This document shows positions 1-45,044 of a stretch of 45,044 nucleotides of DNA, piece by piece. The position numbers and the translations under genes were made by a program. Source of the stretch: a virus (Duplodnaviria > Caudoviricetes); IMG/VR virus record IMGVR_UViG_3300037424_000451, positions 1-45,044 of that record; one strand, 5' to 3'. Numbering within the stretch: position 1 is the first letter of the stretch; every line of letters begins with the position of its first letter. Under the pieces are notes generated by a model. That model worked only from the letters and a program-made list of their open reading frames with translations, ran no database searches and was not told the DNA's origin.

Positions 1-84
1 TTCTGGGTGGGATGACGGCATCCCGATCCAATCCGGTTCACCGTTTTTGTTTATCGGTTGTCCACAGTAATTACATCGTTTCAT
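1..84 (-). CDS. Small hypothetical protein with CxxC, truncated by window edge (MKRCNYCGQPINKNGEPDW...)
   Basis: Read manually; AGGAGGAG SD upstream of ATG at 84. Confidence 0.65.
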   Translation of the reverse strand, partial: MKRCNYCGQPINKNGEPDWIGMPSSHPE

Positions 85-95
85 ATCTCTCCTCC

Positions 96-233
96 TCAGG
101 CCATCAGCGGCCGATAGATTGTTGATTCATATCGCCTGGCCATCCTGCGGGCCAGATCCCTCCCGATCCCCAAGTCCACTAAGCGGCAGTAGATGTGGAG
201 GGGATTGAAGATGTGGTTGATTATTGAGCGCAT
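96..233 (-). CDS. 45-aa hypothetical protein (MRSIINHIFNPLHIYCRLVDLGIGRDLARRMARRYESTIYRPLMA)
   Basis: Read manually (below ORF-track cutoff); AAGGAGGGG SD; fits the leftward gene array. Confidence 0.75.
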   Translation of the reverse strand: MRSIINHIFNPLHIYCRLVDLGIGRDLARRMARRYESTIYRPLMA

Positions 234-262
234 ACAATCCCCTCCTTTCAGGGTTTAATAGG

Positions 263-562
263 TTAAAGAACGTTCAGGTGTACGTTGACGCATTCTGCCG
301 AGTATCCAGTGCGCCCAGAGGCTTTGATGGTGATCGACTGGATTTCGACAAAAGCCCTGTGCCATTTGTCCCGGCATGCCTGACATCTGTCCGTGTACTC
401 ATCGGGTTTTATCACGCAGGTGCAGCCGGGGGCGTGGTCCAGGGTGGCATAAGACTTCAGCCATCCCCATGCGGTTCCAGTTCCATGTTTCACCCTGGCG
501 GTCGTGTAGCCAGCGGCAACCAAAGCCTTCTTAACTGCCCTTGTCTCTTCTTTTCGGTCCAT
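263..562 (-). CDS. Hypothetical early protein, Cys-containing
   Basis: 99-aa ORF with GAGGAGG SD. Confidence 0.75.
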   Translation of the reverse strand: MDRKEETRAVKKALVAAGYTTARVKHGTGTAWGWLKSYATLDHAPGCTCVIKPDEYTDRCQACRDKWHRAFVEIQSITIKASGRTGYSAECVNVHLNVL

Positions 563-583
563 GGTTCTTCCTCCTCTTAGTGT

Positions 584-638
584 TTAACCCGTCCATCCCT
601 GCCCGCATCCCGTGATACAGGCAGAGGGAAGGGGTTAA
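584..638 (-). other. Long intergenic stem-loop in leftward transcript
   Basis: Minus strand CTGCCTGTATC-ACGG-GATGCGGGCAG pairs with two G:U, closed by TTAACCC/GGGTTAA. Confidence 0.55.
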
Positions 639-838
639 GCTCCAAAGTTTTCGGGGTGATCCGGGCAAGGAATTGCCCGCCCGCATTTCGTGCAGGACCT
701 GGCAAAAAAGCCGGTAGAGTCTTCTTCTCTGAGTCGCGCTTTCGCGGCTGATCCTATCGGGTTATTGTGGCAATCCCTGGCGTAGGATACCAGGGAACAA
801 GTTTCGCATTTCCATCCGTTTTGCGTACAGTAACTCAT
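635..838 (-). CDS. Cys-rich putative zinc-binding small protein
   Basis: 67 aa, CETC and CTKC motifs; GAGGGAGG SD. Confidence 0.7.
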   Translation of the reverse strand: MSYCTQNGWKCETCSLVSYARDCHNNPIGSAAKARLREEDSTGFFARSCTKCGRAIPCPDHPENFGA

Positions 839-900
839 GATATCCCTCCCTCTAGGTTAATGGTTCAAGCGAGGCCGTGAGTAGCCTAAAAAAGAGGTTG

Positions 901-1134
901 TCATACTGTGTAATCATCTAAGTCACATTTCCTGTACCAACCGCGCCGAAGGCTGGTTTCGATCCAGTCCCTCCGTTTAAGCAGTTTGGCGTTTTGGACC
1001 GGATTATTCCAAAAAAGAACGAATCCGTCTCCGTCTTTCGTGTCAAGCTGCGCCAATTTTCTGTTGAGATCCGCTAATTCGACAGCTAACAGGCCGTTTT
1101 CCCTTTTGCCTATTTTGTGTTTTTGGATGTCCAT
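901..1134 (-). CDS. Hypothetical protein, first gene of leftward operon
   Basis: 77-aa ORF with AGGGAGG-type SD. Confidence 0.75.
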   Translation of the reverse strand: MDIQKHKIGKRENGLLAVELADLNRKLAQLDTKDGDGFVLFWNNPVQNAKLLKRRDWIETSLRRGWYRKCDLDDYTV

Positions 1135-1321
1135 ATCCCTCCCCTCCCTTGTTCTCCCGGCCTCTCTTCAATCATTAACCCTTGCGCCTTAGTGCCTGGT
1201 CTGTCTCGGTAGCTCTCTGTGGCTATCCTGCCCATCCTTGTCCAGGCGTCCCCTGTTCGCGCTCTCTATTTTCGGTCTGTGGTCCCGTTGTCAATGTTCG
1301 TCGAAGTCGAGTTCTAAATAC

Positions 1322-1337
1322 AGCAAGTCGCATGCCA
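1322..1337 (-). promoter_or_regulatory. sigma54 (RpoN) -24/-12 promoter for leftward genes
   Basis: Minus strand TGGCATGCGACTTGCT matches TGGCAC/T-N5-TTGCW with exact GG-N10-GC spacing; intergenic and oriented to the leftward operon. Confidence 0.75.
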
Positions 1338-1416
1338 TATATCATGATATACTGACGCAATCGTAATTGATTAGTTAATGCGGATAGTTGCAAGCATGTC
1401 AGCATGTAATCGACGA

Positions 1417-1440
1417 GTGTCTCAAGTTAAAATGAGACAC
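1417..1440. promoter_or_regulatory. Palindromic protein-binding site (candidate enhancer/UAS)
   Basis: GTGTCTCA-N8-TGAGACAC perfect inverted repeat ~80-100 bp upstream of the sigma54 site. Confidence 0.55.
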
Positions 1441-1535
1441 AAAAAGTGACGTAAATTTGTAATTTGTAGAAGCACGCCAGTAAAGGCTTTGCAGAGTTTA
1501 ATAGCAAAATATGCTGTAAATATAGGGATGCAAAA

Positions 1536-1554
1536 ATTGTCAAAAAATGACAAT
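1536..1554. promoter_or_regulatory. Second palindromic site
   Basis: ATTGTCA-N5-TGACAAT inverted repeat in AT-rich DNA. Confidence 0.45.
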
Positions 1555-1622
1555 ATTTGTCACTTGTTCGTCATGGTGGAATACTAAAAATCGTCTTGAC
1601 GAGTAAAAGAAATAAGTTTCCA

Positions 1623-1674
1623 ATTTGAAGTACCTAATTCAAGTACGCATTTGAAGTACGCGTTTGAACTAACA
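1623..1674 (+). repeat. 4 x 13-bp imperfect tandem repeat
   Basis: ATTTGAAGTACCT, AATTCAAGTACGC, ATTTGAAGTACGC, GTTTGAACTAACA. Confidence 0.8.
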
Positions 1675-2179
1675 CAGAGATAGGGCATGATTACATCCAC
1701 GGATCACACATTGATAATCAGGATCGCCAGGGAGTATCTGCCCTCATGGTCCGGATATGGAGCTCACCCTGTCCGGCCAGTTCACAATCAGCCCTCGCCA
1801 TTAGGTGGGGGTTTTGCGTTTATAGGGTCTGAAACCGTGTGGCCTCTGAGCCAGATGGCCGATCGCCCAGCCAGGCCAAGTAAGAGCTGGGGTAACGGAT
1901 AAAACGAGCGCCTTCTAAACCTAAGGGGCGGGGCCTTGAGGATGCTGGGGGCGCCGCTAAAGCAGATTCCAGAGCTAAATAAATACACTCAAGGGATGCA
2001 GGCAGGCTCGATAAATCACACGGATAGGCAAAAGTCATGGCAAATCAAATCTTTACGGTCAAGGTCCCTAGGACATATGATATATCACTCTTTATAAAGC
2101 CTGTTATAAGAGTTGGTGAAGTACAGAGGTTGAAATTAAGAAGGGACCGCGCGTGAGGATGAGGAGGTAATAGGGTGTT

Positions 2180-2425
2180 TTGGTTATGGTTCAGAGACAT
2201 GCTGTTCGCAATAAAAGGGGATCGGTCGGTCCTAGGGGACACCACAAGGGAATTCATCGACCGTTACCCAAGGCTGATGTATCTGGGGTCGTGGGAATGG
2301 TACAGGGGTTGAAGCCTTCACCCTGGGATGAGCCTCTCTTCGGCCAATATCTCCGGGCGCTGAAGGCCATGGGTCGACCGCTGCCGAGGCTGAGGAAGTT
2401 TCCCCGTAAGGAGGGGGTGGCGTGA
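2180..2425 (+). CDS. Basic hypothetical protein (start uncertain)
   Basis: 81-aa ORF whose end carries the SD for the next gene. Confidence 0.4.
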   Translation: MVMVQRHAVRNKRGSVGPRGHHKGIHRPLPKADVSGVVGMVQGLKPSPWDEPLFGQYLRALKAMGRPLPRLRKFPRKEGVA

Positions 2426-2626
2426 ATGAAGCTCTTCCATTTCATCCTTGAGAACCGCAAGGGTAAGCTGGTCCAGGTCAAGACCAGGAGCCTGCGTCTC
2501 ATAAGGGCCATGCAGCACAAGGGGTTCACTATAGTCAAGGCGGGTCGGTCAGTGAGTAGGTTCCCTCCCCGGCAAGGTGGCTCGAACCTACCGGGCGTCC
2601 CCTCAAGATGGCAGGACTGGCGATAA
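2426..2626 (+). CDS. Basic hypothetical protein
   Basis: AAGGAGGGGG SD; abuts previous stop. Confidence 0.55.
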   Translation: MKLFHFILENRKGKLVQVKTRSLRLIRAMQHKGFTIVKAGRSVSRFPPRQGGSNLPGVPSRWQDWR

Positions 2627-2818
2627 CAGGGTGCGAGATCCTGTATATCGTAGCCGATTTACGTGCGTCGCACCGCCGTAATCGGTGTGGCTGGCCAGGT
2701 AAGCCGTTTCCTCAAGAGGACGCCAGCCATAAACTTTTCGCGCCCCCTGCCCGCGCCTTACGGGAGTGTGGGGGCCAGCGAGTAACGCCGAGAGGCTGAG
2801 AGGATAACAGGGAGGCTT

Positions 2819-3058
2819 ATGATCATCCAAAACCGTGAACACTGGCGAACATCAAACGAGCTCGCCTACGTAGACGCCCTGGCGTCCTGGGCCTGGCGCA
2901 AATGGTGTGAGAGCCCCCCGGACATCACTGACGACGCGCTCCTGAGCAATTACATCAAGGGGGCTGAGCATCGGAAGAGGTACAAGACATGGGGGACGGT
3001 GGAAGCCGATGAGGTCATCAAGCGAGCCAGGGCGCATCTGGACAAAGTGAAGGGATGA
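2819..3058 (+). CDS. Hypothetical protein
   Basis: 79 aa, GGGAGG SD. Confidence 0.7.
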   Translation: MIIQNREHWRTSNELAYVDALASWAWRKWCESPPDITDDALLSNYIKGAEHRKRYKTWGTVEADEVIKRARAHLDKVKG

Positions 3059-3089
3059 CAGTGGGCGGTCGGTAACAAGGGAGGGGCAC

Positions 3090-3428
3090 ATGGAAGACAT
3101 GGGGGGAAACAGGATACATCCAATGGCAGGGATGGGGCAGACACATCTGATTTATGCTGGTAAAGAGGGCATCATGGAGGTCCATGGAGATTTTGGGCAG
3201 CACAAGGTGACGAAGGGTCCACGACAGTCCCAAGTAGCCGAGCAGACTTATTCACAAAACGAAGTGAGCGAGATCCTTTGCGAAGCCTGCAAGCTGGGAG
3301 TGAGGTCAGTCAGCACAGATGGCGTTTGGGCTCACCGTATCAATGGCCAGGATATTCCATGCCTTGCGGATGAATGGCGCAGGAAATCATCGCAGATTTT
3401 GTTAAACAAGGAGAGACGAGATGACTGA
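3090..3428 (+). CDS. Hypothetical protein (start uncertain)
   Basis: AGGGAGGGG SD; overlaps next start. Confidence 0.5.
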   Translation: MEDMGGNRIHPMAGMGQTHLIYAGKEGIMEVHGDFGQHKVTKGPRQSQVAEQTYSQNEVSEILCEACKLGVRSVSTDGVWAHRINGQDIPCLADEWRRKSSQILLNKERRDD

Positions 3429-3576
3429 CCTCCCCTCCATCCTGGATGTCCCGATGCTCTGCCCGGTCTGCGGGTTTAGGTTCACTGTCGGCCAGGGATT
3501 TCCGGACGTTGACGGTGACGGAGGCATTGGCTGCCCGATATGTTTCGCGGTGGCGAAGGAGGCTTATGATGCCTGA
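3421..3576 (+). CDS. 51-aa zinc-ribbon protein (CPVC...CPIC)
   Basis: Read manually: MTDLPSILDVPMLCPVCGFRFTVGQGFPDVDGDGGIGCPICFAVAKEAYDA; AAGGAG SD. Confidence 0.7.
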   Translation: MTDLPSILDVPMLCPVCGFRFTVGQGFPDVDGDGGIGCPICFAVAKEAYDA

Positions 3577-3841
3577 TATCGCATGGATTGCTTTCTTAGC
3601 AGCCTGCACTGATCTCATCTGTTCCCTACTGTTCCCTCTGCCACCTTCCCATCCCGTACCCCTGCCAGGCGCATTACGGGGACGATGGCGGGCCGATCTG
3701 CACGGGGTGTGTGTAGGTAGGGGCCTGGTAGTCATCAAGGCCACCGAATGGCCTACCGGGACACCCTTCACGTCCGGTTATCACAGAACTGAGGAGTTGG
3801 GCGCTGACGACCGTCTCGTCGCGCATGTGGGGGAGTGGTGA
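3566..3841 (+). CDS. Hypothetical protein with hydrophobic N-terminus
   Basis: AAGGAGG SD before ATG 3566/3569; stop overlaps terS start. Confidence 0.45.
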   Translation: MMPDIAWIAFLAACTDLICSLLFPLPPSHPVPLPGALRGRWRADLHGVCVGRGLVVIKATEWPTGTPFTSGYHRTEELGADDRLVAHVGEW

Positions 3842-4548
3842 TGGCAACCGAGCTTGACAACTTGCCGGATGAGGAACTCACAAAGAACGATCCCCGTTTT
3901 TCCCCGGAAACCATTCATTGGCTGGATGAAATGGAACGGGAGTCCATGGGTGCGGCGAAGCAGTTTGTACGGGATAACAATATCCAGGAATGGATATTCC
4001 TAGAGGCCTATCTGAACTCTGACAGCCGGGGATTCAATAACCCCAAGGAAGCGGCCAGGATCGCTTGGCCAGCCCTAAGCCCGTTGTCTCACCATGCCAA
4101 AGGTCGCCTGATGGCCCTGAAGCATCAGGATCGTATCAAGGCGTGGCTGGATGAGGAAGGGTATACGCCGGAGAAGATCAAACTCCATACGGCTCGATGG
4201 TTCACCATGAAAGAACCCAAGTACCAGAAGGTTAGTGGGGCGGTGGACCCTTCGAAGCTCCCTTCGAATGCCCGTGTTCTGACTGAGACAGGCCGGATAT
4301 ATGAAGACAAGGGTGAGGGTAGCGCAGATCGATATGGGACAGGGGAAACCATCATTGAGATCCAAATGGAGTCACCCCACCAACTGAAGGCCCTTGAGTT
4401 GGCATCGAAGCATCAGGGGATGCTGAAGGAAAGGGTGGAGTTGCCCGAACTGACCGGACTCCTGTCCGACATTTACCGGGCGATCATAGACAAGTCTTCC
4501 GGGATACCGAAACCCCCCGGAGCGGAGCAGGATGGCACAGACGATTAA
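3841..4548 (+). CDS. terS: Terminase small subunit
   Basis: Immediately upstream of and overlapping terL; C-terminal KALELASKHQGMLKERVE resembles the TerS KALELLGKHLGMF motif. Confidence 0.75.
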   Translation: MATELDNLPDEELTKNDPRFSPETIHWLDEMERESMGAAKQFVRDNNIQEWIFLEAYLNSDSRGFNNPKEAARIAWPALSPLSHHAKGRLMALKHQDRIKAWLDEEGYTPEKIKLHTARWFTMKEPKYQKVSGAVDPSKLPSNARVLTETGRIYEDKGEGSADRYGTGETIIEIQMESPHQLKALELASKHQGMLKERVELPELTGLLSDIYRAIIDKSSGIPKPPGAEQDGTDD

Positions 4549-6229
4549 CCCACAGGCCATGCGGCAAGCGTTTGAGCAAATGATGGGGCTCCATGCTGAG
4601 GACCCACGAAGGTGGCGTCTAGATAACCTCTATTGGATCATCGATGAGCAGGGGCAGGAGGTTCAGTTCAAAATGAACCTTGTTCAAAAGCTCTTGTACT
4701 TCGGCCTGCACGAGTGGAATGTTGTACTTAAGTCCCGGCAACACGGGATTACGACATTCGCTTGTCTTCTGGCCCTCGACCTCTGTATCAGTGTCCCCAA
4801 CATGAGCACGGCCATTATCGCCCATAACCAGGAGGATGCGGAGCAGTTTTTTAAACGCAACGTCCGACATGCTTTTGACAAGTTGCCGGATGAACTCAGA
4901 ATGGCGATCGGATCTCCGGATACGAAGAACACCCGTGAACTGGCCTTCCCCAATGGCTCGTCTGTGCGGGTTACGACCTCCGGCCGGTCTGGGACCTATC
5001 AGTTTGTCCATGTTTCGGAGCTGGGGAAGATCTGCGCCAAGTGGCCCGATAAGGCCGCCGAGATCAAGACTGGGACCCTCAACACGGTCCACCCGGGTTC
5101 ATGGGTCATCATTGAGGGGACGGCTGAGGGCAAGGAGGGGATGTTCTACGAGGTCTGCATGAGGGCACTGGAGATGCAGCGTAAGCAACAGCCCTTGACT
5201 CAACTGGACTATGCCTTCCACTTCTTCCCATGGTACATCAATCCGCTCAATAAACTGTCCTCGGCCGACACTCTGAAGGTCATCATATTCGATGGGGATC
5301 GGAAGTATTTGGACAAGTTGGATGCTCAACTGGCCCTGAATCCTCAGTATGGGGTATCGAAGCTCACACCTCAACAGCGCGCCTGGTACGTGACCAAGAA
5401 GAAGGACCAAGGGGAGTTCATGCTACGGGAACATCCATCGACCCCAGAGGAAGCCTTTCAGGTTTCCATCGAAGGGGCCTATTACGCGACCCAGATGGCA
5501 CAGGCGTACAAGGACGGAAGGATTACCCATGTTCCCCATACTCCCGGTATCCTGGTTGATACTTGGTGGGACATCGGCGTAGGGGACGAGACGGCCATCT
5601 GGTTTACCCAGAACGTAGGGCGTGAGATCCATGTGCTGCGTTACTTCCAGGCCTCCGGGGAGGGCATCCAGTTCTACAAGGGTCTGCTGGATGACTATCG
5701 GGACCAGCACGGCTATCGGTACGGAATCCATGGTGCTCCCCACGATATTTCGGTCCGGGAGTGGGGCAATAATGCCAAGACCAGGTTGGCGGCTGCTGAT
5801 GCGGTTGGGATCAAGTTCACGACATGCAGCCAACTGACCTTGGAGTCCGGGCACCAGAACGTCCGGAACATCCTGGCGATCTGCTGGTTTGACCAGGAGG
5901 GCTGCACTCAGAGCTACAAGGGGAAGGGCGATACCGCCATCTTGGTAGGTCTTCCATGTCTGGAGCAATACCGGAAGGAGTGGGACGATAAGCGGACCCG
6001 ATGGAAGGATACGCCGCTGGAGAATTTTGCTATACACGGGGCAGATGCGATGAGGACTATGGGGAATCTCCACAAGTTCCGGCCCATGGTGGAGAGGATA
6101 CGGGAATCGATCTTTACTGAAGCACAGGACCTTATCAAGAGGAGCAACTATCAAATGGGGGCGGTTCCCAGGTCTGATGTCGTTACGTCCAACCGGGTGG
6201 CGAAGACAAAGCGAAGGGGGATTGTGTGA
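4532..6229 (+). CDS. terL: Terminase large subunit
   Basis: Walker A VVLKSRQHGITT, Walker B FVHVSE, coupling motif EGTAEG, RNase H-like WDIGVGDETAIWF and HGADAMR. Confidence 0.95.
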   Translation: MAQTINPQAMRQAFEQMMGLHAEDPRRWRLDNLYWIIDEQGQEVQFKMNLVQKLLYFGLHEWNVVLKSRQHGITTFACLLALDLCISVPNMSTAIIAHNQEDAEQFFKRNVRHAFDKLPDELRMAIGSPDTKNTRELAFPNGSSVRVTTSGRSGTYQFVHVSELGKICAKWPDKAAEIKTGTLNTVHPGSWVIIEGTAEGKEGMFYEVCMRALEMQRKQQPLTQLDYAFHFFPWYINPLNKLSSADTLKVIIFDGDRKYLDKLDAQLALNPQYGVSKLTPQQRAWYVTKKKDQGEFMLREHPSTPEEAFQVSIEGAYYATQMAQAYKDGRITHVPHTPGILVDTWWDIGVGDETAIWFTQNVGREIHVLRYFQASGEGIQFYKGLLDDYRDQHGYRYGIHGAPHDISVREWGNNAKTRLAAADAVGIKFTTCSQLTLESGHQNVRNILAICWFDQEGCTQSYKGKGDTAILVGLPCLEQYRKEWDDKRTRWKDTPLENFAIHGADAMRTMGNLHKFRPMVERIRESIFTEAQDLIKRSNYQMGAVPRSDVVTSNRVAKTKRRGIV

Positions 6230-6477
6230 AATATCGACGGTTCACAGTAGTCGAGAAAAAAATAGGTAGGTCAAAATATTGGTTCCACTCGTGGTGTAGA
6301 GTCCTGGCAAGATTGAACGCAGATCCAGATAAGGCCGTGTATATTTTTATACCTTTCAATCCAGAAACTATCGATATGGATGAATTTAAACAAGAAATTA
6401 ATGATGAAATATGTGCAGCGTTTCTTGAAATCTATGGAGAAAAGGTGAAACCGAGCGTAAGAAGGGGGATCGTGTGA
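6226..6477 (+). CDS. AT-rich accessory hypothetical protein
   Basis: GTGA overlap with terL; ends in shared ...IYGEKVKP..GIV tail. Confidence 0.65.
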   Translation: MKYRRFTVVEKKIGRSKYWFHSWCRVLARLNADPDKAVYIFIPFNPETIDMDEFKQEINDEICAAFLEIYGEKVKPSVRRGIV

Positions 6478-6728
6478 CGGTAGAATGTCCAAAATGTCAT
6501 GTTATCGGAAACGGTACAGGCAAGGAGGATAAAGGCCTTATGCTGGTCTCTGCTGGAGGGAATGACGGTGGTGATAATTACCCTGTGCAAGTCATGTGCT
6601 TATCATGCGGGGCAGAGGGTCCTATCAGGACAATACAGAATTATAATCGCACAAAAGCCCCCTGGGAAGCGTTTTTTAGAATCTATGGAGAAAAGGTGAA
6701 ACCAATCGGCAAATGGGGGATCGTGTGA
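6418..6728 (+). repeat. 60-bp direct repeat (6418-6477 and 6669-6728), 51/60 identical; 3' core also ends terL (6213-6229)
   Basis: GCGTTT..ATCTATGGAGAAAAGGTGAAACC..GGGGGATCGTGTGA in both copies. Confidence 0.9.
6474..6728 (+). CDS. Lar (restriction alleviation)-like zinc-ribbon protein
   Basis: CPKC...VQVMCLSCGAEGP pattern. Confidence 0.55.
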   Translation: MTVECPKCHVIGNGTGKEDKGLMLVSAGGNDGGDNYPVQVMCLSCGAEGPIRTIQNYNRTKAPWEAFFRIYGEKVKPIGKWGIV

Positions 6729-6904
6729 TGTGTACGATCAAAGAACTTGAGCAGTATGACGAGACCTTGGAGCGGTTTTTCAAGAAACACGAGGGTGAGA
6801 CAATCGGGCCCTTATTCGTTAATGATAAGCCGCAAGTGGTTCAATGGTCTGTTCCGATGGACCCCAACAAGTGGCCTGAGAATCCATTAGACGAGGAGGG
6901 TTAG
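6728..6904 (+). CDS. Hypothetical protein
   Basis: TGATG coupled start at 6728. Confidence 0.6.
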   Translation: MCTIKELEQYDETLERFFKKHEGETIGPLFVNDKPQVVQWSVPMDPNKWPENPLDEEG

Positions 6905-7123
6905 ATGTCTCTTGATTTCACCATAAGGGATGAAGTTTGCGAGAAGTTCATGGCCGACGCCATAGCGGCTATTCCTGTCTTCGACCACTGTACAGAATGT
7001 GGTGGAAACTTTGACTGGAAAGGTGAGTGGCGTTTGAACCGTAACATTGACCTTTGTTGGGACTGTTACACCAAACACAGAGAGAAGGGGGATGTCAAAG
7101 CATTAATGGAGGGCATCCAGTAA
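6905..7123 (+). CDS. Small zinc-finger-like protein (CTEC...CWDC)
   Basis: GAGGAGG SD; two CxxC pairs. Confidence 0.65.
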   Translation: MSLDFTIRDEVCEKFMADAIAAIPVFDHCTECGGNFDWKGEWRLNRNIDLCWDCYTKHREKGDVKALMEGIQ

Positions 7124-7318
7124 ATGGCTGATGAAAATAAGCATCTTTGTGAAGGTAGCATTCCACAATCTGGGTATGGTCCGGCCATCAATTATTGTGC
7201 AGAAGAGCCATATGGGTCGTTGTGGGTCGGTAACGACGAATATTCAAGCCAGGTGAATTTCTGTCCATACTGCGGATACAAAGCTAAAATTCAAATTCAG
7301 CCAGGGGAACCAATATAA
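7124..7318 (+). CDS. Small protein with C-terminal NFCPYCG zinc knuckle
   Basis: GGAGG SD; stop overlaps portal ATG. Confidence 0.65.
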   Translation: MADENKHLCEGSIPQSGYGPAINYCAEEPYGSLWVGNDEYSSQVNFCPYCGYKAKIQIQPGEPI

Positions 7319-10300
7319 TGGCAATCGGCTTAATGCAACACGCTACATACGCCACAAACGCCGACCTCGACCGGGAAGAGCGCGAGATCTTCGAAGAGGC
7401 CCGTAGCCTACAGGAGAACCGGGCAACGGTCCTGCCAACCAACCTGGCAGCCCATGTCGATGTCTGCTGGCAGGCGGCCTATCAGGCCAGAGCATCAGGC
7501 GGGAAGACCGGGATAGACGATATCATGCTCCAGTGCATGAGGGCTCGGGAAGCCATCTATGACCCGGAAGATATGGCAGAGATTGAGGCCTTTGGCGGGT
7601 CTCAGATCTACATGAATGTGACCGACAACAAGTGTGTTGCCTTCGAAGCCTGGACCAGGGATGTGATGCTGCCTCCAGGAGAAAAGCCTTGGACTATTGA
7701 GCCTACCGAGTGTCCGGATTTACCGGACGAGATTGAGGCCCAAATCGGTATGCAAGTCATGATGGAAGCCCAAGCCTTTTTGATTCGATATGGTCCACAG
7801 GCCCTCACGACACAGTTGGTCGCCATGAGGCTTGAAGAGTTGCGTCGTAAGGTCATGCAGCAAGAGAAGCAGTATGCGGATGTGGTGACGGCTCGTTATG
7901 AGGAAAAGATAGAGGACGATTACCAGGAAGGCGGATTCTACACCGCAATCGACCAGTTTATCAGCGATCTTGCCACCTTCCCAGCGGCCTTCATCAAGGG
8001 GCCGTGTATGAAGCGTCGGAAGGCCCTTGTGTGGCAACCGGACCAGTCAGGAGGTCAATCGGTCCCGGTTATCCAGGACGTTATCCGCAAAGAATATAAG
8101 CGCGTCAGTCCGCTTGACTGTTACCCATCCCCTTCTTCAAGGGCTGTGAATGACGGCTACTTCATCGAGCGAATGCGGCTCAGGATGCAGGACATCCAGC
8201 AGCTCACCGGGATGGAGGACTCAGGCTACAAGGACGATGAGGTACGGTTGGTCTTGCAAGAGGCAAAGGGTGGGGCCGGTGGTTTCAGGCTTTCCGTCCC
8301 TACCGACCAGTCACGTCAGGAGTTGGAGAACAGGAATGAATCTGACGATTCTGAAGGAATAATCGACTGTCTGAACTATTGGGGTCACGTCCAGGGGGTC
8401 AAGTTACTGGAATATGGTATGGATAGGGCGCGTGTTCCGGACCCGGATCTTTACTATCACTCCAACATCTGGAAGATCGGGACCCACGTCATCATGGCGC
8501 GCCTTAATCCTCATCCGCTTGGTGAAACCCCATACTATTCGTCTTCTTTCAGGCCAAAGGCTGATTCCATTTGGGGTAAGAGCCCTCCGATGTGCATGAG
8601 GGCATCTGCGCGGGCTGGAAACGGAGCGGCCAGGGCCATGATGAATAATGCGGCCATCGCATGTTTGACTGGCGATACGGTTGTTTATAGAGAAGGACAA
8701 TCACGAAAATATTCCGCAATCACCATTGATGAATTGTGGGAAAAGAAAACTCAGCCAAATAGTGGTCTTAAAAGAATCAAACTTCGTTCACTTGATGAAG
8801 CAACTGGCGAGTTTATATCCAATCCAATCGTCGATATCATTGATAATGGTATCGGTGATATTTTTGAGGTAATGACTGAGCGAGGCTATAAGATTAAGGC
8901 GACCGGAAACCATCGATTTATAAATACTGTTGGAGAATGGCAAACTCTCGATCAATTTGATGTAGGTGAAATGATTGGCGTAAATGGGCAATCAGCGCCA
9001 CTTCCATCCAAATGTATTGATTGTGGGGAACCTATTGTATCAAAAAAGGCGTTGAGATGCCGCTCATGTGGAAACAAACATCAATGGAAGAGCAGAAAGA
9101 GGGCTCCAGTAATCTGCATTGAATGTGGTCATGAATTGAAATCTAGAAATGGTGTCCGGTGTCGGTCCTGCGCTTCAAGAAATAGTAACTCAGTATGGAA
9201 TAAGCTCCAAATTGAGCAATCAAGGAACAATTTTGATGTTAGTGGAACCACTGCTAGGTATCGTTACGATTGCCAGTCCCAAAAGAAAGATTTCTGCCAG
9301 CTTTGTGGCAAGCATGGGGGGAGGCTTGAGGTGCATCATAAGGACCGAGTCCCCTGGAATAACGAATCATCTAACCTTGAAACGTTTTGCTCTACATGTC
9401 ACCACGCATTACATACCCGTGAGGATAGTTTTGGTGATGCGTATCTTCATCGGTATCTTAGTTTTGATCGTATTGTATCAATCACATATGTTGGGCAGGA
9501 ACGGGTGTTCGACCTATGTATGCTCGCACCAAATCATAACTTCGTAAGTAATGGATTTTTAAGCCATAATTCAGGTCCACAAGTTGAGGTGGACATTTCA
9601 AGGATAGATCCCGCCACCAACCCGATGGTTATCATGCCTTGGGGACTCTGGAAGAACAACGGCAAGCAGGGGCCAACGGAAGGCCCGGCCGTCAGATTTT
9701 TCATGCCTCCTCTGGTGGTCAAGGAGCTCCTTGTAATTTTTCAATGGTCATCCGAACAGGAATCAGAGGAGTCCGGTATACCAAACTCCATCTATGGCGG
9801 ACAGGGCAAGATGGGGAGCGGGGCGGCTGACACATACTCCGGCTACGCCATGATCACGAATGCAGCCAACAAGACGCTGGGGGGCGTGGTGTTCCATATC
9901 GACCAGAACGTCATAGTTCCGGCCACCCGTAACCACTGGCTTCACCTGATGCTGTATGACGACAGTATGACGAAAGGTGGGGACATCAACGTGGTGGCGC
10001 GGGCATCCAGATTCCTGATTGTTGCCGAGCAGATTAGACAGAGTCTAGCAGAATTTTCACGGGATACCAACAATAAGATTGACCTTGAAATCATGGGGAT
10101 CGAGGGGCGTGCTGAACTTCTGAGAGAAAGGGCGCGGTTCCTCCGTACCAAGTCCAACAAGATCATTCCGGACGAAGAGAAACTGAAGGCGCGGCTTATG
10201 GAACAGGCTGGGATGGTGCAGGATCAACCGCAGAATGGAGGTCAACCGAAGCCCGGTCAGCGGCAGATCCCAGAGAAGGCGGGACCCCAGACGAAGCCGA

Positions 10301-10437
10301 CGGCGGGCCGGCCAAGGCCTGGTATGGAGCAGCAAGGCGGTAGAGGGCCAAGTCAAGGGCCAAGACAACCACAGGGGCAAGGCCAGGGTCAGGGGATGCA
10401 GAGGCCTATGCAACCACCACAACAAGGGGGGATGTGA
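7318..10437 (+). CDS. Portal (head-tail connector) protein precursor containing an intein; ~736 aa after splicing
   Basis: Position after terL; podoviral portal-like motifs (RVSPLDCYPSP, NPHPLGETPY, SIWGKS, SGPQVEVD); Q/P/G-rich tail. Confidence 0.88.
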   Translation: MAIGLMQHATYATNADLDREEREIFEEARSLQENRATVLPTNLAAHVDVCWQAAYQARASGGKTGIDDIMLQCMRAREAIYDPEDMAEIEAFGGSQIYMNVTDNKCVAFEAWTRDVMLPPGEKPWTIEPTECPDLPDEIEAQIGMQVMMEAQAFLIRYGPQALTTQLVAMRLEELRRKVMQQEKQYADVVTARYEEKIEDDYQEGGFYTAIDQFISDLATFPAAFIKGPCMKRRKALVWQPDQSGGQSVPVIQDVIRKEYKRVSPLDCYPSPSSRAVNDGYFIERMRLRMQDIQQLTGMEDSGYKDDEVRLVLQEAKGGAGGFRLSVPTDQSRQELENRNESDDSEGIIDCLNYWGHVQGVKLLEYGMDRARVPDPDLYYHSNIWKIGTHVIMARLNPHPLGETPYYSSSFRPKADSIWGKSPPMCMRASARAGNGAARAMMNNAAIACLTGDTVVYREGQSRKYSAITIDELWEKKTQPNSGLKRIKLRSLDEATGEFISNPIVDIIDNGIGDIFEVMTERGYKIKATGNHRFINTVGEWQTLDQFDVGEMIGVNGQSAPLPSKCIDCGEPIVSKKALRCRSCGNKHQWKSRKRAPVICIECGHELKSRNGVRCRSCASRNSNSVWNKLQIEQSRNNFDVSGTTARYRYDCQSQKKDFCQLCGKHGGRLEVHHKDRVPWNNESSNLETFCSTCHHALHTREDSFGDAYLHRYLSFDRIVSITYVGQERVFDLCMLAPNHNFVSNGFLSHNSGPQVEVDISRIDPATNPMVIMPWGLWKNNGKQGPTEGPAVRFFMPPLVVKELLVIFQWSSEQESEESGIPNSIYGGQGKMGSGAADTYSGYAMITNAANKTLGGVVFHIDQNVIVPATRNHWLHLMLYDDSMTKGGDINVVARASRFLIVAEQIRQSLAEFSRDTNNKIDLEIMGIEGRAELLRERARFLRTKSNKIIPDEEKLKARLMEQAGMVQDQPQNGGQPKPGQRQIPEKAGPQTKPTAGRPRPGMEQQGGRGPSQGPRQPQGQGQGQGMQRPMQPPQQGGM
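8662..9570 (+). mobile_element. Intein (303 aa) with zinc fingers and HNH homing endonuclease
   Basis: Block A CLTGDT, block B ATGNHRF, block F/G VFDLCM..NHNFVSNGFLSHN followed by Ser+1; LEVHHKD..NN...NL...C..CH HNH motif; AT-richer than exteins. Confidence 0.95.
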
Positions 10438-10438
10438 G

Positions 10439-10765
10439 ATGGTGTATTTATTTGACAATAGGGAAGTCAACAAGGCTTATTCAAAGGCTATCAATGAAAT
10501 TGAATATGATAGTGAAGCGCTAGGGCTTTTTACTCAAGGGTGGTCTGCCGCCATTAACTGGGCCAGGAAGCATGTGGACGCTATTTCCAAGATGAAAGAA
10601 GCTGAAACGCCGAAACCCGATCCAAAAGTCGGGATTGAGTGGATTCCCCGCGTAACGTACACGTTTCCAAGTTGTTCGACCTACAAGGTCGGTGACAAGA
10701 TTTCCTTTAACGGCAAAACGATCATCATCACTGGCGTCTACGAGGGAAAGGATGCCGATGCCTGA
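10439..10765 (+). CDS. Hypothetical protein (MVYLFDNREV...)
   Basis: ATG 2 nt after portal stop with GGGGG SD; upstream extension in ORF track is a shadow of the portal tail. Confidence 0.6.
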   Translation: MVYLFDNREVNKAYSKAINEIEYDSEALGLFTQGWSAAINWARKHVDAISKMKEAETPKPDPKVGIEWIPRVTYTFPSCSTYKVGDKISFNGKTIIITGVYEGKDADA

Positions 10766-11075
10766 TAACCTCATCAAACTCGAATTTCACCTGTTCAACC
10801 CCTCGTGTGTCGATACCGAGACCACGAACGGGATCTCACAACTGGCCAGGATTCACGGCGCGGATCACCTGAAGGTCTTGTTGACCAAGTTCTTCGACAA
10901 CCTCAGCGTCGAGTGGCTGAGTCAGCCTCGTCACAAGGATGACCTTTACAGGGGGGCTTTGCTGGCCATCCAGGACGTTGAACGGGTACTGGAAGACGCC
11001 CATAGGCTTGCGATCGTTCGTGACACGCAGGAGAAGGCCAAGGGCGTTGAGCCGAAGAAGTGGAGAGCGGTGTAA
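10758..11075 (+). CDS. Small conserved-position protein downstream of portal
   Basis: Helical ~105 aa with DDLYRGALLAIQD, similar to small post-portal proteins of podoviruses. Confidence 0.6.
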   Translation: MPDNLIKLEFHLFNPSCVDTETTNGISQLARIHGADHLKVLLTKFFDNLSVEWLSQPRHKDDLYRGALLAIQDVERVLEDAHRLAIVRDTQEKAKGVEPKKWRAV

Positions 11076-11086
11076 TGAAGCGTGGA

Positions 11087-11184
11087 AGGTGCTTGAGATA
11101 CCGGCACCTGCCGATGGAGCCCAGAGGCTCCACACCTGGCGAACATAGGGAACGCCAGGAGCAGGCTTTCCTCTATTGAGGAAA
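11087..11184 (+). promoter_or_regulatory. Multi-hairpin structured leader
   Basis: AGGTGC/GCACCT, TGGAGCC/GGCTCCA, CCTGGCG/CGCCAGG, TTTCCTC/GAGGAAA. Confidence 0.5.
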
Positions 11185-11236
11185 CGTCCAGAATCTTAAC
11201 CTTTTCAGTTATGTTTGACACGCGGAGGATACGGAA

Positions 11237-12223
11237 ATGGTTTGGAGAAATAACGCTTCTTTTGGAACAGTTAGGGCCGATAATGTGTTCGCAGCTGGCA
11301 ACTTATTGGGTGGATTGGGGGTTGGGAACGTCTATCACGTATGTAAATCGACCGACACGGCTGTGTACAAGAACATGCAGCAATATTTCGGTGGGTTGAC
11401 CCATAAGAATGATGGGACTGCGGTTTTGCATACGGATATTCAGACGGCCCTTGACGCCACAGTGGAATGCCGGAATGATTACGTCATCGTGCAGCCGAGT
11501 AACTCCGATTATGACCTGACGGCTGTCCTTACGATGTCAAAAAAGTGTGTCCATCTCATCTGTCCCGCTGGTTTGGGGTATGATATTGGAGCAACCAACG
11601 CAGCCAGGTTGCATCAGAATACCATTGCAACGGCCGTCATTGCGGTATCGGATGCGTCCATTGAGATCGCTGGATTTTATTTTAAGAACTATACCGGAGT
11701 GGCGGCGATCACAATGGCGGCTACGTCCTATGCTCCCAATATTCATCACAACACATTTGCGATTTCGGCGATTGCGGCTTGGGTTGGGTCTATCATTGGT
11801 GCAGGAGATGCCGGGGGTTGGGGAAAGATCGAACGTAACTGGTTTGTTAGTCAGGGTGGCGGTGCACAGACTTGTGCGGCTGGAATCATCCAGATTCAGG
11901 CAAGTGCAACAGCGGCGCAGGTTAATCATAATCAGATTACGGTCGGAGATACCCAGATTGCTACCATCGGTATCGCCAATTACGCCGTTAAAGGAAACAC
12001 GAATTTCAACATTTTCTCCGAATCAGGTGGGTCAGGGGTAGCGGACGGAGGAACGATCACGAAGTGTATTGCTATCCATGCGTCAGGGTGCGCCATTGGT
12101 AACATCGGGGCGGTCGCAACCGGCCAGATGCTAACAGGTGGAACCACGCTCCACAGCTATGCAGAAAACTATGGGGCCTACATCGCCAACACCGGAACGA
12201 CGAATGGGTCTGTCGAGGCGTAA
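11237..12223 (+). CDS. Right-handed beta-helix (pectin-lyase-like) protein, probable virion fibre/decoration
   Basis: TDIQTALDA..RNDYVIV cap motif then I..N.F repeats; GGAGG SD. Confidence 0.65.
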   Translation: MVWRNNASFGTVRADNVFAAGNLLGGLGVGNVYHVCKSTDTAVYKNMQQYFGGLTHKNDGTAVLHTDIQTALDATVECRNDYVIVQPSNSDYDLTAVLTMSKKCVHLICPAGLGYDIGATNAARLHQNTIATAVIAVSDASIEIAGFYFKNYTGVAAITMAATSYAPNIHHNTFAISAIAAWVGSIIGAGDAGGWGKIERNWFVSQGGGAQTCAAGIIQIQASATAAQVNHNQITVGDTQIATIGIANYAVKGNTNFNIFSESGGSGVADGGTITKCIAIHASGCAIGNIGAVATGQMLTGGTTLHSYAENYGAYIANTGTTNGSVEA

Positions 12224-12274
12224 CCTTTAAATCTTTAAAACGAGTGGGGGTGGCAACACCCCCATAAGTAAGGA

Positions 12275-12499
12275 TTGATTATGAGCGACTGTACCTTATC
12301 GGCAATTTGCCCAAGATGCGTCAACGGAGTGGCCCAGGTTCTGGATTCCGAAGGGGTCATGATAGAGGAAAACCCATGCAAGTGGTGTAACGGGGAAAGT
12401 AAGTTTCTTATTGGAACTCTGAAAGTTGATGACCTCATAGACAAACTGAACGACGTGAAAGAGAAGTGTGATGAGATCATGGAGAAATTGAACGAGTAA
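12275..12499 (+). CDS. DnaJ-type zinc finger (CPRC..G / CKWCNG) plus C-terminal coiled coil
   Basis: Two CxxCxG motifs; heptad DDLIDKLNDVKEKCDEIMEKL. Confidence 0.7.
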   Translation: MIMSDCTLSAICPRCVNGVAQVLDSEGVMIEENPCKWCNGESKFLIGTLKVDDLIDKLNDVKEKCDEIMEKLNE

Positions 12500-12501
12500 C
12501 C

Positions 12502-12533
12502 CCGCGACGGCATCCTCTGGGGTGCCGTCGCGG
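12502..12533 (+). other. GC-rich hairpin without U-tract
   Basis: CCGCGACGGCA/TGCCGTCGCGG 11-bp perfect stem. Confidence 0.6.
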
Positions 12534-12551
12534 ATAAGGGAGGGATAAGGG

Positions 12552-12713
12552 ATGGGAGATTTTTATAAGGAGGCTTTCGAACTTTTGGAAAAAGCGGTTG
12601 ACCATATCGGACCATGGTCGGATTATTGCCCACATCCTGATGATGACAAAGAAGCGCAGGATCTTCACGACAAGATAAAGGCGTTTGTCGAAAAGGCAAA
12701 GGAGGCCACATGA
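12552..12713 (+). CDS. 53-aa hypothetical protein (MGDFYKEAFELLEKAVDHIGPWSDYC...)
   Basis: Read manually; GGGAGG SD region; ATGA overlap with next gene. Confidence 0.65.
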   Translation: MGDFYKEAFELLEKAVDHIGPWSDYCPHPDDDKEAQDLHDKIKAFVEKAKEAT

Positions 12714-13183
12714 CCCGCTACATTCTGAATGACGTAAGGCGTAACTTCGCGGACAACATTGAATATGTGATTTGGAAAAAGTCCCGCAAAATTGAGGTAA
12801 GGGACCAAACGGATTATTTTGTCCTCCATTCACAATTATTCAATACTGCCCTGAAGAAGTTGGGGATACCTGAATCATTCAACATTAATGATCCGTTTAG
12901 CATGTTGCGATTCCTAAAGACAGCGCCTCATCAAATGAAAGTCAATGGGGTGTGGGTCGAGCCAAGAAAAAAGTATGGACCCGAATGGGGCGGCACAGAA
13001 AAGGACAAGGAGCATTGCGGTTTGTATTTTTTCAGGCAATGGGTTGAGGATTCGCCTCCAGAGATAGCGTACTGGATAAGCGACTGCATCCGAAAATTCA
13101 AGCCAAGGCCAATCGTCGGGCCGAACGGTCAGAAATTATGGGAGATTAAGGAGATGTATCTTTTGACGAACGTACCGGCGTGA
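12710..13183 (+). CDS. Hypothetical protein
   Basis: 157 aa, AAGGAGG SD. Confidence 0.7.
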   Translation: MTRYILNDVRRNFADNIEYVIWKKSRKIEVRDQTDYFVLHSQLFNTALKKLGIPESFNINDPFSMLRFLKTAPHQMKVNGVWVEPRKKYGPEWGGTEKDKEHCGLYFFRQWVEDSPPEIAYWISDCIRKFKPRPIVGPNGQKLWEIKEMYLLTNVPA

Positions 13184-13665
13184 TGGAGGGGAGCATGGAA
13201 AAGGAAGAGTGGGGATATTCGGTTCACAACGAGGATAATCCTCTGACCAAGGACAATATCGTTGATGTCATGAAGAGTATTGACCTTGGCACTCCAGATA
13301 AACCAGTGTACTTGAACTTAGGCAATTTCCTTGATGTTATGGGCCAGGTTGATAAAGAGATAGTTCAGCCTGTAATCGATGAACGAGAAGACGGAAGGGA
13401 GGAATTAGTGAATTTTAAAAGAAAAATTGGGCATTTCACAATCGCTGAGGCTCTTCTTGATGAAGCGCCAGATGATATGCAATCAATCATGGCCGAAGTA
13501 ATCGTTGTTCACTGTGAAAGCCTATATTATGAAAGGGCATTCCGTTATACGGCTATATCCAAACACTTTTCTGAAATTCCGTTAGGATACAAGATTCCTG
13601 AATACGAAATTATCACTGAAAAAAAGGATGAAGAAATAAGCGTTTCTTTTAAACGAAAGGAATAA
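13180..13665 (+). CDS. Hypothetical protein
   Basis: 161-aa acidic ORF, coupled start. Confidence 0.7.
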   Translation: MMEGSMEKEEWGYSVHNEDNPLTKDNIVDVMKSIDLGTPDKPVYLNLGNFLDVMGQVDKEIVQPVIDEREDGREELVNFKRKIGHFTIAEALLDEAPDDMQSIMAEVIVVHCESLYYERAFRYTAISKHFSEIPLGYKIPEYEIITEKKDEEISVSFKRKE

Positions 13666-13671
13666 CACGAC

Positions 13672-14174
13672 TTAGCTGACAACCGAGTTAAGGGAGGGGA
13701 GCATGAAAAAAGAAGATTCGGACGATGTGATTAAGGAGTTAGACAAGAGGCTGACTGCCCTACGATCAGCCTGTGACGCTGTTGATGACAGGCTCAGGGC
13801 CTATGAAATGGCTCTCAGCACAACCCATAAGCAGCACATGATTGAAATACGGAGGCAACGGGAAGAGATCGACAACACCATAATGAAAGACAGTGGCGTC
13901 AAGGAACAAACCATTGAGCGTAAATGTCAGGAAGCGGCCGCCATACTGTTTGCTGAGAAGTACCCAGAGATAAACCCGAAACAAGCGATCAGCCAGGCCG
14001 TAATTGATAAGATCGTGGTATCGATCATGAAAAAGGGGGATTTCAAAAGGCTTTTCATGCGGTACATCGCGGATACCATCGGGTTCGAGATTTTGAGAAG
14101 AAACGGTTTTAACGTAGACGTTGTTGAATACCCAGAAGATAAAGAGGAGAACGAACCGATTTAGCTGACAACCG
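13672..14174 (+). repeat. 14-bp direct repeat TTAGCTGACAACCG (13672-13685, 14161-14174) flanking one gene
   Basis: Exact match read from sequence. Confidence 0.85.
13703..14164 (+). CDS. Coiled-coil hypothetical protein
   Basis: 153 aa, AGGGAGG SD. Confidence 0.7.
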   Translation: MKKEDSDDVIKELDKRLTALRSACDAVDDRLRAYEMALSTTHKQHMIEIRRQREEIDNTIMKDSGVKEQTIERKCQEAAAILFAEKYPEINPKQAISQAVIDKIVVSIMKKGDFKRLFMRYIADTIGFEILRRNGFNVDVVEYPEDKEENEPI

Positions 14175-14223
14175 GGGCGTTTTCGAGCGGTCGGCCAACC
14201 TAACGAGAACGTCAGAGAACTTC

Positions 14224-14267
14224 AAGGGCAATTGTGGGACCCACACCTACAGTTGCTCTTTTTGTTT
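14224..14267 (+). terminator. Intrinsic terminator-like hairpin upstream of scaffold gene
   Basis: AAGGGCAATTGTGGG/CCTACAGTTGCTCTT stem (G:U pairs) followed by TTTGTTT. Confidence 0.65.
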
Positions 14268-14374
14268 GCCCCGGACTCCAATACCGCCACCCCGGAAGAC
14301 CTCGCAGAAGCAGGCTCCGGGGGGCGTAAAAAAGGAAGACGGCCGCTGGCCGCTCCAAACAACCAGAGGATCAT

Positions 14375-15550
14375 ATGGCATTAACAGACGCCGAGATTGC
14401 AAAACTACCGGAAGCTCTAAGACGCAAGTACCAGACAGAGAAAACTGCGCTGGCGCAACCGGCCAAACCAGAACCATCGGCCCCTGTCGAAACACCTCCA
14501 GCGGCACAGCCTCAGCTTGTGATCCACAACCCGGATCTCAGGCAGCCTGAGCCACCGGCTTCGACGCAGGCCCAAGAACCAGAACCATCAACGCCCCCTG
14601 CACAGGCACAAGACCCATGGGAACAGAAGGCCAGGGTCTTGGCCGGGAAGATACGCTCAGAGTTCGGCATCACTCCGTACATCAACGAGCATCTAGGCTG
14701 GGAACAGAATTACGCCCTCATTCAAGAACGGTACAACAATGAGGCCCGGCTTAAAGCCATGAGCAAGCAGCTCGTGGACGCTCAGACTGTCATGAAGTTC
14801 CAGGCCGAAGCTCTGAATACGTTGAAAGACTTCCAGGCCAAGGTAACACCAAAGGCCCCTGAGCCACCCAAACCAGTCCCACAGGCCACAATCAAGCCCC
14901 TAAACCTTGAGGATTACGATCATCTTGAGGATGAGGCCAAGGAGCTTGCCAAACGGTTCAACCAAGTCATCGAACTTGTTTCGCAGCAGCAAGGAACCAT
15001 GGCGCAGCAGCAAGAGGTCATCCGACAACTTCAGGGTAAGACCGAAACACTGTCGATGAGCACTGATCGTGTTGCGAAGGATTTCGGGGCCACGCAGCAT
15101 CAGCAATTCATATCAGCCCTCGAAGGTGCAGTCCCGGATTGCTGGACATTGAATGAAAACCCGGACTTTCGGGATTGGCTGGACCAACCTGTTCCGATGG
15201 AAGTCATCGGGCCAAATGGTCAACTCATGGAGAAGACCATGAAGCGTGACGACATCCTCCAGGCGGCTCAGAACTCCAGAAATGTTGGGAGAATTCAGAA
15301 ACTATTCAACGAGTTCAAGACCCAGACCGGATACCGGGCTCCATCTAACGGTGGAAGACCTTCTCCGGATCTGTTCATTGAGCCCGATACGGCAGGCCGG
15401 GGGGCGACACCACTTACGAAACCTAAACAAGAGCCCGTGACGCGTGAGCAACTGGATGCGGCGGCTAAACGGGCCAGAATCGAGAGGACACCAGAGGCGA
15501 TAAATGCCTTCAACAAACTTTCATCTCAATACCAAGGGTCAAGTGGATAA
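14375..15550 (+). CDS. Capsid scaffolding protein
   Basis: Directly upstream of capsid; P/E-rich N-terminus, coiled coils, VPDCWTLNENPDFRDWL motif. Confidence 0.8.
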   Translation: MALTDAEIAKLPEALRRKYQTEKTALAQPAKPEPSAPVETPPAAQPQLVIHNPDLRQPEPPASTQAQEPEPSTPPAQAQDPWEQKARVLAGKIRSEFGITPYINEHLGWEQNYALIQERYNNEARLKAMSKQLVDAQTVMKFQAEALNTLKDFQAKVTPKAPEPPKPVPQATIKPLNLEDYDHLEDEAKELAKRFNQVIELVSQQQGTMAQQQEVIRQLQGKTETLSMSTDRVAKDFGATQHQQFISALEGAVPDCWTLNENPDFRDWLDQPVPMEVIGPNGQLMEKTMKRDDILQAAQNSRNVGRIQKLFNEFKTQTGYRAPSNGGRPSPDLFIEPDTAGRGATPLTKPKQEPVTREQLDAAAKRARIERTPEAINAFNKLSSQYQGSSG

Positions 15551-15601
15551 CCACGGCATCGCCATGGTGATCCACCTGCCTTTAGATAACAGGAGATTAT
15601 C

Positions 15602-16552
15602 ATGGCAATAGCTGTAGCATCAGGATATCCGCAACATTCCGGGACCTTCATTCCCGAAAAATGGTCACTGAACCTTCTGGTTCAGTATTACGCAACCGAC
15701 GTGATTCCCCAGATCACGAACTCGAACTACATCAACGAGATAAAAGACGTTGGGGACATTATCCACATCAGAACTAGGCCCGACATCACCTGGCACGCCT
15801 ATGTCAAGGGCCAGGACATGACTCCGGACTTTCCGAACGCCCCCATCGTGGATTTTCCGGTTGAACGGGCCGGGTACTTTTTCTTCGCGGTGGACAACAT
15901 CGACGCTCATCAATCCGACATCGCCATGATGTCCGATTGGGCGGAAGGTGCGGTAAAGAACAGCAAGAACGCTATAGACGCCGCATTCCTGGCTGATGTG
16001 TATGCCGATGCGGACGCCGACAATATCGGGGCAACGGCTGGAGTCGATAGCGGAAACATCAACATGGGGGCCGCTGGAGCGCCCGTCACCCTGACGGCAG
16101 ACAACATCCTTCAGAAGTACGTTGCGGCCGGTGTCATCCTGTCAGAGCAGAACGTACCTAATGACCGGAACCGCTGGGCCGTCATGCCGCCCTATGCGCT
16201 TGGGCTTATCAGCCTGTCTGACATCAAGGACGCGAGCCTTTCGGGTGACGGAACAAGCCTTCTGAGGACCGGAACCGGACGGATTGGGCGGATCTCCAAT
16301 TTCACGACCTACGAGTCCACCCAGCTCACAAGCGTCACGGACGGGACCACAGCGGACACCTGCTGGTATCTGATGTTTGGACACCAGGATGCCATCGCGT
16401 TTGGCACCAACTACATCGAGACGGTCCACTTCGACAAGTTGGAGCGGATGGCCGGGCAGGCGACAAGGTGCCTCCAGGCATATGACTGGAAGGCGCTTCG
16501 AGGCGAGGCTTTGACGTATCTGTACGCCACCTTTGCCGATAACGAGTTCTAA
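15602..16552 (+). CDS. Major capsid protein (HK97 fold, P22-coat-like)
   Basis: GTFIPEKWS, NSNY.NEIKDVGD..HI, RWAV.PP, GRISNF..YES..L, FGH..AI.F motifs; AGGAG SD. Confidence 0.92.
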   Translation: MAIAVASGYPQHSGTFIPEKWSLNLLVQYYATDVIPQITNSNYINEIKDVGDIIHIRTRPDITWHAYVKGQDMTPDFPNAPIVDFPVERAGYFFFAVDNIDAHQSDIAMMSDWAEGAVKNSKNAIDAAFLADVYADADADNIGATAGVDSGNINMGAAGAPVTLTADNILQKYVAAGVILSEQNVPNDRNRWAVMPPYALGLISLSDIKDASLSGDGTSLLRTGTGRIGRISNFTTYESTQLTSVTDGTTADTCWYLMFGHQDAIAFGTNYIETVHFDKLERMAGQATRCLQAYDWKALRGEALTYLYATFADNEF

Positions 16553-16573
16553 GGAGCAACATGACACCCCAGC

Positions 16574-16671
16574 ACTCGCCTACTGGCATCTCCAAGCGGA
16601 ACCCCAACCCGGTGTCCCTCCTTCACCGGCCCCGCTTCTCCCTCCCGGATGTGTCAGCCGGGCGAGTTTTT
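16574..16671 (+). ncRNA. Candidate structured RNA/terminator with C-rich (anti-SD) loops
   Basis: Five nested helices closing on ACTCGCC/GGCGAGT followed by TTTT; loops TCCCTCCTT and CTCCCTCCC. Confidence 0.5.
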
Positions 16672-16706
16672 CATAACAACCTGAATCCGATCGGAGGATA
16701 TTGAAC

Positions 16707-17222
16707 ATGGCAACTTATGCTCTTTCAGACCAAAAAGTAGGAACAGGGGGAATCTTTTACGGCCCCCTGGCCTGCCCGTATTCCACCCTTATCGATGTCC
16801 CGACCATCCTGACGGACCTTGGCATCACGGCCTTCGGGGCCGCCGATATTCTGGAGGTCTTCGGGATTGACCAGGGATTTCTCGCCTACGGTGCCGTGGT
16901 TGACCGGATCGTGGCCGAGGGTGCCACCTGCACCATCGACGTTGGATGGGCAGGAGCTACTGACACCATTTTGGGCGCTGCGTCTGCCGCCGCCTTCCTG
17001 AATGACGTGTCAATCAACACAACGGGCCGGATCATGACCCTTACCACGGACACATATGGTGCGTCCCCGTGTCAGGGCGCTCTTTTCGAGACAAGCGGGG
17101 CCACCATGGATGTAACCTTCAATACGGCGGCAACCGAGACGGCCGTCTTCAGTCTGGCCATTCCCGGCTGGCAGACCGACTGCAAAGCGGCAATCAAGTA
17201 CCGGGCCGATAACGGCCTGTAA
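16707..17222 (+). CDS. Probable capsid decoration/cement protein
   Basis: Follows capsid gene; beta-rich A/T/G composition; GGAGG SD. Confidence 0.65.
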   Translation: MATYALSDQKVGTGGIFYGPLACPYSTLIDVPTILTDLGITAFGAADILEVFGIDQGFLAYGAVVDRIVAEGATCTIDVGWAGATDTILGAASAAAFLNDVSINTTGRIMTLTTDTYGASPCQGALFETSGATMDVTFNTAATETAVFSLAIPGWQTDCKAAIKYRADNGL

Positions 17223-17284
17223 CCCTTAACCGGGCCGGGAACGCAAACCGGCCCATAACCAAGCCCTAAAGGAGGCAGAACAGC

Positions 17285-17815
17285 ATGGAAACGAGATACC
17301 TGAGACAGATTGGAACCAACAAGGCCCCTTTCCCGTGGACCGAGGCCTTGGCGAAAAGAAAAGACATGGTGCCCTACAGCCCAAAGGAGGCCAAAATCAG
17401 AATTGAGGCTAACCGGCGCATGGTCGAGGAAATGAAGGAAGGGAAGAAGATGGACCCTGTTGCTAAGGCTGAAGCAAAGGCCCAGGCCGAAGAAATTGCG
17501 AAGACGGTCAAGGAACTGGCGGCAACTGAGCAAGAGATCGAGGACATGAAATTCAACCTCGAAGAGGTCCCCAAGGATACCGACTCTCCGGCCGTCAAGA
17601 CCAAGCGGGAACACCAGATGGAGAATGACCGGGATCTTGCCAAAATCAGGGCCATGACCCGGAAGGCCCATGTCGAGGAGTACCTGGCCCAGAAGTACGG
17701 GCGCGAGTTCGACTCCGTTGAGATCACCACCACGAGCCTAAAGGACCTGAAGGACATTGCCATCAAGGCCCGGATCGGGACGCTTTACGAGGTGCCCGAC
17801 GATAAGCTGAAGTAA
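17285..17815 (+). CDS. Hypothetical virion-morphogenesis protein
   Basis: AAGGAGG SD; charged helical protein. Confidence 0.7.
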   Translation: METRYLRQIGTNKAPFPWTEALAKRKDMVPYSPKEAKIRIEANRRMVEEMKEGKKMDPVAKAEAKAQAEEIAKTVKELAATEQEIEDMKFNLEEVPKDTDSPAVKTKREHQMENDRDLAKIRAMTRKAHVEEYLAQKYGREFDSVEITTTSLKDLKDIAIKARIGTLYEVPDDKLK

Positions 17816-17827
17816 TATGGAGCCATC

Positions 17828-18496
17828 ATGACCACAGCTCTGAGTGACTTTGAACGCGAGATAACGCCCTTCATCCATGGGGTCCCGCGCCCTTCCGTTG
17901 AGCGGGCCGTGCTGGATGCTGTCCAGAAGTTCTGCAACGACACGCTTCTGTATAGCCAGGAACTCACGGCCATCACGGTTGTTGCGGACACAGCCAACTA
18001 CACGCTTTCGGCTCCAGCCGATACTAAGTTCGTCCGGGTCATGAATGTCAAGTACAAGACGAACGGTGCGGACAATGACGAGTTCTATGACCTACGGGAA
18101 ATGAGCGACTTTGAGTATCAGCAGTATCGTCATGGTCCGTGGAAGTACCATGAGGCTGAAACACCGTCAAAGTTCTGGGTGACAGAGGCCTTCGTTCTCT
18201 ATCTGTACCCGATCCCGACTGAGGGAAGCACATCGGGGCTCCTGGTGGAAGCGGCCCTGAAGCCGGACGATGAGCCTACGACCGTTCCGGACTTCCTGCT
18301 TATCAACTGGCGGAAGGAGATCGGGAGGGGCGCGTTGGCTCATCTGTTCGCTCAGAAGGCTCAGTCCTGGTATGACCCAAAATCCGCGCTGGAGTATGAG
18401 GCGAGGTTCAAGCGGGACATCGGGACGGCCCGGTGGGTCCGGATCACGGGCAAGACCATGCTGCAACCGAAGATCAGAATTCCGTTTTTCGCATGA
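17828..18496 (+). CDS. Head-tail adaptor (tail tubular protein A-like)
   Basis: A...FC..T..Y, YTLS, LYLYPIP motifs; position. Confidence 0.75.
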   Translation: MTTALSDFEREITPFIHGVPRPSVERAVLDAVQKFCNDTLLYSQELTAITVVADTANYTLSAPADTKFVRVMNVKYKTNGADNDEFYDLREMSDFEYQQYRHGPWKYHEAETPSKFWVTEAFVLYLYPIPTEGSTSGLLVEAALKPDDEPTTVPDFLLINWRKEIGRGALAHLFAQKAQSWYDPKSALEYEARFKRDIGTARWVRITGKTMLQPKIRIPFFA

Positions 18497-18504
18497 GGTA
18501 GGGA

Positions 18505-19191
18505 ATGGGCACTATCCTGGCATCAGCCATCACTCTAAAGGCTTCCATAATCCTGCATGACCAGGCGGGATCTGGAACGACGAGCGGAACCAAGTGGGTC
18601 TTGGCAACAGAGCTTTTCGGTTACGTCAATTCGGCACAGAGGGCTATCTGTCGCCTTGTGCCATCGGCCTACGTCCTGAGTGCGTCAACGATTCTGATAG
18701 CAGGATGCAAACAGGCGGTGGCGGCTGGAACAACCCAGATCATCGACATCCCGCGCAACATGGGAGTAAGTCCAGGGTCAACTCCTGGCAGGGCCATCAC
18801 TCGTGTAAGGAAAGCCGACATGGATCGGGCCAACCCCAACTGGATGACCGATACGGCTGCGGCAACTGTTCTTAACTGGATGTACGACCTTGCTTCTCCC
18901 CTGATTTTCTACGTCTATCCCCCGCAACCGTCCAGTGGATTTGGGTACGTGGAGATTGAACGGGCGGCGGCGCCTGCTGACATTGCAACACATGGGACCG
19001 CCATCACATTGGGGGACGAGTGGGAGCAGGCCATTCTTGATGCGGTTCTCCATTACTCATACCTGAAAGATTCGGGTCACACGCCGAACGCGGTCATGAG
19101 GGCTGACCAGCACTTGAAGTCTTTCATGTCACTTTTGGGCATTACGGACAAGGCTCAGGCCCAGACGGCCTTGAAACAGGCGGCAGAATGA
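18505..19191 (+). CDS. Second adaptor-like protein (DUF6682-like)
   Basis: W...ELFGYVNSAQRAI, LIAGCKQ, IPRN, FYVYPP, AILD.VLH..Y.KD motifs. Confidence 0.7.
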   Translation: MGTILASAITLKASIILHDQAGSGTTSGTKWVLATELFGYVNSAQRAICRLVPSAYVLSASTILIAGCKQAVAAGTTQIIDIPRNMGVSPGSTPGRAITRVRKADMDRANPNWMTDTAAATVLNWMYDLASPLIFYVYPPQPSSGFGYVEIERAAAPADIATHGTAITLGDEWEQAILDAVLHYSYLKDSGHTPNAVMRADQHLKSFMSLLGITDKAQAQTALKQAAE

Positions 19192-21650
19192 AGATAGAGA
19201 TCAATGCACCTAGGGGCATCATGCCTAAACTGAGTGCCAAGAAGCTCCCGGACCAGAACGCCCAGACGGCCCAGAACTGTGATTTGTCAGGTGGGACCAT
19301 CAAGCCCCTGAAGGATAATTCCAACATCTTGAGCCTTGGGACCGGAACGGCCTGGAGGTCATTCTACAAGTGGAATGCCAAATATCTCTACTGGACCGAC
19401 GCCGATATTGACGTGGTGGAGATCCAGGAAGTCAGCTCGGATCGCCGGATCGCCTACACGGGGGATTCAAGCCCGAAGCAACTCAAGTATGCCGACAAGA
19501 CCGGGAATGGGACACCTGCTGTCACGGAATACCGCGCCCTTGGCCTTCAGGCTCCATTGGGACGCCCCACCGCGCAGCTTTGGAAAACATGGCTCAATGA
19601 CCCCCTATGGGCAACCGATATTCATTATAATCAGGGGGATTTCGTCCGGGTCGCCATGGGGGATGTTCCGCTCCAGTGTGTCCTAGCCCACACGTCACCC
19701 CTGAGCGCAACGGTAGCGGCCTATAACCTGAATGAACTCATAACCCACATCTACACCTACTGGTCCATTGCTGAGACCGCTTCATCAAATTGGGCTCAGA
19801 GCACGGCCTACGCGGTAGGGGATAAGATTCTGCTCGCCGGGACATCCCTCTATCTGGTCTTTAAATGCTCCAAATCGCATCTTTCCGAGACAGCGAATAA
19901 GCCTGGCGTAGGGGATAGGTGGAATAGCTTCTGGGAGTTCTCGGTTGATGGGAAATTCATCGACACGGTTTCCTACATTTTCACCTACGTAACCGATTGG
20001 GGGGAAGAGTCGGCCCCATCTCTGCCGACTCCCCTCATGGACATCTATGAACGGAACTTGGTCCAGCTTACCGGATTTGAGTATATGTACGGCCCTGGTA
20101 CGGTTGCGGTGGCCGGTGGAGCACTCACGACCGTTGTCGGAACAGGAACAACTTTTCTGACAACGTGTGATGCCGGTGACTGGATTCTGGTAGGGACCCA
20201 ACTCAGGATTATCTCCGAGATTGCGTCCGATACCTCTATGACGGTCACTCAGGCTTTCGATGCAGCAATCACGGCAGGAGCAGCCTACTCTGTCTATCCT
20301 GGCCATCTGAAGTATATCCGGGTCTACCGCCTGTCTAGTGGGAGTGAAACGAGTCAGTATCAGCTTGTCCCGTATTGGGGGGAACCTGCCTTATGGGTAA
20401 CGGCGACTCGTTATTATGACGGACAGGTAGTGAGAAAGGCCGACCCTGCCAGTCCAGCCGGGGCCGTGTTCGCGTGGTATATAATCTATGAGGCCAAGAG
20501 CGACCATGTTTCGGCTGCAACTTCAGAACCGGGAGTTGGAGCAACCTGGGCAACATTTTGGGAATTGAAGACGGATTACAAGCACTTCTTCCAGTATGAA
20601 CTCGGGATGGACATCAGTATGATCGTTCCGGGATATTGGGACGCAGCCGTTGAGATAGACGGTTCCGATATATCGACCCCCTACAGCATCAATATGGCCA
20701 CTCAGGGCAGCATCCAGACGGAAGGGTTTGACGACCCCCCTGATGCCCTGGCGGGCCTTGTCGAGATGACCCCTGGAGTGCTGGCTGGCTTCGTCGGGAA
20801 CACGGTTTATTTTACAGAGCCCTTCATGCCGTATGCCTGGCCTCAGACGGCACCACGGGATTACACCGTGAAGCTCCGGGCCGATGTAGTAGGGCTTGGG
20901 TCCTACAATCATGCCCTTATCGCCATCACGACCGAAAAGCCTATCATTCTGACAGGTCTTCCAGGCAAAATGGGAGAACCCGTAACCATCAATGACCCGA
21001 AGGCCGGGACCAACCGACGCAACATCGTTTCGACCACGAACGGCGTCATGTACGCGGCCAAGGATGGGATCTACCGTGTAACGGATACGTCTGGAACACT
21101 CCTGACAGGAGATTACTTCACGAGGGCTATATTTGGCGCCTTATCGTTGGCGAATACCTCGGCCCTTTTCTATGACGACAAGTACATTCTGTTTTTCTCG
21201 AACTCCAACACGGCCTACATTTTCGACTTCATTAACGGAAACGTGGTGACGCTGGTCCTGGCCACAGGTTCGGTCGTGTACGCAACCCAGATGGCGGAAA
21301 GCAGCCAGCCGCTTTTCCTTCAGGCCCTGTCGGATGGCAATTATCACATTCGGGAGCTTTTCGGATCGGCCACAAACCTTACGGCAACATGGAAATCCAA
21401 GATCTTCGTCCACAAGGAAACGGCTCTGGCGAGGTTCCAGGTCCTCGGGGAGCAGAGCGGGAGTTACCCTGTCACCTTTACGCTTTCGGCCAATGGATCA
21501 ACGAAAGTGAACGGTGTCAGCGTGACGGATGAGGACGTGTGGCCGGTCGGTGACGGGACGTGGCATGAAACCGAAATGCAGGTTTCGGCATCCATCGAGA
21601 TTGCGGCCTTTGCGGTCGCAAGTTCTTCAGACGAATTGATAGGGGAGTAG
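19188..21650 (+). CDS. Tail nozzle/stabilisation protein (tail tubular B-like) with inserted CBM5/12-like modules
   Basis: GIMPKLS...LP...AQTAQNC, YIFTYVTDWGEESAPS, IRVYR, FTEPFMPYAWP motifs. Confidence 0.8.
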   Translation: MKIEINAPRGIMPKLSAKKLPDQNAQTAQNCDLSGGTIKPLKDNSNILSLGTGTAWRSFYKWNAKYLYWTDADIDVVEIQEVSSDRRIAYTGDSSPKQLKYADKTGNGTPAVTEYRALGLQAPLGRPTAQLWKTWLNDPLWATDIHYNQGDFVRVAMGDVPLQCVLAHTSPLSATVAAYNLNELITHIYTYWSIAETASSNWAQSTAYAVGDKILLAGTSLYLVFKCSKSHLSETANKPGVGDRWNSFWEFSVDGKFIDTVSYIFTYVTDWGEESAPSLPTPLMDIYERNLVQLTGFEYMYGPGTVAVAGGALTTVVGTGTTFLTTCDAGDWILVGTQLRIISEIASDTSMTVTQAFDAAITAGAAYSVYPGHLKYIRVYRLSSGSETSQYQLVPYWGEPALWVTATRYYDGQVVRKADPASPAGAVFAWYIIYEAKSDHVSAATSEPGVGATWATFWELKTDYKHFFQYELGMDISMIVPGYWDAAVEIDGSDISTPYSINMATQGSIQTEGFDDPPDALAGLVEMTPGVLAGFVGNTVYFTEPFMPYAWPQTAPRDYTVKLRADVVGLGSYNHALIAITTEKPIILTGLPGKMGEPVTINDPKAGTNRRNIVSTTNGVMYAAKDGIYRVTDTSGTLLTGDYFTRAIFGALSLANTSALFYDDKYILFFSNSNTAYIFDFINGNVVTLVLATGSVVYATQMAESSQPLFLQALSDGNYHIRELFGSATNLTATWKSKIFVHKETALARFQVLGEQSGSYPVTFTLSANGSTKVNGVSVTDEDVWPVGDGTWHETEMQVSASIEIAAFAVASSSDELIGE

Positions 21651-21651
21651 C

Positions 21652-23745
21652 GTGGGCTTTATCGTTCCAGCCATACCGGGAGTACCGCAATCATGGGATA
21701 AAGACGCTCAGGCATTTGGGTGGGCGGTCAAGTATGACCTGGATGTCCGGGAAGGCCGGATGGGGGATGAGCATCGATTTGTAACGGTAGGGGAACTGGA
21801 TGAGCAAATCAACCGCGTCTACAAGTCCGCCAAGGGTCAGAACTTCATTGAGAAGGTGTCGAACTTTCTGGGCAGCGGAGATGCTGACATCATCCTGAGT
21901 GATGTGAATGGGGATGGCCTCCTGAAAATTGAGGCTGATGGGTTGATCTGGGTTGACACAACGGCTGTCGGGAGCGGGTTTGCGGTCGGGACATACGAGG
22001 GCGGGGCCAAAAACGGATGGCTTATGTATAACGCGGGGCTTTTCTCATGGTCCGGCAACACTGAGCTTCATGCCTTCATCCTGGATACCATCACATGGCA
22101 GGGAATCAGTGCGGGAACGGGCGATGCCTTCATTGGGGATTATACCAACGGGGCAGGGCTATGGTTCGACAAGGCTCCTACCCCGATTCTTCATATCGCC
22201 GGGGATCTTGCGCTTGAGTCTATTCCAGGCTTCCCGTCGAATCAACTTCTTACATTGGACGTTGAATTTACCGAGGGTTACGGGACAATCGTCCATGACG
22301 GAAGTAAGTCCAGAGTAACGGGAACAGCTTCCGGAGCCCCTGCGTGGGCAAACCACGGATTTATTGGAAAAACCCTTGGTTTTGTGTCGGCCAGTAGCCA
22401 GTTTGTAACATTTCCGCACAAGGTAAACGCATGGGATATTCTTGGGTCTGGCAACCGGAACATGGCCTGGAAGATCCCGATTTGGATCGCGTCCTACCCT
22501 GCTTCGGCTCAAGTTGTTTGGAGCAAAGGCCGGGCTAATGTCGCGGGTTGGTATGTTCTTCTGAATACAGACGGGAGATTGCAACTAAGGATCAACAAGT
22601 CTGGCTCTCAAACTATCTGCGCTACAACCGATCCAATTCCAACCGGCCAATGGGTTTACGTGTTGTTTTGCTACACCTATGGAGCATCTGATAGCGGACT
22701 TATCAATTTGTGGATAAATGCGGAAGAAGACACAGCGGCGGCCAAGACCAGCGTGGTGACGATGGTTTCTGGATCTGCCTATGATATGTATTTCGGTTGC
22801 TATGACGGATCAACCTACTTTTTCGACGGCTGGATTCAGGGGGCGAAACTGTGGAACGGGTTAGCAGCAGTCTTGACAGCCAATGAAGTCAAAGCCCTCT
22901 ACAAGTACGCCCAGGGTGCAAGGGGCGGGCAACTCACGGCAAGATCCGTCATGGTTGGAACTGTATCGACTACAACTGGATTCATAATCAATGATACGGG
23001 AATCTGGTCCTATATCGGCGGGATTCAGGCGAAAGGTGTCTCGCTTGCAAACGACATCGCGTGGCAACGAACTGATGATGGGTCGTTGGTTGAGCCCATT
23101 GATGCGGCTTTCGAGCTTGACCTTGGGGATGAGGTGTTTGGAGGGTACAATTACCAGTACCCGTCAACAGGGGAAGATTATGGAGGGATTCTTTATGATT
23201 TGAGTGCTAGGACCTTTACGGTACGAGGGGCTCTTGTAACTAGCGCCATCGTTCCCGCTGGGGGATACTTTGAGTACAACGCCAACATCGTTTTTCCAGA
23301 TCAGGGTGGCTCGAATTTCGGAATTGCCTTCACAGACGGGAGTGGGGATCAAATTGGCGTCATAGGTTGCGATAGTACAAATTGGCTTTCGACTGGTTGG
23401 GATGGAATGGCGATAGCAACGCTTGGAATTCCTTCTGTAAATTACGACCTGATATTTTGCTCTCGTCTTGGATCGGATTCTTATGCAGAGGATGGGGCTT
23501 GCTACGTTTTTCATTCTCCTTACGCGACTACAGGAACAAAAGAGGCTTTCATACTTCCTTCAATAGACTCAGCGCGTGATGGAACAAAGATTTACGGCGT
23601 TCATCTTGGGGCACAGAATTACAAGTTTCTTGGTCTTTGGGTGCGGGACGGTGGCAAGGTTGAAATTGGCGATGCCACATATCCATTTGTAATTAATATC
23701 TGGAATGGTGCAAGTTATGACGCTTCTGATGCCTATATCAGTTAA
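21652..23745 (+). CDS. Tail fibre/tip protein with LamG (concanavalin-like) domain
   Basis: N-terminal PAIP..LDVREG..RFVT..EL anchor; EGYGTIVHDGS, GQWVYV, FFDGWI..LWN..LTANEVKALY LamG motifs. Confidence 0.75.
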   Translation: MGFIVPAIPGVPQSWDKDAQAFGWAVKYDLDVREGRMGDEHRFVTVGELDEQINRVYKSAKGQNFIEKVSNFLGSGDADIILSDVNGDGLLKIEADGLIWVDTTAVGSGFAVGTYEGGAKNGWLMYNAGLFSWSGNTELHAFILDTITWQGISAGTGDAFIGDYTNGAGLWFDKAPTPILHIAGDLALESIPGFPSNQLLTLDVEFTEGYGTIVHDGSKSRVTGTASGAPAWANHGFIGKTLGFVSASSQFVTFPHKVNAWDILGSGNRNMAWKIPIWIASYPASAQVVWSKGRANVAGWYVLLNTDGRLQLRINKSGSQTICATTDPIPTGQWVYVLFCYTYGASDSGLINLWINAEEDTAAAKTSVVTMVSGSAYDMYFGCYDGSTYFFDGWIQGAKLWNGLAAVLTANEVKALYKYAQGARGGQLTARSVMVGTVSTTTGFIINDTGIWSYIGGIQAKGVSLANDIAWQRTDDGSLVEPIDAAFELDLGDEVFGGYNYQYPSTGEDYGGILYDLSARTFTVRGALVTSAIVPAGGYFEYNANIVFPDQGGSNFGIAFTDGSGDQIGVIGCDSTNWLSTGWDGMAIATLGIPSVNYDLIFCSRLGSDSYAEDGACYVFHSPYATTGTKEAFILPSIDSARDGTKIYGVHLGAQNYKFLGLWVRDGGKVEIGDATYPFVINIWNGASYDASDAYIS

Positions 23746-23756
23746 GGGAGGACATT

Positions 23757-24080
23757 GTGGCGATTGAGAAATCAGAAATAAAACTTCGGAAATTCTTTTT
23801 AGATGTAGGGGCCAAGGAGGTCTATATCGAGTTGGCCCAGAACATCATTGAAGACGGAGTGGTGATTCAGACCTTAATCAAAAAACGGAGGGCGAGCGCA
23901 AAGCATTCCGCAGAAAAGTTTGACCAGATATTGGACCTTATTTTCCCATTGGTTCAGGGGGTCAACACGAAACAGTTTTTTCTAAGGCGTGCCAAGGAAG
24001 CGTTTGAAGAGTTGGCGGCATTGAACCCGCCGCCGATTGAACCGCCAACGGGTGGAGAAATAATAGAAGGGGGATTGTAA
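23757..24080 (+). CDS. Hypothetical protein (possible fibre chaperone)
   Basis: GGGAGG SD; follows fibre gene. Confidence 0.65.
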   Translation: MAIEKSEIKLRKFFLDVGAKEVYIELAQNIIEDGVVIQTLIKKRRASAKHSAEKFDQILDLIFPLVQGVNTKQFFLRRAKEAFEELAALNPPPIEPPTGGEIIEGGL

Positions 24081-24514
24081 TGGATAACGAGGTAGTGGTT
24101 ACAAACGCCTACATTGCCGAGATGGACAGGCGACCGGAGTTTGCGGCTTTGTTCAAAAGCAAGATAACAGATCCACAATTACGATACTGGATGGGTCGCT
24201 TTGAGGAAAAGCTATCGCAGAGGGGCCGTAATTACGAACGGACCAGGACCCAAATAATGTTCGACTTTAGCGAGAAAGACGAGAAGGGTTCCGTGGTCTA
24301 TGATGTCAGCTTAAGCTCTGAAAAGAAAGAGATAAGAACGCCTATCATCGCAGATCCTCTTACCTACAGGGTCGAACTCAACAAGCTCCTAGATATGGAA
24401 ATCCCGCTGGAAATGCCGCGTTTCAAAATAAAGGTGGCAGACCTGCCAGGTGAATGGCTACCGAACGACCTCTATATTCTTGGACCGTTCCTGGATGTTC
24501 AAGGAGTCTCATGA
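24080..24514 (+). CDS. Hypothetical protein (possible fibre chaperone)
   Basis: Coupled TAATG start; helical protein. Confidence 0.65.
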   Translation: MDNEVVVTNAYIAEMDRRPEFAALFKSKITDPQLRYWMGRFEEKLSQRGRNYERTRTQIMFDFSEKDEKGSVVYDVSLSSEKKEIRTPIIADPLTYRVELNKLLDMEIPLEMPRFKIKVADLPGEWLPNDLYILGPFLDVQGVS

Positions 24515-25071
24515 CCGACCGATCCACAATAGACCTCATCCCCTACTGCAACCTACCGGGCAAAGGATGGACTTTCCCGGATGATCAGGTGATTGAGTTC
24601 TACTCCCAGATGGTCAAGGACGGGACGTTTGAGACGGTCTTCTGTGACGGATCAATCCAGTCGGCGTTTGACTTCCTGGACCACATGAAGGACCCCCGTG
24701 GCCAACTGTTTCTGGTGGTGTCTGGCCACAAGCCAGTAGCCATCATCTGGCTCAATGATTTCCAGGCCCGGTGGTGTCAATTCCACTTCTGCGTCTTCAG
24801 TCATGCTTGGGGCGACGGAATAGAAGAGATCGGGCAATATGTCATCCGGCAGATTATGACGATGAAGACCAATGATGGTAGCCGGTATCTCCACGACATG
24901 ATTCTAGGGATCGTCCCACAATGGAATGAACGGGCCATAGAGTACGTGAAGGAAGTCGGGGGAAAGATAATGTGTCGTCTTCCATATGCCTGTCTGGACG
25001 GTAAGACCGGCGAGAGCATTCCGGGGGTTTTGTTTTGCGCTACTCGGGAAATATTGGGGGTAGAAGAATGA
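24511..25071 (+). CDS. GNAT-fold acetyltransferase-like protein
   Basis: FHFCVF..AWG, GIVP.WN.RAI..V...G motifs; precedes ejection genes as T7 gp13-like proteins do. Confidence 0.65.
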   Translation: MTDRSTIDLIPYCNLPGKGWTFPDDQVIEFYSQMVKDGTFETVFCDGSIQSAFDFLDHMKDPRGQLFLVVSGHKPVAIIWLNDFQARWCQFHFCVFSHAWGDGIEEIGQYVIRQIMTMKTNDGSRYLHDMILGIVPQWNERAIEYVKEVGGKIMCRLPYACLDGKTGESIPGVLFCATREILGVEE

Positions 25072-26087
25072 AGGTCTATGAACGAATTGTAATTTCGATT
25101 GCGACCGGGGCGGTCCTGGAGGAACAGTCGTTTGATTATTCCGGGCCTGTCGCCCTTTGTGGATCAGGCGGGGGAGGTGGATACGAACCTGACAAGGAAT
25201 ATAACGCCCGTATCGCAAAAATCGCTGAAAAGCAGGCCGATATCGGGACCGAGGCATGGAACTACTATCAGTACGGGGTGCCGTATAACCCCAACGAGGT
25301 AGTTCAGGGTGCCCAGACCGGAACAGAAAAGAAGTGGGTAGGTGGTGGGACTCCTACCGATGCGTCAGGCCAACCCCAATACGGCCAGGGCAATAGCGAG
25401 TGGGACCAATATTACCAGAACATGAAGGAAAAGGGGATGAGTGATTCCGACATTTTCCAGACCATCGGGGCTCCTCCTGGCTATGCCACAGACGAAAATG
25501 GGCAACTGGTTTCGACAGGGGAACAAACTGGTTCATGGCAGGATGTCCCGGTTTATGGTGGAGAGACAACCCTTGGAGCGCAGAATGGATATGACCCCAA
25601 CGCCGTCACGCCCCTCAGTTATGATCTTGCTCAGATCTCCGCTGATATGCCAAACGTCCAGGGTAGGGCAGAACTGGAAACCATGAGCCTGGAACAGGCA
25701 AAGTCCCTCATGCCTCTTGAAACGGAGCTAACCACCAAGGGCCTTGAAGCTCAGATCGGTCTTTTACCCCTCCAGGAACAATCTGCCCGTGGCTTCTACG
25801 ATGCCGCGTTGAACGGGGTCAATCCTGAAACTTGGGGATCACAGGCTCAGGTAGACGTTGAGCAGTCCTTCCAGGGTGCCAACGCCGATGCCAGGAGGGA
25901 AGCGGCTCGGATGGGGCTTAATCCACGAAGCGGGAATTATGCCAATCAGGTCCGGCAGGCTGCAATAGAGAAAGCCCGGTTGGGCGGTGGCGCTCGATCC
26001 GCTGGCCGTCGGGCAGGAGAAAACGAGAACTTCAGACGGCTCGGGCTTGCGACCCAGACCACGGCCAATTTCTACGGAGGCTACTGA
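25068..26087 (+). CDS. Internal virion/DNA ejection protein
   Basis: N-terminal KVY..IVI.IATG.VLEE.SFDYSGPVALCG leader; RMGLNP.SG motif; G/Q-rich. Confidence 0.7.
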   Translation: MKVYERIVISIATGAVLEEQSFDYSGPVALCGSGGGGGYEPDKEYNARIAKIAEKQADIGTEAWNYYQYGVPYNPNEVVQGAQTGTEKKWVGGGTPTDASGQPQYGQGNSEWDQYYQNMKEKGMSDSDIFQTIGAPPGYATDENGQLVSTGEQTGSWQDVPVYGGETTLGAQNGYDPNAVTPLSYDLAQISADMPNVQGRAELETMSLEQAKSLMPLETELTTKGLEAQIGLLPLQEQSARGFYDAALNGVNPETWGSQAQVDVEQSFQGANADARREAARMGLNPRSGNYANQVRQAAIEKARLGGGARSAGRRAGENENFRRLGLATQTTANFYGGY

Positions 26088-26088
26088 T

Positions 26089-26343
26089 ATGGCAAGAGGA
26101 CTTTATACCGCGCCACGACCACAAATCCGAGATTTCTTGGGGAATGCACAACAAAGCCTTCAGGCGGCCGGGAACCTTTATGGCCGGATGGACAAGGAAC
26201 AAAAATTCAATAAGCCAGATAAAACTATTGGCGGTGGAATCCAGTCTGCGGCGGGTGCTGGAGTCACTGGATATATGCTTGGTGGTCCAGCTGGAGCCGG
26301 GATCGGGTCGGCTATCGGACTTGTTTCCTATTACTTGTCATAA
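26089..26343 (+). CDS. Small ejection protein with glycine-zipper C-terminus
   Basis: GGAGG SD; GGPAGAGIGSAIG. Confidence 0.7.
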   Translation: MARGLYTAPRPQIRDFLGNAQQSLQAAGNLYGRMDKEQKFNKPDKTIGGGIQSAAGAGVTGYMLGGPAGAGIGSAIGLVSYYLS

Positions 26344-26364
26344 AATGTCAAGGGAGGATGAATT

Positions 26365-26550
26365 ATGGAGATGCACAGTTTTGAAGTAGATAATGGCGAT
26401 AAAGTAGTGGGACTTATTTTCAACGACGAAACTGCAAAGTCTTTTATTAAACATATGGAAATGGCCGTAAAGGATGTCCCAAGAGGCAAAGATGGCTGTT
26501 TTTACGTCACGTTTTTGGCTGGAAAGATTGATATGAATGTGGAGGTATAG
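26365..26550 (+). CDS. Small AT-rich accessory protein
   Basis: GGGAGG SD; 61 aa. Confidence 0.55.
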   Translation: MEMHSFEVDNGDKVVGLIFNDETAKSFIKHMEMAVKDVPRGKDGCFYVTFLAGKIDMNVEV

Positions 26551-26552
26551 CG

Positions 26553-27911
26553 ATGCCACTTCAATACGAACCGTATCCGACAGGTGAATCATGGCTCAGG
26601 ATGGGAAATCAGGCCGTGGGGCTCAAGAGGCAGATCCAGCAATCCGACGCCTTCGAGGAAGACCGGGAAACAACACAGAAGACGGCTGAATATCAATCTG
26701 AGATGACAAGAAATCCGGAATTTCGTCCAGACCCCAATGCTGTTGGATATAATCCAAAGGCCGATATGGGGGCTCAAGCCGCTTATCTTGCCCAACAAAT
26801 TGAGTGGAATCGCCTTGATAGCGGTAAGCAGAAATTAAAGTCAGATCAGTTAAGCGACGATTACGAGCAATCACAACGGGCGGCATCCGATGTTACGTCA
26901 TGGCTTCGCATCGCTACTTCTCAATATCCAGACGCCGAAACTTTGGAGGATCTTCCCAAAGATATACGGGATAAGATCGTTGATTCCTTTGTCGGAGCTC
27001 ATGCCTATATCCCTGATGGAAGATATTCTGAAAAGAATGCCGATGGAACAGTGACCATAAAGGGTCAATTCAACGACTACAACAGCATTCTTGATCCGTC
27101 AAAAATCAGCGTAAAGGACGTAGAGGAATTTTGGGCGGGTCAATCTATGAATTTGACGGACAAATCGGCTTTTACAAAAGCGTTTCTTGCATCTGAGTCT
27201 GCGACTAATCAAGCGAATGCCGGTGCGTGGTCAAATCCTCGCATTGTTTTTGATCCAAATTCCAACACAAGGGCTTTTCGGGTCGATCAAGTACACAAAA
27301 AAGGTCCTAAACGCGGTAAGGTTGAAAGTTACTATTTTGATCATTTTCCGATAATGCGTGACGATGTTCCAATGTCTCCCGATCAAGTTGGTAAATTTTC
27401 GGTGGATTTGGGACTTGTCAATGCCCAGAAGTATGCTCCTGAAGTAGCTGAAGAAGAAGCCAAAACCGGCATGACGGCGGCACAACAGGCAGATAAGGGA
27501 TTCAAGGAACGCGAGCTTGGTCAGCATGAGAAACAGCTTGGGTTGGCTGCGTCTAAGGAAACCAGGGAGCAGGAAAAGGCTGATATGGAAAAAGAGGCGG
27601 CACCACAGAAAGCCAACCAAGAAGCTGTTAAAGCCTATAACGATTACCTGAAAGCGTTTGAACTCAATCCCAAAGAGGCGCTTTCGTTTAAGGACTGGAA
27701 GGAGCAGATTTGGACGTATCGGGAGGAAGGCCCGAAGGGTTTGTCGGGTAAGACCGGCGAAAGCGTTAAGGGTAAGATCGGAAAGCCCAGAACGATTGTG
27801 GACAAGAAAACAGGTCGGACCTACAAGGCCTATTCTGACGGGAAGATAGGATTACCGAACGGCAAGAAGGTAACGGTGGAAGAATTCAAAAAGATGACTG
27901 AGGGGCAATAA
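26553..27911 (+). CDS. Internal virion/ejection protein
   Basis: GGAGG SD; position among ejection genes. Confidence 0.7.
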   Translation: MPLQYEPYPTGESWLRMGNQAVGLKRQIQQSDAFEEDRETTQKTAEYQSEMTRNPEFRPDPNAVGYNPKADMGAQAAYLAQQIEWNRLDSGKQKLKSDQLSDDYEQSQRAASDVTSWLRIATSQYPDAETLEDLPKDIRDKIVDSFVGAHAYIPDGRYSEKNADGTVTIKGQFNDYNSILDPSKISVKDVEEFWAGQSMNLTDKSAFTKAFLASESATNQANAGAWSNPRIVFDPNSNTRAFRVDQVHKKGPKRGKVESYYFDHFPIMRDDVPMSPDQVGKFSVDLGLVNAQKYAPEVAEEEAKTGMTAAQQADKGFKERELGQHEKQLGLAASKETREQEKADMEKEAAPQKANQEAVKAYNDYLKAFELNPKEALSFKDWKEQIWTYREEGPKGLSGKTGESVKGKIGKPRTIVDKKTGRTYKAYSDGKIGLPNGKKVTVEEFKKMTEGQ

Positions 27912-29278
27912 TGCCGCTACTCGCAGAGCTTGGCCTTGATCCTGAACGGTTCTCCATAGAAGACGAACCGGATACGCCAGAGGTACGGGCATCTTCAACC
28001 ATAGAGGGCCTTGACCCTGAGCGGTTCGAGGTGTTGGAAGATGAGGTAGACGAATCGACCTTTCGTCAATGGTATGGAGAAAAAGCAAAAAATACCGGAC
28101 TGAATCCCGATCCCGATGACCCCCAACACAGATACGATTACCGTGCAGCATTTGGTGCAGGTGCAGAACCAGAAAAGGGATCTGACGGTCAATACCATTG
28201 GCCATCTCAGTTCAAAGCCGACGATCATCCGAATCGTTTCGTTGACGGCCAGGATACGAAAACAGGTGAGCGTATCCCGGTCATTCGCCAGATGCCAGAA
28301 TCCGAAATCGGTTTGGTAGAACGCGGAAGGCGATACCTTGAGGAAAAGGGATGGGTAGAGCCAAAAACCAGGATGGATCCTTCCCAGATTGCTGAGGCCC
28401 AGATAAGGCATGAGGCAAAGGGATTGCCACTGGTCAGAGAGGAAGGCGGACAAGGCATGACGCCTGATGACATTTCGTTGCTTGCTCCACCTAAAAGAAT
28501 ACTCGGAATGGCGAGGGACAATACCGCACCCTACTACCGACCGGCAACCACCGAGGAATACAAGCAGCAGGTTTACCCGGAAGGGACCGGTCTTAGAAGG
28601 GCAGAGCAATATGGGCGCGACATAGGGGCTGGCTTCACTGGCGTCTCTGAGGGCCTTGCCGGTATGGGCCAGTGGCTCACGGGTGGCATGATCGGGAACG
28701 AATCGGCCAATGCCGCCAGATTGCTCAGGGAAGAATTACAGGCTGAAGACCCCAACTTTGCGGATCAAGTCGCTTCAGGTGTTGGGTCGATGGTGGCCTT
28801 CTTCGGACCCGGTATCGGGGTATCAACGGCATTGCAGGCCACATCTAAGGTTGCGCCATTTTTAGCCAAAGCCCTTGGAACAACTGTCATGAGCGCAACT
28901 GAAGCCGGGACGGAGGCTGGCCTAGTTTATAGGAATTCCCTCGAACGGAACAGAGACCCCGAAAGGGCCGAAAGTGAGGCGTCCACTACCTTTTTGCTCA
29001 ACATGCCGCTTCTTTGGGTTACGAACAAGCTCGCCTACTTCTCCGATGTCCTGAAGAACCCGGTAGCAAAGCGGATACTTGGCGGCATCATGGAAGGCAC
29101 GCAGGAATCAGGCCAGGAAGTCATCTCGACAAAGGCCCAAGGGGAAGAACTGAAGCTCAAGGATGTCATGACCTCAGGTGCGGTAGGGTCAATTCTTCGG
29201 TGGAGGTGGAGCAGCATCTCAGAAGGGACCCCAGGGTCTTCAACGTCGTCCTTCCGAGACCGACAACGCGCCAACTGA
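27911..29278 (+). CDS. N-terminal part of giant polyvalent ejection protein (continues in +1 frame)
   Basis: FRQW..YDYR..HWPSQFK..HP module and Gly/Ala-rich helices (EAGTEAG, EGTQE..QE). Confidence 0.75.
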   Translation: MPLLAELGLDPERFSIEDEPDTPEVRASSTIEGLDPERFEVLEDEVDESTFRQWYGEKAKNTGLNPDPDDPQHRYDYRAAFGAGAEPEKGSDGQYHWPSQFKADDHPNRFVDGQDTKTGERIPVIRQMPESEIGLVERGRRYLEEKGWVEPKTRMDPSQIAEAQIRHEAKGLPLVREEGGQGMTPDDISLLAPPKRILGMARDNTAPYYRPATTEEYKQQVYPEGTGLRRAEQYGRDIGAGFTGVSEGLAGMGQWLTGGMIGNESANAARLLREELQAEDPNFADQVASGVGSMVAFFGPGIGVSTALQATSKVAPFLAKALGTTVMSATEAGTEAGLVYRNSLERNRDPERAESEASTTFLLNMPLLWVTNKLAYFSDVLKNPVAKRILGGIMEGTQESGQEVISTKAQGEELKLKDVMTSGAVGSILRWRWSSISEGTPGSSTSSFRDRQRAN

Positions 29279-32200
29279 TATGCTTGAACCCACGGAGATG
29301 CAGGCTAGTCAAGGTATTCCGGGGAATATTCCGCGTGGAATGCCTATTCCCACTATGCAGGAAGCCCCCATCGAGGACCTTATCACGCCGGAATCCGGGG
29401 CAGCACCGATTGACATGCTGGAACCTGAGCCCATGGCGCCGGTGTCACAACCGCAAGTTCGAGGGCTACAGCGGGAACCCATAACAGTTCAACCGGAAGG
29501 AGTACCGTATGCCGAAGGAATTGGAACGCAAGTTGAGGAAAGAGGCCAACCAGCACAAGAACTGGTCGGAGGAACAGAAGGACAAGTACGTGTACGGGGC
29601 CTTGAGGAAGACCGGATGGAAACCGGCCAGGGAGAAGAAGCGGTAGTACCCCCGGAAATACCCCCTGCACCTCCTGAGAGGGCCGTAGAGACGACTTTAC
29701 CCCAAGAGCCTGTACCTACCCCTGCCGAGGTGCCTGAAGTGGTGGGGGAGGAACCAGTTGTCAAGAAATCTTTGACTACTGAGCCCCCCGCAGAAGTGGT
29801 GAAGGGGAAAGAGGCGTGGGAGATGACGGCTGAAGAACATCGAAAACGTGCCAAAAAGATGTCCGATGATGATGTTCGAGAAGAAGTTATTCAAGTGCTT
29901 ATGCAGCGCGATTGGACACGAGAGAAGGCCGAAAAGTATATTCAAGGTGAATTCAGTATTCGTGCCATGCACGATGCTGTAGTACCTAGCGGTATTGTAG
30001 AGCGTGCTATCTCCGAAGGCAAGCCAGTCCCACAGTCTATCATCGACGAGTATCCCGGCCTGAAGCCCCCAGCCCCCTCAGCCGAGAAGGGGGAGACGGA
30101 AGGCAAGCCCCACACCCATTCAGGCCCCGGCTACACCGTAACCCGTGTCAAGGACGCCAAAGAGGATGCCCAGACCAAGTGGACCATCGAGATGGACGAG
30201 CAGACCCGGGCCGACCTTCCCGGCATCATCGGAATTGCCAAGGACGCAACTAAGGGCGAACGGTTTCTGACCATAGATGAAACTGGACAACGGAAGGTAA
30301 TAGGTGTAAAATCAGGGCGTCCTGAATTCATGCAGCACCCTCGGCTGAAGTCCGAGAGGGTGCCCGGGAAGTCCGGGGCATCCCCTGCCGACCTTGAGAA
30401 AGCCGTCAATAAAGCACTGGCCGGGGAACCATTGGGCGTCAAACAGGCCCGTCTCGTCGAAGATGCAATCATCTATCTGCGCGAGATGCGGCTACAGGAG
30501 GAGGCGAAAGATGTCGGAATCTCAAAAGAAGATTTTGACCGTCTCTCAGAAGAAGAGTTTGCAAGAGCTGAGAGAGAAGCTATTCAAGCTGAGTCAGGAA
30601 AAAATTCGGCTGAGAAAGTTTCAGGACCAGAGGGAAAAGGACGAACAGGAAATCTCTTCAAAGCCAAGCCCGAACCCTGGGCCTTAACCCCGTCTGAGCC
30701 CACCAAAGAAGAACGACTTGCCATGGCCCCCAAGGAGAAGGGGCCTAAGAAGCGGGCCGTATTCCCCACCGAGAAAGTCAAGACCGCCACCACCGGAAAA
30801 CAGACCGGCCTGTTTGGCAATGAGTTTAAGCCGGGCGAGAGCCGGGACCTGTTCGACCAGGTGGGGGAGGTAAAGCTGGTCCTGCGGGAGCCAAAAAAGA
30901 AAGATGGATTTGTTCAAGTCTTTAGAGGCGAAAGCACATATAACAAGGGTGGAAATTACTATACCACTGATCGTGAATGGGCAAGGCAATTTACACAATC
31001 TGGACAAGATAAGGAAGTTTTTAAAGGATGGATTAAGGAAGACAGAATTTATAGGCCAGAGCCTTTACCAAGCGCCACAAGCGAAAAAGAGTTCGATACT
31101 GCAATAGCTGAAGCCAAGGCTAAAGGATACTCAGCGGTATGGTTCGATGAAGGCGTTGGTGAACCAAATTCAGTCTATGTTTTCAATCGTAGAGACTTTA
31201 AGCCAGGAACCAAACTTTCAATACAAGACCCAACCGCTCAATACCTCTGGGAGCTTGCCCACGAGCCGGAAACCCCCGCAGAAGTCCAACGCCTGATTGA
31301 CGTTGCCGACACCATCAAGAAGACCATTGAATCCGTGGTCCCCAAGGCTGACCTCTCACGCCTGACGGTCAAGTTGGTCCCACGCATATCCCTCGAGGGC
31401 CGGAACGTGGCGCAGTCTGCCAAGGAGTATGGCAAGACCGCGGACCAGATAGACCCTGAAAACATCCTCGGCATATACGAGTCGTCCAAAGATCTGATCG
31501 AGATTGCCCATCACCCGGAAGCCCCCCTCAGACAAACAAGAATCACGGCGATGGAGGAAGCCCTTCACCGGGTGCTGGACAAGGTGATGAGCCCCAACGA
31601 CCTTGAGTTCATTATGAAAGAGCACAAGGGCAATGAGGAAGCCACTGTAAAGCAGGGCGTGAAATTCATCATAGCCGAGCAGGATGAGCTTGCAAGGCTC
31701 ATGGCCGACAAGTCCATTTCCACCAGGGCCAAGATGATTTGGAAAAAGGTCCTGGACATCCTGAAGCGGATACGGGGAGCGTTCGGGTGGAAAGGGCAGA
31801 AGTCGTCAGATGCGATTTGGGAGAAGGTTCTCGGAAAGGGATACCAGCCACACGATGGGGCCAAGAAGGAAGGCACGAGCTTCAGCGTGGAGGAACCGAC
31901 CGACACCCCCGAATCCGCAGCCGACCGACTCGGCATCTACTTCGACGGCGAACAAGAGATATGGACCAAAGACGGCCCTGCCGGAACCAAATACCAGTTC
32001 ACTGACCCCCAGACGGAAGGTGGGACCTTCTACGTCAAGGACCTGAAGGACCTGGACAAGACCCTTGAGGCCAAGAGGAAGGAGTTTGGCGTGTCCGGGC
32101 CGGAAGTAAGGCTATCCATCAAGAAGCATGAGCAAGACGCTGAGCACGTTGGCGCCAACCCCAAGTTCTACGCCCCCGCGATGGATCAGGCAACATCGAC

Positions 32201-35200
32201 CATCAAGGCCATGCGGGAGTTCAAGGTCATACCGGGCGGCTTCATCGACAACACCTTCAAGACCCCTGAATGGTCGGATCATCCGGTTGAAAAAAAGGTT
32301 ACTGACGCAGCACTGGATAGAGAGAAAAACAAGCACAAGTATTTCTACAACATCGACCACGACCAGGAAACGGACCAGAACATTTGGGAATCCCTGAAGG
32401 ACCTCAAGGATCGGGGAACCTCCATTCTGTCTCGTATCAGGGGCCGGGACCTTTATGATGTCCAGAACGCCAAGGTATCCAAGGAATACAAGCAAGTCTC
32501 AGCGGCCATCGACCACATGGACACCGAGCGTCATCAGTGGCTTGATGCGCCCCAGGAGCTCGCAGGTGAACCTGGCTTCGGGGAAACCAAGAACTTTCAT
32601 GCCATCACGTTGAATCCAACCGACCAGTTTGACCAGGAAGGAATGGACGGGAGTAAGTTCAAGACCACGGACTTTCACCGGGGCGCTAAGGGCCATGAAG
32701 GCATCACCTTCATCATCGGGAAGGATACCGAGACCGGCGACGTCCTGACCCATAGCGTGCGGTTCCGAAAGGACACCTTCAAGCCCGAAGAGGTCAAGGC
32801 GTGGTTTGAGGAAAACAAGGATGTCTTCGCTGGCCGGACCGGCTACCGATCGGTTCTGGAAAAGAAGAAAGTCTCCAAGGATGTCCTGGAAGCGGTCGAT
32901 ATGTACCGCCGGGCCAACGACAAGGCCCTCGACCACATGAGGGCGAACCTCAAAGAAGTGATCGACGCCTACCGGGATGCCGGGAAGAAACTCCCGACTC
33001 TGTTTGTCGAGAAGGACGAGAAAGGCAAGGCCACCCCCTACACCCTGAAGGACGCCTATGAGGAGATGGGGCAACACCGGGGCTATTACGCGCCCAGGAT
33101 AAGGGAATCGGGCGATTGGGTGGTGCAGTCGGTCAAGGGAGACCAACCCTACCGCTACCACACCCAGAGCCGCAGGAAAGCAATCGCGCTTGAACAGCGG
33201 TTGATCCGGGAGGGCCACAAGGATCTGAAGCGGTTCCGAGACTCCCGCATGTTGCCCGAATCCGTCTATGAGGACCTGACCATCGGGGAAGTGGCGAAGG
33301 CCCTGGAGAACGCCGTTGAGAACATGCAGGGCGTTGATCCCGATACCACGGCGAAATTCAGGCTTGAAGTCATACAGGCGGCTTCCGATATGCTGAAGGC
33401 CAGGGCGTTTCGATCCCACAGAATCAAGAGGTCTGACAAAGTGGTGAAGGGCTACATTGAGGATCCCCTGACCCGCCACCTTCTCTACACGAATCAGATT
33501 GCAGGCGGCATCTCCAAGGGTGAAGCGGCCCAGGAGATGTTCGACGCCTATCTGGGCAAGTTCGAGAATTACATCCGGGACGACAAGACCAACACATGGG
33601 TTCTGAAGGATTCTGAAGGCACGCCTTTGGATTCCAGGCCTATGAAGGATGAAGAGATCGAGGCTGACAAGGGAAAGAAGTCCATGCGGTTCGGGGGCCT
33701 CTCGCCAGCACAAGACAAGGAGCTCCACTCGAAGCTCAAGGATTACATCAGCAACCAACTCCGAAACCCTGACCGGATGGACCGGCTTGTGGGTCTCGGA
33801 AAGTCTATCGTGTCCTTCAAGTATCTTGGATTTAATCCACGCTCCATGCTGGTCAATACGACTGCCATGATTACGACTGTGCCTTCAGCCATCCATCAAT
33901 ACGCCATGGGGAGCAAGGGGAGCCTGACGAAGATAGGGGCATCCATCATGAAGGCCGGGGTCGATTACGTAGGCGTCATGAGGGGCAAGAAATTGGCCAA
34001 CGCCCAAGAACAGGCCTTCATGGATCTGGTTCAACAAGAGGGATATGACACCCCTCAGTACATGCACGATGCCATGGGGGCCATGAAGGATATGTACGGC
34101 GGCATGTGGTCTAACATCATGAGCAAGGCTATGGTTCCGTTCGGGATAACGGAGCAATGGAACCGGGGCTCCACCATGTTGGCAGCATACCGACTGGCCC
34201 GTGGCCAGGGGAATACCCACGAGGACGCCATGAAGTTGGCTCAGGATGCCAGCAATAAGGCCCACGGGATCTATGGGCAGGCGACTCTCCCGACATGGGC
34301 ACAGGGCAAGAACCCTGCGGCCCTGGTACTCCGGATGGGCTACACCTACCAGAAGTTTGGACACAATTACGTCCAAATGCTGATGGACCTTGGTTTCAAG
34401 AAGCGCAACATCAAGGCCCTGACGTTCGCCATGGCAGCGCCGATGGTCATTGGAGGCCTTGAGGCTTCCTTGGCGGCCAATATCGTCATGATGATTGTCA
34501 AGGCTATCCTTCGGGCCATCGGGGAGCCAGAAGATCCGGAAAAGATCGTATACGACGTGATCCGGTCTGAATTCGGCCGGGGGTGGGAACGGGCGGCACG
34601 TTACGGGGCTTTCGGGGCAGCCGGGGTTGACATATCTGGATCTCTCTCGGTCGGGATGGAGGTCCCCAAGACCCTGATGGATCTCACGGGGCCTTTTGGG
34701 GGCGTCTATAACGACATCTCGCAGGCTGCCCATTATTTGACCACAGGACAGCCCTACAGGGCCGTAGAGAAGACTTTGCCCAATGTGGCATCCAACCTAT
34801 TCACGGCGGCCCGTGAGCTCAGGACGGGGGCCGTAACGAAGTCAGGCTATCCCGTGTGGGATGAGGAAGGGAAACCGCTTCAGCCTTCTGCTGTCGAAAC
34901 CGGGCTCAAGGGCATGGGGTTCCGGTCTTCCAGGCGAGCGACCCTCCAGGCGTCCGAATGGGAATGGAAGCAGATGGAGACTCGGTATGCCGATAAGCGG
35001 AAAAAGATTTACGAACAGTACCGCGCATACCTCAAGACATGGAGCAAAGATAAGTATCAAGACATCATGAAGCAGATCAAGGAATACAACGCAGACGTGA
35101 TGTCTGAAGGACTTCAAAAGCAGGTCCCCCTTATTACCAAGGCCAGCATTAAAGGCCAAGTCAAAAGAATGGCGAAACCAACGAAACGTCAAATGTCGAG

Positions 35201-35231
35201 GATTATGGAAGCGGAGGAAATGGAGCAATGA
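29199..35231 (+). CDS. C-terminal part of giant polyvalent ejection protein (ART-like, degenerate zincin-like, PLxRFG/LPD-like helical domains)
   Basis: 1983-aa ORF from 29280 without SD; frame open from 29187; GYYAPRIR.SG.W, YLGFNPRS..VN, EQWNR...AAY, YQKF motifs. Confidence 0.8.
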   Translation, partial: GGGGAASQKGPQGLQRRPSETDNAPTDMLEPTEMQASQGIPGNIPRGMPIPTMQEAPIEDLITPESGAAPIDMLEPEPMAPVSQPQVRGLQREPITVQPEGVPYAEGIGTQVEERGQPAQELVGGTEGQVRVRGLEEDRMETGQGEEAVVPPEIPPAPPERAVETTLPQEPVPTPAEVPEVVGEEPVVKKSLTTEPPAEVVKGKEAWEMTAEEHRKRAKKMSDDDVREEVIQVLMQRDWTREKAEKYIQGEFSIRAMHDAVVPSGIVERAISEGKPVPQSIIDEYPGLKPPAPSAEKGETEGKPHTHSGPGYTVTRVKDAKEDAQTKWTIEMDEQTRADLPGIIGIAKDATKGERFLTIDETGQRKVIGVKSGRPEFMQHPRLKSERVPGKSGASPADLEKAVNKALAGEPLGVKQARLVEDAIIYLREMRLQEEAKDVGISKEDFDRLSEEEFARAEREAIQAESGKNSAEKVSGPEGKGRTGNLFKAKPEPWALTPSEPTKEERLAMAPKEKGPKKRAVFPTEKVKTATTGKQTGLFGNEFKPGESRDLFDQVGEVKLVLREPKKKDGFVQVFRGESTYNKGGNYYTTDREWARQFTQSGQDKEVFKGWIKEDRIYRPEPLPSATSEKEFDTAIAEAKAKGYSAVWFDEGVGEPNSVYVFNRRDFKPGTKLSIQDPTAQYLWELAHEPETPAEVQRLIDVADTIKKTIESVVPKADLSRLTVKLVPRISLEGRNVAQSAKEYGKTADQIDPENILGIYESSKDLIEIAHHPEAPLRQTRITAMEEALHRVLDKVMSPNDLEFIMKEHKGNEEATVKQGVKFIIAEQDELARLMADKSISTRAKMIWKKVLDILKRIRGAFGWKGQKSSDAIWEKVLGKGYQPHDGAKKEGTSFSVEEPTDTPESAADRLGIYFDGEQEIWTKDGPAGTKYQFTDPQTEGGTFYVKDLKDLDKTLEAKRKEFGVSGPEVRLSIKKHEQDAEHVGANPKFYAPAMDQATSTIKAMREFKVIPGGFIDNTFKTPEWSDHPVEKKVTDAALDREKNKHKYFYNIDHDQETDQNIWESLKDLKDRGTSILSRIRGRDLYDVQNAKVSKEYKQVSAAIDHMDTERHQWLDAPQELAGEPGFGETKNFHAITLNPTDQFDQEGMDGSKFKTTDFHRGAKGHEGITFIIGKDTETGDVLTHSVRFRKDTFKPEEVKAWFEENKDVFAGRTGYRSVLEKKKVSKDVLEAVDMYRRANDKALDHMRANLKEVIDAYRDAGKKLPTLFVEKDEKGKATPYTLKDAYEEMGQHRGYYAPRIRESGDWVVQSVKGDQPYRYHTQSRRKAIALEQRLIREGHKDLKRFRDSRMLPESVYEDLTIGEVAKALENAVENMQGVDPDTTAKFRLEVIQAASDMLKARAFRSHRIKRSDKVVKGYIEDPLTRHLLYTNQIAGGISKGEAAQEMFDAYLGKFENYIRDDKTNTWVLKDSEGTPLDSRPMKDEEIEADKGKKSMRFGGLSPAQDKELHSKLKDYISNQLRNPDRMDRLVGLGKSIVSFKYLGFNPRSMLVNTTAMITTVPSAIHQYAMGSKGSLTKIGASIMKAGVDYVGVMRGKKLANAQEQAFMDLVQQEGYDTPQYMHDAMGAMKDMYGGMWSNIMSKAMVPFGITEQWNRGSTMLAAYRLARGQGNTHEDAMKLAQDASNKAHGIYGQATLPTWAQGKNPAALVLRMGYTYQKFGHNYVQMLMDLGFKKRNIKALTFAMAAPMVIGGLEASLAANIVMMIVKAILRAIGEPEDPEKIVYDVIRSEFGRGWERAARYGAFGAAGVDISGSLSVGMEVPKTLMDLTGPFGGVYNDISQAAHYLTTGQPYRAVEKTLPNVASNLFTAARELRTGAVTKSGYPVWDEEGKPLQPSAVETGLKGMGFRSSRRATLQASEWEWKQMETRYADKRKKIYEQYRAYLKTWSKDKYQDIMKQIKEYNADVMSEGLQKQVPLITKASIKGQVKRMAKPTKRQMSRIMEAEEMEQ
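29509..29646 (+). CDS. Nested +1-frame gene, 45-aa basic protein (MPKELERKLRKEANQHKNWSEEQKDKYVYGALRKTGWKPAREKKR)
   Basis: GGAAGGAG SD 6 nt before ATG; resembles small phage proteins with a YVYG.LRK.GWKP motif. Confidence 0.7.
   Translation: MPKELERKLRKEANQHKNWSEEQKDKYVYGALRKTGWKPAREKKR
30511..30687 (+). CDS. Nested +1-frame gene, 58-aa coiled-coil-like protein (MSESQKKILTVSQKKSLQELREKLFKL...)
   Basis: GGAGGAGG SD 6 nt before ATG. Confidence 0.45.
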   Translation: MSESQKKILTVSQKKSLQELREKLFKLSQEKIRLRKFQDQREKDEQEISSKPSPNPGP

Positions 35232-35683
35232 AAAGATTCATCGGGTTTTTGGTCTTAATGCTGGTTCTTGGGATTGTCTCACTCGGATGGGGGGCGAACA
35301 CCACCACCTATGATGATGGAACAATCACGATCACAGGGCTTGACGCAGATTGGGTATTTGCCACTGAGATTGCGGCTCTCAGGACTGCCGGAAGTGAGTA
35401 CCCAAAAGAATTTGATAACACCGGCCATGTCACGATTGAATCCATTATCTTCATTCCTGGCGCGGCAGATGACCGGATGGTTATCCACAGCTCGGAAGGG
35501 ATTGACGGTTCACCAATTTTCGACACTGGGAAGGTTGCCGACGCCTATGACGCGAGAATCCAATATTACCCGATGGGCAGGCGGGCAAAGCCGACCATTG
35601 ACATCACCGATTGCACACTTGCGGCCGGAACACTGGCGAATTGTGTGGTCAAAATCAATCTGAAAGAGATCAAGGCTCCGTAA
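35228..35683 (+). CDS. Signal-peptide-bearing beta-sandwich protein
   Basis: MKRFIGFLVLMLVLGIVSLGWG-A Sec signal; ATGA overlap with giant gene. Confidence 0.8.
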   Translation: MKRFIGFLVLMLVLGIVSLGWGANTTTYDDGTITITGLDADWVFATEIAALRTAGSEYPKEFDNTGHVTIESIIFIPGAADDRMVIHSSEGIDGSPIFDTGKVADAYDARIQYYPMGRRAKPTIDITDCTLAAGTLANCVVKINLKEIKAP

Positions 35684-35705
35684 CCCATAAGGAGAAGGCT
35701 ACGCC

Positions 35706-36689
35706 ATGAATTGGGACACCGGATGTGAAAACCTTTTCTTCCACCCAGACGGGCCTGAATTCTATCCGTCGCTGCACGTAGGCGGGTTTAAGAGCAGGTT
35801 CAATGTTGCCAATATTCCAGGAGACACACCCCTGCTGACGGATGGCGTATGGGTGGTCCCTCGTCAATTCAGAGTCTACCTCCCCCCTGGAACTATGACC
35901 GCGAACATGAATTTCTTCGCTCCAAGCGGCGCAAAGATCGGGGTTGCCCAGAGATTCAAGCAAACTCCACAGTTCAACTACTGCGGCGTGAACGCATTGA
36001 ATTTCCCCGTGATGCCGTGGTCTGGACATGGAGTGCTTGCCGACTTGGAGAAAAAAGATCGCCAGATCATGAACATGGGTGGCGGGTTTTTCTCATTGGT
36101 TCAGTTCTTCAAAACGCCAGGACTTTCGGTAGGCGGCTGGCTCTACATCAAGGTCCTGGACGTGGATGAGGCAAACGACCTATTCCAGTTCCAGTACGTC
36201 GTCCAGGTGTACCGAGGACCATATCTCGCCTGGTACAACAGCCCCCAGACTCAGTGGGACGCCCTGGGTGATCCGTTGCCACTCACGGGGGAAATCATTG
36301 TAGAGCCTGTGCAACCCGTGGCGGTGACGTTGAGCGGACCGGCAACCTCAGAGGTCGTAAAACCGGCAACGTACAGCGCTAAAGGAAGTGGCGGGACCGG
36401 GCAGTACGAATATCGGTTCTGGCTGAAAGGTGAGATCGGAGAATGGTATAGTGTTCAGGCGTATTCCAAGTCAAATACATGGACATGGACGCCCGTCAAG
36501 CCTGGTAAATTTCAGGTTGGCGTGTGGATTAGGACCCTGGGTGGCCAAACTCCAACTGACCAACATGAGGGTGCGATCGGGATTCCTACTGAGGTGAAAG
36601 GATCACTAACGAACAAGGTTTCCGTCAGCGTAAACGGGCAGCAGGTATTCTCTGGGACCCTGCCTTTTGTGATTGAGGTAAGACAATGA
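35706..36689 (+). CDS. Protein with C-terminal Ig-like (triple-tyrosine-type) domain
   Basis: GGTGQYEYRFW...QAYS.SNTWTWTP..PG.F.V.V motif; AAGGAG SD. Confidence 0.75.
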   Translation: MNWDTGCENLFFHPDGPEFYPSLHVGGFKSRFNVANIPGDTPLLTDGVWVVPRQFRVYLPPGTMTANMNFFAPSGAKIGVAQRFKQTPQFNYCGVNALNFPVMPWSGHGVLADLEKKDRQIMNMGGGFFSLVQFFKTPGLSVGGWLYIKVLDVDEANDLFQFQYVVQVYRGPYLAWYNSPQTQWDALGDPLPLTGEIIVEPVQPVAVTLSGPATSEVVKPATYSAKGSGGTGQYEYRFWLKGEIGEWYSVQAYSKSNTWTWTPVKPGKFQVGVWIRTLGGQTPTDQHEGAIGIPTEVKGSLTNKVSVSVNGQQVFSGTLPFVIEVRQ

Positions 36690-36751
36690 AACGATTCCCT
36701 TTCTTATGCATCCTGTTATTCCCATCCTTGACGATTACTGCGGAGTAAACC

Positions 36752-36946
36752 ATGAAAGACACCTTCCGACGCCCGATGGACTGGAACCATGGCTACGCTT
36801 TCATGAAGCATGGCCCGTCAGTCCATGCGAAGATAGAGGAAACCTTCTTCCCCGCTCAGGCCCGGATTGTGGTCAACGCGGCGATCCAGTTGTGCCAGAG
36901 GGCCGAACTGGAGAAAATACCAAAAGAGGTATGTGCAAATGCGTAA
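36752..36946 (+). CDS. Small hypothetical protein
   Basis: GGAG SD; 64 aa; overlaps next start. Confidence 0.55.
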   Translation: MKDTFRRPMDWNHGYAFMKHGPSVHAKIEETFFPAQARIVVNAAIQLCQRAELEKIPKEVCANA

Positions 36947-39900
36947 ACGATTCCTTCTTTCCTTTTTCCTCCTCGCCTTCCTCACCCTGCCCTGCGCGGC
37001 GTGGGGTACTACCTATCCTCTTACGATAGATAGCACTTCCGAAACGGTTGATGGGGACACGTTTTGCTCTGGTGTGTGTCAACCTGGAGACATTATTACT
37101 TTGCCCGTTGGAACGTACAATACATTCATCCTATTCAGAGATCTTGTTGGTACGGCACTCAATCCCATTATAGTCCGAAATGCTGACAATGGTTCTGATG
37201 GTGGTGGGACGATAATTGATAATGTGTTGTACAATACCAGCGACGCTGACAATCGTTATTATGGGGCAATCAAGATCTCAAACTGTCAGCATGTTATTTT
37301 CTCTGGTGACGGGGACGCGGACGTTACTTATGGAATCAAGTTGACTCGAAATGTCAGGCGTGGGCTTTGGATTGATAATGATGACGCCGGGACAGACCAT
37401 AACTCAGATCTTGAATTTCGATATTTCGAAATTTCGAACATCATTCTTTCCGATCAAATAGGCGGGGCGGCCATTCGTATTGGTGCGAAAAGAGATTACC
37501 CGATTGAGAATTTCAAAATTCATCATAACTACATTCACACCACTCTCGCAGAAGCCATGTATATCGGGAGTGCTCCCACTCCTGATTATCAAGACCCTGC
37601 TGATTGTGTAAAAGTGATCTCCACAATGGAGATTTACAATAACATCATCACGGATTCAGGCTTGGACGCCATAGACGTTAAGTGTGCGACCGGTGGTGTT
37701 GAGATATACGGAAACACCATCACCAACGCCGGATGCAAGGCGTCGGTATACACTGGTTTTGCAAGTCATGATGAAGGAATCATTACGGCAACAGGCACGG
37801 TATCAAACATACACGGGAATTTTATTGACAGTGCTCATGGAAGCGGAATCCGTGTTGAGAGCATGACAACTGGTGAAGATATCCAAATTGTCAACAACGT
37901 GGTCGTTGACGGTTATATTGGTATTCATGCTGTAACTCCCGTTCCTGCCAATGGTATTACAAATGCACTGATTGATTACAATACTGTAATAAGCCCGTCT
38001 GGATATACGATCATCGCAGATGCTTCTACGACTGGCCGTGTCTTGGGGAATTTAGTGGTCAATGATGATACGGCACAGGTTATTACTGCCGGTGGTACAA
38101 CGGCCACAGGCAACGTGACCAAGGCTACGGTTGCCGAATGTAATTTTGTCGATGGAGCGAACGACAATTACGATCTTACCGTGACATCTCCATTCATCAA
38201 CTCCGGCCCGGCTGGATACCCTGCCACGGACTATCTTGGACGGGCAAGGCCATCGGGGGGTGCTGCTGACCCTGGGGCCTATGAGTATATGTTTACGGAT
38301 ATTGGCCCTGATATTACATCGGTTTTGCCAGGAAACGCGAAACTCTACGCTGACGGCGGAGCTGGCTGGAATAATATCAGCGTATCATCGACCGTGACTG
38401 ATAATTTAGGTGGGGGGTTAACCTACCTCTGGACCTTTGGGATAGAGTATATCACTAACGGGACGATGGAAGCCCCGGTATCGAATGATCCTCCGACAGG
38501 GTGGACGGCCAACAATGCCACTCTCGATGACAGCGCGACGGCTCATGGTGGAGCACAATCCATAAAGGTCACAAACGGCGCGGGGGGCATGTCCGAAGCA
38601 TATCAGGCGATAACGACAATAGTAGATGCAAAATATCGAGTGTCGGGATGGGCGTATAAAGCAGCGGCAACAGGTGTTTCGTTGCGAGCATCGACCTCGA
38701 TAACGGATGGCGCTGTAATTGTTGGATATGACCTAGATCAATCGACGGATAACACATGGTTTAATTTGACGTTCGATTTTACAGCCACAGCAACGACCAC
38801 TTACGTCCAACTTGGTGTTTACGGGTCAGCCGATGACGGGACCGAATTTGCCTATTTTGACGACATCACGATGGACCAAATCAGCACCGTAGAAGACCCT
38901 AGCACAATAACATATCCAACCCCTGGGAGTTATCCATCTTCGCACACAGTCACTTATCTCGTGACTGATGCCGGTGATAATACAGACCAAGCCACATTCA
39001 CGGTTACGATAAATGAGACGAGCGCAGATGACTTCTCTGATATTTTGTTCTGGGTAAATTTCGATTCAGGGGCTTGGTCAACTCCAACCTACACGATAAG
39101 CTCCACTAAAGAAAAAAGCACTGACACAACTGGTGCAGGTAATGATAGCGTTGCAGTCAACGCCGACGCGGGGATAGTTGGGACAAACGGCCTAGACATC
39201 GCTGACAGCAATAAAAGATTATTGTTCAATGTAACGGATTTTCCAACCTCTGAGTTTAGGGTTGGGTTTTATTTCAGGTGGGGAACCTTCGCAACTACCG
39301 GAGGGCTTTTCCAAGCATATTTGGACGCAACGAACTATTTTTATATCAGAATGCTGGATGACCATCAGATTCATGCAGCAGTTTTGCCGAATGGCGCGAC
39401 CGCGTCACAGGTATATTCAGGAACTGATAGCGTTCTTACGCAAAATACCGCATATTTCGTGGAGGTTGCCTGCAAGGTTTCCACAAATCTACTTGCGATT
39501 TATGTCAACGGAAGTAATGTTTCGACCGGAAGGGTGGGAACCCTTGAAGCGTGGGACCCCGGAGCGCCTTATATAAATATTGGCGACTTCGTAGGCGCTG
39601 CGATGGACGCACACATGGATCAGGTCTTTATCTCCAATGACAGTACTAGGGATCTTTATGCTTTAAGGGCGCAAACAATCCTTCCCTCGTATGCCCGGAT
39701 AGGCTCAATCGGAAATGCAGATATAGACGGGACCTACGGGATTGGGTCAGGCCTATCGGTTCCTGTTTATTTCGTTGACGGTCTTGGCGTACCGAAAACT
39801 GTCACTTTAACAGATGACGGCGACACAAACCACGAAGCTATTATTACCACAGAAACAGGGGCCACGGACCTTGTATTGCTTCATACGTCTCCGGCTCTTG

Positions 39901-40784
39901 GAACGGCAGCCTCTACCCATTGGTTTTCAACGACCGCCACAGCAGGGCAGGCCATTGCATCCGGCATGACTTCAGCCGATCTCACAGTGACGGCTATCAG
40001 TGATGGGGACGATACTTTTGACGCCGATCTCACCCTACCGACCGGGGAGAATTTGTCTGACAATTCGGCTGTGGTGATCGCTGGAACGACAAACTCTATC
40101 ACGGCTTTTTATCTTTGCGATTGCTCAACAGGAGCGCAAATCACTGACAATACCGCTATCACTGGCGAAGACGAATTTTGCGCCCTGATGACATTCGCGG
40201 TGGACAGCTATTTTATAAACGGCCCAACGTCCAATTTGACCATACCGCTGTTACTGGACAACGGGACCCTCGTCATGACCCCACGGGATACCCAACCGGC
40301 AGGCATGGGGAACGGGACAAACGAATGGGTGTTCTCGGCAACGGCTTCGCCAGGGGACCGGAGCGCAAGCGAAGTGGTCGTAACCGCCGTTGGTGATTTT
40401 GCTCACGGGGCTACGGACATTGTTGATGGTATAGAGAATGCCCTTGCATCCTATGAGCTACCTAATGCGTGGCTCATAAATGCGAATTCACTAACGGTCA
40501 ATGTTCCATACACAGCGGATTCGCCCCTCACCATTACAGTCGGCGGAACGTATGAAATAGTGGGATCCTTTGATTCCCTGGCCCTTGAGGGCGACCACAT
40601 CTCAGTGGCAGACGGTACAACCGAGACAGGGGATGTGACGTTTACCGTCAGCGTCACCATCAACGTCACTGGCACATGGGACGCCTCAGCCGGGACCGTT
40701 ACGACGGTTGGTGGGACTGTGACGGGCGGTACGATTGAGTGCAAATCGTTTAGTGGCAAAGTGACAAGGAGCGTCGTAAAATGA
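36939..40784 (+). CDS. 1281-aa exported multidomain adhesin/fibre-like protein (beta-helix, choice-of-anchor-Q-like, PKD-like, CBM4/9-like, LamG-like)
   Basis: GAGG SD and signal MRKRFLLSFFLLAFLTLPCAAWG; I..N.I beta-helix repeats; NYDL...SP.IN.G..D..G.ARP..DPGAYEY; ITNGTME..GW. Confidence 0.8.
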   Translation: MRKRFLLSFFLLAFLTLPCAAWGTTYPLTIDSTSETVDGDTFCSGVCQPGDIITLPVGTYNTFILFRDLVGTALNPIIVRNADNGSDGGGTIIDNVLYNTSDADNRYYGAIKISNCQHVIFSGDGDADVTYGIKLTRNVRRGLWIDNDDAGTDHNSDLEFRYFEISNIILSDQIGGAAIRIGAKRDYPIENFKIHHNYIHTTLAEAMYIGSAPTPDYQDPADCVKVISTMEIYNNIITDSGLDAIDVKCATGGVEIYGNTITNAGCKASVYTGFASHDEGIITATGTVSNIHGNFIDSAHGSGIRVESMTTGEDIQIVNNVVVDGYIGIHAVTPVPANGITNALIDYNTVISPSGYTIIADASTTGRVLGNLVVNDDTAQVITAGGTTATGNVTKATVAECNFVDGANDNYDLTVTSPFINSGPAGYPATDYLGRARPSGGAADPGAYEYMFTDIGPDITSVLPGNAKLYADGGAGWNNISVSSTVTDNLGGGLTYLWTFGIEYITNGTMEAPVSNDPPTGWTANNATLDDSATAHGGAQSIKVTNGAGGMSEAYQAITTIVDAKYRVSGWAYKAAATGVSLRASTSITDGAVIVGYDLDQSTDNTWFNLTFDFTATATTTYVQLGVYGSADDGTEFAYFDDITMDQISTVEDPSTITYPTPGSYPSSHTVTYLVTDAGDNTDQATFTVTINETSADDFSDILFWVNFDSGAWSTPTYTISSTKEKSTDTTGAGNDSVAVNADAGIVGTNGLDIADSNKRLLFNVTDFPTSEFRVGFYFRWGTFATTGGLFQAYLDATNYFYIRMLDDHQIHAAVLPNGATASQVYSGTDSVLTQNTAYFVEVACKVSTNLLAIYVNGSNVSTGRVGTLEAWDPGAPYINIGDFVGAAMDAHMDQVFISNDSTRDLYALRAQTILPSYARIGSIGNADIDGTYGIGSGLSVPVYFVDGLGVPKTVTLTDDGDTNHEAIITTETGATDLVLLHTSPALGTAASTHWFSTTATAGQAIASGMTSADLTVTAISDGDDTFDADLTLPTGENLSDNSAVVIAGTTNSITAFYLCDCSTGAQITDNTAITGEDEFCALMTFAVDSYFINGPTSNLTIPLLLDNGTLVMTPRDTQPAGMGNGTNEWVFSATASPGDRSASEVVVTAVGDFAHGATDIVDGIENALASYELPNAWLINANSLTVNVPYTADSPLTITVGGTYEIVGSFDSLALEGDHISVADGTTETGDVTFTVSVTINVTGTWDASAGTVTTVGGTVTGGTIECKSFSGKVTRSVVK

Positions 40785-41293
40785 GAAAGAGACTTCTGAT
40801 TATCGGCATCATCTTCCTGGCCATAGCGGCCTGGGCGTCCACGGGGCTCACAGTGAATTGGGTGGGTGGAATCATAATCATCAACACACCTGCCGACATA
40901 AAGAAGCCAAGGGTAGCAATAGATGGGGATCACGCCAATGGGGGGCTTTTGCTGAGGAATTCATGGCATCTTATCAGCTTGTCCGGTAAGTCGGCCTTTT
41001 TGGTGATTGTGAGTGATGATGCTTTTGAGACAATTCTGAAACCTTATTTCACATCGGCTGCGGCGATTGCCAACGGGGATAAGGGGTACAAGGGGAGGGG
41101 ATGCTGGAAAGCCTTCTATGACGATTACCCCAACGTGGCCAAGAGAGTGTTGCTTTATCCTGTCACGCAGGGAGAAGAGACGGTCATGATGACGGTCAAA
41201 GCGGCGCAGGACCTAGGGGTTCCGATAGTCAAGAGTCTTGTCCGTGTTCCAGTCAAATTTAACGGGTCCGATGTTACCGGTACGGTGGAGTAA
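40781..41293 (+). CDS. Signal-peptide-bearing hypothetical protein
   Basis: MRKRLLIIGIIFLAIAAWA-S. Confidence 0.75.
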   Translation: MRKRLLIIGIIFLAIAAWASTGLTVNWVGGIIIINTPADIKKPRVAIDGDHANGGLLLRNSWHLISLSGKSAFLVIVSDDAFETILKPYFTSAAAIANGDKGYKGRGCWKAFYDDYPNVAKRVLLYPVTQGEETVMMTVKAAQDLGVPIVKSLVRVPVKFNGSDVTGTVE

Positions 41294-41308
41294 TATTTAA
41301 GGGAGGAG

Positions 41309-41506
41309 ATGGAAATGAAGAAAATAATATGTGCTTGTATGCTCTTGGCAATGACTCTTACTCCTGTTGCTTTTGCAAAAGAACCGACGCCATCACTTGA
41401 TGAAGCCATAGCTTCGGTTGATTTTATGTCGTGCAAGGAAGCAAAAGACGCCCTTAAAAAAACGCTTACGCTTCTTTATGAGATCAGAGCGGAGATGAAT
41501 AGATGA
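41309..41506 (+). CDS. Small exported protein
   Basis: MKKIICACMLLAMTLTPVAFA-K; GGGAGGAG SD. Confidence 0.7.
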   Translation: MEMKKIICACMLLAMTLTPVAFAKEPTPSLDEAIASVDFMSCKEAKDALKKTLTLLYEIRAEMNR

Positions 41507-43851
41507 AACGATTTTTTGCAACGATACTGGCCTACCTGCTTATCCTCCAGCCGTTCCTGGCATGGTCGGCTGATCCGGTCTATGAGTTGGAGTGTACCTC
41601 TACAGGATGCTCAGACACCGTTCAGTCGGTGGCCGTCTCAGCCGTCGTCGCAGGCACAAGCTACCCCACAGGTTCGGACGGACTTCCGCGCGCAGTCACG
41701 GCCAATACCGTCTTGACGGAATACCAAGATGGCAAATGGCGTATGAGGAACAACCCCCTTGCCGCCAACCTCTGCACCTACTCTGACGACCTCACCCAGG
41801 CGGTTTGGGCCAAGACTACCATGACGGCGGCCATGACCCAGACAGGCCCTAGGGGGACCGCCAACGAGTCAAGCCTTATCACCGCCACAGGTGCCAATGC
41901 CACCATCCTCTTCACGGCTACAAGTCCCAACGGAGCCCACACAGCCTCTTTCTATCTCAAGCGGGTCACGGGCACGGGGTCGGTAAGCGTCACAGCCAAC
42001 AACGGCTCGACCTGGACGGCCAAGACGATCACGAGTTCATGGGTGCGGTACACCGAGACCCAGACCACCACAAACCCGGTGATCGGGATCAAACTGGCTA
42101 CCTCCGGCGATCAGGTGGCCGTGGGTCTGTCACAGGTCCAGACCGGGAGTTTTGCGACCTTGCCGATTCCGACGAGTGGAGCAATAGGGATAAGCCCTCC
42201 GACGGAAGGGGCAGTAGACACCACGGATATTTTTAGCGTGGTGAATCTCACGGTTGACGCCATCAATTTCACAGACGGAGCGGCGGCTGCTGACTTTGCA
42301 GCAGTTAATTTGAACCAGTATGTCAAGACCGGAAACAAATATCGGGTTACCCTACTGGATGACGAAGGAGACGCGGCGGTCGCTTTCATCTATGCAGATG
42401 ACCCTACCAACGCCGGAGGCGCTCTGCTTGTTTCGGCTACCGGCGGGAGCACGCGAAATTGGGCATCCAAAGCGGCAGGATTCAACACCCTGGACACTGA
42501 ATTTACCTGCACCATCGAATACGTAGAAACGAATGGATATACGCAGCCTAACGCCAGCCTGTGGGGGGGAGACGGGTGGACGGCGGGGACAAACATGAAC
42601 ACGGCGGGGACCATGATAGTGGACTGGTGGCCGCTGAGTGCGCAGAGTACGTATCCGACAAATTATCCTGGGATTATTTCTCTTTATAATTCATCATCAA
42701 GCCTTTTATATTTTACATCAGGAATGGGATTAACTTCTTTCGACGGAACTGCTGGCAATTCTCATCAAATCGATTGGACCACCGCCGCTAACCATAAGAT
42801 CGGGCTTACTTGGTCAACCGTAACCGATTTGATCGAGCTTTACCAGGATGGCCCCAGGTCAACCGATCCCACACATGCCTATGACGGAGATACGAGCGGG
42901 TGGACCGTAGGCACCAACTTCGTTTTCTTCTTCGACAACCCCATGCCCACCTTGCTCTCCGGCCTGAAGTTCTACTCCGTCGCCGCCACCGAGGCCAAGG
43001 TATCCTCTTCCGCCGCTTCCGATGTTTTCACCTCATCGGTAATTGACGGCGTGACGGGGGCCGTCCCATCCATCAAGGGGCTCTCTATTGCCCACGCCAC
43101 ATGCGAGATTGACCGGGTAACGGCGGCGGCATTGCAGTATGACTTCTACTTCACGGAGTCATTGGCCACCAACTTCATCAACTCCATAGCCGTGGGCCAC
43201 GGGGACGCCGTAGGGATCTATGTGGCAACTGGCAAGGCGGTATCAGGAGATTACAATGCCTGGCCGAATCACGCCGCTACCCCTACTGCTCTCTATACAG
43301 ACGGGGGGCATTCGGTGTGGGGGAGTGACCCGCTGTTTACCGATGAGGCGGGGGGAGATTACTCCTTGACGGCGGGTTCCCCCATGATCGACGCGGGGAC
43401 CGGGAGTACGACCGACATCAACGCCGTTGACCCGGCCACAAATGGATATGCGGATACCGCCGTTTGCAGCACTCCGGCTGATGAAGGCACTGGCGTTGCG
43501 GTTCTTCCGACCCTTACGAGCGCTGCCTTTGCCTTAACTGGCGAGGTTGATATTGGGGCTTATGAGTTTGTGGCCGCTACTCACACGGCCAGTCAGTGGC
43601 AGATTGACGAGGATGGCGGGGGATTCGGTACACCTGTTTGGGATTCAACGGAAGATGCTGTGAACCTGGAATCAATCGCCGTGGCGACCCGTCTGTTAAA
43701 TAACACGGCCTACGACTGGCGAGTGAGGCACAAGACGGCGGCCGGATGGAGCGCCTGGAGCACGGCGTTTGATTTTACATCAGTCGCTTCATCTGCCGGT
43801 GGGAGTGGCAGAGGTTTAAGCCGTGGCGGTATGGGGATGCAGATGCACTAA
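41503..43851 (+). CDS. Exported fibre-like protein with head-spike/fibre module, LamG-like, choice-of-anchor-Q-like and FN3-like domains
   Basis: Signal MKRFFATILAYLLILQPFLAWS-A; NL..YS.D...W.K..SFYLKR..Q...GSFAT.PIPT module; YDWRVRH...WSAWS FN3 motif. Confidence 0.8.
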   Translation: MKRFFATILAYLLILQPFLAWSADPVYELECTSTGCSDTVQSVAVSAVVAGTSYPTGSDGLPRAVTANTVLTEYQDGKWRMRNNPLAANLCTYSDDLTQAVWAKTTMTAAMTQTGPRGTANESSLITATGANATILFTATSPNGAHTASFYLKRVTGTGSVSVTANNGSTWTAKTITSSWVRYTETQTTTNPVIGIKLATSGDQVAVGLSQVQTGSFATLPIPTSGAIGISPPTEGAVDTTDIFSVVNLTVDAINFTDGAAAADFAAVNLNQYVKTGNKYRVTLLDDEGDAAVAFIYADDPTNAGGALLVSATGGSTRNWASKAAGFNTLDTEFTCTIEYVETNGYTQPNASLWGGDGWTAGTNMNTAGTMIVDWWPLSAQSTYPTNYPGIISLYNSSSSLLYFTSGMGLTSFDGTAGNSHQIDWTTAANHKIGLTWSTVTDLIELYQDGPRSTDPTHAYDGDTSGWTVGTNFVFFFDNPMPTLLSGLKFYSVAATEAKVSSSAASDVFTSSVIDGVTGAVPSIKGLSIAHATCEIDRVTAAALQYDFYFTESLATNFINSIAVGHGDAVGIYVATGKAVSGDYNAWPNHAATPTALYTDGGHSVWGSDPLFTDEAGGDYSLTAGSPMIDAGTGSTTDINAVDPATNGYADTAVCSTPADEGTGVAVLPTLTSAAFALTGEVDIGAYEFVAATHTASQWQIDEDGGGFGTPVWDSTEDAVNLESIAVATRLLNNTAYDWRVRHKTAAGWSAWSTAFDFTSVASSAGGSGRGLSRGGMGMQMH

Positions 43852-43875
43852 AACCTTGAGCGCGGGAGACGGAAA

Positions 43876-44262
43876 GTGATTGAGACACCTATTATTCATT
43901 ATCTTATTGCGGCTGTGTCTGGAGCCTTTGGGGTCGGTGTGGCCTGGGGGTCCGTTAAGGTTTCTCTCACTAAGGACTTGGCTTCACTGCGCGAGGATAT
44001 AACAAAAATCCAGATTCGCCAGGCAAGGCTACGGGGTGAAGACGACGGCGGGGAACCGATGTTTGTTCCTTCCGCTCAATGCACTATGAAACGGAAGGCT
44101 TGCCACGATGAGGTAGACAAGACATCCGTGGAACTTGCAAGAAAAGCCGTTGTCAACGCAGAGCGAATCAAGCGGCTTGAGAATTACGCACGTTGGACCT
44201 TGCAGGACAAAGGGTTGAGGATAGACCAAATTAACAACATTTTAGATCCGATTGAGAGGTAG
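43876..44262 (+). CDS. Single-TM protein with coiled coil (holin-like candidate)
   Basis: Hydrophobic IIHYLIAAVSGAFGVGVAWG; upstream of lysozyme. Confidence 0.5.
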   Translation: MIETPIIHYLIAAVSGAFGVGVAWGSVKVSLTKDLASLREDITKIQIRQARLRGEDDGGEPMFVPSAQCTMKRKACHDEVDKTSVELARKAVVNAERIKRLENYARWTLQDKGLRIDQINNILDPIER

Positions 44263-44275
44263 CGAGGGTATATGG

Positions 44276-44482
44276 ATGAAGAATAAAACAACCGAAAGCG
44301 TCATATCCATCGGCCCTGCAATGAATCTCCTGAAAGAAGCCATGGAAGAGATAGAGAATAGGGTAGGCAAGGTCGAGACTTTTATCATCTGGTCCATGCA
44401 GGAGAAGGGGCTAAATCCGAAGCAAATCCACGACATCATGAACTTCGGGAAGATATTGGACGCTGACCTTGAAAAACAATAG
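44276..44482 (+). CDS. Small hypothetical protein
   Basis: GAGGG SD; flanked by 18-bp near-identical repeat. Confidence 0.55.
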   Translation: MKNKTTESVISIGPAMNLLKEAMEEIENRVGKVETFIIWSMQEKGLNPKQIHDIMNFGKILDADLEKQ

Positions 44483-44494
44483 GAGGGCATATGG

Positions 44495-44740
44495 ATGAAG
44501 CAGCGCCAAGAATGCCGAAATGCAACTCTGGTCGAAGTTGTGCATATCAGGCGCTCATGCCACAAAATTTTAGCTGCCCTTGGCCAGCAGGACCTCGCCC
44601 CTGTGACCCCTGCGATTCTCAATATCAACCATTCGTTGAACGAAATAGAGAGGATGATTGAGGGGTGCAGGCATGGAGAGTTTAAGGGACAGGATCAAAC
44701 GTCACGAAGGCTTGCGGTTGACTCCATACCAAGACAGTGA
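44495..44740 (+). CDS. Hypothetical protein (frame ambiguous; alternative 56-aa ORF from 44491)
   Basis: AGGAGG SD serves both ATGs. Confidence 0.35.
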   Translation: MKQRQECRNATLVEVVHIRRSCHKILAALGQQDLAPVTPAILNINHSLNEIERMIEGCRHGEFKGQDQTSRRLAVDSIPRQ

Positions 44741-45044
44741 AGGGCATTGGACGGTAGGATATGGACATTTGATGAGCAACCCTATTCCACAGGAAGCGGC
44801 TGAGATAATTTTCAGGGATGATTATAAGAAAGCCTTGAAGTGTTTCTTTGAACTTCCTATTGGCGTCAGGCTTACAACCTCTGGACCGGCATCATATGGC
44901 CTGAATGTGACTCGCCGAGAAGTTCTTGTTGAAATGATATTTCAACTCGGCCTCAATGGAGTTCTTGGTTTCAAAAAGATGATTGAAGCCCTTGAAGCAA
45001 TGGATTACGAGAAAGCGGCTGACGAGATCCTGGACAGCAAGGCA
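44673..45044 (+). CDS. T4-like (GH24) lysozyme/endolysin, 3' truncated
   Basis: Read manually: MESLRDRIKRHEGLRLTPYQDSEGHWTVGYGH (E-8-D-5-T triad) ...EMIFQLG..GVLGFKKMIEAL...DYEKAADEILDSK. Confidence 0.92.
   Translation, partial: MESLRDRIKRHEGLRLTPYQDSEGHWTVGYGHLMSNPIPQEAAEIIFRDDYKKALKCFFELPIGVRLTTSGPASYGLNVTRREVLVEMIFQLGLNGVLGFKKMIEALEAMDYEKAADEILDSKA

Follow-up and report, generated by a model that had tools for sequence, protein, structure and literature searches.

The window (the whole stretch of DNA analysed here, 45,044 nucleotides) has terminase, intein-bearing portal, capsid, and adaptor genes upstream of a giant gene of the ejection or polyvalent type, inside which a small gene is nested in another reading frame (Table 1). 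A start of the host ORF at 29280 very likely does not hold: in a near-identical record (L001, L251, L287) the giant, as seen in L001, runs unbroken from 27911, and an SD precedes the ATG at 27911 and none precedes the ATG at 29280. A start at 27911 is very likely instead, and the unbroken giant is likely the normal form, since L001 has one gene and the SD lies at 27911. The 11-base gap, which is the sole difference between the window and this record over 16,678 aligned columns (zero mismatches), is either an assembly error or a variant. In the L001 form, a single gene of 2443 aa, the small gene begins 540 codons in.

Table 1. Positions of the features discussed, numbered from the first base of the window.
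Feature	Position	Strand	Remarks
Terminase large subunit, intein-bearing portal, major capsid protein	4532..16552	+	Podovirus-like phage context
Giant ejection/polyvalent-type host gene	27911..35231	+	2443 aa; unbroken in near-identical L001
Window ORFs	27911-29278 and 29280-35231	+	Two pieces of the split giant gene
11-base gap relative to L001, L251, and L287	29191..29192	+	Host frame shifted, 106 codons before the nest
Pro/Glu-rich low-complexity linker carrying the nest	29200..29800	+	Follows hydrophobic N-terminal segments
Ribosome-binding site GGAAGGAG	29495..29502	+	E-G-V in the host frame
Nested gene	29509..29646	+	+1 frame of the giant gene; 45-aa basic protein, predicted helical hairpin
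Second SD-led +1-frame ORF	30511..30687	+	58 aa; unsupported candidate

The window's giant has features of its host class, in that it is very large (2443 aa) and encoded among virion genes. A DarB-like PHROG match was identified at its C-terminus (E 1e-9), and a Pfam scan of the protein returned no domain. Hydrophobic windows lie 240 and 108 codons upstream of the nest, and the share of F, W, Y, C, I, L, and M is 14% near the nest versus 22% over the whole giant protein. Besides the near-identical record, no close relatives of the giant's N-terminal part were found, nor was a close allele lacking the small gene. The small gene does not occur in free form in the head-gene region (4532-16552). 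Within this region, the portal gene (7318-10437, + strand) carries an intein with an HNH endonuclease, and two adjoining small ORFs (6226-6728, + strand) have like C-termini (IYGEKVKP...GIV); the terminase that precedes them likewise ends in RRGIV, which may mark a repeated module or a recombination site.

The initial annotation described GGAAGGAG, a six-base spacer, and an ATG opening a basic 45-aa ORF in the +1 frame, with the host frame reading as a linker, and both the coordinates and the translations agree with this. A spacer of 6 bases (29503-29508) separates GGAAGGAG from the ATG at 29509, the stop codon is TAG at 29644-29646, and the product is MPKELERKLRKEANQHKNWSEEQKDKYVYGALRKTGWKPAREKKR (45 aa); across the nest, the host frame of ORF 29280-35231 reads ...EGVPYAEGIGTQVEERGQ... 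and is the linker that was stated. The length of 45 codons is within chance, as 13 of the 37 +1-frame ATGs of ORF 29280-35231 open frames of at least 45 codons, and the case for a nested gene therefore rests on comparison. The SD duplex energy of the nested gene is -8.3 kcal/mol, second strongest among these 37 ATGs, and the median for 1444 other +1-frame ATGs in 28 host genes is -2.7 kcal/mol. The strongest SD of the 37 (-12.1 kcal/mol) belongs to the 58-aa ORF at 30511-30687, for which a homologue search found nothing. No promoter or terminator was detected at the nested gene on its strand. A structural model of the 45-aa protein is a helical hairpin (pLDDT 82), with helices at residues 3-14 and 21-34. 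The window record, 73% complete, contains a single copy of the family.

The small protein family and the settings of its genes

With the 45-aa protein as query, a word-indexed search returned 11 homologues besides the query itself (E 1e-10 to 2e-6), and a profile search returned 530 clusters (50% identity) at E ≤ 0.001; together with the SD of -8.3 kcal/mol, these place the nested gene beyond chance. Free-standing homologues carry the motif MPK.LE..L...YVYG.LRK.GWKP, which the initial annotation had ascribed to stand-alone small phage proteins. Its description of the gene as invisible to gene callers was mistaken, in that the exact protein is already present in a predicted-protein collection and in the ESM Atlas.

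Members of the family are rich in Lys and Arg (median 35%). Neither the 45-aa protein nor 65 family members matched any entry in PHROG, Pfam, or NCBIfam; a PDB sequence search gave a weak partial match only (E 0.004 over 24 positions), and a structure search against 48,161 chains reached a best Z of 4.7, to a common helical pair. The Atlas gives a score of 0.76 to a cluster with 15% DUF6496 (PF20106), a domain that Pfam matches in none of the 65 members. Two queries against 50,697 cultured-phage records revealed no relative. In the main texts of the open-access literature, we found neither this family described nor any giant ejection gene with another gene nested in it. What is named here is a large phage protein family that is undescribed in all the libraries searched (Pfam, PHROG, NCBIfam, and PDB).

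The motif also occurs within longer proteins: in 27 of the best 150 representatives it is part of a protein of at least 100 aa and, in those examined, it is mostly the N-terminus of a Gly-rich protein. Gly-rich proteins of 120-700 aa with a repeated motif begin in this way at L011, L014, L024, L070, L079, L106, and L136, and in P0033, P0060, P0062, and P0107; in several loci they are encoded upstream of capsid genes, and the motif could be a targeting or DNA-anchoring module.

Loci for comparison comprised the best 80 of 256 viral matches, the best 80 of 448 metagenome matches, 26 genome loci, and 100 loci retrieved with a DNA pattern, the last selected to favour nested copies. Among the 285 loci, 272 had one match and none had two, and after removal of duplicates 184 distinct genes remain, of which 150 are free, 6 overlap another gene in part, and 28 are nested. 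A copy counted as nested if a second frame was free of stops over its whole length and stayed open for a long way to either side. The nested share is 20 of 133 when the pattern scan is left aside, and even this figure is skewed, the matches having been ranked by their similarity to the window's protein. Of the 58 free-copy loci of at least 4 kb from the first two scans (several of them near-copies of one another), 47 also encode a terminase, portal, protease, scaffold, or capsid protein.

All 28 nested copies start with ATG and lie in the +1 frame of the host. Where the N-terminal end of the host was closed, the nest follows an N-terminal part of 306-1178 codons, and it usually falls within sequence poor in bulky hydrophobic residues. 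Pfam domains were identified in 9 of the 27 nested hosts scanned, and 6 of the 27 have polyvalent-protein domains (LPD1, LPD14, LPD23, LPD38, MuF_C, or PBECR5). In every genome with a nested copy that was searched (11/11, five of them at least 90% complete), this copy is the sole family match. The host-frame linker has no likeness outside the overlap, and the host-frame alignment provided no conserved stretch usable for a locus search; a search with a larger host-frame profile, in which 7998 candidates of at most 2000 aa were scored, gave nine matches, of which five are hosts outside the loci set. In L097, the first 90 codons of a giant (5205-9641) cover the small gene, and this giant also has a sigma-70 region 4 domain.

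Selection and translation signals in the two frames

The initial annotation proposed a gene that stays separately translatable, and purifying selection in the +1 frame is borne out. The pN/pS ratio (uncorrected, first 14 nested copies) is 0.29 in the small frame versus 1.61 in the host frame, and amino-acid identity across the 28 nested copies is 64% versus 36%. The third codon position of the host is the least variable (0.24, versus 0.52 for the host first position, in the 28 copies), and among 8 diverged pairs of homologous hosts, 6 show a divergence at this position of 0.11-0.20 in the overlap versus 0.56-0.75 in the flanks. The two pairs with no such dip, L010/L082 (0.63) and L176/L254 (0.46), are probably explained by a global alignment that is out of register. 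Two further pairs, L258/L004 and L082/L083, are identical in overlap and flanks alike, and are uninformative on selection. The L258 and L004 giants are 95% identical overall and fully identical over about 2 kb spanning the nest, pointing to recent recombination of this block.

The host frame is also constrained, being kept open and hydrophilic. Third-position T in the small gene, at sites where it makes no stop in the host frame, accounts for 31 of 364 cases in nested copies versus 728 of 2015 in free copies, an avoidance that recurs in each of three GC bands (p ≤ 2.5e-5, values that are too small, as the copies are related and not independent). The open flanks are part of the definition of the nested class, whereas T avoidance at non-stop sites is independent of it. 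With respect to translation, an SD of -6 kcal/mol or stronger precedes 24 of the 28 nested starts versus 11% of 1444 control ATGs, and the median is -8.7 kcal/mol for nested copies versus -6.1 kcal/mol for free copies.

An alternative reading takes the small frame for a dead relic or a chance ORF, with only the host linker being maintained. The frequency of +1-frame ORFs of similar length in the window's giant (see above) is in keeping with it; however, the ATG, the open frame, and the family motif are kept in 28/28 nested copies, the third positions of the host hardly change within the overlap, and the genomes searched have no other copy. We regard this reading as highly improbable, the frame-specific selection having largely refuted it.

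Origin of the nesting

The initial annotation called the small gene overprinted, which reverses its genealogy. If the more widespread frame is taken as ancestral (a criterion set out in PMC8227390), then the small gene, with 150 of 184 copies free, predates the linker. De novo overprinting was rejected as an origin, in that the nested frame is not rarer than the host frame and the linker has no likeness elsewhere. De novo overprinted viral genes, as presented in the same review, resemble the present case in same-strand dual coding with one frame disorder-prone in composition; here, however, the nested frame would be ancestral, and the new sequence would be the host linker. The accompanying proposal, that a gene was absorbed whole and out of frame into a low-complexity linker, is the most likely account, based on the tree, the composition of the linker, and a relocation case; the small gene was thus most likely captured and not born by overprinting.

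The relocation case concerns four loci. In L086 and L087, a free copy is flanked on one side by a homologue of the gene preceding the L082 giant and on the other by the beginning of a gene homologous to the L010 giant. The corresponding two genes are directly adjacent in L010 and L082, where the small gene is instead nested in the giant, at a depth of 610-865 codons; the nested copy of L082 is 85% identical to the free copy of L086 and L087, whose contigs are short and could also carry a nested copy beyond their ends. This is one lineage with the same gene free before the giant and nested inside the giant.

How many times nesting arose depends on the reading of the hosts and of the tree. When the overlap is masked, grouping the hosts by any likeness yields 10 groups, and grouping them by their upstream or downstream parts alone yields 16; nesting sites differ among host groups. 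A single ancient nesting could nevertheless have been inherited while the giants diverged and swapped domains, with some of the free copies being escapees, and it would be consistent with the nest always following an N-terminal part of the host (where that end is closed), with a weak N-terminal homology common to 8 hosts, and with the clustering of nested copies beyond that of shuffled labels. Giants shuffle domains fast, so unalike flanks are no proof of separate origins, and the direction of change between L086/L087 and L082 can be read either way. With 14 copies, the test did not reject a single nested clade (AU p 0.144); with 28 nested versus 49 free representatives of 149 it did (AU p 0.0022), in a tree of 38 columns with a rough, unsettled bootstrap that does not distinguish gains from losses. 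In addition, the starred branches of the tree force at least seven changes, the nearest relative of most nested copies is a free copy, and different subtypes are nested. We consider a single origin unlikely on this balance. L092 and L240 are homologous giants with the nest at the same position and clearly different small-protein subtypes in it, suggesting replacement of the small gene in place.

Nesting may also have come about by engulfment, in which the two neighbours of a small gene became one by read-through across it, with no insertion. Intermediates are seen in which the upstream ORF overlaps the start of the small gene by 8-125 bases, in 22 of 23 cases in the same frame relation as the nested copies. 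An ORF in L226 runs through the small gene, and the L097 giant extends over it at its N-terminus. In the two-state lineage, however, the free copy precedes the N-terminal part of the giant whereas the nested copy follows it, and a free copy between homologues of the two halves of a host was not found among the loci. Engulfment appears quite improbable to us, and capture by insertion into a linker remains the preferred reading.

Several known arrangements resemble this one in part. Embedded two-component spanins such as lambda Rz1, which lies in the +1 frame of Rz (PMC6139136), are likewise small, separately initiated phage genes wholly inside a larger gene, with the DNA shared with a flexible linker; that survey describes separated, overlapped, and embedded layouts, and found no spanin family in which embedded members occur alongside overlapped or separated ones. 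The present gene is neither a lipoprotein nor a lysis gene, its hosts are virion-type proteins of 900 to more than 3000 aa, and the present family spans all three layouts, in many unalike hosts. An embedded o-spanin was rejected for the window, as the 45 aa include no Cys or hydrophobic signal and the host is a 2443-aa virion-region protein. In the ShiLan insertion, an HNH endonuclease gene lies out of frame in an actinobacteriophage DNA methylase gene (PMC11855218). There too a pre-existing gene was inserted out of frame and the host frame is stop-free and read as a loop, but the present gene has no endonuclease and so no homing means, is not confined to one site of one host, and is usually free-standing in structural modules. 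A homing endonuclease insertion was rejected, the product being a 45-aa two-helix protein with no nuclease domain and no Pfam, PHROG, or NCBIfam match. Phage polyvalent proteins (Iyer et al., 2017; PMC5512222) are, like the hosts, giant multidomain proteins encoded near virion genes; the window's own giant differs in having only the DarB-like PHROG match. The word "overlap" does not occur in the main text of that paper.

Whereas the origin of embedded genes is usually argued from end states, the present family lets the route of capture be traced and tested, because it spans the layouts and, within a single lineage, includes both the free and the nested state.

Proposed mechanism and role of the nested genes

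We propose that a late-expressed small gene was inserted, more than once, into tolerant linkers of giant virion genes, and that a few synonymous changes then keep the host frame open. Stops in the host frame would arise only from a third-position T of the small gene before AA, AG, or GA, and the Lys, Arg, and Glu codons of the small gene would be read in the host frame as an acidic, flexible linker; with few ways to stop and codons that read as linker, insertion would be easy in this one frame. Over the core, this frame is in fact stop-free already in 36 of 149 free copies. Ribosomes would initiate internally at the nested SD on late structural mRNA. Overall, the window contains a conserved +1-frame small gene, and we consider it probable that this gene was captured from a free-standing position and is translated from its own SD, with a basic product, predicted to be a hairpin, that would bind DNA in the head. 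A role in head assembly, DNA packing, or ejection is suggested more tentatively, based on gene context and charge.

The product may instead be an RNA-binding or translational regulator, or the site may act in cis as an internal ribosome-loading site on the giant, so that nesting itself would be functional. The very basic, Arg/Lys-rich short helix pair would suit such a role, as would the stronger SD of nested copies, and free copies lie directly before giant genes in two lineages. Most free copies, however, are in head modules away from giant genes, the motif is also the N-terminus of Gly-rich proteins of 200-480 aa, and the stronger SD may merely follow from purine-rich linker codons. A regulatory or cis-acting function seems to us rather doubtful.

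In a broader reading, to which we give about even weight, the disordered linkers of giants would serve as a landing pad for whole small genes, in which one virion family was captured out of frame many times, each independently, and which it can also leave, with all stages (separate, overlapping, and embedded) still extant. If so, much of the annotated low-complexity linker in giants would be the shadow of hidden genes. For annotation and the definition of domains, the consequence is that a linker apparently conserved across unrelated giants can be the shadow of another gene.

The 28 hosts contain 41 other SD-led ORFs in alternative frames, for which no homologue was found among the loci outside near-identical hosts. 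In hosts L171, L176, L255, L199, L192, and L194, further SD-led +1-frame ORFs of 50-107 codons resemble real small proteins and are candidates for other nested genes.
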